IMG/VR virus record: IMGVR_UViG_3300019487_000010
Coordinates: 1 to 44,817 of that record
Source of the DNA: a virus
Reading direction: 5' to 3' (one strand)
Length of the DNA stretch: 44,817 nucleotides
Numbering within the stretch: position 1 is the stretch's first letter; each line of letters opens with the position of its first letter. This document shows positions 1 through 44,817 of the stretch, one piece after another. The notes beneath the pieces are model-generated. The model searched no databases and was not told the DNA's origin. It saw nothing but the letters and a program-made list of their open reading frames with translations. The translations under genes were made by a program, and so were the position numbers.

Positions 1-123
1 CTCGCCAGCCCTGAACTTGCGTAGAGAAGCTCGCCTCTCCATGACGGGGGGGTCGCTCATCGCTGTGCAGTCGGTTGTCCCAGCCGGGCATGAACAGCCC
101 CTCTTGGCTGAGTTCATCCGTCC
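1..123. repeat. Terminal duplication: 1-123 is identical to 44695-44817 (circular-contig overlap or 123-bp direct terminal repeat)
   Basis: Base-by-base comparison of the first two sequence lines with the last three lines; offset 44694. Confidence 0.95.
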
Positions 124-655
124 CCGCCATCACGAGGCCCACGCTGTCCCGAGGCACCGGCCGGCCGTGCGCGGCCACGTAGGTGCCGCGTTGTACATCC
201 GGACGCGTCTGCCCCAGCCCTTCATCGGGCTCTCGCACCAGACGCTTCTCAGGCGGGGAGCCTTCCCCGAGGGGAAGCCTCGTGCCCTCCCTGGGTAGAA
301 GCACGCTGTAGCGAGTGTCACCTCGGAGGTCATGCCCCCGAATCAACGCGAGAGCGCCCTGCGTGTTTTCCACGCGAGCAGGAGCAGCTAACGCCCAGGA
401 GCCAGCAGATCGTGCGGGGTTCACGGCCTCCCCGAAGCCAACGGCAGCCTCCGCGAGGCTTTCTCCGCGGGTGGCCACGTCCTCGTCCGGCCAGAAGAAG
501 GGTCCTTGCAGGTCTCCCGGGGCGGCCACCTGGATTCGACCCTGCGAGTCCGGCGGGAGCACCATGACCCACAGCGCCCGGTGAGGAGCGAGTCGATCCT
601 TGGTGTGGTGGCGAAGCGGAACCAGCGCTTCGCTGGGGCCGAGCAGCCAGCTCAT
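1..655 (-). CDS. Tail fibre protein, N-terminal part; the gene wraps the window junction and continues at 44694 downwards
   Basis: ATG at 655-653 overlaps the TGA (654-652) of the upstream gene (ATGA). I checked every plus-strand triplet starting at positions = 2 mod 3 from 2 to 655 and found no tta/cta/tca. This frame is the same as the 42377..44785 ORF (91 = 44785-44694). Confidence 0.75.
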   Translation of the reverse strand, partial: MSWLLGPSEALVPLRHHTKDRLAPHRALWVMVLPPDSQGRIQVAAPGDLQGPFFWPDEDVATRGESLAEAAVGFGEAVNPARSAGSWALAAPARVENTQGALALIRGHDLRGDTRYSVLLPREGTRLPLGEGSPPEKRLVREPDEGLGQTRPDVQRGTYVAAHGRPVPRDSVGLVMAGTDELSQEGLFMPGWDNRLHSDERPPRHGEASFSTQVQGWR

Positions 656-2736
656 ATGCTTTCTCCGGTGATCAAGGTGCGGTGCACCCTCTGACGGACC
701 AGCGGTGGCAAGAGCAACAACGCGTCCACCGGCGGCACTCGATCGGTAGCCACGTACTCAGTCTCATGTACCTTTCCGAAAGAGACCGTCAGACGTGTTA
801 CGTTGCCTGCTAGTTGGTCCGTGTCGGGGTCGAACCCGGGCCTCGACAAGCGTCCTGCCACCCGGTCAGCCCAACTGAAGAACGCACGGAAAGCCTCCGC
901 TCTAGCGAGCGCGACCAGGATCCCCTCGTTCTGCAGGGTGAGCCCCTGAAGAACGAGCTCGTTGTTGTCCCCCACCTGAAGTTCACTCTGGTCCATCCGC
1001 CAGACGTACCGAGCAAACTCCCTCGAGTACAGCTGGTGAGCGACTCGCTTGACGTCGGGCAAGGTCAGCCCGTGAGCCTTGGCGTCGGTCTCAACCTCCA
1101 AGTACCGCTCACTGGAGTTTGGTGAGGAAAGGGTGACGTTGAGCAGGATGGCCAAGTTGAACGTCGGGCTCAGCTTCGCACTTCCGATATACCCGGGCAG
1201 GGGTGAGCCAGGGATGCCTACCCGAAGCGGGTTCACCAGGGTACCGTAGTGGTACGCAGCGATCGCGTGATAAGGGTCGGTACGGAACACGAGCTCGATG
1301 ATGCCGAGCGCCCCGTCCTTCATGACCGCGTCGACGGGGGCCACCGAAGCGTCCGCCAGCTTGTCGGGGAAAGGAAGGTTGTAGGTGAAGAGGCGGGAGG
1401 CCGGATCTGCTACGGTAGGCCGGATCCCGAGGGGTTGGATCGCGTAGTCCATCCACACGGGCGAGGGCTGCGGCTCTCCAGACTCTGGGTCTACGAAGCT
1501 CAGCGCGGTAAGCTCCCACGTGTCCACGTTGTGAAGCAACGTGGGCGGGAGTCGCCAAAACCGCCGCAGGGAGTTGGCGGCCACGGAGAGCCGGTTCAAC
1601 TGCACCGGGTCATAGCTGCCTGGAAGCCGGTGGTTGAGGGCGAACCGGTGTAGGAGGTGCGGGCTCATCGCGGTCTCGAGAAGCTTGGGGTAGGTCAAGT
1701 CCTCCCCGCCCGCCCAACCTTCATCGTTCCACGCAGAGAGGGCATCAACGATCTTCACCCACTGCCCTCTCCACCGGAGGCCTAGCTTAGGAACAGTCAC
1801 AGTGTCCGGTAGCTGAATCACCTCTTCGAGAGAGAGGCCCTCACGAGTGGTTGTACCAGAGGTGCTCTGCACCAGCACTTCGTGCTTCTTCACGAAGCGA
1901 GTCACGTAGTGGCTTGGTCGAGCTCGCCGAAGGTCCTGAGGAGACGCGTATCCGGCGAGTTGATAGCCGCCGAGCCCGTCTGGGAAGGGGGCGTCCTTGA
2001 GGGTGTACACGTAAAACGCGCCCGAGGGGACCACGGTGTACGCGCAGTGGTTCAACGCACAGAACCTGGCCAGCACCTGAAGGAAGCCCTCCTCGAGGAC
2101 CCGGTCATCGAAGAGAGGGTAGTTTAGGTCTTGAACTCTGGGGCTCAACCGCCCCACAAGGGTCGGGAGACGATCCTTCAGGCTGGTTACGCGGGCAAAA
2201 GCCTCCCCACTGAGGAGCCACATGATCGCGGTAAACGCGGTCCAGGGAACGCCGTCGATCCGCGCCCGAAGCCCGTAGGGAGCGGCGAAGAAGGGCCCGC
2301 TAGGGTCCTTCAGGGTACCTGCTCGGTACTTCTGGTCCGCGATCTGGATGAAGTCTTCTGCTCGCTGTACCGTCGCGAAGTTCGGGATGTTCAGCTCATC
2401 CACCCGCTTGGGCACGTTGAACTGCCCGGTCACCCGCACGTCCTGGTAGAGCCAGCGAACGTCGCTGAGCGACCACCTAGCTTCCGTGGGGCTGAACTGC
2501 ACCCGCTTGGTGAGGTAGAGGTTCTTCCAGGAGACCGTGTGCTTTCTGGCCCGAGTTCCGCTCTCGATAGTGGTCTCGAAAGATAGCTCCACGGGGTTTG
2601 TCAACTCACGGAGCTTCTCGTCAATCGCCAGGGTGACAACGAACTGAGCCTCAGGGACCTCGGGTCCTGGCACGTACGGCCAGGTGAACGGGACGGAGCC
2701 CTCCTCGAGGGGCACGTCGTTGAGGGTAAGTTTCAT
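652..2736 (-). CDS. Large virion/tail structural protein (694 aa), function unknown
   Basis: Long ORF with normal composition. It is translationally coupled to its neighbours and sits between the tail genes and the tail fibre. Confidence 0.6.
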   Translation of the reverse strand: MKLTLNDVPLEEGSVPFTWPYVPGPEVPEAQFVVTLAIDEKLRELTNPVELSFETTIESGTRARKHTVSWKNLYLTKRVQFSPTEARWSLSDVRWLYQDVRVTGQFNVPKRVDELNIPNFATVQRAEDFIQIADQKYRAGTLKDPSGPFFAAPYGLRARIDGVPWTAFTAIMWLLSGEAFARVTSLKDRLPTLVGRLSPRVQDLNYPLFDDRVLEEGFLQVLARFCALNHCAYTVVPSGAFYVYTLKDAPFPDGLGGYQLAGYASPQDLRRARPSHYVTRFVKKHEVLVQSTSGTTTREGLSLEEVIQLPDTVTVPKLGLRWRGQWVKIVDALSAWNDEGWAGGEDLTYPKLLETAMSPHLLHRFALNHRLPGSYDPVQLNRLSVAANSLRRFWRLPPTLLHNVDTWELTALSFVDPESGEPQPSPVWMDYAIQPLGIRPTVADPASRLFTYNLPFPDKLADASVAPVDAVMKDGALGIIELVFRTDPYHAIAAYHYGTLVNPLRVGIPGSPLPGYIGSAKLSPTFNLAILLNVTLSSPNSSERYLEVETDAKAHGLTLPDVKRVAHQLYSREFARYVWRMDQSELQVGDNNELVLQGLTLQNEGILVALARAEAFRAFFSWADRVAGRLSRPGFDPDTDQLAGNVTRLTVSFGKVHETEYVATDRVPPVDALLLLPPLVRQRVHRTLITGESI

Positions 2737-4694
2737 CGCTGTTGCACCGTCAGGTCCGTGGCCTGCGTCACCTTGACCTCACCCAGGGTGGAGGTGGGCA
2801 AAACCACCGCGGACTTGTTGGAGACCCACAGCTTCTGCACGGAGCTCCTGGACTCCACTACGGTCTGGATCTGTCCGCCGCTGTCTGGCATGCGTCCGTG
2901 GTGCACCTTCATGAAGCTGAACCCGCCCTCGAGTCGTATCCAGCGACCTGCCGGGGCTGCACCAAACTTCGCTGGCGGCGGCGGCGGGTCAACGTCGGCG
3001 GCGTCGAAGGCCACCTCGGGCTGTAGGGTGCGCTCCTCGCGGATCAGTGAGATCGTCGCGAGGACCTCAGGGCCGGTGGCTCGAAAGAGGTGGTACTGGT
3101 TCTTCTCCCCGGAGAGCACCAGCCTCCGTTCCAGCCCCTCGTTGAACGAGTAGTGCACGGTCTCGTCGTGCCGGATCACTCGGTTGCCACGGAGGGCAAA
3201 CCAGAGCTGGTAGGAGCCCGAGACGGACATCGTGACCGGGTCAACTTGGAAGGACTCGCTCTTGATGGTGACGGGGCCACCGAAGTACGCCGCAGCCTTA
3301 CCGATGAGGGTACTCCGGAGCGCTATCCACTTGGCGGCCAACTGGGCCTCGGTGGCGCTCTTCTTCACGAAGGCAAAGTAGTTCACCGCGCCCATGACCT
3401 CAGCGATCGCGCCAGTCGAGAGCCCGTGTTTCCAGGTTCCAAACCTCGTGAACGTGATCTTCTCGCCAAGGATGACTGAGTCAGCGACCGAGTAGCTCCG
3501 CTCCCGGAACGTGGCCGAGAAGACCAGCTCCGCGCTCTCTCCGTCTCGAGTAAACGAGGGCGGATCTACCTCCTCCCAGGTGACCGCACCGTCCACCGCG
3601 GTCTTAGTGGCGTTCGCCCACGTAACGAAGTCAGCGGTGAACTTATCCTCCGCGTCTTCGCCAGCGTCGTCGGTGTGGTACATGCCCTTGAGAGCGAGGA
3701 GCTTGAGATCCGCGGGGGTCTGCGTGACCTCCACGCTCTCTCGACGCCGAAAGGTGTAGCTGGACGCGGTGATGACCACCGAGAGCCCGCCCGAGATCTC
3801 CCCCGTATCCTCCTGAAGGGTGAGGGTCTCCTCTTCTGGCGTGGCTACGTCCACGTCCCACGTGGTCTCAACCATCGTGAGCAGAGCGTCCCGCACCGCC
3901 TCGAGCTTCTCCGCGTGGTCCGCGTAGACCACCGCACTTATGTCCAGGTGCCCCCTGTAGTCCACGTGCACCACGCGGCGCTGAGCGTTCTTGACGCGTC
4001 CTCGCTGAAGCGTCATTCGCACGGACTCGTTCTTCACGTCTGCCACCCCGGTGGTGGTTCGTACCTGACGGTACGTGGCGGTAAAGGTGAGGGTGTGCTT
4101 TTCACGATCGTGCGTGGCTGGCCCTTCCGAGACCAGCTGCCAGTTCGCCGTCCCGTCCAGCGCTGTGAGCTCCGCCGTGGCGTAGGCGGTGAAGAGTGAG
4201 TTGTACTTCGCTCGCGCAGTCACGCCCGACCCGTACGTGTACTCACCAGTGATGATCGCCTGCTTGAGCCGCCCCGCAGAGAACGTGAGACCGGTGGTGG
4301 CGGTCCTCAGGAACGAGGTGCTGGAGGCGGGCCCCCGCCAGGTGATCGTGAACTCCCACAGGAGGGTCCGGTCACTATCCGCCTCCTGATCCCCGGGCGC
4401 GCGAAGCTCCGTGACAACGTTGCCCACGCTCGTGAGCTGGACTCCCTGGAAGGTCTGCCCCGAGCTCGCTACCACGAGCGTGAAGTTCGCGCTTGGCGGA
4501 GTGAGCGCTGCTACCATAGCGTCCTCGGCGGTCTTGTAGTTCGCCGGGGTGCTACCCTGCAGGATGAACCGGCACCTGATCGAGAAGGTACCGTCGTACT
4601 TGCGGGTGAACGTCTCCGTGCCGTACGGCAAGGTAGCGGCGTTGGCGCCGCCAATCTCATAGCCATTATAAGAGAGGGAAAACGGGTGCGCCAC
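2733..4694 (-). CDS. Large virion/tail structural protein (653 aa), function unknown
   Basis: Long beta-rich ORF in the tail module; 4-nt overlap with the downstream gene. Confidence 0.6.
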   Translation of the reverse strand: MAHPFSLSYNGYEIGGANAATLPYGTETFTRKYDGTFSIRCRFILQGSTPANYKTAEDAMVAALTPPSANFTLVVASSGQTFQGVQLTSVGNVVTELRAPGDQEADSDRTLLWEFTITWRGPASSTSFLRTATTGLTFSAGRLKQAIITGEYTYGSGVTARAKYNSLFTAYATAELTALDGTANWQLVSEGPATHDREKHTLTFTATYRQVRTTTGVADVKNESVRMTLQRGRVKNAQRRVVHVDYRGHLDISAVVYADHAEKLEAVRDALLTMVETTWDVDVATPEEETLTLQEDTGEISGGLSVVITASSYTFRRRESVEVTQTPADLKLLALKGMYHTDDAGEDAEDKFTADFVTWANATKTAVDGAVTWEEVDPPSFTRDGESAELVFSATFRERSYSVADSVILGEKITFTRFGTWKHGLSTGAIAEVMGAVNYFAFVKKSATEAQLAAKWIALRSTLIGKAAAYFGGPVTIKSESFQVDPVTMSVSGSYQLWFALRGNRVIRHDETVHYSFNEGLERRLVLSGEKNQYHLFRATGPEVLATISLIREERTLQPEVAFDAADVDPPPPPAKFGAAPAGRWIRLEGGFSFMKVHHGRMPDSGGQIQTVVESRSSVQKLWVSNKSAVVLPTSTLGEVKVTQATDLTVQQR

Positions 4695-4697
4695 GCC

Positions 4698-5462
4698 TTA
4701 GCCTCCCACCGGGAGCACCCCGTCCCGATTCGCCTGGTCAACGCTGGCCTGCATGAATCGTCGATGAGCCAACATACGCTGCCGTCGCTCGATCAAGTCC
4801 AGGTAGATCTGCTTGTAGTACTCAGCGCTGACTCGATCCACGGTGACCCCGGAGGCACCCATAGTCTCCGCCCACGCCATCGCCTCTTGTTCCGCAGTGC
4901 CACCGACGTACTCTTCTGCCTGGTGCGCCGCGCGGATCTCCGCCCGCTTCTCCCTGGTGAACGGGTTGCCTACACGGAGGCTCTCCGCGTACCCCAGCAA
5001 CACCTCCTGCCAGTGCCGCTGCTTGGTCGCCTCGGTGGCCATGGTGTCCATCTGGATCTTGTCGTAGGTGTCCCGGAGCTGGAACGCCTCTTGTGCCACC
5101 ATGCCTATCACCTGTGCAGCGGCGGCCGGGCCGGATATCGTTGAACTCGCTGGAAGACCAGCGGCGCCTCCGCTCCCCTTAGCGTGAGGAACCCCTGCTG
5201 GCATGGGCGCACCGGGAGCCCCGGGACCAACTCCGCCGCCCGCGCCCGCGAACCCAGCGCTCACTCCCTGAGCCACAGCCTGGCTCAACGCTTGGAAGAA
5301 CCCCGCGGGTAGCCCGGTGAGGCCCGGGGCAGCCCCCGGAGCAGCCCCCGGAGCAGCTGTCTCGGCGTCTCGCTGAAGATCGTCGAGCGCCCGCTCCGCC
5401 TGGGAGGTGTCAGCGACAAACTCGATCGCGAGCCGCCGGTTGACATCGCCTTGAGCGCTCAT
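4698..5462 (-). CDS. Virion protein with a Gly/Ala/Pro-rich central region (254 aa)
   Basis: ORF in the tail module with APGAAPGAAPG and GAGGGVGPGAPGAP low-complexity segments and a helical C-terminus. An internal or tape-measure-like role is only a guess. Confidence 0.5.
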   Translation of the reverse strand: MSAQGDVNRRLAIEFVADTSQAERALDDLQRDAETAAPGAAPGAAPGLTGLPAGFFQALSQAVAQGVSAGFAGAGGGVGPGAPGAPMPAGVPHAKGSGGAAGLPASSTISGPAAAAQVIGMVAQEAFQLRDTYDKIQMDTMATEATKQRHWQEVLLGYAESLRVGNPFTREKRAEIRAAHQAEEYVGGTAEQEAMAWAETMGASGVTVDRVSAEYYKQIYLDLIERRQRMLAHRRFMQASVDQANRDGVLPVGG

Positions 5463-5908
5463 AGCTCCTCCGCGGTCAGCTCAGCCCGCCATACCACCTG
5501 CCGTGAGCAGATGAACTGGGGCCCGTTGGTCAGGGTCGGGCCAGGACGAGAGACCGCCGCTGCGAAGAACCGCACTCCGTTGACGAGGGTCCTCGAAGAG
5601 AGGGTCTCCCGTACTCGTCGAACGAGCGTCTCGAGCTCATCGAGGGCGTCTTCCGAGTGCGGTCCGTTCTCATGCATGATGAACAGCGTTACGCTGCAGG
5701 TCAACCGAAGCAGAGTAGGGTGCTCCGCGTGAGGCTCTTCCCCACCTAGAGAGAGCACCGCCGCGGGAAACATGAGCTCATCGAGCCGAACGTCCTCCCC
5801 GCTCACCGCGAGCACCACACTCTCCGCTGCGAAGACCTGGACCGCGCTGTCATTGACCAGCGCCCGCAGCGCGGTCTGGAGCACCCGCAGTAGCTGGAGC
5901 GGGCTCAT
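5459..5908 (-). CDS. Putative neck/tail completion protein (149 aa)
   Basis: Position in the connector block and ATGA coupling. No diagnostic motif. Confidence 0.45.
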   Translation of the reverse strand: MSPLQLLRVLQTALRALVNDSAVQVFAAESVVLAVSGEDVRLDELMFPAAVLSLGGEEPHAEHPTLLRLTCSVTLFIMHENGPHSEDALDELETLVRRVRETLSSRTLVNGVRFFAAAVSRPGPTLTNGPQFICSRQVVWRAELTAEEL

Positions 5909-6435
5909 AGCGTCACGCTATCGATCGGAGCTGGACCGGTGTACACTCGGCCGGTGCTGTCCTCGAGCCCCTCCCACTCGACCTCGAGGAGGGTGCGCTC
6001 TTGCCTACGGTGAACGCTCGGGCTCAACACCTTGGGTACCGCGTTCCAGAGCACGAACACCTTGCCTTGGGTGGTGTCCTCAGGAGCGAACAGCAACTTG
6101 TATCCTGTGACCACGCCTACGACAGCCGCGCTCGAGGTCAACGCGGGCACCCCGCTCGAGAGCCACCCCGCCTCCAACAAGCGGTTGAAGTGAGCGACCT
6201 GCATGAGCTTCGCTCGTGCGGCCGCTCGTCTCAGTCCCAACCTCAACCCCGCGTGTGGGTGTTGGCGAGCCCGATGACGAACCGCGAGCCAGTGCCACTC
6301 CTCAGTCCACCTCAAGCCTTCCTCAAGGAACCCCAAGCTCTCTCCGCCGTAAGGAAAGGCCGCTGCGAGGTTCGTCGGAGCCGCGACCAGCCTGCCGGGC
6401 TGGTAGAGGAACTCACTGACGTCGTCGCCGTTCAC
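5905..6435 (-). CDS. Hypothetical structural protein (176 aa)
   Basis: Coupled ORF in the connector/tail block. Confidence 0.45.
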   Translation of the reverse strand: MNGDDVSEFLYQPGRLVAAPTNLAAAFPYGGESLGFLEEGLRWTEEWHWLAVRHRARQHPHAGLRLGLRRAAARAKLMQVAHFNRLLEAGWLSSGVPALTSSAAVVGVVTGYKLLFAPEDTTQGKVFVLWNAVPKVLSPSVHRRQERTLLEVEWEGLEDSTGRVYTGPAPIDSVTL

Positions 6436-6968
6436 CCGAGGTCCACCATGGCTACGATGATCCTCAGGTCTTCCTCGGTGAGCTCAAGCAACGGCCTTGC
6501 AGGCACCGTGAAAGTCATGCCCTGTTGCTTCTTTGAGACCCCGAAGAGCCAGCCTAACTTCCTGAGTCGCTTGTCCTTCTTCATGGCCCGGTACAAAGAG
6601 GAGCGGAACATCGAGGTAAACCTGATCTCCGTCTTGCCGCCCTGGTCATGCAGCGCGGCACGAGCGTAGGGCGACACGATGAGTACCCGGTTCTTCTCCA
6701 ACCGCTCCCGAAAGAAGCTCATCCGCAGGACGCCTGTGTCTATGAGCGCGGGTCTAGGGGTAAATCGCCGAGCCTTCACTGAACCGCCTGAGTTCAAGTC
6801 CCCGATGATCCCCGCGATGTTCGGGCTCTTACGAGCAGGCCACTTGGTCACCCGACCCTGTTGGTCAAACGTGTCTGGAATCACGGAGAGTAGGTAGTCA
6901 GACGCGTCCTCCATGAACTGCGTGGTGGCGAGCTTGGGCACCTGCCTGACCTTGACGCGGAACTTCAC
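6432..6968 (-). CDS. Head-tail joining / tail-completion protein (HK97 gp10 or virion-morphogenesis-like)
   Basis: LIDTGVLRMSF ... SPYARAALHDQGG ... VPARPLLELTEEDL resembles the DTG.L..S / YA...E.G / PaRPfl pattern of this family. Confidence 0.6.
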   Translation of the reverse strand: MKFRVKVRQVPKLATTQFMEDASDYLLSVIPDTFDQQGRVTKWPARKSPNIAGIIGDLNSGGSVKARRFTPRPALIDTGVLRMSFFRERLEKNRVLIVSPYARAALHDQGGKTEIRFTSMFRSSLYRAMKKDKRLRKLGWLFGVSKKQQGMTFTVPARPLLELTEEDLRIIVAMVDLG

Positions 6969-7162
6969 AACAGGCCCTTCTGCTTGGCCAGCTCACCCAC
7001 GTACATCGCGAGCGCCCCGACCTTCTGACGCCGACCCCCGCACGCTCCCTCATGGCGTCGGGTTAGCTCCTCCAACGCCTCGATGAGTGAGTCCTCGCTC
7101 AGCGTGGCCCTGGTCACGAGCGAGTACAGGTCGTAGTCGCTCAGTTGAGCAAGCTGGCTCAT
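6965..7162 (-). CDS. Hypothetical small protein (65 aa)
   Basis: Coupled ORF, 4-nt overlaps on both sides. Confidence 0.45.
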   Translation of the reverse strand: MSQLAQLSDYDLYSLVTRATLSEDSLIEALEELTRRHEGACGGRRQKVGALAMYVGELAKQKGLL

Positions 7163-7581
7163 TCACCGCCCTTTGAGACATATCCCGCCCAGAATGAGGG
7201 GCCGAGCTTCGGTGCGAGGTCCGCGTCATCCGCCTCGGGCGTTCTCACCGCCGACGACGTGGTGGGGATTCCCGCGCGAGACCGCAAGACTTGGAGCTCA
7301 TCCTTCCAGAGCTTCTGCTGTGTCTCCGCCCACCCCGCCCCCTGGGTGCCCTTGTAGAGCTGGAGCTTCGTAAGCACCCCGCGGACCGCCACGGCCACGT
7401 GGGTGGCCTTGGTCACGTCGAAGGTGACCTGACCGAACAGCTCGAAGTCCGCCTCCACGTCGGTGCACGCTTGGACCAACACAGCGGTGTTCACCGTGGA
7501 CAGCGCGCTCCCGGGTGGCTGGGTCAGCTGCGCCAGGCGCTTGGTCGGAACCCGCGCCTGGACTTCGTCTGTGAGGCTCAT
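7159..7581 (-). CDS. Putative head-tail adaptor (140 aa)
   Basis: I chose the internal ATG at 7581 because it forms an ATGA overlap with the stop of 7578..8876. The upstream part of the track ORF is Arg-rich shadow sequence. The N-terminus MSLTDEVQARVP... is typical of gp6-like connectors. Confidence 0.5.
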   Translation of the reverse strand: MSLTDEVQARVPTKRLAQLTQPPGSALSTVNTAVLVQACTDVEADFELFGQVTFDVTKATHVAVAVRGVLTKLQLYKGTQGAGWAETQQKLWKDELQVLRSRAGIPTTSSAVRTPEADDADLAPKLGPSFWAGYVSKGGE

Positions 7582-8876
7582 GGGTCGGTGACCGTCTCCG
7601 CGCCAGCGGTGGCGTGATGGTACATCCGCTTGTACAGACGCCAAGCCCACGCCTGCATCTTGCCGTCCGCGCCGGCAAGAGCGTCCGTGAACTCGATCGT
7701 GTCGTCGAGCTTGAAGTCCGTGGTGCCTGGCCGAATCACGAGCCACGCCTTGTTATACTCGTCGAAATAGCACACGATGAACCCGTCCACCAACAAGTGG
7801 CCCGCCGACGGTGCCCACCTCAACTTGAGGATCGGGTCACCGTCGTTGAGGTTCCGGTAGTGGAGGTTCTCGTTGAGGGTCACCAGGTGAAACTGCCACC
7901 CGACCTGCGCCGCCACCACGACCGGAGCGAACGTGGCGTTGCCCACGGTGGGCGTGAGCGTCCCGCTGCCCGCGGTGAACCCGCTGATCGCGGAGTCCCG
8001 CCGATACGCGAAGCCCGCGAAGAGCGGGCGATCCGTCTTCAGCCCGCCGAGGTTGAAGAACCGCTGCTGGATGTACTTCTCCGTGGCGTTCTTGAGCCAC
8101 AGAGCGTAGCCTATGCCGGCAGGGTTGGTCGTAGAGACGTTTGCCCGTTCCTCTGGGCTCTTGCGGTAGATATCGTCGGACGTGAACCGGTAGTCCGTCA
8201 CCGGGGTCGCGTTGGTCTCCCACGCCCCCATGTCCGTGGGCACCGTCACGGTGCCGCCGAATGACTCGAAGGACGCGTCCCCGATCAACTCCGAGCCATC
8301 GTGGCACCGAACCTGTTGGGTCTCCCGTGCTCCGGTCTCGTCGAGCAGGTCCGCGCCAACGTTCTTCCCGTCGAGGGTGAACGCCTCCCGCCCGGGTTCC
8401 GCCCGCGCACCCTTGTCTTGGATGCACAAGGCCCGGGTCACCCCGAGGTACATCGCCTCGAGGTTCTTTCCGTTCTCGTTGACCGTGAGCCGATGAAGCA
8501 CTCCGTTGCCCGTGCCCGTGACTGAGCCCGCCCCGTAGTTGATCCCGCGGGTCTTGACAGTCTCGGCTGCTCCCACCATGTACTTACGCAGGTCATCCCA
8601 GAACCGAGCCCCCGCGGTCAGGTCCGGGCTGAGGATGACCCGCGCCATGTCCGTCAGGTGCGGGTCCAGGCAAGCGTGCCCGAGTTCCTCGAGGGAGGCG
8701 CCGAGGCGGCGACGATACGCCCGCGCAGCCGCCGCGGCCTTCTCCGCCTCCTCCCCGCGGAGCGAGGCGACGACCGCGTTCACCTTGGTGATCAGGGCGA
8801 TCCCCTGGGTGCGCCCGGTGTCCAGGAGGTCGACGACCGCTTTGATGTCGTCCATCTTCTGCGCGAACGTCGCCAC
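7578..8876 (-). CDS. Hypothetical virion protein (432 aa)
   Basis: Long ORF between the capsid gene and the connectors. No motif recognised. Confidence 0.55.
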   Translation of the reverse strand: MATFAQKMDDIKAVVDLLDTGRTQGIALITKVNAVVASLRGEEAEKAAAAARAYRRRLGASLEELGHACLDPHLTDMARVILSPDLTAGARFWDDLRKYMVGAAETVKTRGINYGAGSVTGTGNGVLHRLTVNENGKNLEAMYLGVTRALCIQDKGARAEPGREAFTLDGKNVGADLLDETGARETQQVRCHDGSELIGDASFESFGGTVTVPTDMGAWETNATPVTDYRFTSDDIYRKSPEERANVSTTNPAGIGYALWLKNATEKYIQQRFFNLGGLKTDRPLFAGFAYRRDSAISGFTAGSGTLTPTVGNATFAPVVVAAQVGWQFHLVTLNENLHYRNLNDGDPILKLRWAPSAGHLLVDGFIVCYFDEYNKAWLVIRPGTTDFKLDDTIEFTDALAGADGKMQAWAWRLYKRMYHHATAGAETVTDP

Positions 8877-8885
8877 GAGAAGCTC

Positions 8886-9527
8886 CTACTGCTGGTTGGA
8901 GGTGGGAAGCGCCCTGCTCACCTTGTGCTTGACTTCCTTGAGCTTGGCCTCCATGGCCGCCAGCTGAGCCTTGAGAGCAGCGTTCTCTCGCTCGAGGTCC
9001 GCTAGGTGCGTGGTGGTTCGGGGCTCCAGGTAGTCCTCGATCAAGATGAAGTCGCTGGCAGGACCCTCGAGCTGGACGGTCCGGGGGCGCCCGTCTTCAT
9101 CCGCGTCCGTGGGGTGCGCGTAGGCTCCCCGCAGGAACTTCGTGCTCGCCTTGAGCTTGAGCGCCTCGACCTGGTTGTCCGCCAGTTCCACCACGCAGAG
9201 CGCGGGGACGAGCGTGGGGCGCTGACCGCGCTTTGCCTTGAGCGGCATGTAGGTCCGCAGGGAGAACGCGAGTCCCAGCACCGTGATGGTGCTCGCGGGG
9301 CTCGGATCTCGCACTCCGATGACTCGCTTCCGGAGCGGCCCGACGGGCGGCGGAAGCCGCGTGTTTCCGGTCGCCAGGTGGGTAGCCGGGTCCGGGTCGG
9401 GCTTCATCCCCGCCTTGACCTGGGCCTTCGAGAGAGCCGCCTCCCACGGCTTGGGCGCGGGAGGCGGCACCGGCCACACCTGGTGCGGATCATGAACGGG
9501 CACCTGCTGAAGGATCGCGGTGGTCAC
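8886..9527 (-). CDS. Hypothetical protein with a C-terminal coiled coil (213 aa)
   Basis: ORF immediately downstream of the capsid gene, with LERENAALKAQLAAMEAKLKE heptads. Confidence 0.5.
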   Translation of the reverse strand: MTTAILQQVPVHDPHQVWPVPPPAPKPWEAALSKAQVKAGMKPDPDPATHLATGNTRLPPPVGPLRKRVIGVRDPSPASTITVLGLAFSLRTYMPLKAKRGQRPTLVPALCVVELADNQVEALKLKASTKFLRGAYAHPTDADEDGRPRTVQLEGPASDFILIEDYLEPRTTTHLADLERENAALKAQLAAMEAKLKEVKHKVSRALPTSNQQ

Positions 9528-9557
9528 GTTCCTATCTCCTGTCTCAGTGTTGAAGAG

Positions 9558-10544
9558 CTAGTTGTCGACCTTGACGATGGTACGGGGCTCCCAGATGCCC
9601 CAGCCGGACCGGCTGTCCCAGCCGACCCCGTCCTCCTTCGTGTTCCGCGACACGTCGGAGTTGTCCCGGGTCTGCTCGTCCTGGAGGATGGCCTGCCGGT
9701 TCTGCTGGCAGAACGGCTTCACGTCCAGCCCGATGCAGATCATGTACCAGTCGTCGCCGGTGACGCGCTGGGTCGGGTACAGGGTCGGCATCGGGAACTT
9801 GCCGTTCGCCAGGACGTTCGAGATCGCCGCGGAACCGAGCGGGGTCGCCGGGATCGAGTCCGCCTTGAAGGCGTCGATGAACACCTCGATGTTGTCCGGG
9901 TTGAAGACGAGCATGAACGCGTCGTACTCGAGCTCGCTCGGATCGTAGTAGGGCTCCCCCCCGGTGTCCTGGACCTTGTGGAAGTAGGAGCCGATGGCCC
10001 CCTGGAAGTCCGCCTTGATCGCGGCCGCGGTGGCCACTCCGCTACCGCTGCGGACGTTCCCCGTCGCCACCCCGAAGCGCGACGACCCGCTCAGGAGCGC
10101 TGCCCCGTCGTAGGCGTTCGGGATCGACGGGAGCAGGGACGGGTCGGACGTCGACGTCAGGAGCTGGACCATGATCCGCTCCCGCAGCTGGACGAACCGC
10201 TTCGCCCCGTTGCGGACGCGAGGCATCAGCTGCTTGGTCTGGTCGTCGTCCTTGTCGTTGCGGTTCCACGAGACCCACAGGTTCCAGTCGTGGTTCTCGA
10301 TCTCCACGTAGAACTCGTTGAACGAGTCCTTCTGGCGCGCGGTGAGCCGAGGCCACCGCGAAACCTTGGGCATGGACTCGAAGCCGGCGTGCACCTCGGA
10401 CCGCCGGGTCGAGTCCACCTCCAGGAACGCCTTCTTCACGGCTGCGTTCTCCGCCTTCTGGCGGAGATCGAACGAGCGGTTGAACTCCGCGATGACCGCC
10501 GCGCGGAGGACCCCACTCGTGGTCATGCCTGCGATGCCGGGCAT
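9558..10544 (-). CDS. Major capsid protein, Mu gpT-like (HK97 fold family)
   Basis: The N-terminal pattern EVHAGFESMPKVSRWPRLTARQKDSFNEFYVEIENHDWNLWVSWNRNDKDDD matches the Y.WLG..P.mReW.geR ... y.i.N..fE...v.r..ieDD signature of Mu-like major head subunits. Size (328 aa) and position fit. Confidence 0.75.
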   Translation of the reverse strand: MPGIAGMTTSGVLRAAVIAEFNRSFDLRQKAENAAVKKAFLEVDSTRRSEVHAGFESMPKVSRWPRLTARQKDSFNEFYVEIENHDWNLWVSWNRNDKDDDQTKQLMPRVRNGAKRFVQLRERIMVQLLTSTSDPSLLPSIPNAYDGAALLSGSSRFGVATGNVRSGSGVATAAAIKADFQGAIGSYFHKVQDTGGEPYYDPSELEYDAFMLVFNPDNIEVFIDAFKADSIPATPLGSAAISNVLANGKFPMPTLYPTQRVTGDDWYMICIGLDVKPFCQQNRQAILQDEQTRDNSDVSRNTKEDGVGWDSRSGWGIWEPRTIVKVDN

Positions 10545-10611
10545 GTCACTCTCCTACGTGTTGGCTCCTACCCGCGCGGGGTTGAAGCGGTTTGAGGTTT
10601 CCCTGCTGTAG

Positions 10612-11412
10612 CTACGGGAGCCGCTGAACGACGATGCCGATCTCGAAGACCCCCTCCACGAAGACGGTCGTCGTGCCGAACACCCCCGTGAACACGTCAC
10701 CGTCGCTGAACTCGTTCGCACCGGACGGAGTGACCGACTGCTCCGCCCCGTCCGGGGTCTGCCCCGCCGACGTGACCGTGAGCGCACCGTCGGTGATGGT
10801 AGTGCCGTTGATCCTGCCGGTCATCGTCGTCGCCTTCGCCGCCGTCGTCACCGCGTTCATCGCACGGCAGAAGATCTTCACGATCTTCCCCCGCCCGTAG
10901 AGGGTCTTGGTGACCACGTTGGTGTCGATGATCAGCGCGGCGGTGAGGTATCCGAGGATGATCTCCTCCTTGTCCCCGCCCGAGAGCCGGTGCACCGCCG
11001 AGTGCAACGCGCCGAGCATCAGCACGTCGCCGACTCCGGTCGCGTTGAACCGCGTGGTCACGCCCACGACCTGCGCGTCGTCGGCCGGACGCGTGAGCGT
11101 CAGCGTGTCGTCCGCCGTCGCGTAGACCGGCTTCCAGTTGTCGGTCACCGCCGCGTAGCCGGTCACCGCCGCGTTCTTGAGGATGTACGGGGTGAAGATC
11201 ACCCCGGCCGTCTTCACCCCGTTGCCGACGACGGTGTCGAGCGCCTCGCCGATGAACGAGACCCCCGTCTGGTCGGCCAAGGGGACCGAGTGCCCCGAGG
11301 CCGCCTCCAGGCCCATGAACCCGCCCTTGAACTGGGTCGACCCGTTCTTCACGATCGGGTTGAAGGGCGACGTCTCCAGGTGCGACCGGTTGACCGTGGC
11401 TGCCAGCGCCAT
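10612..11412 (-). CDS. Putative capsid decoration or scaffold-associated protein (266 aa)
   Basis: Beta-rich Thr/Gly/Val-rich ORF between the protease/scaffold gene and the capsid gene. The call is positional. Confidence 0.4.
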   Translation of the reverse strand: MALAATVNRSHLETSPFNPIVKNGSTQFKGGFMGLEAASGHSVPLADQTGVSFIGEALDTVVGNGVKTAGVIFTPYILKNAAVTGYAAVTDNWKPVYATADDTLTLTRPADDAQVVGVTTRFNATGVGDVLMLGALHSAVHRLSGGDKEEIILGYLTAALIIDTNVVTKTLYGRGKIVKIFCRAMNAVTTAAKATTMTGRINGTTITDGALTVTSAGQTPDGAEQSVTPSGANEFSDGDVFTGVFGTTTVFVEGVFEIGIVVQRLP

Positions 11413-11482
11413 GTTTGAGCTACCTCCCCTGTGAACCCCATGAGCCCCGGCACCCGCCGAGACCTCAAAAGCCGAGCGAAGT

Positions 11483-12715
11483 TCAGCCCTTCAGCTGCTT
11501 CGCTCGCCGCACCCCGGAAGCCGCGGCCTCGAGGAACGCCTTCTTCCCGTGCGGGAACACCTGCCGGAACTGCGCCTCGTTCTCCTCCCAGTCCACCGAC
11601 GCCGCCCGCACCGCCTCGCGGACCTCCTCATCCGCGTCCTTGAACGCGATGAGCTCCTCGTCGTGCCCCCGGCTCTTGACCTTGCCGGGCAGCCCCCGTC
11701 CGGTCGAGATGCGGGGGCGCCCCTCCATGTAGGAGACGATGTAGCTTTCGAGGGCCTTCGTGCCCTTGACGCCGAACTCGGTGATCGTCTCCCGGAGCCG
11801 CTTCTCGTCGAAGAAGACCCCCTCCTCCTTGAAGCGCGTGACCAGGCGCCCGAGGGACTCCTCGTCCGCGCTCTGGGCGTGTCGAGCCTCGAGGGAGTCC
11901 ACGCGGGCCACGAGCCGCCCGAGCGCGGCCTCCTTGAACGGGACCCGAGCGGCGACGCTCGGACCGGGCTCACCCGTGGCCGGCGGCCCGCCCTGGCCCC
12001 CGACCGCCGCGAGGAGCTTCATGAGGAGCTCCTTGATCTCCCCCGCCCACGGCGGAACCTCCGCACCCGCCGTGGGCGGAGGCGGCGCTGGCGGCGGCGC
12101 GGCACCCCCGTCGGGCGGCGACCCGTCCGCGTACTCGGTCTTCTGGTCCTGCTCGTCCGGCTCTTCCGTCTCGAAGCCCATGCACACGTCCTCCTTGAAC
12201 TGCACCCGGCCACCCGTGGTGCTCGGCTGCTCCCAGACACAGGTGACCGGGAGCTTGAAGTACGGCGGGAAGGTCTGCATGAGCGCGAGGCTCTTGAGCT
12301 CCTCCTCGCCAGTGGAAGGCACCTCGGCGCTCCGGTACGGGAGTCTGAGGCTCTTGATCTCTTCGAACACGTCCGGCGGCACCTCTACGAGGTCCACGAA
12401 GATCGTGTCCACCAAGCGCCCGTCGAGCATGAGCGGCCGCACCGCGGGGTTGTCCATGAACCCTGCCGCACGATTCACCCCTGCCACGTCCCCGAGGTGC
12501 TCCACGTGCACTCTCGGCAAGTACCCCTGCGAGTACTTGCGGTGCAGGATCCGCGCGGCGGCTCGCTTGAGCCACCCCGAGGTCAGAGCCACACCCTTCG
12601 CCCCGTCCACCGCCGGAAGCACCGGCACCGCCCGGATCGTGTAGTTGCCGTTGCTCTGCCGCTCCGCCTCGTAGGCGTGGGAGAAGGTATTGCGGAAGGC
12701 GACGCTCCAGGTCAT
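11483..12715 (-). CDS. Putative prohead protease/scaffold (Mu gpI-like)
   Basis: Located between the MuF-like and capsid genes. N-terminal PRVHVEHLGDVAGVNRAAGF...LRLPYRSAEV resembles Mu I-type proteins. It has a Pro/Ala linker and a helical C-terminus that could be a nested scaffold. Confidence 0.5.
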   Translation of the reverse strand: MTWSVAFRNTFSHAYEAERQSNGNYTIRAVPVLPAVDGAKGVALTSGWLKRAAARILHRKYSQGYLPRVHVEHLGDVAGVNRAAGFMDNPAVRPLMLDGRLVDTIFVDLVEVPPDVFEEIKSLRLPYRSAEVPSTGEEELKSLALMQTFPPYFKLPVTCVWEQPSTTGGRVQFKEDVCMGFETEEPDEQDQKTEYADGSPPDGGAAPPPAPPPPTAGAEVPPWAGEIKELLMKLLAAVGGQGGPPATGEPGPSVAARVPFKEAALGRLVARVDSLEARHAQSADEESLGRLVTRFKEEGVFFDEKRLRETITEFGVKGTKALESYIVSYMEGRPRISTGRGLPGKVKSRGHDEELIAFKDADEEVREAVRAASVDWEENEAQFRQVFPHGKKAFLEAAASGVRRAKQLKG

Positions 12716-15700
12716 TCTTTCGCCTTTACCTCAAGATAGGTGATTCCCTCGTCCTCGTCCTTGCGAACACCGGTGATCTGCATCAGCGATGAGCGATTGA
12801 TGACCTCAGCTTCGTTCTCCCACCCCACGTTGGGCGCTATGGCGTGATGAGCCAGGATCGAACTCTTGGGCAGGGTCCCGGTCAAGACCACGGGAACCTT
12901 ACCAGCCTGTGGTTGCGCGTAGTTGTCCAGGACCACGTCCAAGTCCTCAGACCAAGAGGACGCCGCTCTCTGCGGAACCACTCCCTGATCCAGCATGGCC
13001 TGCAAGTCCGACTCGGTCAACTGCATGCCCCGATGAGCCTTGAGAGGCTTGTCTGGCAAGAGCCGCTGCGTCGCTTCGTACAAAGCTTTGACCCGAGGCG
13101 AGTTCTCGGCGACCTCCTTCAAGAGACCCTCGGGCTTTTGCCCGGACTCATCCTCTCCGCCCGTCGACCAGATGTCTAGAAACTCCCCAGTCTCAGCGTA
13201 GTCATTTCCGATGACCTCTTCCCAACGAGCAGCGGCCCTGGGATGAAGCCTCTTGATGTGCGGATGGTCACTGAACCCACCTCCCTCTCGTGGTGTGGGT
13301 CTTTCTCGAACGGGCTTGGGCGGCTCCGCTGGCTTGGGCGGCTCCGCTGGCTTGGGCGGCTCCGCGGGCTTGGACAACGACCCCTGCTCCAGAGCCTCCC
13401 GAACGGTCTTACTCCGAATCTCTGCCACCTTCCTCAAGGGATCGCTTCTGGTGCTCGCGTCGTGGAGGTCCGCCAACAACTTCGAGGATGAATAGCTGCC
13501 TGTCTCCAACTGAGCCACGTGAGCCTTCAACGAAGCCTTCAGGTGTTGGTATGACCTCGGATGCTTAGCGTGGAGCTTGTCATGGGCCTCCATCAGAACC
13601 TTGCTCACGTACGCCCGAGCCTCTGGCTGCAGTTTCGGCGGCTCTGCCTTCGGCGGCGCTGCCTTCGGCGGCTCTGCCTTCGGCGGCTCTGCCTTCGGCG
13701 GCTCTACCTTCGGCCCCAGCCCCGCGAGGTGCTTTCCGAGCGCGCCACCGGGCGAGTCCCTGCCCGCTACTCCGTGCTTCGGGGAGTGAGCTTCTCCCAC
13801 GAGGTCTTGCACGGAGAGGTCCACCCTCGCCGGCGACCCGAGGTCCACCCCGAGGTCCTCCGCGTGAGCCTTCAGGGCCTTCTGAAGGCCCTCATGCCCA
13901 AGAGCGTGAGCCGCGTTCCACGCGTGCTTCAAGAAGCTCTTGCCCAACGACCCTACCCCGTCTCCCATCATCTTCTGGGTGGCGAGCCAAGCCTTGTAGG
14001 TCGCTGCCTCGGGCCCGTGCCAGTCCCCGAGAGACTTGTGCGAAGCAGCGACCGCCCCGAGCTGTCGGATCTTCTCCGAGCCCTGCCCCTTCGAGATGAA
14101 ACGGCCGTTGACGTCACGCGGGTGCAGGTCTTCGTGCCAGCTGACAAACCGCACAACGTCACTGTGCTCACGGAGCTGACGCTGGTACTCGTCCAGCTCA
14201 TCCGCGTCCTCGTCCTCGTCCTCCCAGTAGGGTTCCAACGCGGGTGGTAGCGGATAGTAGTCGAGGTCCAGCTCACCGTCATCGTCGTAGTCATCGCTCT
14301 CGAGAGCCTCGGGCGAGACCCCCTCGGCGAAGGTGACCGTGTGCTCGTTCTCCCTGAGCTTGCCGGGATCATAGCCGACTGACCGCGCAAACTGTTCGAA
14401 AACGTTGGGGTGGATGTAGCTTGAGCGAGCCACCGCAGGGGTGTTCTGGATCACGCCAGAGACTTGCTTCGAAGCCTCCTTCAAGACCCGCGCCATCAGC
14501 TGACCCTGGGCCTTGTCTCCAGCGGGCAACGGCGGGGGCGGCGGAGTTAGGCGCTTGATCGCCTCGCGGCCCTCGCGGGTCGCGACGACTGTGCGAAAGT
14601 CCTTGGGACGAAACCCGAGTCCCGCGGTCTTCTCCGCCACCGCCCCGCGAACGCCCTGCGAGAACACCCTCTCATTCTTGCCCTTACGAGCGTAATGGGT
14701 GAGCGCCGCTACGAGCGCGGGCTCATGCACGGTTACGTCGTTCAGCTTCCCGCTCTTGCCCACGAACTGCAGCCGCACCCCGCCCTTCTCGGGCTTCACG
14801 TGCTGACCCAACAGGGTGGTCACCCCGAAGTGCCCGTGCGCAGCGACCGAGCCCTCGCTGCCAGGCCGGAGCCCGGTCACGGCGATGAGTGAAGCAGCGG
14901 TGGCAGCCTCGTGCTCCGGCGACCCGAGCGGAAGGGACCGCACCTGGCTCAAGAGCCCTGCTCGAGCCTTCTCGTACTTGGGCTCCAGCTTTTCGATCTT
15001 CACCCACTTCTTGGCCGCGTTGGCTTTGACGGTGGCGGCCGTATAGCTCTGCTGGAGCTTGCCGCTCTTGTCCCGCCAGGAGAGGATCGCCTTCCCGTGC
15101 GGGTCCGTGAGGGAGCCTACCCGCACGTCAGTGACGTCGGCCGCTGGGAGCTTCTTGACGCCGAGCTCCTTTAGCTTAGCCTGGACCGTTGGGTGTAGCT
15201 GGCTACCCGGAGCCGCCCGCTTGCCTCCGGGAGCGCCCAGGACTGGGGCTGGTCCCGGCGCCGCCGCTGGTTGCCCGCCTTTGGGGGAAAACTCGCCGCT
15301 GGCGCGCCCGTGTCCAGCGCTCACGCGAGCGTGTTGAGCCTCGTTCCACGCAAACGAGACCGTGTAGGGCTCAGCCACGGGCGCTCGCAGGTGCAGAGCG
15401 TTCCCGAAGCCTACGTCATCCGCTTGCCACGCCGTTGGCACCTCAGGATCACTCCGGGTCCACCCCTTGACCTCAGCTTCGGCGAGCGTGACGGTCCGCA
15501 GGGTGCAGCGACAGTTGAACCCGAGCGGGGGCGTGTGCCCGAACCACGCGGGATGACCCTTCGGCAGGGCCACGCGGTGGCCAGCCTGGTGGTTGTGCCG
15601 AACGTTTGGGTCGTTGGCGGTGAGAAACTGAAAGCCCCAGAGCTTTGGGTGACACCGCGCCTCGAGCACCTTGCCTCGATTGAACGCCTTTACGACGTTC

Positions 15701-16185
15701 GTCCGGTATATGGTCGCCGCGTACGCGTCTGAGAACCCGCCGACCTGCTGGATCAGCCGCTGAGGAGCGACATCGCCTTCACCCGAGTCCAAGAAGCCCA
15801 CGAGGAGGCCACGCACCTTGTTCTCGATCGCCTGCGACGCCGCCCGTGTCACGAAGAAAGGCTCTCCGAACGTGTACTCGTCGATCAGCTGAAGCTGTTC
15901 CGCCTCGGTCAGCGGCGCACGCTCCCCAAACACCTCGACCGCCTTGACGAGGGTCCTCGAGAGGGCATCATCGAGACGATACTGCACCGGCGCTCCGCCG
16001 AGCTCCCGCCTCGCGTCCGCGCGTCCCTCCGTGTGCGCGTAGAAGAGCAGCCGGCGGAGCCCCTCCTCCACCTCCGCGTGCTCAACCTCGACCTCGCTCT
16101 TTCCCCGGGTGAGCCGGTAGACGATGGCGCGAGTGAGCCCTCGAAGGAGGGTACGGGCTCTCTCCTGGGCGGTCGCGAGGCTCAT
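12712..16185 (-). CDS. Polyvalent virion protein: MuF/SPP1 gp7-like head morphogenesis domain + type IB topoisomerase-like domain + repeat linkers + C-terminal ADP-ribosyltransferase-like domain
   Basis: MuF: HPAWFGHTPPLGFNCRCTL (aa ~210-230). TopIB: GLRPGSE, FGVTTLLGQHV, LQFVGKSGK, RPKDFRTVVAT, IQNTPAVARSSYIHP (aa ~335-605). HPRDVNGRF motif at aa 688-696. ART-like R-S-E triad: KAHRG, AASSWSED, WENEAEVI (aa ~1050-1128). Confidence 0.85.
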   Translation of the reverse strand: MSLATAQERARTLLRGLTRAIVYRLTRGKSEVEVEHAEVEEGLRRLLFYAHTEGRADARRELGGAPVQYRLDDALSRTLVKAVEVFGERAPLTEAEQLQLIDEYTFGEPFFVTRAASQAIENKVRGLLVGFLDSGEGDVAPQRLIQQVGGFSDAYAATIYRTNVVKAFNRGKVLEARCHPKLWGFQFLTANDPNVRHNHQAGHRVALPKGHPAWFGHTPPLGFNCRCTLRTVTLAEAEVKGWTRSDPEVPTAWQADDVGFGNALHLRAPVAEPYTVSFAWNEAQHARVSAGHGRASGEFSPKGGQPAAAPGPAPVLGAPGGKRAAPGSQLHPTVQAKLKELGVKKLPAADVTDVRVGSLTDPHGKAILSWRDKSGKLQQSYTAATVKANAAKKWVKIEKLEPKYEKARAGLLSQVRSLPLGSPEHEAATAASLIAVTGLRPGSEGSVAAHGHFGVTTLLGQHVKPEKGGVRLQFVGKSGKLNDVTVHEPALVAALTHYARKGKNERVFSQGVRGAVAEKTAGLGFRPKDFRTVVATREGREAIKRLTPPPPPLPAGDKAQGQLMARVLKEASKQVSGVIQNTPAVARSSYIHPNVFEQFARSVGYDPGKLRENEHTVTFAEGVSPEALESDDYDDDGELDLDYYPLPPALEPYWEDEDEDADELDEYQRQLREHSDVVRFVSWHEDLHPRDVNGRFISKGQGSEKIRQLGAVAASHKSLGDWHGPEAATYKAWLATQKMMGDGVGSLGKSFLKHAWNAAHALGHEGLQKALKAHAEDLGVDLGSPARVDLSVQDLVGEAHSPKHGVAGRDSPGGALGKHLAGLGPKVEPPKAEPPKAEPPKAAPPKAEPPKLQPEARAYVSKVLMEAHDKLHAKHPRSYQHLKASLKAHVAQLETGSYSSSKLLADLHDASTRSDPLRKVAEIRSKTVREALEQGSLSKPAEPPKPAEPPKPAEPPKPVRERPTPREGGGFSDHPHIKRLHPRAAARWEEVIGNDYAETGEFLDIWSTGGEDESGQKPEGLLKEVAENSPRVKALYEATQRLLPDKPLKAHRGMQLTESDLQAMLDQGVVPQRAASSWSEDLDVVLDNYAQPQAGKVPVVLTGTLPKSSILAHHAIAPNVGWENEAEVINRSSLMQITGVRKDEDEGITYLEVKAKE
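13313..13373. repeat. 18-bp tandem repeat x3.4 encoding (PAEPPK)n linker
   Basis: ggcttgggcggctccgct repeated head to tail inside 12712..16185. Confidence 0.9.
13636..13710. repeat. 15-bp tandem repeat x5 encoding (PKAEP)n linker
   Basis: cggcggctctgcctt repeated 5 times with 2 point variants inside 12712..16185. Confidence 0.9.
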
Positions 16186-16376
16186 GCGTCCAACGCCGCC
16201 CTCACCGCGCAGTCCTTGGCCTCGAGGAGCTTCCGCAGAGCCATCTCCCGCTCACTCCCGCTCGGCAGCGTCTCGCAGAGCTCGCGTGCCAAGTCGCCGA
16301 AGAGCCGGCTCACCTTCTGGAGCTTGCCCGGGAGATGGGCGTACGTGAAGTACCTGAGCAACGAGTCCTCATCCAT
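16182..16376 (-). CDS. Hypothetical small protein (64 aa)
   Basis: Coupled ORF between the portal and MuF-like genes. Confidence 0.45.
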   Translation of the reverse strand: MDEDSLLRYFTYAHLPGKLQKVSRLFGDLARELCETLPSGSEREMALRKLLEAKDCAVRAALDA

Positions 16377-17742
16377 GAGCGAGTCCTCCCGCCACGCCTA
16401 GTCCTGATCCTGCGCCCGGCGCTCCCGCGTCAGCGCCCTGAGCCATCTGAAGCGTCATCACGTCATCGTTAGCGTCGGGCTGGCTAAAGCCCTCGAGCGC
16501 CTCGTAGACATCGGTCTTGCGCACCGGAATCTGGTACTTCGCGACCCGGTCAAGGCTGGCCCCTGCTACCTGCGGGTCCGGCTTCTCGATCCCAAGGTGG
16601 AACTCGGGATCCGTCATGTCCCAGACACCCATGGCACGGAGGTTCCGCTCGTTGCACACCCGGAAGCACCGGCAGAGCGCGCCCAGTGACTCCGCGAGGG
16701 TCTCTCGATCGTAGGCGATGAGCGAACCTTCGCTCTGCTTCTCCACCTGAGCGCGGGCCATCGAGCCCTGAGCCTGATCCCCGCCACCCGTCGGCAACAC
16801 CGAGCCCAAGATCCGGGTGGTCAACACCCGATCCACGTAGTTGAGGGACTCCATGACGATGTTCGACCGCGCGTTGTTCGCGCCCGGAGGGGCGAAAGCG
16901 TCGAGCTCCACCGCGTCCATGTCGGACACGAACACGTTGTGCGAGCGTTGCTTCTCCACCTGGGCGATGACCTGGTCTACCAGGGTGGAGTATGTCGTAA
17001 GATCCGTCGCGGACGCTGCGCCCAATAGGTTCTTGATCCTCGCGTGGATCCACCCGAACCCGATCCGGGACGCCCCGCTCGAGAGCGCTTCGAGGAGGAG
17101 GGTCTTCACCGTCCAGTAGTAGACCAGCTGAGCCGCCAACCCGCCTCCGAAGCCCAGGTGGCGATCCGCGGTGTCGTACTGATGCCAGATCACCATGTGC
17201 TGGTTGGTCTCGTCCAGCACCACCCACGCCTCACGATAGACATCGAAGAGCGTCCACCGCTGCGTGCGGTCGTCACCGAACTCCACCCGCAAGCGCCCCT
17301 TGTCCACGTCCTCGAGGTGCGTCGGCACCCACCACCGGCGAACCGTCCAGTCCCCGGGCATGAGCAAGCGAGCCCACGTACCGTGAATCACGGCGACCGC
17401 GGTGCCTGCGAAGAACGCTCGCGCGAGGTTGAACCTCGCGGAGCTGAACCGCGCCACGTGATCGAGCGCCCGCTGGTAGATCGGCACCAGGAAGCTGGAC
17501 TCCTCATCGCCCGGGTGCAGGCTCACCCCGCGCGAGGTCCCAGCCACCAGGTGCTGTCGGTACGAGAGAGCGCTTGAGATGACCAGCTCACGCTGGACCT
17601 TCTCGTAGAACTCGCTGTCGACCTTGAGTGCTTGGTCCGGGTCGTCGAGCCACGTCTGAAGACGCTTCAGCGCCATCAGCATGCGACTCGTGAAGGTGTT
17701 CAGGTGCTGGTAGAGCGCCAGCCGGGTCTCCGCTTCGCTCAT
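16369..17742 (-). CDS. Portal protein (by position and size)
   Basis: 457-aa ORF directly after the large terminase and before the MuF-like gene. No single diagnostic motif. Confidence 0.6.
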   Translation of the reverse strand: MSEAETRLALYQHLNTFTSRMLMALKRLQTWLDDPDQALKVDSEFYEKVQRELVISSALSYRQHLVAGTSRGVSLHPGDEESSFLVPIYQRALDHVARFSSARFNLARAFFAGTAVAVIHGTWARLLMPGDWTVRRWWVPTHLEDVDKGRLRVEFGDDRTQRWTLFDVYREAWVVLDETNQHMVIWHQYDTADRHLGFGGGLAAQLVYYWTVKTLLLEALSSGASRIGFGWIHARIKNLLGAASATDLTTYSTLVDQVIAQVEKQRSHNVFVSDMDAVELDAFAPPGANNARSNIVMESLNYVDRVLTTRILGSVLPTGGGDQAQGSMARAQVEKQSEGSLIAYDRETLAESLGALCRCFRVCNERNLRAMGVWDMTDPEFHLGIEKPDPQVAGASLDRVAKYQIPVRKTDVYEALEGFSQPDANDDVMTLQMAQGADAGAPGAGSGLGVAGGLAHG

Positions 17743-19439
17743 CGATGCGTCACCCTTGTCGCTGGCTTCAGCCCCGCAAAGGGATCGAAGAGCTCCTCTC
17801 GCGGAAGAGGCGCCGGCAAACCCCTCATCGGGTCGAACGACCGTCGAAGCTGGCTCGCTAGGCAGTCATACGAGTCCGCGAGCCGCTGATGGTCCTTGCA
17901 CTTCGACCAGACCCACCGCTGCTTCCCGCTCTGCGGGTTCGTGAGCAACAGCCGCTTGGGCCCGGTCATCTCCTCCTCGTACTCGCCGAAGGCGAGATCA
18001 CGCCACGCGGACGGAAGCCACGCCACGCGGTTCACGATGTCCGAGAACGCGTCGTCGAGCAACGCTGTGCGGTCTACCCGGAGCAGCCGCTCCTCCTCGT
18101 CCACGTGCGTGTCCCGAAGGTACGTGCCCTCGGCGCCCGCGAACTCGCACCGCCACACCGAGACCGCGTGCCACAGGCGGTTCACCCAGTCCCGCACCCG
18201 CTTGACCTCGGGGAGGGCGTCGACCACCATGGTGGTCACACGGTAGCGAGCGATCAAGGCGAAGAGCTCATCGTCGCTGGACAGCTTACCCGCGAACACC
18301 AGTCGGCGACGACCGGGCGGGTAGTCACTCACCCGCACATCGAGGAACGCACCCACGTCCACGCCCATCGTGCAAGGCCCGTACTCGGTCTGCCCCGACG
18401 GGAGCTCATACTCGGGCTCCACGCACCGGTCAAGGAGCTCTGCCGTGAGCATGGCCTCGCCGTGTTCGAACGGCAGCCCGAGGTCGCTGTTGGTGAACGC
18501 CTGAAGCCCCGTGAGGCTTCGGCGAAGCCGCTCATAACGGCGGTACAGGTCGCTGAGGCGGTTGGTAGGCGTCGGAAGCTTGCCCAACTGCCACCCGCTC
18601 ACCGGGCGACCCGGAAACCTCGCGCGCCACTCTCCGCGCCCCAGACGGTTGACCGGGGACCCGCACCGTGAGCAGATCGGCAGGAGGTCCCTCTCCGGGT
18701 CCCCGTCCCAAGCCTCGTCCCGACGCTCCACGGTCAGCAGCGCCCCGCGCCCGTCACGGCGCTCACGGACCACGTGGTCATACCACGTGATGTGCTGCCA
18801 GAGCTCGCACGAGTCGCACGGGACGAACCACTCCTTCCAGTCGCTCTCGTCGCACACCCAGCGTGCTATGCCCGCTCCAGCCATGGTAGGGTTGCCGCTG
18901 AGCACCGTGTGCTTCAGGTCGCTGGCGCCCAGCCGGTCATTCGCGTACTCGAGGAACACCGAGTCACACTCGTCGAGCTCGTCGACGATGACCGCGTCAG
19001 CGGGGTACTCCTTGAACGCGGAGAGCGACCCCGAGCCGACGTAACGACAGGTGCCTCGACCGAGGGCCTTCAGCCCCTTGTTGTCCGCGCCAGCCGCCGC
19101 CATAAACAGCTGACGGTACGCGGGCAGGCGGAGCGGCCGATCCACCCGGTTGGTCACGAAGACGTTCTTGAGCTCATCCTTGGGCAGGACGTAGAAGACG
19201 GCCGCTCCGTGAGCGCACAGAGCGAACTTGCGCAGGATCAGGAACTCGGTCTTGCCACTCTGCGTTCCCGTCATGATCGCTATGTCGCGGGTGTTGTCCC
19301 GGTACAGCGCCTCGAGGAAGGGCCATCGCTCGAAGTCGAGCGGCTCGCCGCGGGTCGAACGGTGCACCCTCGTGGCCAGGACCCACTGGGTGTCGACGAT
19401 CCGACGGAGCACCGCTCGTACGGTCTCAGCGGTGTACAC
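17739..19439 (-). CDS. terL: Terminase large subunit (GpA-like)
   Basis: Walker A MTGTQSGKTE, Walker B AVIVDELDE, Zn-ribbon CDSCELW...CSRCGSP, and a C-terminal nuclease-size domain. Confidence 0.85.
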   Translation of the reverse strand: MYTAETVRAVLRRIVDTQWVLATRVHRSTRGEPLDFERWPFLEALYRDNTRDIAIMTGTQSGKTEFLILRKFALCAHGAAVFYVLPKDELKNVFVTNRVDRPLRLPAYRQLFMAAAGADNKGLKALGRGTCRYVGSGSLSAFKEYPADAVIVDELDECDSVFLEYANDRLGASDLKHTVLSGNPTMAGAGIARWVCDESDWKEWFVPCDSCELWQHITWYDHVVRERRDGRGALLTVERRDEAWDGDPERDLLPICSRCGSPVNRLGRGEWRARFPGRPVSGWQLGKLPTPTNRLSDLYRRYERLRRSLTGLQAFTNSDLGLPFEHGEAMLTAELLDRCVEPEYELPSGQTEYGPCTMGVDVGAFLDVRVSDYPPGRRRLVFAGKLSSDDELFALIARYRVTTMVVDALPEVKRVRDWVNRLWHAVSVWRCEFAGAEGTYLRDTHVDEEERLLRVDRTALLDDAFSDIVNRVAWLPSAWRDLAFGEYEEEMTGPKRLLLTNPQSGKQRWVWSKCKDHQRLADSYDCLASQLRRSFDPMRGLPAPLPREELFDPFAGLKPATRVTHR

Positions 19440-19695
19440 CGAGGTGCTCCGTCTTGCCGTGCTCTCGAAAGAGCTCTCCGAGCGAGGCTATGTCCAGACC
19501 TTCCTTCGCCAAGCCCTCCGCTGACTCCGCGCACCGCAGGGCTGAGAGAGCCGTGTTCAACTCCCCTCTAGCCTCGGCTAGGCGAGCTAGTCGCTTGAAC
19601 TCCTCGGCGAGCGGCGCCGCAGGCCGCTTCGAGACACTCAGCGAGGTGAGCAAGCTCTGCACGAAGAACAGCCGTACGTCGGTGGGCTGGGTCAT
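19426..19695 (-). CDS. Hypothetical protein (89 aa)
   Basis: Coupled ORF upstream of terL. Confidence 0.45.
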   Translation of the reverse strand: MTQPTDVRLFFVQSLLTSLSVSKRPAAPLAEEFKRLARLAEARGELNTALSALRCAESAEGLAKEGLDIASLGELFREHGKTEHLGVHR

Positions 19696-20261
19696 GCGAT
19701 CAGCTTGGGGGTGAAGTCCGGGAGAAGGACCGACGCGAGCTCATCCGCGAACTCCGCATGGGCAGCCGGCTCGAGGTGCTTGTCCGCGATTCGGACCATC
19801 TGGTCCACCACCCGAAGCAAGTACAGCGGACTGACGTACCGCAACTGCTTAGCTTCGATCGACGACATCGACTCCGCGCAGGCCTTGACCGCGTCGATGA
19901 ACTGGGCCGCCGCGGCGAAGTGTCGCTGTCGTAGATCCTCCGTGGAGGAGGGCAGCCTCTCCAGGATGACCTCGAGCATGGCTCGCAGGACCGCCAACTC
20001 CTCCCGGAGGCAGAGGTAGTCGTTGCGCTGAAGCTGGGCCTCGACCTTGGCTCGCAACGAGACGCACTTAAGCCCCCCACTGAACCCTTGGCGAGCGGTC
20101 AGGACCTGCGGAGCGCCTCCATGATACCAGCACACCGTCCCACCCGCTACCGAGTAGCGGGCGCACCGTTCGCTGGTCACCCTGCTGGTAGCGGTGCACC
20201 GGGTGCGTCCTCCGTTCTTGGAAGGCGGGTACTCCGCTCCGTTGGCCTTCGGGGGGAACAT
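19692..20261 (-). CDS. Cys-rich DNA-binding-like protein, possible small terminase subunit
   Basis: First gene after the late promoter and two genes upstream of terL. It carries an N-terminal RCTATSRVTSERCARYSVAGGTVCWYHGG motif. The function is inferred from position only. Confidence 0.4.
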   Translation of the reverse strand: MFPPKANGAEYPPSKNGGRTRCTATSRVTSERCARYSVAGGTVCWYHGGAPQVLTARQGFSGGLKCVSLRAKVEAQLQRNDYLCLREELAVLRAMLEVILERLPSSTEDLRQRHFAAAAQFIDAVKACAESMSSIEAKQLRYVSPLYLLRVVDQMVRIADKHLEPAAHAEFADELASVLLPDFTPKLIA

Positions 20262-20270
20262 TGCACGCGC

Positions 20271-20299
20271 ATAATAGCAAGGAAGCTGTCACTCGTCAA
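20271..20299 (-). promoter_or_regulatory. Sigma70-like promoter TTGACG-17 nt-TATTAT with TG extension, giving a (near) leaderless late transcript
   Basis: Minus strand reads TTGACG (20299-20294), a 17-nt spacer ending in TGC, then TATTAT (20276-20271). Only 9 nt separate the -10 from the ATG at 20261. Confidence 0.6.
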
Positions 20300-20303
20300 G
20301 GGC

Positions 20304-20501
20304 TCAGTAAGAGTCCTCCGACCTGAACCGCGCTCCCCGCCGAGGGTTCACCCCGGAGCACCTGGTGACCCACCCCTCATGGTGGAGCTTGTGCGGAAGG
20401 TTGCGGCTCACCCCGCCGAGGTACCAAGGAAGAGGCGGTAGCTTGAGGAGCTTTCGCACGTGGATCATCCTCGCCCTCTCAGCGTGGATGAGCTCCTTCA
20501 T
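20304..20501 (-). CDS. Hypothetical small protein (65 aa)
   Basis: I chose the ATG at 20501, preceded by GGAGGAG. The longer track ORF runs into the palindromic element. GC3 is high. Confidence 0.4.
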   Translation of the reverse strand: MKELIHAERARMIHVRKLLKLPPLPWYLGGVSRNLPHKLHHEGWVTRCSGVNPRRGARFRSEDSY

Positions 20502-20540
20502 CGCCTCGATCTCCTCCGGACTGGGCCCCGTTTCCGGGGA

Positions 20541-20662
20541 GGCTCCCCTGTATTCAAACTGCACTTTTGTTCCCCAGCCCCTCCCCGCACCGGCGGGCAC
20601 GCGCCCGCGCCCGCGCAGGAAGCCCCTTTTGCACAAAAGTGCAGTTTGAATACAGGGGAGCC
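20541..20662. repeat. Palindromic element copy 1: 30-bp perfect terminal inverted repeats around a 62-nt GC-rich spacer
   Basis: 20541-20570 GGCTCCCCTGTATTCAAACTGCACTTTTGT is the exact reverse complement of 20633-20662. A second copy lies at 39696-39817. Confidence 0.9.
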
Positions 20663-20666
20663 AGGC

Positions 20667-21479
20667 TCAAGAAAGGCCCGCCCGATCCAACCTTCGAGTG
20701 AGCAACGCGGTAACCCCGGGCTGAGCCTGCACCTCGCTGAGCCAGTCAGCCGTGTTTCCGGCGAACACCACGGCGTGCAGTCCCGCGGCCGCCACGGTGG
20801 CCGCCCAGCCTAGGGCGCTCACCCCCCACCCCGCGCGATGACCCAGCATGTAGCCCGCGAGACCGGGCTCAACTCGTTCAAGCGGAGCGTAGACCGACCG
20901 CAGCCGCTGGCGCTCCTCGAGGAGCTGGAGGTGGAGCCAGCTGTTGCTGTGCGCCAGTCCGGCGTACCCGAGGCGAGCGAGGGCCAGCGCCAGTCGACGT
21001 GGCTCAGCCTCCCGCTTGAGGTGCACCAGGAGCGGGTAGGCGAGCACCTCCTCGAGCAAGGTCACGCCGTGACGCTTGAGCCAGCGAGCGCTCCGCTCGT
21101 GGGTGAGCGGTCCCGACGGCCACACCCGCGGGCTGTGCACCAGGACCGGGACGCTGTCCCGAGAGAGCCGCACATCGACCTCGCTCAGCCACGCGCCCTG
21201 CGCCGCTGCCGCTTCGACCGCGGCGAGGCTGTTCTCCGGGTGCGGGTGCGCTCCGCGCCACGCGATCACCCTCACGGGAGGGTGAGCCGCGTCCCGAGCG
21301 GGGCGTCGAGCGACGCCTCGTCGAGCGGGACCTCGGGGAAAGCTGACACGCTGGTCCTGCGCGCGTTCCTTGTCAGCTTCATCGGTGAGGCGCGCTGCCT
21401 CCTCGGCGTACGTCTCCTGCGTCCACCTTGAGCCGTGGGCGTCCCTACGCCCACCAAGCTTGGCCAGCTTCTTGACCAA
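20667..21479 (-). CDS. Glycerophosphodiester phosphodiesterase (GDPD)-like protein with substituted catalytic motif
   Basis: VIAWRGAHPHPENSLAAVEAAAAQGAWLSEVDVRLSRDSVPVLVHSP aligns with the GDPD signature iaHRG...ENsl.A...A...Ga..iE.Dv.lt.Dg.pVv.HD, but has W for the first His and HS for HD. The TTG start is uncertain. Confidence 0.6.
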   Translation of the reverse strand: MVKKLAKLGGRRDAHGSRWTQETYAEEAARLTDEADKERAQDQRVSFPRGPARRGVARRPARDAAHPPVRVIAWRGAHPHPENSLAAVEAAAAQGAWLSEVDVRLSRDSVPVLVHSPRVWPSGPLTHERSARWLKRHGVTLLEEVLAYPLLVHLKREAEPRRLALALARLGYAGLAHSNSWLHLQLLEERQRLRSVYAPLERVEPGLAGYMLGHRAGWGVSALGWAATVAAAGLHAVVFAGNTADWLSEVQAQPGVTALLTRRLDRAGLS

Positions 21480-21528
21480 GACCGGGTCATCGCGCGTGCC
21501 TACGTTCTCATGAGCGCCCAGGCGTCGC

Positions 21529-21918
21529 TCACCTTAGTCCCTCCTTGATCACCGCGACCGCCTCCTCAAGGGAGAGCCACCGGGTCTCGTCCTCGACACC
21601 CATGCGGTCACCGCGTATCACGACCACGCCCTTGCTCTCGGACACTAAGACCAGCCAGGCTGGGTGACCCTTCACCCAAGCTCGCATGAGCCACCGCCGC
21701 TGAAGGCCCGTGCAGAACGCGAGGCCCTCGAGGGCGGTAGGGCTCGATGAGCGGGGCCACACCTTGACTTCCGCGAGCCCGTAGCGACGAGGTCCCTCGA
21801 GGAGCCAGTCCGGCAAGCCCGCCTGGAACTTGTTGCCGTGTAGCTTGGTCACCCGCACCCGTGCCCGCTCGAGCGCGGAGCGCAGGGGCGAAGCGAGCCG
21901 TGTCTCTCGTTGCGCCAT
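21529..21918 (-). CDS. PD-(D/E)xK nuclease, VRR-NUC / resolvase-like
   Basis: GLPDWLL ... GLAEVKV gives the D ... E-x-K pattern. I chose the ATG at 21918; the upstream part of the track ORF is a Gly/Arg-rich shadow. Confidence 0.55.
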   Translation of the reverse strand: MAQRETRLASPLRSALERARVRVTKLHGNKFQAGLPDWLLEGPRRYGLAEVKVWPRSSSPTALEGLAFCTGLQRRWLMRAWVKGHPAWLVLVSESKGVVVIRGDRMGVEDETRWLSLEEAVAVIKEGLR

Positions 21919-21923
21919 CGCTC

Positions 21924-22034
21924 TCACCCGTCGTTGAGGGTCGCGTCGTACCACGCGGCCCAGATCCGCCGCTCCGCCATGTTCGCTTCCTGCTCCGCTC
22001 GCTCCGCCTCGCACAGCAGCCAGCCCGTCCGCAC
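21924..22034 (-). CDS. Possible 36-aa ORF filling the gap before the nuclease gene
   Basis: GTG at 22034 preceded by ACAGGGGC. The peptide is VRTGWLLCEAERAEQEANMAERRIWAAWYDATLNDG, and its stop lies 5 nt before the next ATG. Confidence 0.25.
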   Translation of the reverse strand: MRTGWLLCEAERAEQEANMAERRIWAAWYDATLNDG

Positions 22035-22050
22035 GAGCCCCTGTCGCTGC

Positions 22051-22452
22051 TTAGTCGTGGTGACGACGGGGGCGACGACGGGGCTGGCCAGGCACGGAGC
22101 CGTTCGGCGGCGGCGCGACCTCGGGCCGCTTTTCCGCGAGAAACGCACGCCGGAGCGCTTCGGGCAAGAGCTCAAGCCGATCCTCCTTCTTCGCCGCTGC
22201 GACTCGCTCCGCGCACGCGTGGCAGAGCCGCACGCTCAACATGCACAGGTCCCCGATGACCACGTGGGTGATCACGTAGTGCTGGGTGTGGACCCAGCAC
22301 CCGTGGCAGGCTCCCTCGGGGAGCTTCTCGGGCTGAACCCTCGTGGGCACCGTGTTCGTCATGAGCTCCCGCACAAACCGCTTGTGGTCCTCGGTCACCT
22401 CCTCGTGTTTGAGCCCCAGGATCTTGATCGCAGCTTCAGTCCACCTGCTCAT
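22051..22452 (-). CDS. Hypothetical Cys/His-rich protein (133 aa)
   Basis: ORF with CHGCW...CHAC motifs, coupled to the ligase gene. Confidence 0.5.
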   Translation of the reverse strand: MSRWTEAAIKILGLKHEEVTEDHKRFVRELMTNTVPTRVQPEKLPEGACHGCWVHTQHYVITHVVIGDLCMLSVRLCHACAERVAAAKKEDRLELLPEALRRAFLAEKRPEVAPPPNGSVPGQPRRRPRRHHD

Positions 22453-23203
22453 CGGCGAGCTCCTTGTCCTCGCGCACCCGTACGAGGCGGGGGAACCGGA
22501 GCCGCCCGCCCGCCGCGACGCTGTCGTAGGCTACCTCGACCACCATGCCCGCGCGCCAGCTCGTGAAGAGCTGAGCTCGCACCTCGTCGGTCATCCCGCT
22601 CACGTTCGCGACCACCGTGCCGTCTCGGCGAGCGCACACCAGCGAGCCGAGGGTCCCTGCGAACTTCCCCGCTGAGCCCTCCTTGACGTCCACGACCTGG
22701 AGGTCGCAGGTCCGCACGGGCTTGAGCTTGTACGTGTCGTACACGCACCGCTTGTGACGGTAGACCAGCCCCTCCCAGGCTGCGGCCTGGAGGAAGCGAA
22801 GCGCGTCTACCTCGTCGAGAGCCTTGTACGAGACCACGTGTGGAGTCTCGAGCCCGAGCCGCTTGAGCAGGAGCACGTGCTTTCTCGTGGAGAGCTCCTC
22901 CCACGGACCCTCCGGGGTCTCGAGCACCTGCCACGCGGTGAACCGCACCCGCCTCACTCCCGCCTTCAAGGCGGTCAACACCGCGGTCGCGGGCTCAGCC
23001 TCGAGCCACGCCTCGCCTAGAACGACGAACCCGGGTGGGACCCCGGGTAGGGGTCGCCTCGGGTAGCGGGTACGTTCGCCCGTGAACGAGTTCCTCCCTC
23101 GTCCCAGGGCGTCTTCCCGAGAGAGGGTCACCTGGAGCCCGTCGTACTTCCGTTCGACGAGCGTGAGCCCCGGCGGGATCAGCCCCGCCCTCCATGGCTT
23201 CAT
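22436..23203 (-). CDS. lig: ATP-dependent DNA ligase (small, T7-like)
   Basis: Motif I ERKYDGLQV (KxDG), motif IV EGLVYRHK, motif V YKLKPV. I chose the ATG at 23203, which shares its A with the upstream TGA. Confidence 0.8.
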   Translation of the reverse strand: MKPWRAGLIPPGLTLVERKYDGLQVTLSREDALGRGRNSFTGERTRYPRRPLPGVPPGFVVLGEAWLEAEPATAVLTALKAGVRRVRFTAWQVLETPEGPWEELSTRKHVLLLKRLGLETPHVVSYKALDEVDALRFLQAAAWEGLVYRHKRCVYDTYKLKPVRTCDLQVVDVKEGSAGKFAGTLGSLVCARRDGTVVANVSGMTDEVRAQLFTSWRAGMVVEVAYDSVAAGGRLRFPRLVRVREDKELADEQVD

Positions 23204-23430
23204 CAGCACCTCCAGTAGAGGGCGTCTCGCCCGCACCGCGGGCACGTTTGAGCAATGCCGCTCCCCACTCGGAGGTGAAGCCAGCCGCTGACGAGGTGAC
23301 TTACCACCTCGTCAGCGCGCATGACCCCCGGCTCGTCGGAGGGAAGCGGCACCACGATCCCGCCGCACTGGCAGGCGATCATCTCTCCAGGCGGGTAGGC
23401 GAAGGTGCGGCGAGTGAGCGGGCTCACCAC
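23203..23430 (-). CDS. Small zinc-ribbon protein (75 aa)
   Basis: CQC ... CPRC cysteine pairs; GTG start. Confidence 0.45.
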   Translation of the reverse strand: MVSPLTRRTFAYPPGEMIACQCGGIVVPLPSDEPGVMRADEVVSHLVSGWLHLRVGSGIAQTCPRCGRDALYWRC

Positions 23431-23684
23431 CCCGTCTCGGTCTCGGTCTCGAGCCAGGTGGGAACGAGGCAGGTGAGCGCCGGCCGCGGGTCCTCGCTGA
23501 ACACGTAGAAGCGGTGCTGCGAGTCGTCCTCGAGGTAAAGGCCACAGCCTCGCGAGTACTCGTCCCCGAGCTTCGGGTAGAGCGGGTAGAACCCCGGACC
23601 ACGGTCCAGCTTGAGCGTGAGCTCCGCCTCGAGTAGCTCACGCGTGGCTCGTACGAGCGACCAGTCTGGGATCGGGTACTGCAT
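23424..23684 (-). CDS. Hypothetical protein (86 aa)
   Basis: ATG at 23684 preceded by GAGGAGGAAGG, 1 nt after the upstream stop. Confidence 0.45.
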   Translation of the reverse strand: MQYPIPDWSLVRATRELLEAELTLKLDRGPGFYPLYPKLGDEYSRGCGLYLEDDSQHRFYVFSEDPRPALTCLVPTWLETETETGW

Positions 23685-23685
23685 G

Positions 23686-23988
23686 TCACCTTCCTCCTCT
23701 TTGCTTTCCGAGCGCCCGTTCGAGCTTTTTGATCTCACGGGCCATGTCCGCGAGCTTGTCCGCTAACTTAGCGGGCTTGGCTCGTTTGAGAAGCTCCCCG
23801 TACTCTCGCTCGAGCGCGTGTATCGTTCCGACGTCGCGCTCGATCTGCTGATCCAACTGCGGGATCGCCTTCTCGATAAAGGCGAGTCGACCCTTGAGGA
23901 CCTCGCGCTCGTGCACCCGCGTGAGCATGGCGCACCGTGCGGTTTGAAGGCGCTTGTAGAGCGCCTTCTTGTCGCCCTCGTAGGTCAC
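23686..23988 (-). CDS. Hypothetical coiled-coil protein (100 aa)
   Basis: GTG start 6 nt after GGAGA in the conserved leader GGAGACAGCAG. Confidence 0.5.
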   Translation of the reverse strand: MTYEGDKKALYKRLQTARCAMLTRVHEREVLKGRLAFIEKAIPQLDQQIERDVGTIHALEREYGELLKRAKPAKLADKLADMAREIKKLERALGKQRGGR

Positions 23989-24003
23989 CTGCTGTCTCCT
24001 GTC

Positions 24004-24066
24004 CGCCTACCTCGTCAGCGCGCGGAGGCGACCCGCGCGGACCCCGCCCGTAGGCGGGGTTTCGGC
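24004..24066 (-). ncRNA. Type II hammerhead ribozyme motif HH-A
   Basis: Minus strand: GCC-GAAA-CCCCGCC-UACG-GGCGGGG-U-C/CGCGCGG-GUCGCCU-CCGCGCG-CUGACGA-GGU-AGGCG. All core nucleotides are present, with a GUC cleavage triplet and a loop I / 3' tail pseudoknot. Confidence 0.8.
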
Positions 24067-24067
24067 T

Positions 24068-24511
<444 letters not shown>

Positions 24512-24534
24512 CTTTCTCGCTCCTGTCTCCGAGG

Positions 24535-24597
24535 AACCTGCCTCGTCAGCGCGCGGAGGTCACCCGCGCGGACCCCACCTGCGGGCGGGGTTTCGGC
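24535..24597 (-). ncRNA. Type II hammerhead ribozyme motif HH-B
   Basis: Minus strand: GCC-GAAA-CCCCGCC-CGCA-GGUGGGG-U-C/CGCGCGG-GUGACCU-CCGCGCG-CUGACGA-GGC-AGGUU. The core is intact, and the differences from HH-A preserve pairing. Confidence 0.8.
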
Positions 24598-24885
24598 TCA
24601 GAAGTTCAGGCAGCCCGACTTGCCGCTGCCGTACCGAACCCGGATCTGCGTGAGCCTGAACCTGAGGAGCTCCCGCTTGGAGGTGTACTGGCCGTTCACA
24701 GCCTGGAAGTCCTTGTTTTCGTCGAAGTCCCTCTGCGCAGCCTCGAGGGAAGGGTACTTTCGGCCGTACGCGGCGCGGAGCGGCTCCAGCCCGAAGAGGC
24801 TGAAGGGGAACCCCGCTAGGCGGCCCTCGTTCGCGCCCTTCGCCTGGTCATCGAAGCTCTCCTGAAACCGCTCGAGGTTGCTCAT
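24598..24885 (-). CDS. Hypothetical protein (95 aa; possibly N-terminally longer, up to 24987)
   Basis: ATG at 24885 preceded by AGGAGAACC. The track ORF extends through a Pro/Ala-rich stretch from a GTG at 24987. Confidence 0.5.
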   Translation of the reverse strand: MSNLERFQESFDDQAKGANEGRLAGFPFSLFGLEPLRAAYGRKYPSLEAAQRDFDENKDFQAVNGQYTSKRELLRFRLTQIRVRYGSGKSGCLNF

Positions 24886-24904
24886 CTGGAGGTTCTCCTG
24901 TGCT

Positions 24905-25012
24905 TTAGACCCGGAGGGCGGCGCGAGCGAGGCGGCGGGCGCGGCGACGGTCGCCGCGGCGGGTGGCGGGGTCGTGGGTGTGACCACGGGGGTCGTGGCC
25001 GTAGAAGCGCAT
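24905..25012 (-). CDS. Possible 35-aa Arg-rich leader ORF directly after HH-C
   Basis: ATG at 25012 preceded by the conserved AAGGAGACAGCAG leader. The peptide is MRFYGHDPRGHTHDPATRRGDRRRARRLARAALRV, ending at TAA 24907-24905. It could equally be an off-frame artefact. Confidence 0.2.
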   Translation of the reverse strand: MRFYGHDPRGHTHDPATRRGDRRRARRLARAALRV

Positions 25013-25033
25013 TTTCTGCTGTCTCCTTCTGTC

Positions 25034-25096
25034 CGCCTGCCTCGTCAGCGCGCGGAGGCGACCCGCGCGGACCCCGCCCGTAGGCGGGGTTTCGGC
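25034..25096 (-). ncRNA. Type II hammerhead ribozyme motif HH-C
   Basis: Identical to HH-A except that stem II position 10.3 is C instead of U, so G:C replaces G:U. Confidence 0.8.
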
Positions 25097-25105
25097 TCTA
25101 CGGCT

Positions 25106-25489
25106 CTACTCCTGGGCGGTCGGAGCAGGACCCTCGTCCAGGTGCTCAACGGTCGGAGCGGGCGCGATCTCCTGGAGCCTCGCCTGGAGGCGAGCGATCT
25201 TGCGAGCGATCTTCTCCGCCGGCGAGAGCGGCGTCCGCGGAGCGGGCTCGAAACGATCGCGGTCCGCGCGCACCTGGCGGAAGGCGGTGCGGGCCGCGGT
25301 GAAGGCGTCGCGCCAGAGCGCGAGGTTCTCACGCGCGCTCTTGACCTCCGCGCGAGCGGAGCGGAGGTCGTTGCGCGTGAGCTGGAACTGCTCGTCCAAC
25401 GTGCGCCGCGCCTCGTCGTGGCGAATCCGCGGCTGAACGGCGGGGGCGCTCTTCTTCGTGCTCTTCGTGCTCTTGCTCTTCTTGGCCAT
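25106..25489 (-). CDS. Hypothetical protein with a Lys/Ser/Thr-rich N-terminus and coiled coil (127 aa)
   Basis: ATG at 25489 preceded by AGGAGACAGCAG. The longer track ORF would start inside the promoter. Confidence 0.55.
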   Translation of the reverse strand: MAKKSKSTKSTKKSAPAVQPRIRHDEARRTLDEQFQLTRNDLRSARAEVKSARENLALWRDAFTAARTAFRQVRADRDRFEPAPRTPLSPAEKIARKIARLQARLQEIAPAPTVEHLDEGPAPTAQE

Positions 25490-25552
25490 CTGCTGTCTCC
25501 TGCGCCCGCGGTGCGGGGGGTTTGAGGCTGCGGGCTCCCTGCTCACGCTCAT

Positions 25553-25561
25553 ATTGTACCA
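25553..25561 (-). promoter_or_regulatory. Extended -10 promoter element TGGTACAAT
   Basis: Minus strand reads TGG TACAAT. It sits about 60 nt upstream of the first small gene, and a 7-bp hairpin (25561-25578) overlaps the -35 region. Confidence 0.45.
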
Positions 25562-25567
25562 AAGCAC

Positions 25568-26014
25568 GGCTGTGCTTTTTCGAAGAAAGTTCTAAGAGCA
25601 ATCCTGCCACCACTTGTGTCGAGAACTATTTTCTCGGCATGAGCTTTGCCGCACTTTGCCTTTTGAGCCCTCGATGCAAGTGCTTTCCCTCCCCTAACTT
25701 GTGGCCCGGAGCTTATTTGATTTCCCTGGCTTTTCCGCAAGTGCTTACCCCGTAAGCCCTTGCAACAGGGGTCCTAAGTGCTTATAGCATAAGCAGTTAG
25801 GAAGCGCAATAGGAGCGCTCTGGGCCGCACGGTTTGCCCGGTAAGGGTTGCCCACTGCTTGCCACCAGCATGCGGCCCAGAGCGCTCCTGGCTATGCCAG
25901 CGAGCAGCCCAGCTTGCCACCAGCCCCGCGCTTGCTGCGCGGGCTTGCCCGGCAAGTGGCCCACCGTTTGCAGATCCCGAGCTGGCCTGGATTTTGCTTC
26001 CCTGGACGAATCGC
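25568..26014. promoter_or_regulatory. ~450-bp non-coding hub with reduced GC, GCAAGTGC-type repeats, TTGCC repeats and two large palindromes (candidate origin / regulatory region)
   Basis: No ORF here has phage-like GC3. My hand count over 25561-25800 gives about 50% GC. Repeats are listed in the findings. Confidence 0.5.
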
Positions 26015-28015
26015 TCACGAGGCACCCCACCCACGAAGCTCAAGGGCGCGCGACGCCGCGAGCGCGGAGGCGAGCTCCGTTGCGAGCGCGACCGGGTCAT
26101 GCGTGAGCGGATGAGCCTTCACCTTGCGAGCGTGACCCCACGACCGTCCGCTCACCTTCATGTCAACGATGAGCGGGAGCCGCAGGCCCCAGTCCTCCGG
26201 GTCCTCGAGGAGTCGCCAGAGCTCAAGCATGAAGGGCAGGAGCTCGCTCTCCTTCACGGAGAAGAGGAGCGAGTCATGCACCATGATGAGGAGTTTCGCT
26301 CCCCACCGCGGCTCGAGCTCACGGAGCACCCGCAGAACCTTCACCTTGAAGATGTCCGCGGCTCCGCCTTGGATCACGTAGTTCAGCGCCTTGTGGGAGC
26401 CCTGCTCGGGGTTGAACCGGTACACCCGCCCAAGGACGTTACGAACCCACCCGCGTCGCTTGACCAGCCGCTTGACCTTCGTTTGCAGGGCTCGGATCGA
26501 AGGGAACTCCCGGTGGTAGCTGTCGTAGATCTGCTGAGCCAACAGGTCCGTGGTCCGAGTGTCCAGCTTCTCAGCGCGCTTCGCGGTCTGAGTGCCCGCG
26601 CCCATCAGGAGCGTACGCATGGCGGCCTTCATCTCACCGGCTCCGCCCTGAGCCTCCTTCAGCTTCAGGGTCGCCGCGAGGTTCTTGAGGAGCTTGGCGC
26701 GACCCATCCCGTAGACGAACGAGAAGTTCAGCTGCTTCGCGAACTGGCGATCCACCCCGAGCCGGGTAGCCAAGGACTGGTGGAAGTCCGTGAACGGGTT
26801 CTCGAGGAACGCGGCCAACACGCGGGCGTCGTTCGCGTAGTGCCCGAACAGCCGGTACTCGATCTGGCTGTAGTCCACGGACAGGAGCACCTCGTCCGCC
26901 TCATGAGGCTCTACGAACGCCTCCGCCTCCACGGGTACGTTAAACAGTGAGGGATTCCGGCAGGACATGCGTCCGGTCGCGGCTCCCGCTTGAGCGATCC
27001 CCGGGTGCAGAAGCTCCTGCTCATCCACCCGTTTGAGCCAGCCCTCCACGTAGGTGGCGAGGAAGTGTTGGTTCTTGCTGTACTCCGAGAGGAGCTTTCC
27101 CACGGGATGGTTGAGCGTCTCGAGCGCCATCGAGTCCCACTGAGGCTTCCCGCTCTTCGTGAAGGCGAGGGGATGGAAGCCCAGCTGACCCATCAACAGC
27201 TGACTCACGTCCTCGTCAGCCCCAGGGTCACACATGAAGTCAGCGACCTGGTTGACCTCCTCCCAGAGCTGGACCTGCCGCGCCAACAGCCCGTGCTGAG
27301 CGCGCTTGATCGCCTCCACCTTGACCGGAAAGCCCCGCCGCTCCACCCGCAAAAGCTCCCGGGTAAGCGGCACCTCCACCTCGGACCAGAGGCGGCGACT
27401 CAGGTCCGGAAGCCTCTCCTCAGCGGCGCGGAAACAGTCCGCCGTGACTAGAGCGTCGCTCTCCGCGTACTCACCGAGGAGCTCTACGGGGGCCTTCGCG
27501 TAGTCCTTGGTCTTCGCACGGCGGCGCCACGGGGTGAGCAGGTCCTTCCCCCGCTTTCGGTGCTCCGCGTTGAAGACCGCTGCGAGGTAGTGCAGCTGAT
27601 ACGAGGGCAGATCGTTGTGGGTCAGTCGCGAGATCACCCAGAGGTCCTCGATGGAGGCTGCGCTCAGCCAGTCAACCCCGTCTACGTACGCGAAGTGGGC
27701 GTCAAACTTCACGTTATGGTTGATCACCCGTCGGTTCCGCACTAGGTCGCTCAGCCAGCGGGTGGCGCCCTCAAGCTCCACGTTGTCACCATCGTAGTGC
27801 CGCAGGGGCACATAGGTCGACCATGCCCCGTCGAGGGTAGCCACGCCCCAACTCACCGCTCGATCCCCACAGAAGGGCTGGTCCCCGTAGCGATCATCGA
27901 CAAACCCCGTGGTCTCCACGTCGAGCACCACGGGCACGCCGGGAGGAGGAAGCTCCTTCAACTCGCCCACCAGAGCCTCCCCTCCTCCACAGCCTCGTTG
28001 AGGCGAGCCACCCAC
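26015..28015 (-). CDS. polA: Family A DNA polymerase with 3'-5' exonuclease domain
   Basis: Exo I VLDVETTG, Exo II NHNVKFDAHF, Exo III YAESDALV; Pol motif A LLSVDYSQIEYRL, motif B RQFAKQLNFSFVYGMG, motif C IMVHDSLLF. The true start may be GTG 27970 or TTG 27961 (TTGA overlap). Confidence 0.9.
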   Translation of the reverse strand: MGGSPQRGCGGGEALVGELKELPPPGVPVVLDVETTGFVDDRYGDQPFCGDRAVSWGVATLDGAWSTYVPLRHYDGDNVELEGATRWLSDLVRNRRVINHNVKFDAHFAYVDGVDWLSAASIEDLWVISRLTHNDLPSYQLHYLAAVFNAEHRKRGKDLLTPWRRRAKTKDYAKAPVELLGEYAESDALVTADCFRAAEERLPDLSRRLWSEVEVPLTRELLRVERRGFPVKVEAIKRAQHGLLARQVQLWEEVNQVADFMCDPGADEDVSQLLMGQLGFHPLAFTKSGKPQWDSMALETLNHPVGKLLSEYSKNQHFLATYVEGWLKRVDEQELLHPGIAQAGAATGRMSCRNPSLFNVPVEAEAFVEPHEADEVLLSVDYSQIEYRLFGHYANDARVLAAFLENPFTDFHQSLATRLGVDRQFAKQLNFSFVYGMGRAKLLKNLAATLKLKEAQGGAGEMKAAMRTLLMGAGTQTAKRAEKLDTRTTDLLAQQIYDSYHREFPSIRALQTKVKRLVKRRGWVRNVLGRVYRFNPEQGSHKALNYVIQGGAADIFKVKVLRVLRELEPRWGAKLLIMVHDSLLFSVKESELLPFMLELWRLLEDPEDWGLRLPLIVDMKVSGRSWGHARKVKAHPLTHDPVALATELASALAASRALELRGWGAS

Positions 28016-28833
28016 GGAGCTCGTTCGTGAAAGTGAAAACGCCTCAAGACCTGCGGGTGAGGAAAGCTCGCTGGCTGGAAGCCAAGCTCACGCAGACGCG
28101 CAAGAGCTACCTTCCCCAGGGCTACCACGGAGATGGGCCTCAGGTACCGGACCAGCTCTTCAGTCAACGGTTCTCCGTGACGACCATACGCGTTCACCAG
28201 GTGAACGTCCTTAGGGGTGAGCCCTGCTCGAGCGAGCAGGTCGTAGAGGTAGGGGCCGCTCCCGACGGGTCGTCGCCCCTGGAAGGGAAAGCTGAACTGA
28301 GCGACCCTCTTGGGGTTCACTCGCTCAGCGACCAGCAGGACCCGCGGTGAGAGCGACCCCCAGCCTGCTCCGCCCAGCTTCTGGTAACCCACGAGGGTAC
28401 GCACCGCCTTGTCGTGCCTAGCGAAGAGCAGTCCGCTGAGGTCTCGCTTGACCCACTCCGGGTCCGGCTTCGCGGGCAGCCGCATGATGAACGCCGGCTC
28501 TAGCTCCGGCGCTCGCTCGAGCGCCCGTTCATACCGCCTCTCTTCACCGAGGAGGAGGAGGGTGCTGGCGGTCAACGCCGCCGCGAGTCCGAGGTGCCAA
28601 CGCTCCACCACGGAGAGCGCGAGGTTGCGCCCCGCGAGGGGAGCCTCTGCCATGTCGGTGAGCGCCCACCGATCCACCACGGTCGCCCACAGCGCTTGCC
28701 CCAGCCCCGCCCAGTACTGACCGTCGGGCTCCAGCACCCGCACCGCGGAGACCGCCGCCCCGAGCGGGGTGGTGAGCGCTCGCGCGAGCGTGGTCTTGCC
28801 CACCCCGTTGGGTCCCTCGATGAAGATGGCCAC
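27958..28833 (-). CDS. Fusion protein: N-terminal P-loop deoxynucleotide-kinase-like domain + C-terminal uracil-DNA-glycosylase-fold domain with a non-canonical active-site motif
   Basis: N-terminal domain: IFIEGPNGVGKTT and VVDRWALTD (dNK/Tmk-like). C-terminal domain: VLLVAERVNPKRV..FSFPFQGRRPVGSGPYLYDLLARAGL...VHLVNAY...FPHPQ follows the family-4 UDG layout, but AERVN replaces GE(A/G)PG. Confidence 0.65.
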   Translation of the reverse strand: MAIFIEGPNGVGKTTLARALTTPLGAAVSAVRVLEPDGQYWAGLGQALWATVVDRWALTDMAEAPLAGRNLALSVVERWHLGLAAALTASTLLLLGEERRYERALERAPELEPAFIMRLPAKPDPEWVKRDLSGLLFARHDKAVRTLVGYQKLGGAGWGSLSPRVLLVAERVNPKRVAQFSFPFQGRRPVGSGPYLYDLLARAGLTPKDVHLVNAYGRHGEPLTEELVRYLRPISVVALGKVALARLRELGFQPASFPHPQVLRRFHFHERAPWVARLNEAVEEGRLWWAS

Positions 28834-28835
28834 CG

Positions 28836-29711
28836 CTACTCCTCCAGGTACAGGTAAGCAGGAATGTGAGCGGGTATGTAGGCGACTCGACCGTGCACCG
28901 GGGACAGGTGCAGGCTCGCGCCACAGAGATCGTAGACCGTTCCGGTGTACGTGGACTCGACCTGCGGGCAGGACTCGGTGGCCTGACAGTGGACCGGTGG
29001 CACGAACATGTTCGAGGCCTCACCCTTCACCGCGATCTTCTTCCACCAGCACCCGGGGTTGCATCCCTCAGGGAGGAGCGGGGCCAGCCATGGAGACGCC
29101 ACGAGGAGGGCTTCACGGAGCTTCACCGTGAAGACCAACTGCTCGTGGGACTGGGTCTGCGGGCACCGCCTCGAACGATAGAGGTTGAGCAGAGCCGCGA
29201 GGTTCAGGTGCACGTAGATGAAGGAGCTAGCCCCGCTGGGCAGGGAAAACCGGGCCTCGTAGGGCGTTACCTGACGAGAGTCCAGCAGATCAGCGTAGAG
29301 CGTCTTCTGGAGGAGCGCGAAGTGCACGTACCGTCGGAGCAAGGGCCCGCGCAAGACCCGGGGTACTAGCACATCGTCGTCTCGGCAGTCACGATCGCCC
29401 GTGCACTGCTGGCTGAAGGTCACTCCAACGCGCGCGCGAACCAACTGGTGGGTAAAGAACCTCGAGACACCGGTCAGGAGCAAGGTCCAGTGGAGCTCCT
29501 CCTGCCGGTTCCAGAGCGCGCCCTTCATAAGCTCCGGCGACCACTCCTGCTCCCGGGGAGCGTCGAGGTGGCATGCGCCTACCGCCTGCGCGGCTGCTCG
29601 AAGGTCCTCCTCCGAGGGGGCCTTCAAGACCTTCACGGTGCAAGCCTCGGTCAGGTCCAAGAACCTCGTACGCGGCATGGCATCCCAGTGCCAGTCAATC
29701 TTCCCGGTCAT
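28836..29711 (-). CDS. thyX: Divergent flavin-dependent thymidylate synthase (ThyX)-like protein
   Basis: SRFFTHQLVRARVGVTFSQQCTGD aligns with the ThyX motif sR...HQlvRHR..SfSQQSqRY, but with RHR->RAR, S->C and R->G. I chose the ATG at 29711, which shares a base with the MazG-like stop. Confidence 0.65.
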   Translation of the reverse strand: MTGKIDWHWDAMPRTRFLDLTEACTVKVLKAPSEEDLRAAAQAVGACHLDAPREQEWSPELMKGALWNRQEELHWTLLLTGVSRFFTHQLVRARVGVTFSQQCTGDRDCRDDDVLVPRVLRGPLLRRYVHFALLQKTLYADLLDSRQVTPYEARFSLPSGASSFIYVHLNLAALLNLYRSRRCPQTQSHEQLVFTVKLREALLVASPWLAPLLPEGCNPGCWWKKIAVKGEASNMFVPPVHCQATESCPQVESTYTGTVYDLCGASLHLSPVHGRVAYIPAHIPAYLYLEE

Positions 29712-30034
29712 CAGAACCTCCTGTCTGTCTTGGTGACCGCAGGCTTCTGCTCGTTGTGCCGGAGCTTCGCCAGTACCGCCTTCTCGATACGCCACCGCTC
29801 TCGCCCCGCGAGGTTCAGCAGAGCGAGCACCACGTCCGCAGCCTCCTCCTCGATCTGAAGGAAGCCTGGCAGCCTGGTGCTGGGGCGAGCCTCGCGGGCT
29901 CGGTGTTCCATGAACACCTCAGACACCTCGCTGTGCACCAACGCTATCTGGCTCGCGAGCGTAGACTGCTCCCACCAACCCTTCGCGATGGCACAGGCGA
30001 AGGCCCTGTCCGCCAAGTCCGTCAGCTGCCCCAT
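29711..30034 (-). CDS. MazG-like nucleoside triphosphate pyrophosphohydrolase
   Basis: LVHSEVSEVFME ... IEEEAADVVLALLNLA gives the EvsE ... EE.aDv pattern in a ~107-aa all-helical protein. Confidence 0.65.
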   Translation of the reverse strand: MGQLTDLADRAFACAIAKGWWEQSTLASQIALVHSEVSEVFMEHRAREARPSTRLPGFLQIEEEAADVVLALLNLAGRERWRIEKAVLAKLRHNEQKPAVTKTDRRF

Positions 30035-30039
30035 CTACC

Positions 30040-30597
30040 TCACAGCCTCCCCCTGAGCTCAGTGTACCGCCGGATGAACGCCTCCCGCGCCGCGTCCCGT
30101 GGCCACGCCGGCCACACTGGCATGGTCGGGCCCTGGACTGGCTGGTCCCTCGTGAGGCTCCAACCGAGCTCCCCGAAGTACGCTACAGTCTCCTGCCGAC
30201 AGAGCTCACGGTCAGCCGACTTGACCGCAGCCCAATGAGCACACGGAAAGTCCTCCCCCTCTGCGACCTGTTCCAGGAGCCAGTCCTCGAGGGCGATGAG
30301 CTCCTTTCCCGCGAGGTGTCGAATTGGAGCCACCAAGTCCCCGATGATCATCTCTCCCACGTCGTGGAGCAGGCCCGCCAGCGCCAGGTGAGGCGCCACC
30401 ATGTAGCTAACCAACACCGAGTGCTGAGCCACGGTGTAGGGGATGTAGCCGTTGAAACGGGTCTGACCAGCAAGGCTGGTAGCAGCTTGGGTCAACCGAG
30501 CCCAGGTGGTCCATCTGAAGTCCCGCACCACCAAGTACTCCACCGGCTCCGTAACGAGGAGCTTGAGCTCCCTGAACCGCTCCGGAATGACGCTCAC
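30040..30597 (-). CDS. HD-domain phosphohydrolase (YfbR-type 5'-deoxynucleotidase-like)
   Basis: YTVAQHSVLVSYMV ... LLHDVGEMIIGDLVAPI (H ... HD ... D). I chose the GTG at 30597, which forms a GTGA overlap with the upstream stop. Confidence 0.65.
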   Translation of the reverse strand: MSVIPERFRELKLLVTEPVEYLVVRDFRWTTWARLTQAATSLAGQTRFNGYIPYTVAQHSVLVSYMVAPHLALAGLLHDVGEMIIGDLVAPIRHLAGKELIALEDWLLEQVAEGEDFPCAHWAAVKSADRELCRQETVAYFGELGWSLTRDQPVQGPTMPVWPAWPRDAAREAFIRRYTELRGRL

Positions 30598-31151
30598 ACG
30601 ATCCTCCCCTGCCACGGGCTCTTGGTGAGCGGAGAGCCGTCCCTGAGCCACTTGTCGAGCTCCGCTGCTCCCACGAGGTAGTCGTCGAACCCCTCCGCCA
30701 GCATCAGGTTCACCGCCGCCGGGTAGTCCGAGTAGAACGCAAGGAGGTGCGGCTTACCCGCTATCTGGCGCCTCGCGTACGCGTAGCCGAGCTCCCAGAC
30801 CGTGCCCGTGTCCGGGAGAGCCAACGGCGGCGAGAAGGTTGGCACCTGCACAGCACCGGAGAGGAAGGACCGCGTGAGCAACGCAGCGGGCTCGGGCATC
30901 GTCACCACCCGGAGGCTCTGCCGGGGCGGGAGAGCGTAGGTGAGCACCGCCAGGACCAGGTCCGCGTCAGCCACGTGCTGGCAGTTCAGCTCGAACGCCC
31001 TCTGCCGCTCGAGCGCGCTACCGTCCGGGGCGACAAAACACTCCCGACGAGGGCTGAACACCTGGTGGTGCGGGTCGAGCGCGTTCTCGAGCTCGTTGAT
31101 CAGCCCCACCTGGACGGGATTGAAGAACGGGCCTGCCAAGTAGAACCTCAT
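30594..31151 (-). CDS. Nucleoside 2-deoxyribosyltransferase-like protein
   Basis: The N-terminal MRFYLAGPFFNP signature (YlAGPfF), a later WELGYAYA and the size are consistent with the NDT/Rcl fold. Confidence 0.6.
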   Translation of the reverse strand: MRFYLAGPFFNPVQVGLINELENALDPHHQVFSPRRECFVAPDGSALERQRAFELNCQHVADADLVLAVLTYALPPRQSLRVVTMPEPAALLTRSFLSGAVQVPTFSPPLALPDTGTVWELGYAYARRQIAGKPHLLAFYSDYPAAVNLMLAEGFDDYLVGAAELDKWLRDGSPLTKSPWQGRIV

Positions 31152-31744
31152 AGCTGTTGAATCCTCCGCTGATGTTTTTCCGTCAGAAAATGAGGAGCGG
31201 TTAGATAGAGCCCCTCCATCGAGATGAGCTCAGGCGCTCGATCCTCCATCTCGAGCCACTCATACCAGAGTGCGTGCCACGCTTGACGCTGAGCGAGCAC
31301 CCGCGTCTCAGTTGCCCACGACAACTGACGGTGTCTCCGCGCCACCGTCGGTGTCAGCACCTGAGAGGTTTCCCTGGTGATCCAGGAGCGCCTCTCCCTC
31401 CGCTCCTGCACCACCTCCACGGGCTCTCTCAGCATGATCTCGGTCACGTCTCCAAGAGACCGCATGAATTCGAGAGCCTTCGGGTGGTGAAAGCCTGGTG
31501 GACGCACATAGAGCCACTTGGCAGCCGTCACGACAGGTGCGTAGAACGTCGTCTCCCGCTCCCACCCCGGAAGGAACAGGAGATGCCCTTCCGCGGAGAG
31601 GACTCGCCCGAGGAACCCGTGCCCGGTCTCTGACACGACGAGGTTGGTCAAAAACCACGCGGTGGGAGCCACCGCACGCCTCACGTTGAGCTCGAGGGTG
31701 CTCTTGCCCGACCCAGGTGGCCCGCTAACCACGACGTTACGCAT
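31148..31744 (-). CDS. P-loop NTPase / nucleotide kinase-like protein
   Basis: Walker A VVVSGPPGSGKSTL at the N-terminus; ~198 aa. Confidence 0.55.
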   Translation of the reverse strand: MRNVVVSGPPGSGKSTLELNVRRAVAPTAWFLTNLVVSETGHGFLGRVLSAEGHLLFLPGWERETTFYAPVVTAAKWLYVRPPGFHHPKALEFMRSLGDVTEIMLREPVEVVQERRERRSWITRETSQVLTPTVARRHRQLSWATETRVLAQRQAWHALWYEWLEMEDRAPELISMEGLYLTAPHFLTEKHQRRIQQL

Positions 31745-32426
31745 GCCCCCAAAAGTCCCCCGCCCTGTTGCCCTTCAAGGTCCGCCCCGGCCTCGGGCAC
31801 TTCATCGCTCGCTCCTCGGCCTTCTCCACCACCACGGTGTGGTTTAGCTGCCCGCTCCGCTGAGGAGCGGCACGCTGCCGCAAGCCCCGCCTGCGGAGCT
31901 CATCGATGACCTGCTCCAACACCCAGCACGAGCGGCGAGCGCCACCCGCGTACAACTGGCTCCCGTAGAGGTACCGCTGAAGCGTGACCCGATCCTGGAC
32001 GCTTCCCCCAGGGTCGTTGTTGCGAGCGAGCAAGAGCTCAAGGTCCCGAAAGGTAAGGGTGAACCGCCCGCCCAGCTCCAGTACCCTGGCGACCTCGTTC
32101 AAGAAGAACTGCGCTTGGCTCGGCGAGAGAAACTCAAGGGTAAGTTTCACGCGTACCTCGGTCACGTGCTCCTCTCTGAAAGGAAGCCCCAACCGGAGGT
32201 CCCACGGAAGCACCCGTGGGTACTCTCGGAGGTCCAGGCCCACCCAACCAGCGTACTTCGCTCTCATGAGGTCTTGACCACACCCGGGGTACACCCGCTG
32301 GCCTGGCGGGAGGGTCATGCAATCTTGGTACACCTTCCGCAACGTCTCCGCAAAGCCCCCGTCCAACGATCGCTGCTCGAGGTTCCGCCACGCCAACATG
32401 AGCTCCCACCGCTCCTCGAGGTTCAT
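31737..32426 (-). CDS. Class I SAM-dependent methyltransferase
   Basis: Motif I RVYPGCGQD, WVGLDL, LPFREEHVTEV, and post-motif VLELGGRFTLTF. Confidence 0.6.
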   Translation of the reverse strand: MNLEERWELMLAWRNLEQRSLDGGFAETLRKVYQDCMTLPPGQRVYPGCGQDLMRAKYAGWVGLDLREYPRVLPWDLRLGLPFREEHVTEVRVKLTLEFLSPSQAQFFLNEVARVLELGGRFTLTFRDLELLLARNNDPGGSVQDRVTLQRYLYGSQLYAGGARRSCWVLEQVIDELRRRGLRQRAAPQRSGQLNHTVVVEKAEERAMKCPRPGRTLKGNRAGDFWGHA

Positions 32427-35263
32427 AGCTCAGACTCCTTCGCCGCGAGATCCTGAGGACTCTCATCAGGCACGTCGGTCAGCCCTCTGAGCAACTCGAT
32501 GAACGCGGAGCTCTTTACGTACCCGTGAGCTCGCTTACGGATGGCCCCGTGTCTGACGAGCGCTCCCACGAACTGGCGAGCCTCATCCAAGTCCATCTGG
32601 GTCCAGTCCAGAACGTCCGCTATCTTGAAGACCGTGGCCTCGAGCAAGAGGTCCCGCAGGCTCGCTGCGAACGGGGTGGCCAAGATCAACTTCTTGACGT
32701 ACTCTGGCTCACGAAGCACCTCGCTCTCGATGAACGCCTTGCTGTACGCCGCATACCCATGAGCCTTAGCGGAGTATACCTCATCGAGGTACTCGTGCAC
32801 CGCCGCCACGTGACACGGTCGCACCACGAGGGTGACCCCGTCCTCGGTTGAGAAGGTCAACGCCGCCATGGCAGCGGCCAACCGGGCCAGCTTCAGCCGC
32901 TGATCCGCAGGCTCCACGAGCGGGATCCGGCTCGAGTACCGGGTGCCCATGGTCTGGGCCGCTGTCAAGACCGCCTCGGTAGTGCCCTCCCCCATAGCCA
33001 CCTGGTGCTCCGTCCGAGACCACGCCCAGAGGACCAGCGCACGACAGAGGTCCGCCGTGTAACGGTGCTCCGCTCGAGGCCGCGCGGAGTCACGTAGGTG
33101 AATGACCTCTGGCGGAACATCCCCTGACGCGACCACCACCGCAAAGTCCAATCGTCGCACGTCCTCAAGGTTCCCGATCAGCTGACGCACCGCCTCCACC
33201 CCGAAGTTGTAGCTGGCGATCTGCCAATCCCGCCTGGGGTTGCTCACCCAGAGCAGCCGAGTACGAGCGTGGGTCTGCACCTTCTCGATCTTCGCCAAGG
33301 CCGCGATCCCGCTGGACCGCATGTCCGTCAGCTGAGCTATCACCTCCTCGCTCAGGCCCTTCACCTCCTCGAGGACCACGAGTCTCCGGTCATTCAGCGG
33401 GATCACGCCCCAGGACACGAACCACCGCTTACCGGTCTCCTGAAGGCCGCCCTTTAGCCCCGCCGCGCTGGCGCCCTTAGCGTCAACCTTCTCCCCGAGC
33501 CCGTAGTGCTGCATGAGGCAAGCGATGGTCTCGCTCTTCCCCTGTCCGGAGTCGCCCAAGATCAGAGCTTCGACCCAGCCCTTGCGAAGCCTTCCCTGAA
33601 AGGGGAGGTAACAGACGCTGTGGTAGGTCAGGTCCACCGCCATGTGCATGGCGGTGCGCTGGTAGATCCGCGTCACGTTGGTGCTAAGGTCCGAGTACCG
33701 CCGCTCGAGAGCCCGCTGAACACTCTTCTTGGTCCAGTGTTTGGGTCGCACCAGCGTGGTCAGGGCCGCTTGAAGCTCCTCAGAGAGGACAAACGTGGAA
33801 AGCGCGTCCCGCGTGGGCTCCATCTGGTAGGCGAGCAGGGTAGCGTACTGGGTACGGGGCTCCGGCACCACCTTCGCGGTCACCTTGTACGGGGTGTTGG
33901 TCTCTGTGCCGTGCCCGACCCTAAACGCGCGAACCACGACGTGGTCCGCTTCGTTGGCAGTCAGCTTCAGCTGCGGAATCAGCCGAAGCTCCTCGATGTT
34001 CTGGTTCTTCACCACCTTGAACCGGCACACGTCGCACCGCCGCGGTATGCTCGCGAGCCGCTTTAGAGGGTACTCCAGACGATCCGTGGGGCACCCGCAG
34101 AGCTCCAACACCCGGGCGCTGGTAGCGTCCACGGTGATGACCGCAGCGTCAGCGGGCAGGTTCATGACCGGGCACACCGCACAATAAGGCGTGTCTCGGC
34201 TGCACAGCACCTGCACCTCGGCGGGCACGATGAACGGAGCGGTGTCCTTAGCTGAGACCACCGTGTCCACCACGACGTGCTTGTAGGCCAACCTCGCGTG
34301 GCTGGCCTCGGAGAGGCCCACTGCGATAGGCGTAACGTTGGCCTCTGGCTCGGTATCCTTGTCGGAGAGGATCGGGGGCTCCCAGGCCGGAGCCTCCTCG
34401 AGAACCCTTTGAAAGTCCTCCACTGAGTGGTTCAACGCGATCAAGAAGTCGGTGACGTCCCCGTGCGGGTACTCCGCTGGGTCGATGGGCAGGAGCACGT
34501 TATGCACCCGCTTGGCGTAGCGGAAGAGCTCGCGACACCGCTTCGCGGCGTTCACCCTTCCTGCCTTGTCAACGTCATAGACCACGTGAACGACCTTGCC
34601 CTTGAAGAGGGGCGTCCACGAAGACGACCACGTTCCCGCTCCCCCGGTAACAGACAGAGCGTTGAGCCCCTGTTGGCGCAGGAGCAACGCCTTCAGCTCA
34701 CCCTCAGCGAGGATGACCTCGTTCTCACGAAGAGCCTCGATCGGGTACAGGCGAGGCCGGGTCTTCCCGCTCTCCAGCCTTGCGTTCACCACCTTGCGAG
34801 CCTTGTCCGTGGGAGACCACAGTCTCACCGCGACGATCGAGCCTTCGTGGTCAAAGACCGGGATCGAGATCCGCCCCGAGGTAGTCCCAAGCAGGTACTC
34901 CTTGGCCGTCGCGACCGTGATCCCCTTCCGCTCACGAAGCTCCTGCAAGAGAGGCCGGTGACGGAGTAGGGTGTTGTGCCACTGGCGGACCTCCTTGGGG
35001 TCAAAGGTGGCTTTGTGTCCGCCTTGCTCGAGGTGCTTCTTGACAACCGCCTGACTCTCACCCACGTGAGCAGCCAGGAGCTTGACCAGCGGCCCGCTCT
35101 CCCCACACGCGTGACAGGCAAACGCCCCTGAGTCCGTGTTGACGGAGCAGGACGGAGTCCAATCATCGTGGAAGGGACAGCAGACCAGCACCCACCCGTT
35201 TGCCTCTCGGCCGAGGTCAAACGTGTAGTTTCGTAGCACCTGGACTACGTCGAGCTCGCTCAT
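32423..35263 (-). CDS. DnaG-type primase (CHC2 zinc finger + TOPRIM) fused to an MCM-like AAA+ helicase
   Basis: Zinc finger CPFHDDWTPSCSV...ACHACG. TOPRIM VILAEGELKAL and VVYDVDKAG. MCM-like ILGDSGQGKS, KGASAAGLKGGL, LVVLEEVKGL, GIAALAKIEKVQTHARTRLLWVSNP, VRRLDFAVVV, plus an upstream Cys4 cluster. Confidence 0.8.
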   Translation of the reverse strand: MSELDVVQVLRNYTFDLGREANGWVLVCCPFHDDWTPSCSVNTDSGAFACHACGESGPLVKLLAAHVGESQAVVKKHLEQGGHKATFDPKEVRQWHNTLLRHRPLLQELRERKGITVATAKEYLLGTTSGRISIPVFDHEGSIVAVRLWSPTDKARKVVNARLESGKTRPRLYPIEALRENEVILAEGELKALLLRQQGLNALSVTGGAGTWSSSWTPLFKGKVVHVVYDVDKAGRVNAAKRCRELFRYAKRVHNVLLPIDPAEYPHGDVTDFLIALNHSVEDFQRVLEEAPAWEPPILSDKDTEPEANVTPIAVGLSEASHARLAYKHVVVDTVVSAKDTAPFIVPAEVQVLCSRDTPYCAVCPVMNLPADAAVITVDATSARVLELCGCPTDRLEYPLKRLASIPRRCDVCRFKVVKNQNIEELRLIPQLKLTANEADHVVVRAFRVGHGTETNTPYKVTAKVVPEPRTQYATLLAYQMEPTRDALSTFVLSEELQAALTTLVRPKHWTKKSVQRALERRYSDLSTNVTRIYQRTAMHMAVDLTYHSVCYLPFQGRLRKGWVEALILGDSGQGKSETIACLMQHYGLGEKVDAKGASAAGLKGGLQETGKRWFVSWGVIPLNDRRLVVLEEVKGLSEEVIAQLTDMRSSGIAALAKIEKVQTHARTRLLWVSNPRRDWQIASYNFGVEAVRQLIGNLEDVRRLDFAVVVASGDVPPEVIHLRDSARPRAEHRYTADLCRALVLWAWSRTEHQVAMGEGTTEAVLTAAQTMGTRYSSRIPLVEPADQRLKLARLAAAMAALTFSTEDGVTLVVRPCHVAAVHEYLDEVYSAKAHGYAAYSKAFIESEVLREPEYVKKLILATPFAASLRDLLLEATVFKIADVLDWTQMDLDEARQFVGALVRHGAIRKRAHGYVKSSAFIELLRGLTDVPDESPQDLAAKESEL

Positions 35264-35544
35264 ACCGTGGGCAGCCGCCTCAGTCGTTGCTGTCTCGTGT
35301 AGTACTCTCGCCGTTGTCTCGGGTCGGTCCAGTCCACGCCGGACTCGTTAGGACGACCCACTGGGCGAGCTACATGGTGCGGACACTCAGCACACGCGTC
35401 CTTGGGAAGCTCACACGTGACCCGGTGCTCGAGGAACTGAGAGCACCGGGCGTAACGATGACTACGGCTGGGCGTCCAATGCACGCACGTCGGGCAAGTC
35501 TCATGCCCGCGATCGTCGCACCCGCCCAGCGCGCAGTTCTTCAC
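35260..35544 (-). CDS. Cys/His-rich small protein (94 aa)
   Basis: Multiple C..C / C..H pairs; coupled ORF. Confidence 0.45.
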   Translation of the reverse strand: MKNCALGGCDDRGHETCPTCVHWTPSRSHRYARCSQFLEHRVTCELPKDACAECPHHVARPVGRPNESGVDWTDPRQRREYYTRQQRLRRLPTV

Positions 35545-35864
35545 GTAGGAACCTTGTAGGTATAGATCGCGAGCTCAAACCCGCTGAGAAGACTCGCGTG
35601 AGTTAGTGCCCCCGCGACCTTGTTCGGGTCTGCCACCACGTGGAGCCACCGAACCCACTCCTCTTCCGTCCAGCGGACGCCGCGAAGAGCCTTACGAGCC
35701 CCCTCGCGGGTGTGACCCTCGAGCTTCACCTGCGCCCAGCGGTAGAGGTCCCGTGCCTTCGAGAGGTGCTCATGGCACACCCACGTGCACGGGGCGCCTC
35801 CCTCCGACCAGGACCAAGGGGCGGGCGCTCCACAGCCCGCCCCTTGGCAGAGCTTAGAGCTCAC
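35541..35864 (-). CDS. Hypothetical protein (107 aa)
   Basis: Coupled ORF with a GTG start. Confidence 0.45.
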   Translation of the reverse strand: MSSKLCQGAGCGAPAPWSWSEGGAPCTWVCHEHLSKARDLYRWAQVKLEGHTREGARKALRGVRWTEEEWVRWLHVVADPNKVAGALTHASLLSGFELAIYTYKVPT

Positions 35865-36660
35865 CGGTCTCGTCCTTCCCCGCCTCCGCCTCGTCGAGGG
35901 CGTCCGCTTCCTCAGCCGGCGGCGGCTGGATTCGATCCTTCGCCTCCCGCAGGCCCTGGTGAGCCTTCTGGTAGGCGAGGAAGGTCGGCTGGTCGGTCAC
36001 CCAAGCGGGCTTCGCGTTCCGCAGGGAGAACGTCATGTACTTGTGACGCTCCGGGCCCTTGCTCTCGGTGAGAGTGGTGCTCACCACGTACCGGCCAGCG
36101 TACAGCGGGAACTTGCCCCGGAAGGTCGCCAGGCTGAGGAGCATCTTGCCCACGCGGTAGCCCGTGCGGGAGAACCCCAGCACGTACAGCTGGGTGAGCG
36201 GCGTGTCCTTCAGGTGGACCACGAAGTTCAGGTACGCGGTGACCGCGCGCACCTCCTTGGTGCCCTCGAGCCGACGCTCATCAGCGAGGCAACGCCGTGC
36301 GAGGGACCCGTGCGAATCACGTGAGCTCTCCTTGATCCCGAGCCCGGTGTCCTTGGGGTGCCACTCGATCCACTCCCGGTAGAACAACAGCGGGGTGAAC
36401 TCCTGCTCCTCGTCCCGGGTGAACACGACCTGGTTCGAGAGCGAATCCAACACGTCACCGCTGTCGGCGAGCCGGAGCTCCTCGACCTGCTTGGACTTCG
36501 CTTGCATGAGGATGAGCCGGGAGAAGATCAGGTCCTGTCCCGTGATCTCCTCGCGACCCTCCTCCGAGGGAGCGATGAAAGCCGGCGCTGCGTCCGTCTC
36601 CACTGGAGCCACGGGCAGGGCCTTGACCTTCTCGAGCCCTGTCTTCTCTTTCTTGCCCAT
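35854..36660 (-). CDS. Possible ssDNA-binding/annealing protein with an acidic C-terminal tail (268 aa)
   Basis: I chose the ATG at 36660, preceded by GAGGAGG. The acidic tail is PPPAEEADALDEAEAGKDETGEL, and the gene lies in the replication/recombination block. The functional call is weak. Confidence 0.35.
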   Translation of the reverse strand: MGKKEKTGLEKVKALPVAPVETDAAPAFIAPSEEGREEITGQDLIFSRLILMQAKSKQVEELRLADSGDVLDSLSNQVVFTRDEEQEFTPLLFYREWIEWHPKDTGLGIKESSRDSHGSLARRCLADERRLEGTKEVRAVTAYLNFVVHLKDTPLTQLYVLGFSRTGYRVGKMLLSLATFRGKFPLYAGRYVVSTTLTESKGPERHKYMTFSLRNAKPAWVTDQPTFLAYQKAHQGLREAKDRIQPPPAEEADALDEAEAGKDETGEL

Positions 36661-37166
36661 CACGGCCTCCTCGCTTTGGGGAGTCGCCTGACCTTCAGGC
36701 AGAGCTCCGAGTGCGGCTTCAGGTACCTTGGCGGGTTCTTTCCCCGCTCCTTCAGCTCTCGACAGACCGCTGCCAAGGAACGCATGTTCGGGACCAAGAC
36801 CTGCGGGTGTCTCCGCACCAACCACGCTCGAAACTTGACGTACTCCGGGCTGGCCTTTCCTGGCCCCGCCCAGTACTCGCGGCTGTCGATGGCGACGACG
36901 CACCCAGCGACCTTCAAGTCGAGAACGTCGCTCTCGAGCATGAGCATAGCCAGGGGCTCCTCGACCGCTCGCTGAGCGGCTCCCAGCATAGCTCCGAAGG
37001 CTTTCGCCCGCTGTCTGAGCAGGTGAAGCCTCGCTGCGACACTCGCCGCTTGCGCTATCTCCATGCCCCGCGTGAGCTCACCCGCGGGACCTACGAGGTC
37101 CGCGAGGTGGGCCGCGAGCTCCACGAACTGGACGCCTAACACGTCTAGGCGCTGAGCGAGACTCAT
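36660..37166 (-). CDS. Hypothetical helical protein (168 aa)
   Basis: I chose the ATG at 37166 (ATGA overlap). It is adjacent to the putative SSB. Confidence 0.45.
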   Translation of the reverse strand: MSLAQRLDVLGVQFVELAAHLADLVGPAGELTRGMEIAQAASVAARLHLLRQRAKAFGAMLGAAQRAVEEPLAMLMLESDVLDLKVAGCVVAIDSREYWAGPGKASPEYVKFRAWLVRRHPQVLVPNMRSLAAVCRELKERGKNPPRYLKPHSELCLKVRRLPKARRP

Positions 37167-37453
37167 ACCATGCGCTCCAGGTAGAGGTGCTTCCCGGCGT
37201 GGTAGATCAGCACCTTCACGGTAGCAGCTACCTCCCGAAACCGCTCCAGAGCGAGAGCGCACATAACGGGCGGCCCCGCCATGACGAGGTAGTCCTCGGC
37301 TCTTACTGGAGTCCGCGAGAGCTCCGTCTTCACGCGCTGAACCTCGAAGGGCGAGGGCTCCGGCGCGCCCAGCATGAACCGCACTGGGCCGAAGGTCTCC
37401 GCGTGCGAGAAGTCATGCCCCGTGTCTTTGGGAACCCAGACCGTCGCAGTCAC
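37163..37453 (-). CDS. Hypothetical protein (96 aa)
   Basis: Coupled ORF after the SNF2 gene. Confidence 0.45.
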   Translation of the reverse strand: MTATVWVPKDTGHDFSHAETFGPVRFMLGAPEPSPFEVQRVKTELSRTPVRAEDYLVMAGPPVMCALALERFREVAATVKVLIYHAGKHLYLERMV

Positions 37454-39393
37454 AGCACCGTCTCCCCGAGGAGCGAAGCCTTGAGGCTCTCCACGTTCTT
37501 GATCCCCTCACTGAGGTCCTTCTTCGCCCGCAGCCGCTCCAGCACGAACTCGTCCACGGTGCTCTCGCACACGTAGTCCCGGATAGTGACGGGCCACCGC
37601 AGGCCGATCCGGTGGCACCGATCCTCGCTCTGCTCTCGCTGCAGGAACGAAAAGCTGTTGGAGAAGTACACCACGGTAGAGCACCAGTGAGGCAGCTCCG
37701 CGTCCGCCTTCATGTACCGAGGCTCATTGTACGGGTACCCGAGCAAGGTGAGGCCAGTGCCCGCGCACTCCGGGTGCGCGATGAGCACCCGCACGTGAGG
37801 AGAGCAGTTGAAGGCGTTCTTCGCCTGCTCACGAGCGAGCTCGTTGTCCTGCCCCGTGAGGGTCACGTATGGCACCTTCGCCTTGCGAAGGGCCTCGCCG
37901 ATCGAGCGAACGTCCTCGATGAAGCGCGTCCACACGATCATCTTCTGATGGCTAGGCAGAGCGTCGAGGTCCTCAAGCAACTGCTGTACCTTCACGTCCC
38001 CGTCCGGGAGGCGGAAGATCTCGCCAGTGTCCGTGTTACGGACGAACCCGCTCGTGATCTGGCTGAGCCGCATGAGCTGAGCTATGTACGCTCGCGCCTC
38101 ACACTGACCGTCGTCGCCCAGGGACACGACGAACTCGTCCACCATGGCCTGGTAGGCAGCGCGTTGGTCCGCCCCCATGGGGAGGAGGACCTTCTGATAG
38201 ACCTTCTCGGGAAGATCCAAGCAGTCCCGCTTCCGGACGACAAAAGAGTGATCCGTGAACCGCTCCCTGAGCGCCTTGATGGCGGGATGGTTCGCCACGA
38301 GCGGGTCCGTGTCTAACCGCTTGAAGCCTGCGAAGACCGACTTGAACGCGTGGTACGTGTCGTATCCCAACACGCCGGGAGAGAGGAACTCGAACTGCGA
38401 CCACAGGTCAACGAGCGAGTTCCCCACGGGGGTGCCAGTCAAGATCCGCCGCGCCTTCGCCACCTCACCGACCTCACGAGCGGCCTTACTGCGGCGCTTG
38501 GAGGGATGCTTGACCTTCTGGGACTCGTCCAGGTACATGAAGTCCCACTGCCATGCGAGCAGGGCTTCCTTCTGGCTCTCGAGTCGCTCGTAGTTGGTCA
38601 CGACGACCTTGACATCGACCTTGGCACGGGCTCCCTCGACCAGGCGAGCGATCCCACGTGCTCCCAGGTACAAGCGATCCGCCCAGTAGGTCACGTCGGT
38701 GGGCATATGCTTCGGGAGCTCTTCCCGAAGCCAGTTCGCCACTACGCTCTTCGGACAGACGATCAACACGCGAAGCGGCCGAGGCCGCTTGACCTTCTTC
38801 CGCGCTACCTCCCAAAAGTAGCGCTGACGATCCCCCGTGGCAAAGAGGTCACCCTGACGTGCCTCTGGTGAGATCCATGGCTCTACCGTCGCCGCCATAG
38901 CGTGAGCGTGTTCCTCACGACGCTCCCTGACGGTCCAGGCGAGCTCATCGATGACTACCTTGGACTTCCCCGTGCCCTGCTCCATGAGCAGGGCGAAGAA
39001 CTCGGAGTCCTTCATACCCTGAAGGGCAGCTACCTGGTGGCGGTAGCACTCCGTGCGGGGCTGGTACTTGAGAGGCGGGAGCTCATCGTTGAAGAGGTAC
39101 CGCCAGCGGGCGTTGCTCTTGCGAGTAGCCAGCTCGCGAGTAGCCAGCTGGTAGTCGCGAACCAGCCGCGCGTCGTCGCTCCACTCGAGCTCTTCCTTCG
39201 AAAAGAGCTCACGAAGAGCGGAGACGTTCCGCTCGTGGAACGGAACCACCCAACCGGTGTGGGCTCGAGACCACCGACGGTCCGGTAGCTCTCGGCAACG
39301 ATCATGAAAACGGTCGAGGTCAGGGCAGGACCGGTGAGCCTTCACGAGGAAGGCTCGATCGGTGTGCGCCTCGACATGGCCGGCGTAGAGCAC
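37450..39393 (-). CDS. SNF2-family helicase/ATPase
   Basis: Motif I LLMEQGTGKSKV, motif II YLDESQKVKH, motif III LTGTPVGNSL, motif V HPECAGTGLTL, motif VI QSEDRCHRIG. GTG start with AGGAG 8 nt upstream. Confidence 0.85.
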   Translation of the reverse strand: MLYAGHVEAHTDRAFLVKAHRSCPDLDRFHDRCRELPDRRWSRAHTGWVVPFHERNVSALRELFSKEELEWSDDARLVRDYQLATRELATRKSNARWRYLFNDELPPLKYQPRTECYRHQVAALQGMKDSEFFALLMEQGTGKSKVVIDELAWTVRERREEHAHAMAATVEPWISPEARQGDLFATGDRQRYFWEVARKKVKRPRPLRVLIVCPKSVVANWLREELPKHMPTDVTYWADRLYLGARGIARLVEGARAKVDVKVVVTNYERLESQKEALLAWQWDFMYLDESQKVKHPSKRRSKAAREVGEVAKARRILTGTPVGNSLVDLWSQFEFLSPGVLGYDTYHAFKSVFAGFKRLDTDPLVANHPAIKALRERFTDHSFVVRKRDCLDLPEKVYQKVLLPMGADQRAAYQAMVDEFVVSLGDDGQCEARAYIAQLMRLSQITSGFVRNTDTGEIFRLPDGDVKVQQLLEDLDALPSHQKMIVWTRFIEDVRSIGEALRKAKVPYVTLTGQDNELAREQAKNAFNCSPHVRVLIAHPECAGTGLTLLGYPYNEPRYMKADAELPHWCSTVVYFSNSFSFLQREQSEDRCHRIGLRWPVTIRDYVCESTVDEFVLERLRAKKDLSEGIKNVESLKASLLGETVL

Positions 39394-39461
39394 TTGCTGA
39401 CTCCTGTTTGCTGTCTACTGTCGAGCAGAAAGGCTGCTGAACAGCCCCTCTACTGCCACGC

Positions 39462-39470
39462 ATTATACCA
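39462..39470 (-). promoter_or_regulatory. Extended -10 promoter TGGTATAAT (with TGTACA 16 nt upstream) for the replication operon
   Basis: Minus strand reads TGTACAAACGGCTTGTTCCTGGTATAAT, about 70 nt upstream of the SNF2 start. Confidence 0.55.
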
Positions 39471-39502
39471 GGAACAAGCCGTTTGTACATAGCCTAGATT
39501 TT

Positions 39503-39691
39503 CTACGGCAAAACCTCCACGAACAGGTTCACCGTCTGCCCGGGCTGAAGCCCCCAGTCGCTCGGGAACAAGAGCGCCCCGACCTCGCGGAGCGCCCCTC
39601 GCTCGTCTCGCTCCGCGAACGTCACCTGAAGGGCTCCTGGCTTCGGAGCCATCTGAACTCCGAACACGACCACCTTCACGCTCTGGTTCAT
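39503..39691 (-). CDS. Hypothetical small protein (62 aa)
   Basis: I chose the ATG at 39691. Its SD (AGGGGAG) lies inside the 3' arm of the palindromic element. Confidence 0.4.
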   Translation of the reverse strand: MNQSVKVVVFGVQMAPKPGALQVTFAERDERGALREVGALLFPSDWGLQPGQTVNLFVEVLP

Positions 39692-39695
39692 GGGC

Positions 39696-39817
39696 GGCTC
39701 CCCTGTATTCAAACTGCACAATTTGAAAAGTGGCTATGCCTGCGCGGGCGCGGGCGCGTGCCCGCCGGTGCGGGGCTCCCCTTTTGCACAAAAGTGCAGT
39801 TTGAATACAGGGGAGCC
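39696..39817. repeat. Palindromic element copy 2: 24-bp perfect terminal inverted repeats around a 74-nt spacer
   Basis: 39696-39719 is the exact reverse complement of 39794-39817. The arms are identical to copy 1, and the 37-nt core is inverted relative to copy 1. Confidence 0.9.
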
Positions 39818-39829
39818 TCCCAGAGCTTT

Positions 39830-40177
39830 TCAGGCCATCAAGAGTCGCAGAGCGACCTTGATCCCCTCTTCTCCGAGCGTCAAGAACGCCTCGATCACCC
39901 GATTGGCAGCGGCTTCCCGCTCCAAACGGGCCTTCCAGGCCTCTCGGGAGTTGGCCTTGCGCAACCTTCTCCGCTCCTCGAAGCCGAGACCGGAGAACGC
40001 GAGGGTGATTCGCGTCGCCTCCACCCCGTTCTTCCACCCCGCGAGGGCATCCTTCACCGCCTTCTGGCCCAGGAGGAGAACGTCGGGGGCGACCTCCTCC
40101 AACTTCTTCACGGCCAAAGTACCAAGCTCCCGCTCCGGGCCCTCCGGGAACTTCTCGCGCAAGTCTTGCAGATCCAC
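39830..40177 (-). CDS. Hypothetical helical protein (115 aa)
   Basis: Last ORF of the late block. Confidence 0.5.
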   Translation of the reverse strand: MDLQDLREKFPEGPERELGTLAVKKLEEVAPDVLLLGQKAVKDALAGWKNGVEATRITLAFSGLGFEERRRLRKANSREAWKARLEREAAANRVIEAFLTLGEEGIKVALRLLMA

Positions 40178-40452
40178 TAGTCCTCCTCCAGCCTCCGCTG
40201 TACGTCTTCAGGGATCGGGGTGCCGTCCGCCGAGAACCGAAGCACGCTCCAGTCGTCGTAGGCGTCTTGGGCGATCAACCGAGCCTCCAGCGGGAGCCGC
40301 AAGTCCTCCATGTGAGCCTTGTTCACCGCCTGGGCCGCCCGGATGAACTGGACATCCTCCGGCGAGTACGTCCGGCACCCCGACACGTAGACCGCCACCA
40401 CTAGGGCCACGAGCGCTACTACGAGCGCCAGCCAGGCTCCCCTCGTCCTCAC
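40177..40452 (-). CDS. Lipoprotein (o-spanin-like)
   Basis: Signal peptide MRTRGAWLALVVALVALVVAVYVSG|C with a lipobox-like VSGC. Confidence 0.6.
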   Translation of the reverse strand: MRTRGAWLALVVALVALVVAVYVSGCRTYSPEDVQFIRAAQAVNKAHMEDLRLPLEARLIAQDAYDDWSVLRFSADGTPIPEDVQRRLEED

Positions 40453-40865
40453 GGCTTCTCCTCCTTCTCCTCGTACACCGGCAGGTCACCCTTGGTGATC
40501 CGGCGAACCCGAGGGCGAAACTGCTCCTCGAGTCCTTCTGCGACCATTCGCCGCTCCACGGTGTTCTTCACTTCCTTCAGGGCCATAGCCCTCGCTCGAA
40601 GGAGCGTCTCGGTAGGCTTCTCACTGTCCCGGGCTCGCAAAAGCTTGTCCAGGGTCTCTTTGAGGTCCTCCTCGACCGCCCTAACGATGGCAGTGAGCTC
40701 TAGACCCGCTTCCTTGGCCTCCTTGGTGGCCTTGTGCTTCCCGAGCGCCTGCAGGAGAGCCACGATCGCACCCGCGATGGCGATGACTCCCGCACCTACG
40801 CCCTCGAAAGTCACCGGTGGTGACGCGGGCGGGGTGCTAGTCGCGCTCAAGAGCAGTAGCCACAT
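40449..40865 (-). CDS. Membrane-anchored coiled-coil protein (i-spanin-like)
   Basis: Hydrophobic segment GVGAGVIAIAGAIVALLQAL followed by a charged helical region. It overlaps the lipoprotein gene by 4 nt. Confidence 0.5.
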   Translation of the reverse strand: MWLLLLSATSTPPASPPVTFEGVGAGVIAIAGAIVALLQALGKHKATKEAKEAGLELTAIVRAVEEDLKETLDKLLRARDSEKPTETLLRARAMALKEVKNTVERRMVAEGLEEQFRPRVRRITKGDLPVYEEKEEKP

Positions 40866-40867
40866 CG

Positions 40868-41167
40868 CTAATCCTCCGAGTCCTCGGAAACGTCTACTAC
40901 GCCTCGTAGCTTCTCACGCACCCAGGTGCGAAACTGCCGAAGGGTCCCCACCTGCTCCTCGAGCTTGAGCAGGCGCTCCTCGTGCTCCTTCTCCTTGAAC
41001 AAGTCCACCGTCCTGGTGAGCGCCTCGAGCCTTTCCAGAACGTTGTCCAAGGTCCTCGTGACCCGGGTCAGTTCCCGGTTGAGCAGGGCACCGACCAAGG
41101 CGAGGAGCCCCAGGATCAGCACCCCACCTACGCTGAGAAGAGCGGTCTCCACGGTCATTGGACTCAT
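40868..41167 (-). CDS. Single-pass membrane protein with coiled coil (holin-like candidate)
   Basis: N-terminal TM ALLSVGGVLILGLLALVGALL, then a charged helix. Confidence 0.4.
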   Translation of the reverse strand: MSPMTVETALLSVGGVLILGLLALVGALLNRELTRVTRTLDNVLERLEALTRTVDLFKEKEHEERLLKLEEQVGTLRQFRTWVREKLRGVVDVSEDSED

Positions 41168-41203
41168 CTCCCCGCCACTGTCCCCGCGCCTCTCCCGCCT
41201 CGG

Positions 41204-41932
41204 TCACCGCTCCCACCAGACGATCTCGACTTCCCAGCTGGCCGCGGCGCTCTGCGACGGCTGCCAGACGTGCATCACCATCGACCCGCCCGGCGTGACC
41301 GCGATCGGAGCCATCTGCTTCGCGATGCTGACCGGGGTGGTGCCCGCGATCGGGCCACCGCCCGGGTTGCCGTTGCTGCCCCAGCACCCGAAGGTGATGT
41401 GCACCTCGTCGCCGATCGTCCAGCAGGGCGCCACCTGGGTCTTCAGCACCGTTCGGCCGAGGATCCGCTGGTTGGTGGCAGCCGCCGCGACCAGCGCCCC
41501 GAAGTAGGGCGAGCAGATGCTCGCGGGCGCGTCGTCGTTCCGGGTGCTGGAGGGCACGAGCAGGGCGCCGCCTGACGAGTAGCGGTTGATCGTGTCGATG
41601 ACCAGGGCGACGTGCGCGCTCACGCCACCAGTCCCCGCGGCGGTGTTCACCATGCGGATCGACACCGGGAGGATCGACTTTCCGCCCGCGCTGGCTGTGC
41701 TTCGGAGGATGCACAGCGCCGCGGTCGCGCTGAAGGCGGTCGTCGCCGCGGCGCCGGCGAGGCCGGTGCCCATCGTCGGGTTCGTGGCGACGAAGACCTG
41801 CCCCTCTTCGGCCGCCTGCGCCGGGCCGGGGAGCCACAGTCCGCCGTAGCGGTCGCCCCGGACCTGGACGTTGTTGCCCTCGGTGTTCGCTGAGGGGACC
41901 GTGCGTCGGACGAGGTTGGCGATCTGCGGCAT
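41204..41932 (-). CDS. Hypothetical beta-rich virion protein (242 aa)
   Basis: Normal composition, whereas the overlapping 40914..41837 frame is an Arg/Gly shadow. It lies downstream of the tail fibre. Confidence 0.5.
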   Translation of the reverse strand: MPQIANLVRRTVPSANTEGNNVQVRGDRYGGLWLPGPAQAAEEGQVFVATNPTMGTGLAGAAATTAFSATAALCILRSTASAGGKSILPVSIRMVNTAAGTGGVSAHVALVIDTINRYSSGGALLVPSSTRNDDAPASICSPYFGALVAAAATNQRILGRTVLKTQVAPCWTIGDEVHITFGCWGSNGNPGGGPIAGTTPVSIAKQMAPIAVTPGGSMVMHVWQPSQSAAASWEVEIVWWER

Positions 41933-41945
41933 GGTCTTCTTCTCC

Positions 41946-42380
41946 TCAGCCGATCGAGTAGATCAGCTCAATGCTGGGCAGGGTGACGACGGTGCCGTTC
42001 CCGATCATGTCGTCGAGGCCCCAGCCCTTGGCCGCCACGAGCACGTCGAACGACCCGTTGCGGACCCTGACCACGTTCGCCAGGAACAGGACCCCCGCGT
42101 CGCCGGCGTCCGTGTCAGCGCCGTTGCGCTGCACCGACAGCAGGATCTTGCTCGCTGCGGTGACACGCGCGTCCGTGACCGTGTAGCGTACGAGGGAGTC
42201 CCCGATCGACACCTGCGTGCTGGCCGTCACCGTGCCGGCCCCAGGACGCAGGCCGCTGTCGGCTCGCATCACGGGGCGCTGCGTCCCGTAGCTGTCCTGG
42301 TCGAGGACCACCGGTGCGCCGTCGTTGTCCGCGGTCAGGTCAGCCAGGTCGATGACGACGCGGGTCAGGGTGCCGCTCAT
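41946..42380 (-). CDS. Hypothetical protein coupled to the tail fibre gene (144 aa)
   Basis: 4-nt overlap with the tail fibre stop. A fibre accessory or assembly role is only positional. Confidence 0.45.
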   Translation of the reverse strand: MSGTLTRVVIDLADLTADNDGAPVVLDQDSYGTQRPVMRADSGLRPGAGTVTASTQVSIGDSLVRYTVTDARVTAASKILLSVQRNGADTDAGDAGVLFLANVVRVRNGSFDVLVAAKGWGLDDMIGNGTVVTLPSIELIYSIG

Positions 42381-44817
42381 GCGCTGGGCCCTCGGATGAC
42401 GGTTAGCTCCGCGCGCTCGACGTAGGACTCGTCGCCAACGTTGCCGGGCTGCACGCGCAAGAACACGTCGATGTCGCCCGTGGTGTCAGGAAAGACGCCG
42501 CTGGTCGCCTCCACGTCGTAGTAGGGCACGCCGTTGAGCGTGGCCTCCCCGTGCAGGGCCCTGTAATGGGTCTGCACCACACTCACCACGTCGATGGTCC
42601 GCACCTCGAACTCGACCTCAACCTCGATTCGCCCGGGCTCGTCGCTCTCCCCGTAAGCGGGCAGGTTGACCACCACAGCGGCCGTCGTGCCGACGCAGAC
42701 CTTCCAGGTGGCGATGTTCGTCACCGCCCCGACGCTGGGCCGGTACGTCGTCAGGCGCGCCCGTAGCCGGAAGCGCGTCCCGACCTCGATGACCTCCTCC
42801 GGAACGGTGAGGGTCTCCACCGTGGTCAGCGCCACGGTGCCGGTTAGCACGTCGGACTCCTCGGTCACCTCCAGGACCTGGAGGAGATCGGGCACGCCGG
42901 TGATCGCCCCACCAGTGATCGCAACGGCGTCCGCGTCCTGCGTCGCTATCGAGCCCATCCCCAATGTGTTCCGCTGCGCGGCGGCGTTCGCGTCGTCGAG
43001 GAGCGCCTTGCCGGCGGCGGTCAGGCCGTAGGTCGCCGCGGTGCCAGCGCCGGTGAACTGGATGCCCTTGTCGGCTGCGCTCGTGAGGCCGGCGATCGCC
43101 GTCAACTCGGCGTCGAGCGGCTGGTAGCCGGCCGCGACGTGCTCCTCGGTGGCGAGCGTCCCGTCAGCGTCGGGCGCCTGCAGGTCCCGCTCGTCGGTCA
43201 CGTTGTCAGCCAAGAACCGCGCCCACAAGCCGTCCCCGACCCGGCTCGCCCCGAAGGCGATGCGCAGCGCACCGACGGTCAGCGGCACGGTGCCGGCGTT
43301 GGCCCCGTCGACAGCCTCCAGCCCTGGCGGGTCGAAGACCAGGTCGGGGACGAAGCCAGACCGGACACCCGCGTTGCTCGGGCCCAGCGCGAGGAGCCCG
43401 TCGGCGCCCAGGCGAGCGCGCTCGGTCGCGGTGCCAGCCGCGTCATGTGACTTGAAGGTCAAGGCCCTGTCACTCTCGAGCCCCCATGACCACCCCTCCT
43501 TCACCCCGCCCGTGCCTAGCTCCGGGCACCCTGCTGCGTATCGCACCCAAGACTTCAACGCAAGGAGGTACGCGGAGTCTGGGGTCACGCCTCGACGAGA
43601 GAAGCAGTCCCCGTCGAAGTCACGCGCGGTAATCACGCCAGGAGCGAGCACGATACCGCCCGGCCCCGCGTTGTAGGGACGCAGGCGATCAGCGTTGAGG
43701 CCAAGCTTCGGCCCGCGTTCTTGACCGTAGGTGAAGAGCCGAAGCACCACCGGAGCGTACTCGAGGTACCGCCGCGCTGCGTGCTTGGCACGACGATCAT
43801 ACCGTCCGTCGAAGACCTTGCCATAGAGCCCTTGCACCGGAAGTGCCCGCAGGGCGAGGCCAGGCAGGTGAAGCTCATGGGTGCTTCCCACCCAACCGTG
43901 GTGCTCATCTGCGCCATCGATGGCCTCTTCGCCCTCACGACGGATTCGCTCAATCTCCTCCGACACCGGGTCAGGAACCACTGGCGGTACGCGAGGCGCT
44001 GGCGGACGGGGGCGCAACTTACGCGGAACCCGCACTGGCTCCAGGGGAGGCAGCCGCGGGTCATCTGGCACCGGATCTGTGGGCCCCAGAGGAACGGGGT
44101 TCTGGGGCGTGAAGGGCTCTTCCCCGTCCCCGGGCAGACCCCCTCCGTCGCCGGGTCCGTCGCCGGGTCCGCCGCCGGGCTCCTCAGGTTCATCATGACA
44201 GAGCGGGCTCGAGGTGCACCAAGCCCACTCTTCACGGGCAAGGTTGTACCCAAAGTGGACCGCGGTAGGCTCAGAGAAGTCCTGCCCCGCCCGGTAGTCA
44301 GCGACGGACATGCGACCCTGGAACCCGTCTCGCACCCAGTCCACCTGAAGGTTCAAGCAGAGGTTGCGAAGCGGTTCACCGTTCGCGTTGGCTCCTAGAT
44401 CCACACTGGGATTACCGAACCCGGACGTGAACGGTCCTTTCGCCTCGCTGTTGAAGCAGAGGACGTTGCCGCCTGGCCCCCGCCCGCTGGTGGCAGCACG
44501 ATAATCCATCGGCAGTTGAGTCCAGAGCCCGATCACCCCGTGGTGCCCGCCGAAGCGGCGCTCTGCCCCGTTCAACGCGATGACCGTCGCTACCCCAGCG
44601 AGGGGACCCGAAGCGGTCTTCTCCGAGAGGGGCCTCGTCACGAGAGCGCTCTCAAGGCCTGCTCGTTGAGAGCGCTGCGGACTCACGGCGCTTACTCGCC
44701 AGCCCTGAACTTGCGTAGAGAAGCTCGCCTCTCCATGACGGGGGGGTCGCTCATCGCTGTGCAGTCGGTTGTCCCAGCCGGGCATGAACAGCCCCTCTTG
44801 GCTGAGTTCATCCGTCC
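42377..44817 (-). CDS. Tail fibre protein, main part (continues upstream across the junction into 655..124)
   Basis: GYQPLDAELTAIAGLTSAADKGIQFTGAGTAATYGLTAAGKALLDDANAAAQRNTLGMGSIATQ is the widespread phage tail-fibre motif. There is a Pro/Gly-rich hinge. The frame is open to the window end. Confidence 0.8.
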   Translation of the reverse strand, partial: TDELSQEGLFMPGWDNRLHSDERPPRHGEASFSTQVQGWRVSAVSPQRSQRAGLESALVTRPLSEKTASGPLAGVATVIALNGAERRFGGHHGVIGLWTQLPMDYRAATSGRGPGGNVLCFNSEAKGPFTSGFGNPSVDLGANANGEPLRNLCLNLQVDWVRDGFQGRMSVADYRAGQDFSEPTAVHFGYNLAREEWAWCTSSPLCHDEPEEPGGGPGDGPGDGGGLPGDGEEPFTPQNPVPLGPTDPVPDDPRLPPLEPVRVPRKLRPRPPAPRVPPVVPDPVSEEIERIRREGEEAIDGADEHHGWVGSTHELHLPGLALRALPVQGLYGKVFDGRYDRRAKHAARRYLEYAPVVLRLFTYGQERGPKLGLNADRLRPYNAGPGGIVLAPGVITARDFDGDCFSRRGVTPDSAYLLALKSWVRYAAGCPELGTGGVKEGWSWGLESDRALTFKSHDAAGTATERARLGADGLLALGPSNAGVRSGFVPDLVFDPPGLEAVDGANAGTVPLTVGALRIAFGASRVGDGLWARFLADNVTDERDLQAPDADGTLATEEHVAAGYQPLDAELTAIAGLTSAADKGIQFTGAGTAATYGLTAAGKALLDDANAAAQRNTLGMGSIATQDADAVAITGGAITGVPDLLQVLEVTEESDVLTGTVALTTVETLTVPEEVIEVGTRFRLRARLTTYRPSVGAVTNIATWKVCVGTTAAVVVNLPAYGESDEPGRIEVEVEFEVRTIDVVSVVQTHYRALHGEATLNGVPYYDVEATSGVFPDTTGDIDVFLRVQPGNVGDESYVERAELTVIRGPSA
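44695..44817. repeat. Second copy of the 123-bp terminal duplication
   Basis: Identical to 1-123. Confidence 0.95.

Follow-up and report, generated by a model that had tools for sequence, protein, structure and literature searches.

A type IB topoisomerase domain embedded in a MuF-type phage head protein, and the recurrent fusion of its relatives to portal and MuF domains

The window, i.e. the whole stretch of 44,817 nucleotides analysed here (IMG/VR record IMGVR_UViG_3300019487_000010), is a complete phage genome; the phage is a tailed, probably virulent one with a Mu-like head. The genes of its head module are arranged in the order terminase, Portal_Mu protein, 64-aa ORF, MuF-TopIB gene, 410-aa gene and Mu-like gpT major head protein (Table 1), where MuF-TopIB indicates a single gene encoding both a MuF domain and a type IB topoisomerase (TopIB). 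This gene occupies the place of gpF in a Mu-like head operon and is translationally coupled there, its stop codon being overlapped for 4 nt by the start of the 410-aa gene. The latter did not match any PHROG or Pfam family.

The codon-position GC pattern (GC3 signature) is that of coding DNA along all 1157 codons of the MuF-TopIB ORF. A chimeric assembly at the MuF-TopIB junction was considered and ruled out, because an independent assembly from a separate sequencing run (L060), 99.96% identical to the window contig, encodes residues 1-836 of the protein with 100% identity. In the ENA version of this contig there is one indel, and the MuF-TopIB gene is called 5 codons shorter, which is consistent with one 15-nt unit of the EPPKA repeat. 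None of the 42 ORFs scanned was recognised as an integrase, repressor or transposase; PolA, a primase-helicase and an ATP-dependent ligase are encoded by the phage itself, and its replication genes cluster at 26-39 kb, away from the MuF-TopIB gene. A 123-nt terminal repeat of the contig sits inside coding sequence. Among deposited phage genomes neither close relatives of the window phage (terminases at most 25% identical) nor the MuF-TopIB fusion were found. The sole annotated match in these genomes is a stand-alone 'top1E' of Bacteroides phage BS162P1, located amid hypothetical genes; P0261, the one relative found for the portal (30% identity), is followed by an unannotated gene of 454 aa, with no TopIB present.

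Table 1. Genes of the head module and features of the MuF-TopIB protein, with positions in the window; residue numbers (aa) refer to the MuF-TopIB protein.
Feature	Position	Strand	Basis or remark
Terminase large subunit	17739-19439	(-)	PHROG 675, E 3e-53; GpA_ATPase match
Mu-type portal protein, 457 aa	16369-17742	(-)	Pfam Portal_Mu, E 1e-12, nearly whole profile
64-aa ORF between portal and MuF genes	16182-16376	(-)	Overlaps both neighbours (translationally coupled)
MuF-TopIB multidomain head protein gene, 1157 aa	12712-16185	(-)	ORF list; Mu gpF position
MuF (SPP1 gp7 / Mu gpF) domain, aa 83-264	15394-15939	(-)	Pfam PF04233, PHROG 220, local HMM envelope
Junction motif copy 1 (SFAWNEAQHARVSAGHGRASGEF), '[FW]xExxH[PA]R...GxF' type	15289-15354	(-)	Just upstream of TopIB; regex survey
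Complete type IB topoisomerase module, aa 329-630	14296-15201	(-)	Pfam PF01028, PDB phmmer, AlphaFold2, Foldseek
Catalytic R440 codon	14866-14868	(-)	Aligns with Deinococcus R137
Catalytic K477 codon	14755-14757	(-)	Aligns with Deinococcus K174
Catalytic R531 codon	14593-14595	(-)	Within KDFRT Arg motif, alignable in Deinococcus TopIB
Catalytic N581 codon	14443-14445	(-)	Aligns with Deinococcus N280
Catalytic tyrosine Y590 codon	14416-14418	(-)	Aligns with Deinococcus Y289
Acidic tail after TopIB, aa 631-680, net charge -18, containing DLDYYPLPPALEPYWEDEDED	14146-14295	(-)	Charge; homologue comparison
Junction motif copy 2 (VSWHEDLHPRDVNGRF), aa 682-696	14098-14142	(-)	Regex survey
Orphan middle domain, aa 697-820	13726-14097	(-)	No family match
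Pro-rich tandem repeat (EPPKA), 15-nt period, 5.4 copies, linker	13634-13714	(-)	Tandem Repeats Finder
Orphan helical segment, aa 851-937	13375-13635	(-)	No significant Pfam match
Second Pro-rich tandem repeat (PAEPPK), 18-nt period, 3.4 copies, linker	13313-13373	(-)	Tandem Repeats Finder
Orphan C-terminal domain, aa 957-1157	12715-13317	(-)	No Pfam, PDB or homologue match
410-aa gene, Mu gpI/gpZ (protease/scaffold) position	11483-12715	(-)	Position only
Major head protein (Mu-like gpT)	9558-10544	(-)	Pfam Mu-like_gpT, E 3e-11; PHROG 371

The N-terminal part of the protein matches the Pfam family Phage_Mu_F (PF04233), with E 3e-9 for the whole protein and 2e-10 for the segment (38-42 bits, against a cutoff of 29.6); the core of the match covers residues 128-229, with the sequence GFNCRCTL at positions 222-229. 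It also matches PHROG 220, 'minor head protein and DNA pilot', with E 4e-18 and, as expected for a member of the MuF family, is encoded just downstream of the portal gene, inside the packaging/head module. Portal binding and a low number in the capsid (1-2 copies) are known within this family for SPP1 gp7 only, the function of the MuF domain itself being poorly defined (PMC5576092).

Residues 329-630 form a small N-terminal beta domain followed by a catalytic domain, with a net charge of +17. The Pfam family Topoisom_I (PF01028) is matched with E 1e-12 by the whole protein and 8e-14 by the segment (48.4 and 52 bits respectively, against a gathering cutoff of 23.7), and the best PDB match found by phmmer is the Deinococcus radiodurans TopIB (2f4q/3m4a, E 3e-10). 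The expected motifs follow each other in order: GLRPGSE (residues 438-444, containing R440), FGVTTLLGQHV (453-463), LQFVGKSGK (472-480, K477), RPKDFRTVVAT (526-536, R531) and IQNTPAVARSSYIHP (579-593, N581 and Y590). The five catalytic columns are invariant in an alignment of 34 sequences and in 42 fused homologues, so that the enzyme, as judged by residue conservation, appears to be kept active in the fused proteins. An AlphaFold2 model of the module (pLDDT 92.2, pTM 0.87) was compared with the PDB by using Foldseek: the best matches are variola TopIB-DNA complexes (E 3e-13, TM 0.71-0.73, about 290 aligned columns), and variola, Deinococcus and human TopIBs are detected at E values between 1e-13 and 1e-8, against only 3e-3 for the tyrosine recombinase XerH. 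The possibility that the module is a tyrosine recombinase or a protelomerase was discarded, as no Phage_integrase-type Pfam match was present and recombinases rank far below TopIBs by fold.

These tests confirm the original prediction of a TopIB signature within a protein having a MuF/SPP1 gp7-type N-terminus marked by GFNCRCTL: both domains score above their Pfam cutoffs, well beyond what chance would give, and PHROG 220, the PDB search and the fold comparison, which had been proposed as a check and recovered TopIB folds with variola as the best, agree with them. Every motif it quoted, including the codon of the catalytic tyrosine, is found in place and in order, and the asparagine which it had put at the His position, as in several bacterial TopIBs, corresponds to N581 in both the Deinococcus and the 34-sequence alignments. 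The interval it gave for the domain (14371-15183, residues 335-605) is correctly located, the full module being slightly larger.

Just before the TopIB module and again after it, the protein contains a short junction motif, which a regex survey of 259 TopIB-clade proteins found 24 times, in 22 of them, where shuffled sequences would give 0.8; its usual place is the junction preceding TopIB. An acidic tail follows the module, and the DLDYYPLPPALEPYWEDEDED sequence contained in it corresponds to a clade-conserved 'YPLPxWW' element: such a tail is present in 41 of the 65 homologues which extend beyond TopIB, and the motif pattern in 21 of these 41. Past TopIB and the acidic tail, about 480 aa are made up of orphan domains with Pro-rich linkers between them. 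The middle domains (residues 697-937) did not match any entry in Pfam, PHROG or PDB. For the 200-aa C-terminal domain no Pfam match at E up to 10, no PDB match and no homologue in a word-indexed search were found. By eye, an R1052 / S1076-x-x-S1079 / E1125-x-E1127 pattern within it resembles that of R-S-E ADP-ribosyltransferases, making it a candidate member of this group; the comparison with a phage ART profile built on five sequences gave a hhalign probability of 0.5%, BLASTP against the ART encoded next to the head genes of another phage (L009) gave E 1.4, and the single-sequence AlphaFold2 model (pLDDT 43) is too poor for use. A Pfam profile search for the hub domains of the polyvalent network (MPTase, ART, SNF2, ParB and others) detected none of them. 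One enzymatic domain is identified in the protein, alongside MuF and three orphan segments.

An initial word-indexed search had retrieved only short, stand-alone TopIBs, as if the fusion were unique to the window phage; this picture was overturned by an exhaustive HMMER search, whose counts refer to the best 150 matches, comprising 139 newly found cluster representatives. Among these 139, 84 are at least 560 aa long, and Pfam detects 26 portal-domain matches in the 84 (23 to Portal_Mu, 3 to Phage_portal_3) and 5 matches to Phage_Mu_F. The further Pfam domains in this group include ART-PolyVal, ADPrib_exo_Tox, ART, Acb1, NUDIX and LigT/2H, along with InPase, Kinase-PolyVal, Zeta_toxin and SNF2, and many of the long homologues having neither portal nor MuF matches carry known injected-effector domains. 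In IMG/VR, 25 of 44 complete TopIB ORFs are at least 560 aa long, and MuF is present in 7 of the 23 that were scanned. A local MuF HMM, much less sensitive than the Pfam one and used for domain order only, detected 7 proteins, among them the window protein and three of the seeds of the HMM itself. MuF is always N-terminal to TopIB where this HMM detects it; similarly, the portal domain precedes TopIB in the mapped examples P0123 and P0181. In another protein, P0133, TopIB is fused with a complete NAD-dependent DNA ligase.

The same components also occur as split modules, in the order Portal_Mu, TopIB, 42-aa ORF and MuF in L001, and terminase, Portal_Mu-TopIB, ART, 46-aa ORF and MuF in L009; in both, as in the window, a small ORF lies just upstream of the MuF gene. 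Where TopIB is unfused within the clade, its gene is located between the portal and MuF genes. A stand-alone homologue, L005, adjoins clamp and HNH genes, and the context of another, L007, is also less clearly head-related. More distant stand-alone matches in IMG/VR are found in mixed neighbourhoods, some on giant-virus contigs, and are uninformative.

Cellular TopIBs reach 25-36% identity, against 40-46% for sequences on phage contigs; because of this difference, the clade is, at the level of sequence identity, phage-specific. A profile search built on 12 close clade sequences did not find the close clade in 185,579 cellular genomes, and therefore not in their prophages either.

The position of the gene in the gpF slot, the recurrent fusions of TopIB to portal, MuF and polyvalent proteins, and the location of unfused genes between portal and MuF support the idea of a capsid-borne and presumably injected TopIB. 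The most probable explanation, to which a probability of roughly 0.55 is assigned, is that MuF targets TopIB to the capsid, and that the enzyme is delivered with the DNA and relaxes it at the start of infection. We infer that the protein would be packaged, ejected and active, and the gene product is, somewhat more probably than not, a modular head-internal ('pilot' or ejection) protein. In this process the MuF domain would dock a few copies of the protein onto the portal or the procapsid, as for SPP1 gp7; the protein, either whole or after the head protease has cut it at its junction motifs, would stay in the DNA-filled head and leave it through the tail, together with the genome. TopIBs need neither ATP nor Mg2+ and operate through a 3'-phosphotyrosyl intermediate. 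Being cofactor-free, the enzyme could start work immediately. Closing around duplex DNA, it would nick one strand by forming the 3'-phosphotyrosyl bond at Y590, and torsional stress of either sign would be relieved in the incoming genome, and perhaps in host DNA as well, ahead of any phage gene expression. More speculatively, the acidic tail may prevent the basic enzyme from binding the packaged DNA before release. The logic would be that of the poxvirus virion TopIB, which is packaged with the early transcription machinery. MuF fusions have been proposed as phage-delivered effectors in the polyvalent-protein study (PMC5512222). Some observations count against delivery: TopIB is internal in the window protein, whereas MuF fusions typically have their 'cargo' at the C-terminus, the close stand-alone homologues L005 and L007 lie in the contexts described above, and the TopIBs of jumbo phages have been interpreted as replication genes.

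Alternatively, TopIB could work in the head, at the portal vertex, without being injected, as a swivel for twist during packaging or exit. The 26 portal-domain matches among the 84 long homologues point in this direction, and a TopIB following the portal domain, as in P0123 and P0181, would sit inside the capsid, beside the DNA channel, where a cofactor-free enzyme could work. Furthermore, MuF proteins bind the portal (PMC5576092), and for portal-fused TopIBs, which would stay in the capsid unless cleaved, an in-capsid role fits at least as well. The C-terminal region of the Mu portal is, however, reportedly removed by head protease I (PMC11915804), and portal-fused TopIBs may be released in this way; many fusion partners are host-directed effectors (ART, Acb1, NUDIX, 2H), which points to delivery, and linear DNA with a free end should be able to relax twist unaided. 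An in-head function is unlikely, and it is equally doubtful that many tailed phages station TopIB at the portal vertex, on the inner end of the portal or on MuF, as a DNA swivel. That the protein is not in mature virions at all, MuF serving only for assembly and TopIB acting, within the cell that makes the phage, on concatemers during their packaging or on intermediates of replication or recombination, is decidedly unlikely. The fusion would then merely ensure late co-expression, a view compatible with the poorly defined function of MuF (PMC5576092), with the proximity of some stand-alone homologues, such as L005, to replication genes, and with the interpretation of jumbo-phage TopIBs as topology or replication genes (PMC7824862); co-expression alone hardly explains why fusions arose repeatedly and independently with two portal-vertex proteins, and with polyvalent proteins whose genes lie next to those for packaging, and the replication genes of the window phage are clustered elsewhere.

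Two further readings were weighed. Instead of relaxing DNA generally, TopIB might be a strand-transferase acting on the phage genome ends, which would be joined, circularised or covalently attached to the protein for protection after entry. Poxvirus TopIB can transfer strands to foreign acceptors. The fusion with a complete ligase in P0133 and the ATP-dependent ligase of the window phage can be counted in favour of such a function, as can the crosslink of virion TopIB and virion ligase in vaccinia (PMC6336343); nevertheless it is quite improbable, since fold and sequence are those of a true TopIB and not of a protelomerase or recombinase. The 123-nt terminal repeat was also considered as a physical genome end for TopIB and rejected: lying in coding sequence, it looks like a circular-assembly overlap. 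Finally, the protein could be a MuF polymorphic toxin of a temperate phage, in which TopIB or the C-terminal domain would damage DNA in competition between bacteria. The layout, an N-terminal MuF followed by enzymatic domains, is that of MuF toxins (PMC5576092), and relatives carry ART and Zeta-toxin domains. In the same survey, an ORF shorter than 150 aa follows 89% of MuF toxin genes, and no topoisomerase is listed in the tables; in the window no small, immunity-type ORF lies downstream, the next gene encoding 410 aa and overlapping the stop codon. The lack of temperate genes among the scanned ORFs, the phage's own replication functions and the absence of the clade from the cellular genomes searched are moderately strong arguments against a temperate lifestyle, the evidence being by absence. 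As all residues for religation-competent catalysis are kept as well, a toxin is the least credible reading, with very little probability.

We know of no topoisomerase so far placed among head-loaded, injected phage enzymes. If delivery is correct, a cofactor-free TopIB arriving with the genome would represent a new phage control of supercoiling in the first seconds of infection, possibly directed to the entering genome, with effects on early transcription or replication, or to the host nucleoid, with effects on supercoiling-dependent expression or defence, and would extend the poxvirus strategy to bacterial viruses. The portal fusions raise the question of enzymatic handling of DNA torsion in packaging and ejection, a long-debated physical question which would become directly testable; if the swivel were real, no earlier enzyme would have been shown to control DNA torsion within a phage capsid. 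The clade, the 'EHPR...GxF' junction motif and the acidic 'YPLPxWW' tail provide defined constructs for biochemistry, and may mark capsid-delivered cargo in metagenomic phages.

The original prediction had also taken the feature as apparently undescribed in tailed phages. This holds, in the open-access literature, for MuF-, portal- or virion-associated phage TopIBs, of which no description was found; topoisomerase cargo is likewise absent from the tables and supplements of the MuF-toxin survey (PMC5576092). It does not hold for stand-alone enzymes: 'phage-specific' TopIBs are already mentioned in the jumbo phages phiRSL1, Lu11, PaBG, Motura and NCTB, where they measure 541-562 aa and are treated as genes of DNA topology or replication rather than of the virion (PMC7824862). 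In BFVD, the phage proteins closest in fold to the window module are those of Motura and PaBG, and jumbo-phage TopIBs are too distant to be detected by tblastn at E 1e-3.

Among known head proteins, MuF effectors and toxins (PMC5576092; EFV ADP-ribosyltransferase) likewise combine an N-terminal MuF, encoded in the packaging or head module, with enzymatic cargo presumed to be capsid-borne; they differ in that the window cargo is a topoisomerase, is internal and is followed by more domains, and in that neither an immunity-like ORF nor signs of a temperate phage were found in the window. Polyvalent proteins carry several effector domains per polypeptide and are encoded beside virion genes, and TopIB is not among the domains in the main text of the study describing them (PMC5512222); relatives of the window TopIB do occur in polyvalent-type proteins with ART-PolyVal, Kinase-PolyVal, SNF2, 2H and InPase, whereas profile search detects no hub domain in the window protein. 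T4 Alt, P1 DarB and the N4 virion RNA polymerase, as reported in the same main text, are head-loaded, injected and act before phage gene expression; they have other activities and other capsid-targeting mechanisms, and none is a topoisomerase.

Among topoisomerases, the D. radiodurans enzyme is the best sequence match of solved structure, though a distant one, and has the same R-K-R-N-Y set. Cellular TopIBs, at most 36% identical, are encoded by stand-alone chromosomal genes, and most bacterial ones carry the Pfam Top1B_N_bact signature, which the close phage clade lacks. The best structural match is the poxvirus TopIB (vaccinia H6R / variola; 2h7f, 2h7g, 3igc), which shares with the window module a minimal size of about 300 aa and the arrangement of a small N-terminal and a catalytic domain, but only about 18% sequence identity. 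The poxvirus enzyme has His in its catalytic set and CCCTT specificity, while the window protein has Asn581 at the His position; the former is a free protein, and the latter is built into a capsid protein. For the poxvirus enzyme, a virus-encoded late protein found in the particle with the early transcription machinery (PMC6336343), packaging is proven; for the window protein it is predicted from the genomic setting. The comparison suggests, by analogy, that tailed phages may carry a TopIB in the capsid as poxviruses do.

Two domains of the 1157-aa protein score over their curated Pfam cutoffs: Phage_Mu_F at aa 128-229, the SPP1 gp7/Mu gpF head-protein domain (MuF) that had been proposed from the sequence, and Topoisom_I at aa 389-601, within the type IB topoisomerase (TopIB) module. 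In PHROGs the protein is assigned to family 220, 'minor head protein and DNA pilot'. The closest solved structure by sequence is the Deinococcus radiodurans TopIB (E 3e-10), whose R137, K174, N280 and Y289 align to R440, K477, N581 and Y590 of the phage protein. These four columns, together with that of R531, do not vary across 34 aligned homologues, which include phage and bacterial enzymes, and the same five catalytic positions are invariant in 42 long fusion proteins. The motifs quoted in the original prediction were all found at the residues named there, and the codon assigned to the catalytic tyrosine, 14416-14418, was borne out.

A model of aa 329-630, built with AlphaFold2 from the 34-homologue alignment, is confident (pLDDT 92.2, pTM 0.87). 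When it was compared by Foldseek with the PDB, TopIBs were recovered first, in agreement with the proposed fold: variola virus TopIB-DNA complexes at the top (E ~1e-13, TM 0.71-0.73), then the Deinococcus and human enzymes, while the nearest tyrosine recombinase was found at E 3e-3. The match to the variola enzyme spans about 290 aligned columns and so takes in the catalytic domain as well as the small N-terminal one. The module is complete, of poxvirus size, and has an intact active site.

The junction between the two domains is real, since a separate assembly from a different run (SRR7811987), 99.96% identical to the window across 6.9 kb, encodes residues 1-836 without a single change. The genome-typical GC1/GC2/GC3 pattern is kept over the entire ORF. 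The window and the ENA metagenome contig ERZ27251177 are variants, 99.8% identical; the latter has a single indel, and the gene call there is shorter by 5 codons, a difference that would fit one 15-nt unit of a Pro-rich repeat. In the public record of the window's own contig (L059, 7558-11016) no Pfam family is recorded for this gene; neither MuF nor TopIB was therefore flagged by precomputed annotation.

MuF and a TopIB with its full catalytic set are thus joined in one polypeptide of the head operon. This operon is Mu-like, the stop and start codons of adjacent genes overlap in it, and its members are reported in the table along with the other features. ORFs of 42-46 aa are also found immediately upstream of the MuF gene in two related modules (L001 and L009).

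Features of the phage genome and of the MuF-TopIB protein, with window coordinates
Feature	Position	Strand	Remarks
Terminase large subunit	17739-19439		first in operon order
Portal_Mu portal	16369-17742		after terminase
64-aa ORF	16182-16376	-	between portal and MuF genes, overlapping each
MuF-TopIB gene, 1157 aa	12712..16185	-	ORF
410-aa gene	directly after MuF-TopIB gene		protease/scaffold position
266-aa structural protein	between 410-aa gene and Mu-like gpT gene
Mu-like gpT major head protein	9558-10544
Junction motif copies flanking TopIB	15289-15354 and 14098-14142	-	aa 278-299 and 682-696
Acidic tail containing DLDYYPLPPALEPYW	14146-14295	-	aa 631-680; net -18
Pro-rich tandem-repeat linkers	13634-13714 and 13313-13373		(EPPKA) ~5 copies, (PAEPPK) ~3 copies
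C-terminal ~200 aa of MuF-TopIB protein	12715-13317	-	GC3 slightly lower, 0.69-0.74
Nucleotide-metabolism cluster and, elsewhere, ATP-dependent DNA ligase	28836-31744 and 22436-23245	-
Exact terminal direct repeat, 123 nt	1-123 and 44695-44817		inside coding sequence
77-nt repeat, three copies	23996-24072, 24527-24603, 25026-25102		78-100% identical; GC-rich hairpin + T-run
Two ~126-nt palindromic elements with common GGCTCCCCTGTATTCAAACTGCAC...	20537-20662 and 39691-39822

When the TopIB segment was the query, a word-indexed search detected short stand-alone proteins only, at 40-45% identity. Their contigs are phage-like: in L001 a 266-aa TopIB gene is flanked by the genes for Portal_Mu and MuF, in L004 a portal gene is followed by the TopIB gene and then by giant SAP and SNF2 proteins, and in L002 and L006 the TopIB gene lies among structural genes. 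The picture of short stand-alone enzymes was overturned by an exhaustive HMMER search, in which the whole 1157-aa protein was compared with 1.84 billion cluster representatives. It gave 99 matches at E <1e-30, every one through the TopIB segment. Among the best 150 matches, 139 representatives were newly found, with a median length of 743 aa; 84 of them are at least 560 aa long, and in the long proteins TopIB usually occupies the C-terminal end.

A Pfam scan of these 84 long homologues identified Portal_Mu in 23, Phage_portal_3 in 3 and Phage_Mu_F in 5, as well as the 'polyvalent' repertoire typical of injected effectors: ART-PolyVal, ADPrib_exo_Tox, ART, the anti-CBASS nuclease Acb1, NUDIX, LigT/2H phosphoesterases, InPase, Kinase-PolyVal, Zeta toxin, SNF2 helicases and a complete NAD-dependent ligase. 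The MuF-TopIB arrangement recurs in P0224 (599 aa) and P0166 (968 aa), and P0123 is a Portal_Mu-TopIB fusion. Two architectures are unusual: a portal-MuF-TopIB triple fusion (P0181, 1184 aa), and a DUF5661-TopIB protein continuing into a complete NAD-dependent DNA ligase with BRCT (P0133, 1621 aa). In IMG/VR, relatives are present on 48 viral contigs, 25 of the 44 complete ORFs being at least 560 aa long; MuF was found in 7 of the 23 long ORFs scanned. In the fusion proteins where the local HMM detects MuF, it is always N-terminal to TopIB. Across the genomes of 185,579 bacterial and archaeal species no match was better than those to ordinary cellular TopIBs (25-36% identity), which places the window enzyme in a phage-specific clade, tied to portal-vertex proteins by fusion or adjacency. 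This clade associates repeatedly, and independently of lineage, with portal, MuF and polyvalent proteins.

A motif, [FW]xExxH[PA]R...GxF, occurs in 24 copies in 22 of 259 clade proteins, where shuffled sequences would give 0.8. Its usual site is the junction immediately before TopIB; P0123, P0124, P0150 and others carry it too. The window TopIB module is basic (net +17) and is directly followed by an acidic tail; acidic stretches are found in 41 of the 65 homologues extending past TopIB, 21 of them with a 'YPLPxWW'-type pattern. In L009, the contig of P0123, the order of genes is terminase, Portal_Mu-TopIB, a stand-alone ART, a 46-aa ORF and MuF, and the acidic tail and junction motif, normally located after TopIB, begin the ART gene. 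The two genes overlap by 20 nt (L009 8001-11355), and portal-TopIB-ART may be a split or frameshifted polyprotein. We read motif and tail as putative module boundaries; the motif could be a protease cleavage site or a packaging signal, and the tail may act as an autoinhibitor, a partner-binding element or a DNA mimic.

For the other 527 residues of the protein no relatives were detected in Pfam, PDB and homologue searches. Within the C-terminal ~200 aa, R1052, S1076-x-x-S1079 and E1125-x-E1127 resemble by eye an R-S-E ADP-ribosyltransferase, an assignment unsupported by any profile, fold or sequence test. An ART gene adjoins TopIB in L009.

The phage genome is complete, about 44.7 kb, with nearly all genes on the minus strand, and a comparison with 50,697 deposited phage records brought up no close relative, the terminase reaching no more than 25% identity. 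The nucleotide-metabolism cluster includes ThyX-like, nucleoside 2-deoxyribosyltransferase-like and P-loop kinase-like proteins and, with the ligase, may point to DNA base modification. The 77-nt repeats, about 500 nt apart, lie in the one region of the window where the AT skew is unusual and minus-strand ORFs are scarce, and could be terminators or regulatory repeats. In each of the palindromic elements the arms of an inverted repeat are separated by a 12-nt spacer. Both elements lie where modules meet, with 19 kb between them, and may be bidirectional promoters, operators or origins.

We infer every functional step beyond the identity of the domains. In the reading that we favour, with a probability of roughly 0.55, the MuF domain would load the protein into the head, the protein would exit with the phage DNA, and TopIB, which requires neither ATP nor metal, would relieve the entering genome, and perhaps host DNA too, of torsional stress at the very start of infection. 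MuF fusions are regarded as phage-delivered effectors (PMC5512222), and in vaccinia TopIB is packaged along with the machinery for early transcription and is in contact with the ligase of the virion (PMC6336343). The structure of the Mu portal lacks the last 124 residues, which its authors ascribe to cleavage by the head protease I (PMC11915804); a cargo fused to a portal could accordingly be freed within the head.

The attachment of the clade to the portal vertex may also be read as that of a swivel working at the portal inside the capsid, which we consider unlikely. Slightly less probable still is a late-expressed, non-virion enzyme of replication or recombination; the replication genes (PolA, primase-helicase, SNF2 helicase, ThyX-like protein, ATP-dependent ligase) lie away from the head operon. 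A strand transferase acting on genome ends appears improbable; the 123-nt terminal repeat, because it sits in coding sequence, is probably the overlap of a circular assembly rather than a physical end. A MuF polymorphic toxin is the least credible alternative: there is no immunity-type ORF, no lysogeny gene (integrase, repressor or transposase) was found among the 42 window ORFs scanned, and the clade is absent from the cellular genomes.

That MuF- or portal-linked proteins carry enzymatic cargo, and that polyvalent proteins do so, is an established general principle. TopIB was not found as such cargo in the main text of the paper on polyvalent proteins (PMC5512222), in the text and supplements of the MuF-toxin survey (PMC5576092), or in further open-access full-text literature. 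The nearest earlier mention is one sentence on a 'phage-specific' TopIB of some jumbo phages, cited as a DNA-topology gene (PMC7824862). The jumbo-phage enzymes of Motura and PaBG are the top phage matches in a viral structure library, and no MuF or portal fusion is described among these matches.

Follow-up and report, generated by a model that had tools for sequence, protein, structure and literature searches.

Three elements with the sequence and structure of type II hammerhead ribozymes (HH1, HH2 and HH3) lie on the minus strand between the genes for a family A DNA polymerase (PolA) and an ATP-dependent DNA ligase of the window, the whole stretch of 44,817 nucleotides of viral DNA analysed here. 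The window is the complete genome of an uncultured tailed phage. Its ends repeat exactly (positions 1-123 and 44695-44817, 100% identity over 123 bp) and the genome is therefore complete, at ~44.7 kb (about 44,694 bp); the end identity corresponds to a terminal redundancy or to an overlap of circular assembly. The genome has 65% GC and carries essentially all genes on the minus strand. Structural genes encode a terminase, a major head protein and a minor head protein or DNA pilot-like protein, while a replication block encodes an SNF2 helicase, a primase-helicase, ThyX, PolA and the ligase.

Similarity to known phages is low. The identity of PolA does not exceed 36% in IMG/VR or JGI metagenomes or 29% among deposited phages, and the terminase reaches at most 24% identity to the latter. 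A megablast search with the 22-27 kb region against phages returned no nucleotide relatives, the exact hammerhead-stem pattern had no match in IMG/VR, a PolA scan of genome contigs gave no relatives, and none of three window proteins looked up by exact match was present in the collection searched. Several large ORFs (652-2736, 2733-4694, 7578-8876, 11483-12715 and 16369-17742) have no PHROG match, which underlines the distance from described phages. The gene strand starts with an ORF of 802 aa (42377-44785, minus strand) that has no Pfam match.

Intergenic gaps of at least 60 nt are few, and three of them, all between PolA and the ligase, hold the hammerheads, which separate small ORFs (Table 1). 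Each hammerhead begins at -1 to +8 nt relative to a stop codon, and 12-20 nt lie between its end and the next start codon. The first nucleotide of HH2 overlaps a TGA stop (24600-24598). For HH1, an earlier note on this DNA had correctly located the preceding stop (24070-24068) and the following GTG start (23988). It had also placed the motif between two early genes; the position between genes holds, whereas early expression is not established, the genes being part of the PolA-ligase replication module. Directly upstream of HH3 (25098-25108, minus strand), a duplication of TAGAGCCG (TAGAGCCGTAGAGCCGAAAC) puts the true stop 8 nt upstream, together with a copy of the ribozyme's first bases, an arrangement that resembles a small duplication scar between gene and ribozyme.

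Table 1. Positions of the module's genes, hammerheads and predicted cleavage bonds in the window, and of low-scoring hammerheads in its relatives (SD, Shine-Dalgarno sequence).
Feature	Positions	Strand	Basis or remarks
PolA, upstream boundary of the module	26015-28015	-	Pfam PF00476, E=5e-56
Non-coding region of 525 nt between PolA and the ribozyme-bearing genes	25490-26014	-	19-bp inverted repeat; -10-like match
127-aa gene upstream of HH3	25106-25489	-	ATG 25489; SD CAGGAGACAGCAG; stop TAG 25108-25106
HH3, type II hammerhead	25031-25097	-	Rfam, 49.2 bits
HH3 predicted cleavage bond	25070/25069	-	Hammerhead consensus
35-codon ORF (MRFYGHDPRGH...)	24905-25012	-	Strong SD AAGGAG; 18 nt after HH3
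ORF between HH3 and HH2	24598-24987	-	True start may be ATG 24885
HH2, type II hammerhead	24532-24598	-	Rfam, 45.1 bits; rule-based parser
HH2 predicted cleavage bond	24571/24570	-	Hammerhead consensus
147-aa fam gene between HH2 and HH1	24068-24511	-	BLASTP to L001 homolog, E=4e-17
HH1, type II hammerhead ribozyme	24001-24067	-	Rfam RF02276; rule-based parser; own covariance model R2 (73.4 bits)
HH1 predicted scissile bond, 3' of C17	24040/24039	-	Hammerhead consensus
100-aa coiled-coil gene downstream of HH1	23686-23988	-	GTG 23988; SD GGAG 23999-23996; L001 homolog, E=3e-6
ATP-dependent DNA ligase, downstream boundary of the module	22436-23245	-	Pfam PF14743/PF04679; PHROG 114
Relatives' copies below the Rfam gathering threshold	L008 10332-12045; L059 778-841; L060 1940-2009; L057 2268-2355; L053 5862-5988		Clade-specific model and rule-based parser

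The small genes of the module share no detectable paralogy in an all-against-all BLASTP comparison of the hammerhead-flanked ORFs, and the idea of a duplicated cassette of gene plus ribozyme was dropped for this reason. A cassette of hammerhead plus Shine-Dalgarno (SD) sequence was likewise rejected, as the same SD context occurs at genes that lack a hammerhead. Between HH3 and HH2 the gene model is uncertain, the 35-codon ORF overlapping the annotated start region of the longer ORF. The 147-aa fam protein has a Lys-rich N-terminus (KKTPAAKKTPAAK), a confidently predicted coiled-coil C-terminal helix and a very acidic 40-residue poly-Asp/Glu tail that is absent from its homologs. Its AlphaFold model is of low confidence (pLDDT 64, pTM 0.31). 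The GC3 of the gene (0.98) equals that of the capsid genes, which fits high expression but is only suggestive of it.

Upstream of the first flanked gene, the 525-nt gap contains a perfect 19-bp inverted repeat (25811-25829 and 25871-25889) together with several AAGCACTT(G) motifs, and a sequence that resembles an extended -10 element, TGgTACAAT (25561-25553, minus strand). Judged from these sequence features, the gap may hold a promoter or other control region of the transcript with the hammerheads; an origin and a non-coding RNA are further candidates. Relatives that bear hammerheads have a gap of ~370-450 nt after PolA, and no shared motif is evident among the post-PolA gaps of these lineages. 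A consensus scan of the gene strand from PolA to the ligase yielded neither a sigma-70-type promoter nor an intrinsic terminator, and the ORFs scanned included no T7-type RNA polymerase, RNA ligase, polynucleotide kinase or end-healing enzyme.

Elsewhere in the window, an element of ~120-140 nt occurs twice at boundaries of gene blocks (20525-20662 and 39680-39817). It has perfect inverted arms of 24-30 nt (GGCTCCCCTGTATTCAAACTGCAC...) around a GC-rich centre, which one copy carries as the reverse complement of the other. Both copies form very large hairpins on the gene strand (-102 and -81 kcal/mol, with z-scores of -8.7 and -7.3). The element may serve in RNase III-type processing, as a terminator or regulatory site, or at the DNA level.

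Structure and class of the three hammerheads

The earlier note had read HH1 from the letters alone, as a minus-strand hammerhead running from 24066 to 24004, and this reading matches the sequence exactly. The search that it proposed, against the Rfam model for type II hammerheads, was run as a cmscan of the whole window on both strands with 4227 families. HH1 matched RF02276 (Hammerhead_II) over the full length of the model with 47.8 bits (E=7.1e-7), the gathering score of the family being 37 bits. A rule-based parser, which checks hammerhead elements independently of covariance models (CMs), recovered all elements in HH1, HH2 and HH3. By sequence and structure, membership of HH1 in the type II class is thus confirmed.

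The order of elements in HH1 gives the type II topology, in which stems I and III are closed by loops and stem II is open. Stem II consists of three pairs (G:C, G:C and U:G) between GCC (24066-24064) and GGU (24011-24009), and is followed by G12, A13 and A14 (GAA, 24063-24061). Stem III has 8 bp (24060-24053 and 24048-24041, ACCCCGCC/GGCGGGGU), is closed by a UACG loop and includes the A15.1:U16.1 pair (A24060:U24041). C17, at 24040, completes a GUC triplet, and nucleotide 17 is not G, as the class requires. Stem I (24039-24033 and 24025-24019) has a C:G pair next to the core; the hairpin that the earlier note gave as 7 bp is present, its length being readable as 7 or 8 bp. The core from C3 to A9 reads CUGACGA (24018-24012). 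A pseudoknot of 5-6 bp joins UCGCCU of loop I (24031-24026) to AGGCGG of the 3' tail (24008-24003). The Rfam model and the parser together bear out the full set of invariant core positions, and the parser alone recovers stem II and stem III with its loop and A15.1:U16.1 pair as first described. The GUC triplet and the bond next to it also lie where the earlier note had put them. Cleavage at this predicted bond would leave an upstream product that ends in ...GGCGGGGUC with a 2',3'-cyclic phosphate, and a downstream product that begins with a 5'-OH at CGCGCGG....

The single motif of the earlier note is genuine but is one of three copies in the window. The copies lie on the same strand, each between ORFs, at spacings of 499 and 531 nt, and relaxing the Rfam search to E<=1 added no further ribozymes in the window. 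HH3 is 99% identical to HH1. The CUGACGA and GAA cores are identical in all three copies, while the third pair of stem II is U:G in HH1 and C:G in HH2 and HH3, the 3' strand reading GGU or GGC. The loop I/3'-tail pseudoknot, also part of the first description, spans 6 bp (UCGCCU/AGGCGG) in both HH1 and HH3, against 5 bp (GACCU/AGGUU) in HH2, with differences between copies on both strands.

As isolated 67-nt sequences, HH1-HH3 have hammerhead folds that lie 0.6-2.7 kcal/mol from the minimum free energy (MFE) with the pseudoknot uncounted. The predicted product hairpins amount to -15 to -19 kcal/mol for stem III and -15 kcal/mol for stem I. When more flanking sequence is included, stem I of HH1 and of HH3 faces competition from an alternative pairing in the MFE fold. 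Fold z-scores of the isolated ribozyme regions are not significant against the GC-rich genome background, nor are per-sequence shuffles of the pseudoknot on their own, and covariation was therefore used as evidence.

Other classes of RNA element fit the copies poorly. The stem I hairpin is followed by CUGACGAGG, not by a U-tract, and a terminator scan of 21500-29000 found none on the minus strand, in agreement with the initial view that the hairpins are not intrinsic terminators. RNase III hairpins of the T7 type have a near-continuous stem of ~20 bp or more, and the stems here have 7-8 bp. Retrozymes and viroid-like circular RNAs are non-coding units bounded by type I or III hammerheads, with repeats or LTRs; the units here carry ORFs with SD sequences, their ribozymes are of type II, and the genome is that of a dsDNA phage.

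The module in related phages

The module extends to an uncultured phage clade. A single-sequence search with the 147-aa fam protein found no homologs; these emerged from synteny with L001, the closest relative, which revealed counterparts of both the 147-aa and the 100-aa genes. A profile of three sequences then retrieved at least 16 family members. The gene order PolA, fam, ligase is present in every genomic context fetched. In the AT-rich L006, whose PolA is 28% identical to that of the window, PolA is followed by three small ORFs, each with a type II hammerhead after it, and then by the ligase.

Rfam, two CMs of our own and the rule-based parser together identified 22 type II hammerheads in eight lineages of the clade: five each in L056 and L008, three each in the window, L006 and L053, and one each in L059, L060 and L057. 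All 22 are on the sense strand and inside the module of PolA, small genes and ligase. The eight lineages span 34-65% GC, and the whole clade 33-65%. Of 20 copies examined, most begin between -1 and +8 nt relative to the upstream stop, and an SD sequence and start codon follow 11-58 nt after it in the copies examined across lineages. About a third of the copies (8 of 22) fall below the Rfam threshold and were recovered with the clade-specific model and the parser (Table 1). A first CM, trained on the three GC-rich copies, overlooked AT-rich ones under default filters; it was rerun with filters off and rebuilt. MAFFT mis-registered stems III and I when applied to the copies of the window and L006, and a CM-based alignment was used instead.

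Covariation supports the shared fold. In a structure-aware alignment of 17 copies, which was fitted to the model, 99.3% of cells are paired, compared with 30-57% when partners are slid. Compensatory double changes occur in 15 of 18 pairs of these 17 copies, and none of 500 shuffles reached the observed values. Eleven invariant core nucleotides are kept across lineages with wholly different stem sequence and GC content. The pseudoknot follows the same pattern in the relatives, where GGC loops go with GCCA tails in six of six cases and GGU loops with ACCA tails in three of four.

Positional orthologs are kept between L006, L056 and L053. In L006 and L056 the orthologs are each other's best match, at 92-94%, which argues for vertical retention at each junction. 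Two copies deviate from the standard form. The hammerhead of L053 at 5862-5988 contains an insertion of ~60 nt. That of L006 at 11620-11685 reads CCGAUGA for CUGAUGA, a change of U4 to C at a normally invariant core position; judged by this substitution it may be a weakened or inactive copy, and its positional ortholog in L056 (4211-4275) has a normal CUGACGA.

In the lineages examined, a junction after fam that lacks a hammerhead holds another structured RNA element instead. In L001 this is a hairpin of ~35 bp without a U-tract (-57 kcal/mol, z=-7.6). Long hairpins without a U-tract are also found in L005 (-71 kcal/mol, z=-5.2) and L019 (-46 kcal/mol, z=-5.4), with similar ones in L051, L055, L058 and L061, and the long hairpins at this orthologous junction measure 22-35 bp. 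L002 and L057 have a terminator-like hairpin with a U-run after fam. With a hammerhead or another structured element at the junction, each lineage can therefore define or protect a 3' end there. By analogy, the long hairpins are candidate RNase III sites, and the chances are roughly even that selection at this one junction has favoured hammerheads or long hairpins of RNase III type as solutions that can replace each other. A limited literature search found no description of the PolA/fam/ligase module, or of hammerhead-hairpin alternation at one junction. A contig of a PolA-related phage (L011) carries two twister-P5 ribozymes (RF02684) on the plus strand, at 3793-3849 (58.5 bits) and 4237-4290 (43.3 bits).

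Proposed role and comparison with known systems

The class membership of the elements, their covariation, their placement and their conservation across the phage clade are in keeping with a role in RNA processing. Such a role has been proposed for clustered phage hammerheads (PMC3088659; PMC6765202), although the function of bacterial and phage hammerheads has been called elusive in review (PMC6765202). The hammerheads of the window probably serve to divide a polycistronic mRNA, by host-independent self-processing, into units whose ends are protected by hairpins, a reading that presupposes cleavage in vivo, a single transcript and effects on stability and translation.

As RNA polymerase passes, the ribozyme would fold through stem III, stem I, the 3-bp stem II and the pseudoknot, and would cut itself 3' of C17 while transcription continues. 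The upstream message would then end 28 nt after its stop codon in the GC-rich hairpin of stem III, with a 2',3'-cyclic phosphate. The downstream message would begin with a 5'-OH nucleotide that is already paired at the base of stem I, and its SD sequence, ~40 nt past the cut and outside the ribozyme fold, would be free. Polycistronic RNA would thus be split into separate mRNAs, each having a standard leader and hairpins that protect its ends, and the stability and translation of neighbouring small genes would be uncoupled with no need for a host nuclease. A single transcript is supported by the empty promoter and terminator scan of the gene strand between PolA and the ligase. A counterpoint is the possible promoter just upstream of the first flanked gene, which consists of a -10-like match. 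As to stability, 5'-terminal hairpins stabilise mRNA (PMC3997798). However, RNase J1 degrades the glmS mRNA after ribozyme cleavage, a 5'-OH being not always protective (PMC3997798), and cleavage could therefore destabilise the downstream message instead.

Other readings of the elements were weighed. The likeness to hammerheads might be incidental, with no cleavage taking place and the GC-rich hairpins acting as a terminator, an attenuator, or a nuclease or protein-binding site. Isolated fold z-scores, unremarkable in a GC-rich genome, are compatible with this, but it is scarcely credible in view of three Rfam matches with E of about 1e-7, the lack of a U-tract and a core that does not vary between lineages with entirely different stem sequences and GC content. 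The copies could instead be selfish or neutral repeats that were duplicated within intergenic gaps and may cleave with no benefit to the phage. This would agree with the high similarity of copies within a genome (99% for HH1 and HH3, while the L008 copies best match each other) and with a copy number that varies from 1 to 5 between lineages and falls to none in some relatives. It is nevertheless unlikely: every one of the 22 copies is sense-oriented and confined to one module, positional orthologs persist between L006, L056 and L053, the stems covary around an invariant core, and junctions without a hammerhead hold another structured element.

Active ribozymes could also form a regulated switch, with cleavage, and through it the fate of the downstream gene's mRNA, tied to upstream translation, Mg2+ or temperature. 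With the stop at -1 to +8 nt from the hammerhead, as in the majority of 20 copies examined, the 5' strand of stem II and part of stem III would be hidden under a ribosome that terminates there, and Perreault et al. speculated on condition-tuned hammerhead variants in haloviruses (PMC3088659). A switch is quite unlikely all the same, since cleavage is fast and irreversible, so that any ribosome-free moment would be enough, no aptamer or extra domain is present, and genome compaction alone can account for the tight spacing. Lastly, the excised RNAs of 499 nt (25069-24571) and 531 nt (24570-24040) might be joined into circular mRNAs or spliced products, by self-ligation of the ribozyme or by a host RtcB-type ligase. 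2',3'-cyclic phosphate and 5'-OH ends are substrates of RtcB, and with near-identical copies the 5' and 3' ends of an excised fragment can re-form a complete hammerhead. If true, the small proteins of the replication module would be made from exonuclease-proof, repeatedly translatable messages. Perreault et al. raised the possibility of such joining but found neither circular nor spliced products when they sought them in comparable triple arrangements (PMC3088659). As the ORFs scanned include no RNA ligase or end-healing enzyme, and the halves should dissociate at a stem II of only 3 bp, joining is very improbable. Self-processing into separate messages remains the preferred reading.

Processing of a phage transcript at intercistronic sites has a precedent in the polycistronic early RNA of T7, which contains five RNase III signals (PMC3867540). 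By analogy, the elements described here, with cleavage predicted, would resemble the T7 sites in being intercistronic and non-terminating, in yielding discrete mRNAs and in leaving a hairpin at the upstream 3' end. Unlike at the T7 sites, catalysis is predicted to reside in the RNA, with no host enzyme, and the predicted ends are a 2',3'-cyclic phosphate and a 5'-OH instead of a 3'-OH and a 5'-phosphate. The stems of 7-8 bp are too short for RNase III.

RiboJ insulators, engineered from a type III satellite-RNA hammerhead and placed upstream of a ribosome binding site, remove variable 5' RNA and leave a defined, hairpin-containing leader that standardises downstream translation. Compared with RiboJ, the elements of the window are natural, belong to type II and, through their predicted cleavage, would also define the 3' end of the upstream gene. 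The twister-P5 pair of L011 is similar in being a self-cleaving class present as two same-strand copies ~440 nt apart in a PolA-related phage; its fold differs, and it lies upstream of PolA, not downstream. This pair fits the view that ribozyme classes are interchangeable in such contexts (PMC6765202).

The closest parallels are the natural type II hammerheads of Perreault et al. (2011), which form clusters in prophages and have a loop I/3'-tail pseudoknot of 4 bp or more (PMC3088659). Both the ribozyme class and its clustering around phage genes have been known since that study, in which triple arrangements flanking phage genes cleaved in vitro and in E. coli, and long phage transcripts were proposed to be processed to single-gene mRNAs (PMC3088659). 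Three type II hammerheads near phage-like genes of Desulfovibrio vulgaris are active in vivo (PMC8782182). The array described here shares with the 2011 clusters the core, the stem II-open topology, the short stem II, the loop I/3'-tail pseudoknot and the presence, in a phage genome, of several same-strand copies that border single genes or short gene blocks. It differs in its new genome, without a nucleotide match in phage or IMG/VR collections, in its very GC-rich stems and in its location in a conserved module of PolA, small genes including fam, and ligase of an uncultured phage clade. Its value lies in this setting, where one to five ribozymes are kept at fixed junctions of a defined module in lineages from 33% to 65% GC. 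The natural swap of hammerhead and hairpin makes host-independent processing and end protection testable by exchanging the elements. If the interchange is true, it offers a first comparative handle on the purpose of the hammerheads that phages have been known to cluster around their genes.

Follow-up and report, generated by a model that had tools for sequence, protein, structure and literature searches.

The window analysed here, a stretch of 44,817 nt derived from a metagenome, is the whole genome of a phage (∼44.7 kb). Its ends repeat over 123 nt, and it corresponds, circularly permuted, to ENA contig k141_1478206 (ERZ27251177; 44,820 bp). The G+C content is 65% and all large ORFs lie on the minus strand, among them genes for a family A DNA polymerase, a primase-helicase, a small ATP-dependent DNA ligase, a large terminase, and a tail fibre. 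The polymerase is <30% identical (at most 29%) to that of every deposited phage, and a megablast search of GenBank phages with the 10 kb around the locus gave no match. The phage genome is apparently complete, and it is novel.

The interval from the polymerase to the ligase gene holds small orphan genes and three predicted ribozymes of the hammerhead class. All three hammerheads are on the coding strand and occupy the gaps between ORF1 and a mini-ORF, between ORF2 and ORF3, and between ORF3 and ORF4. The order of elements is the same in each gap: a stop codon, the ribozyme, a GGAGACAG-type ribosome-binding site, and a start codon. The copy under study, HH-B, is 63 nt long and lies in the 86-nt gap between ORF2 and ORF3, where the upstream stop codon is 3 nt from G12 and the AUG of ORF3 follows 28 nt after stem II. 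The features of the interval are, in the direction of the minus strand:

25489-25106, minus strand: ORF1, an orphan gene
25031-25097, minus strand: HH-A, a sister type II hammerhead
25012-24905, minus strand: 35-codon mini-ORF
24598-24885, minus strand: ORF2, 95 aa from an ATG at 24885, the gene upstream of HH-B
24535-24597, minus strand: HH-B, a complete type II hammerhead from the 5′ strand of stem II through the pseudoknot tail, by Rfam match, descriptor match, and fold
24068-24511, minus strand: ORF3, 147 aa, the gene downstream of HH-B
24001-24067, minus strand: HH-C, a sister type II hammerhead in which the 3′ strand of stem II is GGU, giving a G:U pair
23988-23686, minus strand: ORF4, an orphan gene

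Searches with ORF1 to ORF5 against Pfam, PHROGs, and NCBIfam returned sub-threshold coiled-coil noise only. ORF3 gave no matches in a single-sequence search; a four-sequence profile built from ORF3 and its homologues in two other phage contigs (L006 and L008) retrieved 45 hypothetical proteins with no known domain, and ORF3 is a divergent member of this uncharacterised phage protein family. The family profile found nothing in the PDB below E = 0.19, its members had no match in PHROGs, and the AlphaFold model is a generic helical hairpin (pTM 0.37). Paralogy of ORF1, ORF3, and ORF4 was considered; the BLAST E values of 0.05–0.35, obtained in a very small database, are suggestive, and paralogy is not claimed. 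A scan of positions 22000–26500 for sigma-70 promoters and terminators found none on the coding strand.

HH-B as a type II hammerhead

HH-B had been proposed in an earlier, sequence-only reading. Re-reading of the minus strand from 24597 to 24535 reproduced its sequence and coordinates base for base. The UGA stop of ORF2, which had been said to abut the motif, is immediately 5′ on the RNA, and the scission predicted between 24571 and 24570 falls at the same positions when it is placed relative to the conserved core. The parts of the RNA, in 5′ to 3′ order, are:

24598-24600, minus strand: UGA stop of ORF2, with position 1 of the Rfam model at its last base
24595-24597, minus strand: 5′ strand of stem II, GCC, which pairs with GGC at 24540-24542
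24591-24594, minus strand: core G12 A13 A14 and A15.1 (GAAA), by sequence; invariant in an alignment of 150 hammerheads
24572-24591, minus strand: stem III hairpin, consisting of A15.1 and CCCCGCC, loop CGCA (24580-24583), and GGUGGGG and U16.1, with U 24577 in a G:U pair
24570-24571, minus strand: predicted cleavage site, with C17 at 24571 and N1.1 at 24570
24550-24570, minus strand: stem I hairpin, consisting of CGCGCGG, loop GUGACCU (24557-24563), and CCGCGCG; GACCU (24557-24561) is the pseudoknot strand
24543-24549, minus strand: core CUGACGA (C3 to A9), invariant in the family except at N7
24540-24542, minus strand: 3′ strand of stem II, GGC, by sequence and descriptor
24535-24539, minus strand: 3′ tail AGGUU, the pseudoknot partner of loop I (pairs U:A, C:G, C:G, A:U, and G:U), with family-level support
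24519-24537, minus strand: predicted alternative hairpin (a hypothesis) of tail GUUCCU (24532-24537) with AGGAGC (24519-24524), which contains the ribosome-binding site of ORF3

This is the order of a type II hammerhead: the 5′ strand of stem II, GAAA, the stem III hairpin, the cleavage site, the stem I hairpin, CUGANGA, and the 3′ strand of stem II. Stems I, II, and III are 7, 3, and 8 bp long. A hammerhead core requires C3 U4 G5 A6 N7 G8 A9, G12 A13 A14, an A15.1-U16.1 pair, and an H17 that is not G; HH-B has CUGACGA at 24549-24543, GAA at 24594-24592, A 24591 paired with U 24572, and C17 at 24571. Perreault et al. (2011; PMC3088659) accepted only candidates with no mispair at 10.1-11.1, 1.1-2.1, and 15.1-16.1, and the corresponding pairs of HH-B are intact (G10.1 at 24542 with C11.1 at 24595, C1.1 at 24570 with G2.1 at 24550, and A15.1 with U16.1). 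Most type II hammerheads also have a pseudoknot of ≥4 bp between loop I and the nucleotides right 3′ of stem II (PMC3088659). In HH-B, GACCU (24561-24557) and AGGUU (24539-24535) are complementary over 5 bp, including one G:U.

The Rfam model of type II hammerheads (RF02276; gathering score 37 bits) matched HH-B at 24532-24598 on the minus strand with 45.1 bits (E = 3.7e-6 for the window). The match is full-length (model positions 1–66), and the sister copies HH-A and HH-C scored 49.2 and 47.8 bits. No plus-strand hammerhead was found with a permissive Rfam scan, which added nothing credible, and a match to the BTE family on the plus strand (24553-24650), with E = 0.5 and 23.6 bits where 45 is the gathering score, was put down to chance. 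Our own hammerhead descriptor matched the window three times on the minus strand and not once on the plus strand; dinucleotide-shuffled windows gave a mean of 0.015 matches each. The minimum-energy fold of HH-B is the canonical three-way junction. Its folding energy is not distinguishable from that of shuffles (z = −1.1), and folding-energy z-scores (−1.1 to −2.0) were set aside as evidence because GC-rich shuffles fold equally well.

As far as computation can check them, the defining features of a type II hammerhead are all present in HH-B. The original assignment to this class is supported by the core, the three helices, the pseudoknot, the Rfam score, and the restriction of the match to the coding strand. 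On the basis of sequence, fold, family membership, covariation, and conserved arrangement, HH-B is very probably a functional self-cleaving ribozyme of the type II hammerhead class, encoded on the minus strand between ORF2 and ORF3.

Variation among the copies and across the family

The three hammerheads belong to a repeat of three direct copies, each 77 nt long and ∼500 bp apart. HH-A and HH-C are 97% identical, spacer and ribosome-binding site included. Assemblies of this phage break at the hammerhead repeat.

A position-by-position comparison of HH-B with HH-A shows exactly 8 differences in 63 nt. Loop III accounts for three (UACG to CGCA) and the 3′ strand of stem III for one, a C to U at 24577 that converts G:C to G:U; the remaining changes are two in loop I (CG to GA at 24561-24560) and two in the 3′ tail (CG to UU at 24536-24535). 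No change falls in the core, stem I, or stem II, and the pseudoknot passes from CGCCU:AGGCG to GACCU:AGGUU with its five pairs kept. In these respects the alignment agrees with the sequence-only reading, which had described the change of loop III, an unchanged core and unchanged stem I strands, and loop I and tail changing in step so that a 5-bp pseudoknot is kept. It had also pointed out that the G:U of stem III would be an A-C mismatch on the plus strand. Indeed, the G:U pairs in stem III of HH-B and in stem II of HH-C exist only in the minus-strand RNA. The same reading had claimed covariation in stem III, stem II, and the pseudoknot. This holds for the pseudoknot, where the changes are two-sided, but not for stem III, where a one-sided change preserves pairing as a wobble, or for stem II, which is unchanged in HH-B; a GGC to GGU change is present there in HH-C.

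When 8 random substitutions were placed in HH-A, the core, all helices, and the pseudoknot survived in 2.6e-5 of trials. If the tail is taken as given, two random changes in loop I retain the pseudoknot in 9.5% of trials (p ∼0.095). Because the tail sits at the edge of the repeat, the three window copies alone point only weakly to covariation of the pseudoknot (p ∼0.1). The differences had been read as the mark of purifying selection on a ribozyme fold, and none of the eight harms the structure, but the position of the tail makes this argument weaker than was implied. It may, moreover, be that the HH-B pseudoknot is a common variant and did not arise through fresh compensatory changes to HH-A: unrelated phage contigs contain GACCU:AGGUU as well as the longer tail AGGUUCCU. 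The HH-B combination is present in L044, and the 8-nt tail is found in L044 (four ribozymes) and in L083 on completely different stems; the HH-A combination, CGCCU:AGGCG, occurs in L098, L121, and L139. What stands of the compensatory reading is that the pairing of loop I and tail is under selection, whichever way the HH-B variant arose.

Covariation across homologues, which had been suggested as a check, was assessed in an alignment (A3) of 150 phage hammerheads from ∼100 loci, the three window copies included, made with a covariance model whose seed was 20 geometrically similar hammerheads. The window copies were shifted by one column in a MAFFT alignment of diverse hammerheads (A2), which served as a seed only. 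In A3, stems I to III are 97%–99% paired, with double-sided changes in 14 of 16 pairs. Pairing reached 92.1% of cells compared with 62.7% after shuffling, all controls with a slid register fell to 34%–42%, and the stem covariation score was 0.614 compared with 0.137 in shuffles; these values are to be read with the caveat that the alignment was fitted to the model's own stems. The pseudoknot was left out of the covariance model, and its columns were therefore not fitted to it. Here 58.4% of cells pair (shuffled, 48.6 ± 1.3%) and the covariation score is 0.101 (shuffled, 0.053), and neither the pairing nor the covariation value was reached in 500 shuffles. A second pseudoknot register, offset by one, is also used among these hammerheads. 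Greedy counting of loop/tail helices with a first pattern set worked but was noisy, and it was replaced by counting in a fixed register. Of 92 phage hammerheads, 33 show a run of four contiguous pairs in the pseudoknot register of the window, and these comprise 21 different complementary combinations of loop and tail. Stems and pseudoknot are thus both supported at the level of the family.

Hammerhead arrays in other phages and in known systems

No orthologue of HH-B was found in the viral, genome, and metagenome collections searched, nor were close relatives of the phage. The exact pattern of stem I and core was absent from the viral and genome collections; the stem sequences of HH-B are unique to this phage, no identical stem I being present there. 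In metagenomes the same pattern retrieved three hammerheads, unrelated ones with pseudoknots of their own, in which the identity of stem I is due to chance. The array is also absent in the closest polymerase relatives (L001, L145, and L146; 36%–42% identity).

Arrays do occur in phages with polymerases only 28%–29% identical to that of the window. In L006/L003, three Rfam-level type II hammerheads lie directly downstream of the polymerase gene, with the ligase gene next in L006, and in L008 five follow right after the polymerase. Contigs retrieved solely through ORF3 homologues (L148/L149, L150/L151, and L152) have four to seven type II hammerheads each, and in L148, L150, and L152 one of them immediately precedes the ORF3-like gene, just as HH-B precedes ORF3. 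These arrays resemble that of the window in their place, downstream of a family A DNA polymerase and upstream of a ligase, in the order of stop codon, ribozyme, AGGAGACA-type ribosome-binding site, and start codon, and in having an ORF3-like gene directly after a ribozyme. They differ in stem II (GUC/GAC rather than the GCC/GGC of the window), in the sequences of the other stems and the pseudoknot, and in copy number (3 to 7); the G+C content of L006 is roughly 40%, as estimated by eye, compared with 65% in the window. The arrangement of the array, as compared across these sequences, is conserved at long range despite the lack of an HH-B orthologue.

A pattern scan of viral contigs gave at least 120 hammerhead loci, with arrays of up to a dozen copies among the matches listed. 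The spacing seen at HH-B is common: in 58 of 92 distinct phage type II hammerheads (63%) the stop codon of the upstream ORF is ≤6 nt from G12, with a median distance of 28 nt from stem II to the following start codon across the 92.

Perreault et al. (2011, PLoS Comput Biol; PMC3088659) had already described the type II hammerhead, the pairing of loop I with the 3′ tail into a pseudoknot, and clusters that flank single phage genes. Since class, pseudoknot, and clustered arrangement have been published since 2011, HH-B is a correct but ordinary find. It shares with the members of RF02276 an identical core, a pseudoknot of ≥4 bp, the phage setting, and a score above gathering, and there is no structural difference. 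Its pseudoknot, GACCU:AGGUU, differs from the Rfam consensus, in which the tail is AGCCA, in a version that recurs in other phage contigs.

The closest known parallels are the triple arrays of three bacterial prophages (Agrobacterium tumefaciens, Azorhizobium caulinodans, and Clostridium scindens), all ribozymes of which cleaved in vitro, while mutation of the pseudoknot slowed cleavage (PMC3088659). Cleavage in vivo is documented in Desulfovibrio vulgaris for type II hammerheads close to phage-like genes (PMC8782182). As in the window, the prophage ribozymes are co-oriented and separate small genes of varying identity, and the same role was proposed for them, the conversion of a long phage transcript into single-gene mRNAs. 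The window has three co-oriented copies at consecutive junctions of phage genes, which is the arrangement by which clustered phage hammerheads were defined (PMC3088659, Figure 3). Its array differs in lying within the replication module, from polymerase to ligase, of an apparently complete free phage. The genes it flanks are orphans, not ardA.

A further likeness is to synthetic ribozyme insulators such as RiboJ, an engineered construct reportedly made by Lou and colleagues in 2012 from a satellite-RNA hammerhead and an added hairpin. Its layout resembles that proposed for HH-B: a self-cleaving ribozyme just upstream of a ribosome-binding site gives the downstream mRNA a defined, hairpin-led 5′ end uncoupled from what lies upstream. 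HH-B differs from RiboJ in being natural and of type II, and in that it would also set the 3′ end of the upstream gene.

Proposed processing of the transcript and alternative readings

We infer that the minus strand is transcribed, that HH-B cleaves, and that cleavage affects mRNA stability and expression. Transcription would produce an mRNA of several genes, read in the direction from polymerase to ligase. The three stems would fold around the 13-nt core, the 5-bp pseudoknot of GACCU in loop I with the tail AGGUU would set stems I and II side by side, and the RNA would cleave itself after C17 (24571). The upstream product would be an ORF2 mRNA that extends 27 nt past its stop codon and has the GC-rich, 8-bp hairpin of stem III and a 2′,3′-cyclic phosphate at its 3′ end. 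The downstream product would be an ORF3 mRNA with a 5′-OH at the base of the 7-bp stem I hairpin, followed by the ribosome-binding site and AUG. Acting together, HH-A, HH-B, and HH-C most likely cut the long mRNA into single-gene pieces, which would have hairpin-protected ends. Terminal hairpins and 5′-OH and cyclic-phosphate ends hinder RNase E, RNase J, and 3′ exonucleases, and the cleaved pieces should therefore have stabilities of their own. Such separate stability of processed mRNAs is the hypothesis of Perreault et al. (PMC3088659), and in the field the biological role of these arrays is still hypothesis only (PMC6765202).

The tail of HH-B raises an alternative to constitutive processing, namely that it acts as a switch. 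Bound to loop I, the tail would complete the pseudoknot and allow fast cleavage; bound to the ribosome-binding site of ORF3, it would mask that site, and cleavage would be coupled to the initiation of translation. In a tail of the AGGUUCCU type, nucleotides 1–5 would serve the pseudoknot and nucleotides 3–8 the downstream ribosome-binding site, in mutually exclusive pairings. The folding predictions are in favour of such a role: GUUCCU (24537-24532) and AGGAGC (24524-24519) form a hairpin of −7.7 kcal/mol with a pairing probability above 0.95, which excludes the pseudoknot and is part of the minimum-energy fold both before and after cleavage. The retention of this tail in L044 (four copies) and L083, on wholly different stems, is also consistent with it. 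However, of the 6 tails of the HH-B type, which come from only three independent genomes, just 3 to 4 have a predicted pairing with their own ribosome-binding site, and HH-A and HH-C have no such tail. Any CCU-rich stretch pairs with a GGAG site, and motifs complementary to the ribosome-binding site are not enriched in hammerhead tails (13 of 150, compared with 13.2 ± 3.2 expected). We therefore regard the switch as unlikely, and a dual role of the tail as equally so. If it were true, HH-B would be a natural ribozyme/ribosome-binding-site switch instead of a constitutive processing site, with cleavage and the initiation of ORF3 mechanically coupled. By nearest-neighbour energies the pseudoknot duplex of HH-B (about −4.3 kcal/mol) is weaker than that of HH-A (−8.4), and the predicted preference of the tail for the ribosome-binding-site hairpin over the pseudoknot could slow cleavage.

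Less probable still is that HH-B is a relic, a structured intercistronic RNA that no longer cleaves and whose GC-rich hairpins act as elements of stability or termination. Two strong hairpins do flank each gene junction, and some hammerheads of arrays are possibly non-functional (PMC3088659). Against this, none of the three copies has a defect in the core or its adjacent pairs, whereas loop III and the spacer vary freely, the pseudoknot has been preserved through two-sided changes, and the minus strand has neither a U-tract nor a terminator-like site.

The presence of three direct copies of 77 nt spaced by ∼500 bp could also reflect a repeat that functions as DNA, in protein binding, recombination, or mobility, with an incidental likeness to hammerheads. 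The 97% identity of HH-A and HH-C suggests copying by recombination or gene conversion, and the assembly breaks at the repeat are in keeping with such a view. This reading is nevertheless very improbable. The covariance-model match is strand-specific, the G:U pairs turn into A-C mismatches when the other strand is read, and the substitutions respect RNA pairing. Other phages keep the structure with entirely different stem sequences, which would be unexpected for a DNA-binding site.

Finally, the 5′-OH and 2′,3′-cyclic phosphate ends of the predicted HH-B products have the chemistry of RtcB substrates, and a host ligase of this type might join the released ORF2 and ORF3 RNA ends into circular or rearranged RNAs. 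We give this next to no credence: Perreault et al., who raised the possibility, sought spliced or circular products and found none (PMC3088659), the ORFs have ordinary start and stop codons, and the ligase near the array has DNA-ligase OB domains, with no gene for an RNA ligase seen in the vicinity.

With processing by self-cleavage as the preferred reading, the window adds three more members to a ribozyme family that already numbers thousands. For the phage itself, the ribozymes account for three ∼80-nt repeats of its novel genome that would otherwise lack an explanation, and as repeats they account for the breaks in its assemblies. They also single out the block of small genes that separates polymerase and ligase as one unit, with mRNAs that probably undergo individual processing. 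For the family, and perhaps of help to studies of what bacterial and phage hammerheads do, the regular layout of stop codon, ribozyme, and start codon in 92 phage type II hammerheads is a modest addition, as is the conserved place of the arrays beside a conserved, uncharacterised family of small proteins in a little-known group of phages with polymerases only 28% identical. These observations overturn nothing, and together the layout and the conserved place make the mRNA-processing hypothesis more concrete and testable.

Stop codon, ribozyme and start codon

The placement of type II hammerheads between genes was compared across 92 distinct phage ribozymes (loci L020–L139) among the matches listed, and proved to be regular. 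In 58 of these 92, the stop codon of the upstream open reading frame lies no more than 6 nt from G12, the first core nucleotide after the 5′ strand of stem II, and so abuts or overlaps stem II. Measured from stem II, the distance to the following start codon that has a ribosome-binding site shows a median of 28 nt in the same set. Position 1 of the Rfam model (RF02276) is a conserved A, which may be nothing more than the final base of a UAA or UGA stop codon.

Among the three minus-strand hammerheads of the window, the stop codons at HH-B and HH-C abut the ribozyme, whereas that of ORF1 is 9 nt upstream of HH-A, because of a short tandem duplication in front of the ribozyme:

25093–25108, minus strand: 8-nt tandem duplication, TAGAGCCG TAGAGCCG

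Over 77 nt, HH-A (25026–25102) and HH-C (23996–24072) share 97% identity, which extends to loop III, the intergenic spacer and the ribosome-binding site even though the surrounding genes are unrelated. Such a pattern points to a cassette of ribozyme and ribosome-binding site that was recently copied or gene-converted. A Logan assembly of this phage (L144) stops inside HH-A.

Genes and candidate promoter of the hammerhead operon

25555–26014, minus strand: 450-nt gap from the DNA polymerase gene to ORF1
24905–25012, minus strand: mini-ORF of 35 codons, arginine-rich, beginning directly after HH-A
24068–24511, minus strand: ORF3, member of an uncharacterised phage protein family that has 45 matches and lacks any Pfam or PHROG assignment

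The gap between polymerase and ORF1 contains three copies of AAGCACTT at about 25785–25680 and, directly past a short hairpin, TGGTACAAT at about 25563–25555, which resembles an extended −10 promoter element. This last region may be the promoter of the hammerhead-carrying operon; a consensus promoter scan made no call there.

The mini-ORF is preceded by the same ribosome-binding site, GGAGACAGCAG, as the other genes, and its end is separated by 20 nt from the ATG of ORF2 (24885). The GTG at 24987, the start of the longest reading frame for ORF2, overlaps the mini-ORF in a different frame. Genes of 35 and 95 amino acids are also called on the ENA record by its own gene caller. The mini-ORF may encode a leader peptide or be what is left of a frameshifted gene.

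The consensus of the ORF3 family includes AVPEGFDF..KPLKKKDF and KAKRLIKL.EKMAELK.QL..QGIDVE. In the AlphaFold model of ORF3 the basic N-terminus is disordered and a helical hairpin at residues 55–115 is confident; the window protein additionally has an acidic tail of 40 residues. Family members were located in two distant polymerase relatives (L006 and L008) and in three contigs found via ORF3 homologues:

L006, 12356–12802: ORF3 family member
L008, 12817–13200 and 14082–14477: ORF3 family members
L148, L150 and L152, at 4001: ORF3 family members

A type II hammerhead directly precedes the family member in three of four independent contigs.

Genome ends and inverted-arm elements

Positions 1–123 of the window are identical to 44695–44817 (123 nt), and the counterpart ENA contig (k141_1478206) is circularly permuted relative to it. 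The phage genome is probably complete at ~44.7 kb, and either circular or terminally redundant. It carries two copies of an intergenic element:

20525–20662 and 39680–39817, arms read on the minus strand: intergenic element of ~140 nt

Each copy is flanked by perfect 24-nt inverted arms, GGCTCCCCTGTATTCAAACTGCAC ... GTGCAGTTTGAATACAGGGGAGCC on the minus strand, and the GC-rich centre has opposite orientations in the two. Possible identities for the element are a regulatory hairpin, a small mobile element and an invertible segment.

Arrays and the post-polymerase slot in other phages

Downstream of the polymerase, L008 carries five type II hammerheads (12332–14042). All score below the Rfam gathering threshold and were detected with a descriptor and a covariance model built here, at 30–40 bits; in two of the five, loop I has no obvious tail partner. 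Apparent core variants occur in otherwise normal arrays:

L006, 13620–13685: apparent core variant
L152, 3905–3975: apparent core variant

One reads CCGAUGA (U4 to C) and the other CUAUGACGA, with additional bases within the core. In the contig L041, a stretch of about 5 kb contains at least 12 type II hammerheads; other very large arrays have nine (L053) and eight (L024) among the matches listed, and seven (L150). In the relative L145, whose polymerase is about 40% identical to that of the window and which has no hammerhead array, an anti-defence domain of the Acb2/Tad1 type is present in the first gene after the polymerase (8021–8341). Accessory genes may have a hotspot in this post-polymerase slot.

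Follow-up and report, generated by a model that had tools for sequence, protein, structure and literature searches.

What do three hammerhead-like sequences, two of them near-identical, do between the small genes of a single phage operon? The sequences lie within 1.1 kb of each other in the window (the whole stretch of DNA analyzed here, ~44.7 kb at 65% GC), which comes from a metagenomic, free and probably complete phage whose genes include those for terminase, major head protein, polA, primase, helicase and ligase. They belong to an operon on the minus strand, whose small genes lie between those for DNA polymerase A and DNA ligase (Table 1). Judged by its sequence, HH-C is a real type II hammerhead, one of three located between small genes of this uncultured phage. 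With a probability of about 80%, we take the three to be functional ribozymes that punctuate the operon, most likely for host-independent processing of a polycistronic mRNA.

Table 1. Coordinates of the ribozymes, genes, leaders and upstream motifs of the operon.
Feature	Position	Strand	Remarks
HH-C, whole element	25031-25097	minus	type II hammerhead
HH-C stem II, 3' strand	25096-25094	minus	GCC
HH-C G12A13A14	25093-25091	minus
HH-C stem III hairpin	25090-25071	minus	8 bp, UACG loop
HH-C C17	25070	minus	predicted cut between 25070 and 25069
HH-C N1.1	25069	minus
HH-C stem I hairpin	25069-25049	minus	8 bp, loop UCGCC at 25061-25057
HH-C core	25048-25042	minus	CUGACGA
HH-C stem II, 5' strand	25041-25039	minus	GGC
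HH-C pseudoknot tail	25037-25033	minus	GGCGG
HH-B	24532-24598	minus	type II hammerhead; predicted cut between 24571 and 24570
HH-A	24001-24067	minus	type II hammerhead; U at 10.3 (24009); predicted cut between 24040 and 24039
Polymerase-operon gap	25501-26014	minus	putative regulatory or promoter region
AAGCACTT motifs (three)	25678-25783		in gap
Palindrome AAAGCACagccGUGCUUU	25577-25560	minus	in gap
Possible extended -10, TGGTACAAT	25561-25553	minus	in gap
Leader GGAGACAGCAG	25490-25500	minus	before first gene, no ribozyme; AUG 25489
127-aa ORF	25106-25489	minus	upstream of HH-C; gene call on source contig
Distal UAG	25108-25106	minus	stop codon in use, 127-aa ORF
RBS/leader GGAGACAGCAG	25016-25026	minus	after HH-C; AUG at 25012
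35-aa Arg-rich ORF	24905-25012	minus	started by RBS and AUG after HH-C; gene call, reading frame from sequence
95-aa ORF	24598-24885	minus	between HH-C and HH-B
Leader variant GGAGACAGGAG	24520-24530	minus	after HH-B; AUG 24511
147-aa ORF	24068-24511	minus	between HH-B and HH-A; Lys-rich N-terminus, Asp/Glu-rich tail
Leader GGAGACAGCAG	23989-23999	minus	after HH-A; GUG 23988
100-aa ORF	23686-23988	minus	coiled-coil-like; downstream of HH-A
86-aa ORF	23424-23684	minus	next after 100-aa ORF, no ribozyme between
ATP-dependent DNA ligase	22436-23245	minus	beyond 86-aa ORF

Three complete type II hammerheads

All three copies matched the Rfam model RF02276 (Hammerhead_II) over its full length (model positions 1-66 of 66) with E-values of 3e-7 to 4e-6, and each lay 8-12 bits over the gathering score of 37, at 49.2 bits for HH-C, 47.8 for HH-A and 45.1 for HH-B. 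The outcome named beforehand as a refutation, scores under this threshold for every copy, thus did not occur. No other Rfam match in the window exceeded its gathering score; the three copies all lie on the coding strand, and the other Rfam families gave just two sub-threshold matches at E<=1 across the whole window, both to unrelated families. The core is complete and the same in every copy (C3 U4 G5 A6 C7 G8 A9, G12 A13 A14, A15.1:U16.1 and C17); in HH-C, A15.1 (25090) is paired with U16.1 (25071), and position 17, which may be any nucleotide but G (H), is a C. The stems are 8 (I), 3 (II) and 8 bp (III) long, with 19 of 19 pairs standard in each copy, and the pairs that adjoin the core (G10.1:C11.1, C1.1:G2.1 and A15.1:U16.1) are present. 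The order along the RNA, stem II (3' strand)-GAAA-stem III hairpin-C17-stem I hairpin-CUGACGA-stem II (5' strand), confirmed the type II permutation. Hence the model scores, the complete core and the stems uphold the hammerhead assignment and helix numbering of the original prediction, and its scission site coincides with the bond between C17 and N1.1.

Since a MAFFT alignment of 11 hammerheads from three phages came out of structural register, a descriptor-based parse and a gap-free alignment of the three sequences were used in its place, and here standard pairs filled 98.6% of the pair cells versus 39-51% in slid controls. Beyond the stems, we found a pseudoknot between loop I and the 3' tail that begins 1 nt past stem II in all three copies, with 5 bp in HH-A and HH-C (UCGCC:GGCGG) and 4 bp in HH-B (GACC:GGUU). 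Two of its pairs covary between HH-C and HH-B with the register kept (C:G to G:U and G:C to A:U); compared with shuffled tails, each single pseudoknot alone was not significant. Nearest-neighbor minimum-free-energy folding of the isolated 67-70-nt RNAs, a model that takes no account of the pseudoknot or tertiary contacts, placed stem II outside the hammerhead register (P(stem II) 0.002-0.04), and the folding z-scores of the isolated ribozymes were only -1.3 to -1.9.

Placement between stop codons and ribosome-binding sites

Each ribozyme follows a stop codon, by 0-8 nt, and precedes a ribosome-binding site (RBS), ending 20-28 nt ahead of the next start codon. HH-A begins right after the UAG that ends the 147-aa ORF (24070-24068), and the 95-aa ORF ends in a UGA (24600-24598) whose A is already nucleotide 1 of HH-B. 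The motif GGAGACAG[C/G]AG has four exact matches in the window, all inside the operon, and six with one mismatch allowed, against 3.9 by chance. The 127-aa ORF and the other small ORFs were without significant Pfam or PHROG match, the 95-aa ORF is an ORFan that matched only itself among 5.8 billion proteins, and it is uncertain whether the 35-aa Arg-rich ORF is truly coding. No tRNAs were found.

According to the original prediction, HH-C follows the operon's first gene, which is plausible given the 525-nt non-coding gap (25490-26014) that parts the DNA polymerase from the 127-aa ORF, probably that first gene. Upon scanning 22000-26500 with a consensus, we obtained no sigma-70-like promoter, which leaves the gap and its motifs as the sole guide to where the operon starts; in the relative L056 the corresponding gap also has the AAGCACTT motif, arranged as inverted repeats. 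Terminator-like sites on the gene strand were likewise absent from 22000-26500, and the three found on the plus strand are about as many as expected by chance. Stem III was also considered as an intrinsic terminator and rejected, as the sequence after the hairpin is CCGCGCG and lacks a U tract, and none of the three scanned sites lies on the gene strand.

Probable recent copying or conversion of a compact unit

The twin relation between HH-A and HH-C was borne out, as 24001-24071 and 25031-25101 are identical at 70 of 71 positions and the lone difference falls at stem II position 10.3, where the plus strand reads A at 24009 and G at 25039 (U and C in the RNA). This position opposes G11.3 (24066 in HH-A, 25096 in HH-C), making the pair G:U in HH-A and G:C in HH-C. 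The two are direct repeats 1,030 nt apart, and once a 3-nt indel is allowed their identity extends across the RBS AGGAGACAGCAG. Between HH-B and HH-C, 11 of 67 positions differ, but the core is spared and every pair stays intact: ten of the changes fall in loops or the tail and one turns a G:C into a G:U pair (P ~1.7e-6 for random placement).

The near-identity of HH-A and HH-C fits recent copying or gene conversion of an ~85-nt unit of stop, ribozyme and RBS. Local duplication of ribozyme plus leader, as originally suggested, is thus compatible with the data, which do not distinguish it from gene conversion between older copies. The leader part of the unit may be generic to the operon, because GGAGACAGCAG also precedes the first gene, where there is no ribozyme. 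Among the ORFs that flank the ribozymes no homology was detectable beyond weak coiled-coil-type similarities (E>=0.004), and paralogy of these small proteins, which would have favored a segmental duplication of gene plus ribozyme, was rejected. In other phages, too, the hammerheads of an array resemble those of the same genome more than those of other genomes. Run SRR7811987 contributed two independent Logan contigs that rule out an assembly artifact: L053 has the 8-nt duplication described below and terminates at ...CTGACGAGG, just short of the base that distinguishes HH-A from HH-C, and L060 is 100% identical to 25069-24083 of the window, containing the C variant of HH-C and the entire HH-B.

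Predicted processing of the operon transcript

According to the mechanism we favor, each ribozyme would fold during synthesis of the polycistronic RNA, with stems I and III as closed hairpins, the 3-bp stem II joining the sequence just after the stop to that after the CUGACGA core, and loop I and the 3' tail forming the pseudoknot. Cuts after C17 at the three predicted sites would free a 499-nt segment carrying the 35-aa and 95-aa ORFs and a 531-nt segment carrying the 147-aa ORF. Because of the type II topology, every upstream product would have the GC-rich hairpin of stem III at its end and a 2',3'-cyclic phosphate as the terminal group, while the downstream product would bear a 5'-OH on the stem I hairpin, ~30 nt before its own RBS. 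The products should part quickly, because only the 3-bp stem II and any tertiary contacts would hold them. In this way, one transcript could be turned into separately stable and separately translated mRNAs. We infer that HH-A, HH-B and HH-C cleave, that their ends have this chemistry in vivo, and that stability and translation are affected.

The duplication at HH-C and the proximity of stop codons

Just upstream of HH-C, the predicted tandem duplication is present as two minus-strand copies of the 8-nt TAGAGCCG, at 25108-25101 and 25100-25093, which would mark the 5' junction of the copied unit or a later replication slip. The proximal copy provides positions 11.4-11.1 and G12 of HH-C. Its UAG is not the stop used, which is the one in the distal copy. 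An alternative stem II from the distal GCC, for which a test had been suggested, could not be active because 8 nt would part 11.1 from G12. In the nearest-neighbor model, the distal CCGU pairs with GCGG of the tail at a probability of ~0.7, and by this modeling the distal copy can act as a potential competitor of the pseudoknot.

Such a competitor would have a place in a conditional switch, where a ribosome terminating at the stop unwinds stem II, G12-A14 and part of stem III, so that cleavage at each junction depends on whether folding outpaces translation of the upstream ORF, and where the extra helix at HH-C tunes the rate at the first junction. The stops lie 0-8 nt from position 11.x in this operon and mostly within 10 nt in the relatives L006, L008 and L057, as such a race would have it, but compact phage genomes are normally tightly spaced and the distances need no special explanation. 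Also on the side of a switch, fast cleavage of clustered prophage hammerheads requires the pseudoknot, whose truncation lowers k_obs ~20-fold to >100-fold, and lengthening stem II by one pair also makes k_obs substantially lower (Perreault et al. 2011, PMC3088659). Against a switch, type II hammerheads usually cleave co-transcriptionally within seconds to minutes, no ligand- or protein-binding element is visible, and the duplication is a single event in one genome. We therefore regard regulated cleavage as unlikely and retain constitutive processing of the mRNA as the preferred reading.

Hammerheads at equivalent junctions in distant relatives

We found no close relative of the phage. Its polymerase is <=42% identical to any match found, the best matches to cultured-phage proteins stay below 30% identity, and the best cultured-phage record (MW202657) differs in the gene set after the polymerase. 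At the nucleotide level, 23000-27000 matched none of 50,697 phage records, and exact or IUPAC searches for the hammerhead subtype gave zero in IMG/VR and zero in 185,579 GTDB genomes.

Type II hammerheads of distant relatives sit at stop/RBS junctions downstream of polA. L006 has three between polymerase and ligase (53-61 bits), L008 has five candidates (three scoring 22-30 bits, short of the gathering score, plus two by descriptor only), L057 has two by descriptor, and L058 has one at 37.3 bits. Across ~575 kb (loci L001-L051), descriptor matches were confined to the polymerase strand and to the region downstream of the polymerase. Orthologs of the 147-aa ORF occur in two related phage contigs, L056 (11136-11483, 47% identity, E=8e-18) and P0056 (50%), and directly after the ortholog in L056 there is a probable hammerhead start, cut off by the contig end. 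We also looked for deep homology of the 147-aa ORF family with the small proteins preceding the L006 and L008 hammerheads; BLASTP and hhalign were negative, with the exception of a short C-terminal helix at 2-5% probability. The array is absent from L054 and L055, which are among the closest polymerase relatives, and in L061 an imperfect long hairpin of ~25 bp replaces the hammerhead after the 147-aa ortholog, for which reason the ribozyme is dispensable or replaceable.

This replacement, together with the direct repeats of HH-A and HH-C, whose distance suits recombination, and with a polymerase-ligase gene content that varies among relatives while the ribozymes persist, could be read as the sign of repeated intergenic hairpin modules in which hammerhead activity is lost or irrelevant, modules that would stabilize 3' ends as hairpins, bind proteins or, as hotspots of recombination, reshuffle gene cassettes. 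Such modules would give no reason to keep CUGANGA, GAAA and H17 in exact register in phages ranging from ~40% to 65% GC. All 11 unpaired core nucleotides (CUGACGA, G12-A14 and C17) are intact in the three copies, with the substitutions avoiding them, and the pseudoknot covaries. Inactive modules are, in our view, quite improbable.

Most improbable is that the 499-nt and 531-nt segments are circularized by a host RtcB-type ligase or by ribozyme reversal, although each circle would bear a chimeric, reconstituted hammerhead and a complete RBS-ORF-stop unit and might be translatable, which, if true, would amount to phage-encoded circular mRNAs. RtcB ligases use ends of the chemistry that hammerhead products carry, and neighboring ribozyme halves are interchangeable here, with stem II being GCC/GG(C/U) in all three; on the other side, that stem II would hold the ends together by just 3 bp, and no sequence feature specifically favors ligation. 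Circles were raised as a possibility for such arrays, and spliced or circular products were sought in comparable arrays with none found (Perreault et al. 2011, PMC3088659).

Comparison with known systems

Compared with RF02276, HH-A, HH-B and HH-C are not different in kind, as they have in common its conserved core, its three-way junction and a loop I-tail pseudoknot 1 nt past stem II. Their stems, at 8 bp, are unusually long and rich in GC, which reflects the 65% GC of the genome; the pseudoknot is UCGCC/GGCGG versus the consensus UGG(C)/GCCA, and HH-C has an addition 5' of stem II, the duplicated 8 nt.

Clustered hammerheads that flank single prophage genes cleave in vitro, and the Agrobacterium tumefaciens array does so in Escherichia coli as well; triple arrays were described in A. 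tumefaciens, Azorhizobium caulinodans and Clostridium scindens, with single-gene mRNA processing as the proposed role (PMC3088659). Like those, the present array has several same-strand hammerheads within ~2 kb that separate small, mostly hypothetical phage genes. Unlike those, it lies in a free uncultured phage and not in a prophage, within the polA-ligase replication module, and contains two near-identical copies. The type II hammerheads near phage-like genes in Desulfovibrio vulgaris were found by cyPhyRNA-seq to cleave in vivo (PMC8782182), with capture of products having 2',3'-cyclic-phosphate and 5'-OH ends; the phage-derived context is similar, but the three ribozymes of D. vulgaris are at separate genome locations, whereas the three here share one operon. 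For most hammerheads of bacteria and phages, the biological role is formally open (PMC6765202).

The processing proposed here would be the ribozyme counterpart of that by RNase III in T7. The T7 early polycistronic mRNA, in work by Dunn and Studier, is reportedly cut by RNase III between genes into single-gene mRNAs, each retaining hairpins at its ends. In T7, a host protein enzyme acts on double-stranded sites and leaves 5'-phosphate and 3'-OH ends, whereas here the RNA would cut itself, with 5'-OH and 2',3'-cyclic phosphate ends predicted. By analogy, the long hairpin in L061 would fit an RNase III site of the T7 kind. The predicted products also resemble those of the RiboJ insulator, which, placed directly upstream of an RBS, is said in work by Lou et al. 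from 2012 to remove the upstream RNA context and leave a 5' hairpin, reportedly making downstream expression independent of the preceding sequence; RiboJ is engineered from a plant satellite RNA ribozyme, whereas HH-A, HH-B and HH-C are natural phage elements.

An arrangement of this type was described for prophages in 2011, and the present array leaves knowledge of hammerheads unchanged, its value being that of a further well-defined example. It does give a pointer, in that type II hammerhead arrays appear from these sequences to associate with a gene cassette downstream of polA, a statement that we did not find in PMC3088659, PMC8782182 or PMC6765202. HH-A and HH-C, which differ by G:U versus G:C and by the 8-nt duplication, are natural variants for a comparison of rates, and the array as a whole offers a clean natural test case for hammerheads as host-independent mRNA processing signals.

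Three type II hammerheads between the cistrons of a phage operon

Using the Rfam Hammerhead_II covariance model (RF02276, gathering score 37), we found full-length matches at HH-C and at the two further hammerheads of the same small-gene operon, HH-A and HH-B (Table). All three copies exceeded the gathering score, which bears out the hammerhead assignment of the original prediction, and relaxing the search thresholds over the entire window brought up no further credible RNA elements. The predicted HH-C scission also falls where it was first placed, between C17 at 25070 and N1.1 at 25069. The tail, which is complementary to loop I over 5 bp, gives HH-C the known type II architecture, with a pseudoknot that starts just past stem II (PMC3088659). 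In a gap-free alignment of the three copies, standard pairs filled 98.6% of pair cells, versus 39-51% when partners were slid by 1-3 columns. The shuffle statistics (52/500) are weak, with n=3 related sequences only, and single pseudoknots, each tested alone against shuffled tails, were not significant. Judged by its sequence, HH-C is a member of RF02276, with all the defining features that can be tested at that level. Overall, HH-A, HH-B and HH-C display every sequence and structural feature of a type II hammerhead, on the mRNA strand and exactly between cistrons.

Operon order, ribozymes and parts of HH-C in window coordinates
Feature	Position	Strand	Operon order	Details
polA	ends 26015	minus	1	
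Non-coding gap	between polA and 127-aa ORF	minus	2	525 nt
127-aa ORF	AUG 25489; stop UAG 25108-25106	minus	3	RBS GGAGACAGCAG
HH-C	25031-25097	minus	4	RF02276 full-length, 49.2 bits, E=3e-7
HH-C stem II 3' strand	25096-25094	minus		GCC
HH-C G12 A13 A14	25093-25091	minus		
HH-C stem III hairpin	25090-25071	minus		8 bp incl. A15.1:U16.1; UACG tetraloop
HH-C C17	25070	minus		predicted cleavage just 3'
HH-C stem I hairpin	25069-25049	minus		8 bp; UCGCC loop
HH-C core C3 U4 G5 A6 C7 G8 A9	25048-25042	minus		
HH-C stem II 5' strand	25041-25039	minus		GGC
HH-C spacer	25038	minus		A
HH-C tail	25037-25033	minus		GGCGG
35-aa ORF, then 95-aa ORF	AUG 25012; stop UGA 24600-24598	minus	5	RBS
HH-B	24532-24598	minus	6	RF02276 full-length, 45.1 bits
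147-aa ORF	AUG 24511; stop UAG 24070-24068	minus	7	RBS
HH-A	24001-24067	minus	8	RF02276 full-length, 47.8 bits
100-aa ORF, then 86-aa ORF, ligase	GUG 23988	minus	9	RBS

Between HH-B and HH-C, 11 of 67 positions differ: three in loop III, one in stem III (G:C to G:U), two in loop I and five in the tail, with none in the core and no broken pair (P ~1.7e-6 under random placement). Both loop I changes in HH-B are matched in the tail (C:G to G:U and G:C to A:U), and the pseudoknot register is kept. We read this substitution pattern as the mark of a ribozyme fold under selection.

The phage genome and its small-gene operon

The gene content identifies the window as a phage genome: it encodes a terminase large subunit, major head protein, DNA polymerase A, primase, SNF2-type helicase, ATP-dependent DNA ligase and ThyX, with coding-like GC3 ORFs nearly all on the minus strand and a GC content of 62-69%. 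Positions 1-123 repeat exactly at 44695-44817 (123 nt), indicating a genome unit of ~44.7 kb (44,694 bp), circular or terminally redundant. Its source, contig k141_1478206 (44,820 bp) of ENA assembly ERZ27251177, breaks within polA; the window is thus a rotation of that contig. There was no nucleotide match among 50,697 phage records, protein identity to cultured phages stayed below 30%, and no close relative was found in IMG/VR, JGI metagenomes, GTDB genomes or a 5.8-billion-protein collection. Elsewhere in the window, two minus-strand copies of a 122-nt intergenic element (20541-20662 and 39696-39817) each have a 74-nt centre flanked by perfect 24-nt terminal inverted repeats, GGCTCCCCTGTATTCAAACTGCAC. 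The centre's 38-nt GC-rich core is exactly inverted between the copies, with the adjacent TTTTGTGCAAAAGGGG in the same orientation in both. The element could be a hairpin with a flipped loop, a small mobile element, or something akin to a terminator or origin. Short tandem repeats of 18 nt (x3) and 15 nt (x5), at 13313-13373 and 13619-13714, lie in frame within a 1,179-aa ORF (12712-16251), which may encode a tape-measure or other structural protein.

The operon's small proteins belong to no known family, and the 95-aa protein, the A of whose UGA stop is nucleotide 1 of HH-B, is an ORFan, with no other hit in 5.8 billion proteins. All four exact matches in the window to the motif GGAGACAG[C/G]AG lie in this operon, and one of them precedes the first gene, where there is no ribozyme. 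The 35-aa ORF (24905-25012, minus) is Arg-rich and ends 19 nt ahead of the RBS and AUG of the 95-aa ORF; no RBS precedes a rival 129-aa reading of this region from a GTG start. At its C-terminus, the 147-aa ORF has an Asp/Glu-rich tail of ~40 residues encoded by imperfect GACGAG-type repeats (24068-24230, minus), which is absent from both orthologues (47-50% identity; L056 11136-11483 and L061 553-867, on contigs of distant relatives); such an acidic tail on a Lys-rich small replication-module protein might point to a DNA mimic or an SSB-like partner. Comparing window ORFs 25106-25489, 24068-24511 and 23686-23988 with small ORFs of two relatives (L006 and L008), we noted a similar Lys/Ala/Leu-rich amphipathic C-terminal helix in many hammerhead-preceding small proteins (AEKIARKIARLQARLQE, AKKLKKLERLKKQFAKL, AAKVARMREQLAVLEQQL, AKRLIKLTEKMAELKKQL). 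Profile comparison did not support homology among these proteins past the helix, which may be a coiled-coil composition effect.

HH-C had been placed after the first gene of the operon, and the gap upstream of that gene makes this reasonable. At 25501-26014 the gap holds three AAGCACTT motifs (25678-25783) versus 0.48 expected, a palindrome with the same half-site (25577-25560) and a possible extended -10, and the equivalent gap in L056 (10095-10302; polymerase 37% identical) holds long inverted repeats of the same motif, AAGTGCTTA...TAAGCACTT. The motif probably represents an operator or regulatory site conserved between the two, and with the L056 parallel it gives the 525-nt gap a regulatory look; against this, a consensus scan found no promoter.

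Origin of the HH-A/HH-C twin

Direct comparison confirmed that 24001-24071 and 25031-25101 agree at 70 of 71 positions. The sole mismatch (plus-strand A at 24009 versus G at 25039) is stem II position 10.3, opposite G11.3, with U in HH-A (G:U) and C in HH-C (G:C). Owing to the G:C pair, the hammerhead secondary structure gains 1.9 kcal/mol in stability in HH-C relative to HH-A. The twin is genuine, with assembly artefact ruled out, and the locus is reproduced by two independent Logan contigs from run SRR7811987. The first (L053) contains the 127-aa ORF, the 8-nt duplication and HH-C as far as ...CUGACGAGG and ends just before the base that distinguishes the twins, as expected of a short-k-mer assembler at a repeat branch; the second (L060) is 100% identical to window 25069-24083 and contains the C variant, ORFs, the complete HH-B and most of the 147-aa ORF. 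The short-k-mer Logan contigs L053 and L056 both end inside hammerhead repeats; as near-identical ribozyme arrays break assemblies, metagenome surveys may miss some hammerhead arrays.

Identity between HH-A and HH-C spans ~85 nt with one 3-nt indel; it begins at CGUAG, takes in the ribozyme and ends with the RBS AGGAGACAGCAG. As homology among the flanking ORFs was not detectable, the intergenic unit itself appears to have been recently copied or homogenised, an event that the divergence of HH-B (84% identical) would predate. The position of HH-A is probably old, since in L056 the orthologous gene precedes a probable hammerhead start at the contig end, and this makes HH-A the likelier donor. 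Of the proposal that ribozyme and leader spread by local duplication together with the stop-codon context, the copying of the unit and the carriage of that context stand, while duplication and gene conversion fit one genome equally. HH-A starts with UAG AGCC, in which UAG is the real stop; HH-C starts with the same heptamer, its UAG being out of frame and the real stop lying in the distal (upstream) copy, 8 nt upstream. A replication slip at the site itself would have the same outcome as a stop-codon context travelling with the unit.

The duplication 5' of HH-C proved to be an exact tandem 8-mer, TAGAGCCG (25108-25101 and 25100-25093, minus), within ...CAG GAG UAG AGCCG UAGAGCC GAAA. The suggestion that the distal GCC might serve as an alternative stem II failed, as 8 nt would part 11.1 from G12 and no productive stem II is possible. 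In a nearest-neighbour model, distal CCGU instead pairs with tail GCGG (probability ~0.7). This pairing continues stem II beyond an internal loop, and the probability of the correct stem II register rises from 0.04 to 0.69; the helix occupies the nucleotides that form the pseudoknot. A weaker pseudoknot or longer stem II substantially lowers the rate, by ~20-fold to >100-fold for pseudoknot truncations (Perreault et al., PMC3088659), so that the duplication could, on this model, slow HH-C. Solely owing to the duplication, AUG 25012 shares the frame of the 127-aa ORF, which stays open through all of HH-C (96 nt, no stop).

Recurrence in distantly related phages

Among relatives, whose best polymerase identity was 36-42%, type II hammerheads recur downstream of polA at the same kind of junction. 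L006 (the same as L003 and L028), a low-GC phage (~40%, judged by eye), carries three (53-61 bits), each directly 3' of a stop and 5' of an RBS, in an array that spans polymerase to ligase as in the window. L058 (polymerase 39%) carries one (10547-10619, 37.3 bits). Two of these ribozymes have variant cores, UUGACGA in L058 (C3 to U) and CCGAUGA in the third L006 copy (13620-13685; U4 to C), the latter still at 53 bits. With our descriptor, a type II pattern parse used beside the covariance model, we found two candidates in L057 (polymerase 39%), each followed by an RBS and AUG, which fit well yet went unreported by cmscan at E<=1. L008 holds five evenly spaced candidates between small genes (12332-14047), without the usual pseudoknot and all under the gathering score (three at 22-30 bits, two descriptor-only and unreported at E<=1). 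The end of contig L056 lies inside a probable hammerhead start, UAA GGCC GAAAC CCCGGGG... (11483-11509), immediately downstream of a gene that shares 47% identity (E=8e-18) with the 147-aa ORF located before HH-A. Across ~575 kb (L001-L051), descriptor matches were confined to the polymerase strand, downstream of the polymerase. Copies are more alike within one array than across phages, ranging within arrays from near-identical (window) to very divergent (L057), and those of L006 show compensatory changes in stem I.

Not every relative has the ribozymes, and hammerheads are absent from L054 and L055. In L061, the junction after the 147-aa orthologue (864-965) holds no hammerhead; a long imperfect hairpin (-47.6 kcal/mol over 101 nt) is followed there by an RBS and AUG, and at this same position may act as a stabiliser or as a processing site for a protein nuclease of the RNase III type.

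Discussion

We conclude, with a probability of roughly 0.8, that HH-A, HH-B and HH-C are self-cleaving ribozymes that process the operon mRNA; effects on mRNA stability and translation are less certain. Cleavage at 25070|25069, 24571|24570 and 24040|24039 would yield a 5' piece with the 127-aa ORF, pieces of 499 and 531 nt, and a 3' piece opening with the 100-aa ORF. As stems III and I are closed hairpins that flank the cut, upstream mRNAs would carry a cyclic phosphate at the end of an 8-bp, GC-rich hairpin capped by UACG, and downstream mRNAs would start with a 5'-OH on an 8-bp hairpin, ends that should withstand 3' exonucleases and 5'-monophosphate-dependent decay, with stem II (3 bp) alone joining the products. 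That the excised segments are circularised is highly improbable.

The processing of T7 early mRNA by RNase III is a functional counterpart, with the host enzyme not needed here, and synthetic ribozyme insulators follow a similar logic. Type II hammerheads near phage-like genes in D. vulgaris cleave in vivo (PMC8782182), and for hammerhead clusters of prophage transcripts cleavage is efficient in vitro and, for one array, also occurs in E. coli, with the pseudoknot required for fast cleavage at physiological Mg2+ (PMC3088659). The arrangement belongs to a class known since 2011, clustered hammerheads flanking single prophage genes, which includes experimentally tested triple arrays (PMC3088659). 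New relative to that class are the very divergent phage host, a near-identical ribozyme pair with natural variants, the recurrent association of type II arrays with a small-gene cassette downstream of polA in distantly related phages, and a relative with a plain hairpin at the equivalent junction.

Follow-up and report, generated by a model that had tools for sequence, protein, structure and literature searches.

Organization of the gene cluster

Seven open reading frames lie on the minus strand between the gene for a primase-helicase and that for a family A DNA polymerase (PolA) in the complete, 44.7-kb genome of an uncultured phage with a 123-nt terminal repeat; the window, the whole stretch of DNA analysed, is 44,817 nt long (Table 1). 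All seven, proposed as a single cluster in a first-pass annotation, were confirmed at their coordinates and are densely packed, and an independent public gene call for the same contig gives identical lengths for five of them (185, 185, 107, 291 and 291 aa).

Table 1. Genes and domains of the cluster and its genomic context.
Feature	Coordinates	Strand	Length	Supporting evidence
Primase (CHC2 zinc finger) fused to MCM-like helicase	32423..35263	-		PF01807 1.8e-11; phrog_18685 1.9e-85
Possible class I SAM-methyltransferase-fold protein	31737..32426	-	229 aa	Methyltransf_11 E 0.042, under cut-off
P-loop ORFan	31148..31744	-	198 aa	Walker A only
Nucleoside 2-deoxyribosyltransferase (NDT) / dNMP N-glycosidase family protein	30594..31151	-	185 aa	PF05014 38.6 bits, cut-off 28.8
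YfbR-type HD phosphohydrolase	30040..30597	-	185 aa	phrog_318 1.8e-27
MazG-like all-alpha NTP pyrophosphohydrolase	29711..30034	-	107 aa	phrog_3301 1.3e-15
ThyX-like protein (module's central enzyme)	28836..29711	-	291 aa	PF02511 1.2e-15; ThyX fold
Thymidylate-kinase-like P-loop domain	28384..28833	-	residues 1 to ~150 of 291-aa fusion	phrog_761 "thymidylate kinase" 3.3e-6
UDG-fold domain	27958..28371	-	residues ~155-291 of fusion	Foldseek: T. maritima UDG 1l9g E 3e-8
Family A DNA polymerase with 3'-5' exonuclease	26015..27970	-	651 aa (public gene call)	PF00476 4.6e-56; phrog_17 5e-95
ATP-dependent DNA ligase (context gene)	22436..23245	-		PF14743 1.4e-9

From the primase-helicase to the polymerase, the junctions are a 4-nt overlap with the methyltransferase-like gene, an 8-nt overlap of the latter with the P-loop ORFan, 4-nt overlaps at both P-loop ORFan/NDT and NDT/HD, a 5-nt gap between HD and MazG, a 1-nt overlap (TGATG) that runs the MazG stop onto the ThyX-like start, a 2-nt gap before the kinase::UDG fusion, and a 13-nt overlap of the fusion with PolA if the latter starts at 27970, a start that has GGAGGAGG upstream. 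Most starts in the run are preceded by GGAGG-type ribosome-binding sites. These sites and the short overlaps and gaps bear out the description of the run as tightly packed and probably translationally coupled. The module is bounded upstream by the primase-helicase gene, which is kept in the lineage, with 46-53% identity in related loci L001 and L002. The DNA ligase is likewise conserved in related loci (family c10) and could complete repair after uracil excision.

While the packing of seven genes stands, the conserved unit, judged by sequence comparison, is five genes (NDT, HD, MazG, ThyX-like and kinase::UDG) plus PolA, because the methyltransferase-like gene and the P-loop ORFan lack homologues in related loci. 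The name "SAM methyltransferase" proved weak: besides the subthreshold Pfam match, the protein matches phrog_6636 (0.0033) and CmoA in the PDB (E 1.6), and with no homologue in any related locus compared it is specific to the window phage. The name "P-loop kinase" rested on the Walker A motif; a search of 5.8 billion proteins returned no sequence other than this ORFan itself, which also has no tblastn match in phages. Both genes may add phage-specific decoration. As candidates for the post-replicative tailoring that had been suggested they are poorly supported and not conserved, and the signatures of 5-HMUDK, aGPT-Pplase and DNA methyltransferase are all absent.

Domain assignments

The remaining labels (NDT, YfbR-type HD, MazG-like, ThyX-like and TMP-kinase-like::UDG-fold) hold in profile, motif and Foldseek matches. 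The NDT protein, which has an insertion of ~40 aa, matches PDB 6evs (7.6e-9), and its DTGTVWELG motif holds the catalytic Glu. The H...HD...E...GD ligands of the HD protein align to YfbR (2paq) and Atu1052 (2gz4), with a Pfam YfbR-like score under the cut-off; its predicted role is that of a 5'-deoxynucleotidase or of a dNTP hydrolase like DatZ. Homologues of HD (c21) and NDT (c19) are present in L015, L016, L017, L037 and L058. The best PDB matches of the MazG-like protein are weak, namely pyrophosphatase 4qgp followed by dCTP pyrophosphatase 1/RS21-C6 (E 0.05-0.2).

In the fusion protein, the kinase half has a P-loop plus DR-W-x-x-T/S-E-x-x-Y, and the motifs EGPNGVGKTT and DRW..T....(Y) are common to 11 family members; its stand-alone counterparts (c4/c22) match PF02223 at 3e-8. 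Further Foldseek matches of the other half include UdgX and Tth UDG. It resembles family 4 / UdgX and conserves the acidic residue of motif A, the invariant Asn (VHLVNAY) and PHPQ in motif B; its Pfam UDG score is 19.3 bits, under the cut-off of 24.3, and it has no cysteines and thus no Fe-S cluster. The fusion is already known from the cultured phage DSL-LC01, whose copy carries the annotation thymidylate kinase and adjoins a ThyA-family gene.

A ThyX-like clade with a replaced active-site motif

To judge from its sequence, the ThyX-like protein is a member of an undescribed clade. The top Foldseek matches of its AlphaFold model (pLDDT 72.6) are ThyX folds (E 1e-8), and it fails the NCBIfam thyX equivalog (37.1 bits, cut-off 87.9). 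The motif THQLVRARVGVTFSQQCTGDRDCR replaces the ThyX RHR...S-x-R-Y motif. In alignment with Mtb ThyX, the clade-wide replacements are S88 to C, R90 to G and Y91 to D, together with H53 to L and H79 to A, Q or T; the mutated motif seen at first pass is therefore confirmed and invariant across the whole clade. In ThyX, S88, R90 and Y91 have been described as strictly conserved and critical, and R174 as the dUMP activator, acting via N3 deprotonation (PMC8316439, PMC11940539). The equivalents of both dUMP-binding arginines, R147 and R174, are invariant in the clade.

A catalytically dead ThyX-like protein, acting as a nucleotide-binding or regulatory subunit beside unrelated auxiliary nucleotide genes, would account for the loss of the canonical catalytic and several flavin-contacting residues and for the lower confidence of the modelled motif loop (pLDDT 63-67). 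We regard this as very unlikely: the new residue set C-T-G-D-x-D-x-R-H is nearly invariant despite an overall identity of only 25-40%, which indicates an active site under selection, and MazG and the kinase stay strictly syntenic with the ThyX-like gene across three different types of replicase.

Distribution and gene neighbourhoods

The clade comprises at least 506 loci, all metagenomic and none from a cultured phage, with 80 representatives at E<1e-30. Its members abound in virus-like contigs and are very rare in cellular genomes (~5 of 185,579 species); this distribution was counted in favour of pyrimidine replacement (see below). Of 36 long loci, nearly all have a MazG-like gene immediately upstream of the ThyX-like gene; kinase::UDG and PolA follow it in 11 loci. 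In line with the grouping of the first-pass annotation, five to ten related phages share synteny of the depletion-type enzymes (MazG, HD, NDT) and the kinase::UDG fusion with ThyX-like and PolA.

In relatives, the cluster slot holds a TylF O-methyltransferase (2.6e-12) and a Methyltransf_23 protein (9e-9), both non-homologous to the methyltransferase-like gene of the window, as well as an NAD epimerase/dehydratase (9e-51); matches to candidate glycosyltransferases (GT2/GT1) are weak, under Pfam cut-offs. These tailoring-type genes were also counted toward replacement.

YfbR-like HD, NDT (PF05014), UDG (PF03167) and PolA domains are enriched and co-occur in dZ contigs in a metagenomic association study (bioRxiv 10.1101/2025.10.22.683976), which would suit a 2-aminoadenine (Z-type) or other non-pyrimidine scheme with a MazZ/DatZ/NDT/UDG/DpoZ set and an incidental ThyX-like gene. 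Such a scheme is the least probable of those considered and highly improbable: a search of the complete genome found no PurZ / adenylosuccinate-synthetase homologue, MazG is translationally coupled to ThyX-like and not to a purine enzyme, and the MazG/ThyX-like pair is also kept in lineages without HD and NDT.

Partners of the ThyX-like gene vary among lineages. L001 and L002 encode fusions of MazG with an NT5C/HAD nucleotidase, and both domain orders occur. L001 has a real ThyX beside its ThyX-like protein, since its second Thy1 protein scores 117.9 on NCBIfam thyX; this pairing, like that of td and gp42 in T4, was counted in favour of replacement. A Rossmann UGM-like partner also adjoins canonical ThyX genes and is thus not a marker of modification. 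Mini ThyA-like proteins adjoin ThyX-like in sister lineages; the window has no such gene. In four Patescibacteria MAGs the core operon (UGM-like::MazG, ThyX-like, TMP-kinase-like, mini ThyA-like, UDG and NUDIX) is chromosomal, flanked by the housekeeping genes YchF, SSB, release factor and HtrA. To our knowledge, wholesale base replacement inside a cell is unprecedented.

A candidate pathway for pyrimidine replacement

We propose, with a probability of roughly 0.48, that the conserved core is a nucleotide-pool pathway that would swap a canonical pyrimidine in phage DNA for a 5-substituted one. In the course that we infer for substrates, product and incorporation into DNA, MazG-like would cleave the canonical dNTP that competes, leaving dNMP; dephosphorylation of that dNMP by the HD protein would give the nucleoside, from which the NDT-family enzyme would release the base, the three jointly depleting the canonical dNTP pool. 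ThyX-like would bind a pyrimidine dNMP and add a one-carbon group at C5. Retention of the Arg147 and Arg174 equivalents makes dUMP its more likely substrate, and its product would not be of the thymine type, because S88, R90, Y91 and H53, which complete the normal reaction, are replaced. The TMP-kinase-like domain would phosphorylate the new dNMP, a host NDP kinase would yield the triphosphate, and PolA would incorporate it; the UDG-fold domain, encoded against PolA, would excise misincorporated uracil and the ligase would seal the repair. The MazG::NT5C fusions, predicted to convert dNTP to nucleoside, fit exclusion rather than supply.

The same core may instead serve housekeeping thymidylate supply and uracil exclusion, with ThyX-like as a deeply divergent, functional flavin-dependent dTMP synthase, MazG as a dUTPase giving dUMP, the kinase leading to dTDP, UDG clearing uracil, and HD and NDT in salvage; in some lineages ThyX-like may be assisted by a UGM-like flavoprotein or by a mini ThyA-like protein. 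This ordinary dTMP-supply alternative, against which base modification had originally been set, has gained support from the chromosomal module of Patescibacteria. Furthermore, dUTPase-like, TS-like, TMP kinase and UDG proteins form an ordinary thymine-supply/uracil-exclusion toolkit, one MazG-type partner matches dUTPase_2 (1.3e-4), and searches of the complete genome found no other thymidylate synthase, a role that ThyX-like could fill. The retained arginines, the UGM-like partner shared with canonical ThyX and the annotation and ThyA-family neighbour of the DSL-LC01 fusion point the same way. We nevertheless rank it second, as a serious rival: the catalytic residues are replaced throughout a clade whose window member falls under the equivalog cut-off, L001 already has a true ThyX, MazG::NT5C fusions and HD with NDT would destroy the dUMP needed by the synthase, no dCMP deaminase was found accompanying the clade, and its rarity among cellular species argues against a general cellular synthase.

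Pyrimidine replacement has a cytosine variant, following T4/XP12 logic, in which MazG would be a dCTPase, ThyX-like would methylate or hydroxymethylate dCMP, and the kinase would phosphorylate the product. It is a sub-case, listed apart because the predicted base changes, and its share lies within the probability given above, not on top of it. The new invariant Asp residues of the ThyX-like loop could read the 4-amino group, the true ThyX of L001 recalls T4, which has td beside gp42, and RS21-C6 is among the MazG matches, which are, however, non-significant. The mini ThyA-like proteins and the ThyA-family protein of DSL-LC01 have Asp at the E. coli ThyA Asn177 position, a switch that we take to mark cytosine-specific ThyA relatives; the window, however, lacks a mini ThyA-like gene. 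Cytosine has no N3 proton for the invariant Arg174 equivalent to remove and the partners are of the T/U type (NT5C, TMP-kinase-like, UDG), so that we consider this variant improbable.

No published pathway matching this gene set was found in the literature, in agreement with the earlier remark that its domains fit no named pathway. The glycosylase-fold protein, read at first as part of a modification pathway, does have a UDG fold but is most simply seen as a uracil glycosylase coupled to replication, like that of SPO1-type polymerases. Active family-4 UDG is coupled to PolA in SPO1, SP-10, SP-15 and YerA41, all with 5-substituted-uracil DNA, and a ligase is also carried by SPO1-like UDG-PolA phages (bioRxiv 10.1101/2025.03.26.645540). 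Replacement of a canonical pyrimidine by the conserved core would follow the same pool-replacement logic as in SPO1/phi-e (hmU) and T4 (hmC), but with a ThyX-fold enzyme in the place of their ThyA-fold one.

A ThyX-like protein with an altered motif

The first-pass annotation had described a ThyX homologue with an altered substrate-binding motif, and membership in the ThyX superfamily is well supported: the protein matches the Pfam Thy1 family (PF02511) with an E-value of 1.2e-15 and a score of 58.3 bits, above the cut-off of 24.8. Against the NCBIfam thyX equivalog model (TIGR02170) it scores 37.1 bits and falls below the cut-off of 87.9, which was exceeded by both controls, a second Thy1 protein in the related locus L001 (117.9 bits) and the ThyX of locus L082 (104.3 bits). 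The structural model (pLDDT 72.6) has the ThyX fold, and its top Foldseek matches are all ThyX structures (E-value 1e-8, TM 0.5-0.7). A C-terminal extension of about 60 residues is also present.

In ThyX, S88 and Y91 are strictly conserved, R90 is conserved and all three are critical for methylene transfer, and R174 is the residue that activates dUMP (T. maritima numbering; PMC8316439, PMC11940539). The corresponding motif, R-H-R-x7-S with S88, R90 and Y91, is absent from the window protein. Aligned with the M. tuberculosis enzyme and the family profile, the clade of proteins to which it belongs shows a near-invariant signature, T-H-Q-L/I-V-R-x-R-V/I-G-x-T-F-S-Q-Q-C-T-G-D-x-D-x-R-H, in which S88 is replaced by Cys, R90 by Gly and Y91 by Asp; H53 is replaced by Leu, and H79 by Ala, Gln or Thr. 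The window protein has Ala at H79, so that its aligned motif reads R-A-R ... C-T-G-D, and its motif loop contains a one-residue insertion and the new D-x-D-x-R-H. Equivalents of R78, R80, R147 and R174 are kept. Two arginines that are invariant in 43 clade members, R154 and R181, align with R172 and R199 of the M. tuberculosis enzyme, the dUMP-binding and dUMP-activating arginines R147 and R174. Because the fold is kept and both the motif and the equivalog score are lost, we consider the protein a member of the ThyX superfamily without the defining catalytic features of ThyX.

A word-indexed search retrieved only 12 relatives. An exhaustive HMM scan, covering 1.84 billion representatives, retrieved 80 at E<1e-30, grading into canonical ThyX, and a tblastn search of 50,697 phage records produced just 10 weak matches with 24-31% identity. 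Literature searches returned nothing relevant on a ThyX-like modification enzyme, on Patescibacteria ThyX or on a pairing of ThyX with the UDP-galactopyranose mutase-like (UGM-like) flavoprotein described below, and no publication on the clade or on these partners came to light. The clade is undescribed, and so are its two partners, the UGM-like flavoprotein and a half-size ThyA-like protein.

Neighboring genes in the cluster

All seven ORFs claimed for the cluster were found (see table), and their lengths agree with an independent public gene call for five of the seven. They are tightly packed: neighbors overlap by 1-8 nt or stand 2-5 nt apart, and most starts have a GGAGG-like site before them; PolA most likely starts at 27970, overlapping the preceding gene by 13 nt.

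Profile and structure comparisons upheld five of the seven functional labels. The nucleoside 2-deoxyribosyltransferase-like (NDT) protein matches PF05014 with 38.6 bits (cut-off 28.8) and PDB entry 6evs with an E-value of 7.6e-9, and its DTGTVWELG segment aligns with 6evs at the catalytic Glu of the D-x-G-T-x-x-E-x-G motif of the nucleoside 2-deoxyribosyltransferase/DNPH1 family; it may act as a transferase or as a dNMP hydrolase. The YfbR-type HD protein (phrog_318, 1.8e-27; Pfam 17.4 bits, below the 25.9 cut-off) has metal ligands that align with 2paq and 2gz4; its segments AQHS and LLHDVGEMIIGD align with YfbR HDASEVLTGD, and the H...HD...D ligands and the catalytic Glu are all present. This protein may alternatively have a DatZ-like dNTPase activity. 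The MazG-like protein (phrog_3301, 1.3e-15; Pfam MazG 14.2 bits, below the 22 cut-off) carries the segments SEVSEVF and EEEAADV, which align with the E-x-x-E ... E-E-x-x-D metal helices of 4qgp and DCTPP1.

The other two labels are not robust. The putative SAM methyltransferase (MT) stayed under every threshold (Methyltransf_11, E-value 0.042, 14.9 bits vs 21.2; phrog_6636, 0.0033; PDB, 1.6), with a candidate SAM motif I, VYPGCGQD, picked out by eye. The presumed P-loop kinase (PK) is an ORFan whose sole match is a Walker A motif and which finds itself alone among 5.8 billion proteins. Neither has a counterpart at any related locus according to ORF clustering.

Coordinates of features in the window and in other loci (L numbers)
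Feature	Locus	Coordinates	Strand
Putative SAM methyltransferase (MT)	window	31737-32426	-
P-loop ORFan (PK)	window	31148-31744	-
NDT-like	window	30594-31151	-
YfbR-type HD	window	30040-30597	-
MazG-like	window	29711-30034	-
ThyX-like	window	28836-29711	-
Kinase::UDG fusion	window	27958-28833	-
PolA	window	26015-27970	-
147-aa protein	window	24068-24511	-
270-aa protein	window	20667-21479	-
1157-aa head-module protein	window	12712-16185	-
77-nt element	window	23996-24072, 24527-24603, 25026-25102	
~140-nt region	window	20525-20662, 39680-39817	
123-nt direct repeat	window	1-123, 44695-44817	
UGM-like flavoprotein	L003	7600-8538	
UGM-like flavoprotein	L027	8645-9916	
UGM-like flavoprotein	L082	345-1289	
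UGM-like flavoprotein	L001	4600-5523	
Half-size ThyA-like	L003	10920-11462	
Half-size ThyA-like	L027	11318-11863	
Half-size ThyA-like	L023	10849-11373	
Kinase::UDG region, phage DSL-LC01	L086	6410-8744	
Patescibacteria operon	L088	6620-10913	

The kinase::UDG fusion

The fusion of a P-loop protein to a UDG-fold domain, also claimed earlier, is confirmed by the family alignment and by Foldseek matches of the C-terminal half to T. maritima family-4 UDG (1l9g, E-value 3e-8), UdgX and 1ui0. The structural model was built from a three-sequence alignment and has a whole-model pLDDT of 46.5, with values of 65-85 in the UDG domain and 25-40 in the N-terminal kinase half; given so shallow an alignment, the kinase half is effectively unmodelled and only the UDG half is usable. 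Family-4 UDGs have the consensus GE(A/G)PG in motif A and HPS in motif B. The UDG half of the fusion (Pfam UDG 19.3 bits, below the 24.3 cut-off) has LLVAERVN (the acidic residue is Asp or Glu in the family) and PHPQ at these positions, and the Asn of VHLVNAY is invariant. The 291-aa translation contains no cysteine, and the four ligands of the 4Fe-4S cluster of family-4 UDG are therefore missing. Thymidylate (dNMP) kinases are marked by a P-loop, a DR(Y/F) motif and a base-stacking aromatic residue. The kinase half (phrog_761, 3.3e-6; PF02223, only 12.9 bits vs 27) shows EGPNGVGKTT and D54-R55-W, which an alignment of 11 members finds invariant or conserved, and its stand-alone counterpart, protein cluster c4, passes PF02223 with 34 bits.

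A kinase::UDG fusion is already known from a cultured phage, the Actinomycetia phage DSL-LC01 (OQ999401), where it is annotated as thymidylate kinase; the genes after it encode a ThyA-family protein, a dCMP deaminase and PolA. In the ThyA-family protein of this phage the Asn177 position is occupied by Asp (YMRSNDVWLGSAYDF), and judging from this residue its annotation as thymidylate synthase may conceal a cytosine-specific C5-transferase.

Related loci and partner genes

Relatives were collected from JGI/ENA metagenomes, which yielded at least 506, 80 of them kept, and from IMG/VR (3 loci), GTDB genomes and two Logan/JGI contigs; ORFs were clustered across the 36 loci of at least 6 kb. A MazG-like gene lies directly upstream of the ThyX-like gene in nearly all 36, either alone (118-133 aa), fused in either order to an NT5C/HAD 5'-nucleotidase (L001, L002) or fused to a Rossmann flavoprotein of about 300 aa. 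Members of the window lineage (primase-MCM ... PolA) are 39-40% identical in PolA and 46-53% in the primase-helicase. Five loci (L015, L016, L017, L037 and L058) share the window order of NDT, (HD), MazG, ThyX-like, kinase::UDG and PolA, with the HD gene just after PolA in L015 and L016 and no kinase::UDG gene in the window-equivalent position of L017; in L006, L023, L026, L029 and L001, MazG fusions accompany ThyX-like, kinase::UDG and PolA. In lineages with PolB or PolIII-alpha replicases the kinase, half-size ThyA-like and UDG genes are separate, and some of these lineages have the UDG fused to PolIII-alpha. The slot taken by MT and PK in the window is occupied in relatives by a TylF-type O-methyltransferase (2.6e-12), a Methyltransf_23 protein (9e-9) or weakly matching GT2- and GT1-like proteins, and in PolB-type phages by an NAD epimerase/dehydratase (9e-51). 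Searches of Pfam, NCBIfam and PHROGs gave no match for the 311-, 312- and 184-aa proteins of L001 or the 266-aa protein of L058.

The flavoprotein partner is encoded in the loci listed in the table and in others, and is absent from the window; its relationship to UDP-galactopyranose mutase is remote, although the top 17 PDB profile matches are all to that enzyme (best E-value 3e-6). It is found directly upstream of ThyX-like genes, often fused to MazG, and also directly upstream of canonical ThyX, as seen in PolIII-alpha phages. A role as a sign of sugar chemistry was considered and dropped: since the gene adjoins canonical ThyX too, it is better viewed as a ThyX-coupled flavoprotein and offers no evidence of glycosylation. 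The second partner, a half-size ThyA-like protein of about 180 aa (PF00303, 2e-7), is encoded directly after the ThyX-like gene in Patescibacteria and at many of the phage loci. Its catalytic Cys and Y-x-R-S-x-D motif are retained, and Asp stands at the position of E. coli N177. This arrangement may represent a two-component enzyme.

The complete phage genome

An exact 123-nt direct repeat at the window ends (unit length 44,694 bp) indicates that the window is a complete genome, either terminally redundant or circularly assembled, and this completeness permits a full gene inventory. The genome has a G+C content of 65% and all of its genes are on the minus strand. Its head genes are Mu-like and its terminase is of the gpA type, and it also encodes an SNF2 helicase, a ligase, a family A polymerase and a primase joined in one protein to an MCM-like helicase. 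The inventory contains neither a second thymidylate synthase nor PurZ, and it lacks a dCMP deaminase, a trimeric dUTPase and a ribonucleotide reductase. Megablast of the 9-kb region found no near-identical or related cultured phage, and the best match of PolA among phage records has only 29% identity, so that there is no close cultured phage.

Several other features of this genome deserve mention. In a 1157-aa protein of the head module, a Mu F-like domain (PF04233, 3e-9) is joined to a eukaryotic-type topoisomerase IB catalytic core (PF01028, 1e-12); this protein could be a topoisomerase packaged in the virion. Downstream of PolA, a 77-nt G+C-rich element is interspersed among small genes in three copies about 500 nt apart (78-97% identity), each copy with two hairpin-like palindromes, GCGCGCGG...CCGCGCG and CCCCGCC...GGCGGGG followed by TTTCGG; these are probably repeated terminators or regulatory sites. 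A region of about 140 nt is present in two copies, 81-85% identical and 19,155 nt apart; the palindrome TGCACAAAAGTGCA lies within them, and they may be repeated promoter/operator regions at module boundaries. A 147-aa protein, which is rich in Lys, Ala and Pro at its N-terminus (KKTPAAKKTPAAK) and ends in a long Asp/Glu tail, has a histone-H1-like or DNA-mimic-like composition and is kept in related phages (cluster c8). Where the packaging genes meet the small-gene region, a glycerophosphodiester phosphodiesterase domain (PF03009, 1.2e-9) occurs in a 270-aa protein, which may degrade teichoic acid or lipid headgroups.

Comparison with known modification pathways

The hmU enzymes of phages SPO1, phi-e and SP8 are a dUMP hydroxymethylase, a dTTP/dUTP pyrophosphohydrolase, a dTMP 5'-nucleotidase, an hmdUMP kinase and a PolA with a fused, active UDG. 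The window resembles them in its predicted activities (NTP pyrophosphatase, 5'-deoxynucleotidase, pyrimidine C5 one-carbon transferase and dedicated dNMP kinase), in the coupling of its family A polymerase to a UDG of family-4 type, and in its ligase. It differs in the ThyX (flavin) fold of its putative C5 transferase as opposed to their ThyA fold, in a UDG whose fusion partner is the kinase and not PolA and which lacks the Fe-S cysteines, in having no dCMP deaminase and in the added NDT-family enzyme. In SPO1, SP-10, SP-15 and YerA41, all with 5-substituted-uracil DNA, the family A polymerase has been described as coupled to a family-4 UDG and accompanied by a ligase (bioRxiv 10.1101/2025.03.26.645540).

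The order of NTPase, C5 transferase and kinase is also that of phage T4. The T4 hmC pathway consists of the gp56 dCTPase, the gp42 dCMP hydroxymethylase, the gp1 dNMP kinase and glucosyltransferases. As in T4, at least one relative (L001) has a normal thymidylate synthase besides the transferase paralogue, and some relatives have glycosyltransferase-like genes (weak matches) in the variable slot. Unlike T4, the window has a ThyX-like fold in its putative transferase, a nucleotidase and an NDT, and no glycosyltransferase.

Post-replicative thymidine hypermodification (5-HMUDK plus aGPT-Pplase/AADT) in phages M6, ViI and PaMx11 shares the theme of 5-substituted uracil, variable tailoring genes and a P-loop protein in the cluster; a ThyA-family enzyme performs the first step in thymidine hypermodification systems (PMC8989533). 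The window has no aGPT-Pplase, PLP or radical-SAM genes, and neither 5-HMUDK nor aGPT-Pplase/AADT has a Pfam or PHROG match anywhere in its genome; the 5-HMUDK/aGPT-Pplase system was rejected because its components are absent. The identification of PK as a 5-HMUDK was likewise rejected, as no homologue was found among 5.8 billion proteins or by tblastn against phages, 5-HMUDK phages included. The combination of MazG, YfbR-like HD, NDT, UDG and PolA recalls the Z-genome (2-aminoadenine) module PurZ/MazZ/DatZ/DpoZ and the NDT and UDG associated with it, whereas the window is centered on the ThyX-like gene. This pathway is excluded, since there is no PurZ (an adenylosuccinate-synthetase homologue) among the ORFs of the complete genome.

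A precedent for the ThyX fold in a non-thymidylate role is polyoxin PolB, a ThyX-family UMP/dUMP C5-methylase (PDB 4p5a/4p5b). It is among the structural matches of the ThyX-like protein, yet ranks no closer than other ThyX structures, and it belongs to an antibiotic biosynthesis context whereas the ThyX-like gene sits beside a DNA polymerase.

A candidate pathway for pyrimidine replacement

We read the cluster as a pool-level pyrimidine replacement pathway built on a ThyX-fold C5-transferase, to which we assign a probability of slightly less than one half. Replacement rather than mere thymidylate synthesis is suggested by the true ThyX that L001 carries in addition to its ThyX-like protein, by the finding that no dCMP deaminase accompanies the ThyX-like clade at the loci analyzed and by the set of UDG, family A polymerase and ligase, as in SPO1, SP-10, SP-15 and YerA41. 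The MazG::NT5C fusions, and likewise the HD and NDT pair, would degrade nucleotide to nucleoside or base, which fits the exclusion of a canonical nucleotide better than the supply of dUMP.

Evidence of a different kind comes from cells. A scan of GTDB genomes located the clade in four Patescibacteria MAGs (JALHFY01, JBGSJG01, DATIIB01 and JBMOLC01; loci L087-L090) and in one more small contig, which had been binned as gammaproteobacterial but has the same sequence as the metagenome locus L030. The Patescibacteria genes form a six-gene operon (UGM-like::MazG, ThyX-like, TMP-kinase-like, mini ThyA-like, UDG and NUDIX) on contigs of 21-454 kb, three of the four at least 135 kb long. In L088 the operon lies among YchF, SSB, release factor, HtrA and other housekeeping genes and is therefore chromosomal there, and we know of no precedent for a cell with a replaced base. 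This would be explained if the ThyX-like protein were an atypical yet functional thymidylate synthase in a housekeeping set, the main alternative, which we rate less likely than replacement and which also draws on the textbook combination for thymine supply and uracil exclusion (dUTPase-like, TS-like, TMP kinase and UDG), on the UGM-like partner shared with canonical ThyX and on the thymidylate kinase annotation of kinase::UDG beside a ThyA-family gene in DSL-LC01. However, the clade is restricted to only about 5 of 185,579 species genomes, which speaks against a general cellular enzyme; its cellular copies form an accessory and probably transferred module.

For the pyrimidine replacement pathway, dUMP is a more likely substrate of the ThyX-like enzyme than dCMP, with lines of evidence in conflict. 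Uracil is favored by the retained Arg174 equivalent, which sets the enzyme apart from that of T4, and by the NT5C, TMPK and UDG partners. Cytosine is favored by the Asp-type residue of the ThyA relatives, by the additional true ThyX of L001 and by a weak DCTPP1 resemblance of MazG. More tentatively, we propose that the whole clade is an unrecognized family of ThyX-fold pyrimidine C5-transferases with a non-thymine product, serving wholesale base replacement in hundreds of phages. The product could be 5-hydroxymethyl-dUMP, formed through water capture of an exocyclic-methylene intermediate, or a 5-substituted dCMP, and a dedicated NTPase, kinase and uracil glycosylase would support the replacement. 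Its carriers would be hundreds of uncultured phages with three different replicases and possibly a few Patescibacteria chromosomes.

If the clade consists of working thymidylate synthases instead, ThyX catalysis would be possible without the Ser/Arg/Tyr triad now deemed essential, with consequences for the mechanism of ThyX and for its use as a drug target. To our knowledge, all characterized nucleotide-level phage routes to a 5-substituted pyrimidine begin with a ThyA-fold enzyme. Should the replacement pathway prove correct, the ThyX-fold route would represent a second, independent origin of 5-substituted pyrimidine chemistry and a new enzyme family for modified-nucleotide synthesis, and it would single out a large set of genomes from uncultured phages as possibly refractory to restriction enzymes and to some sequencing chemistries.
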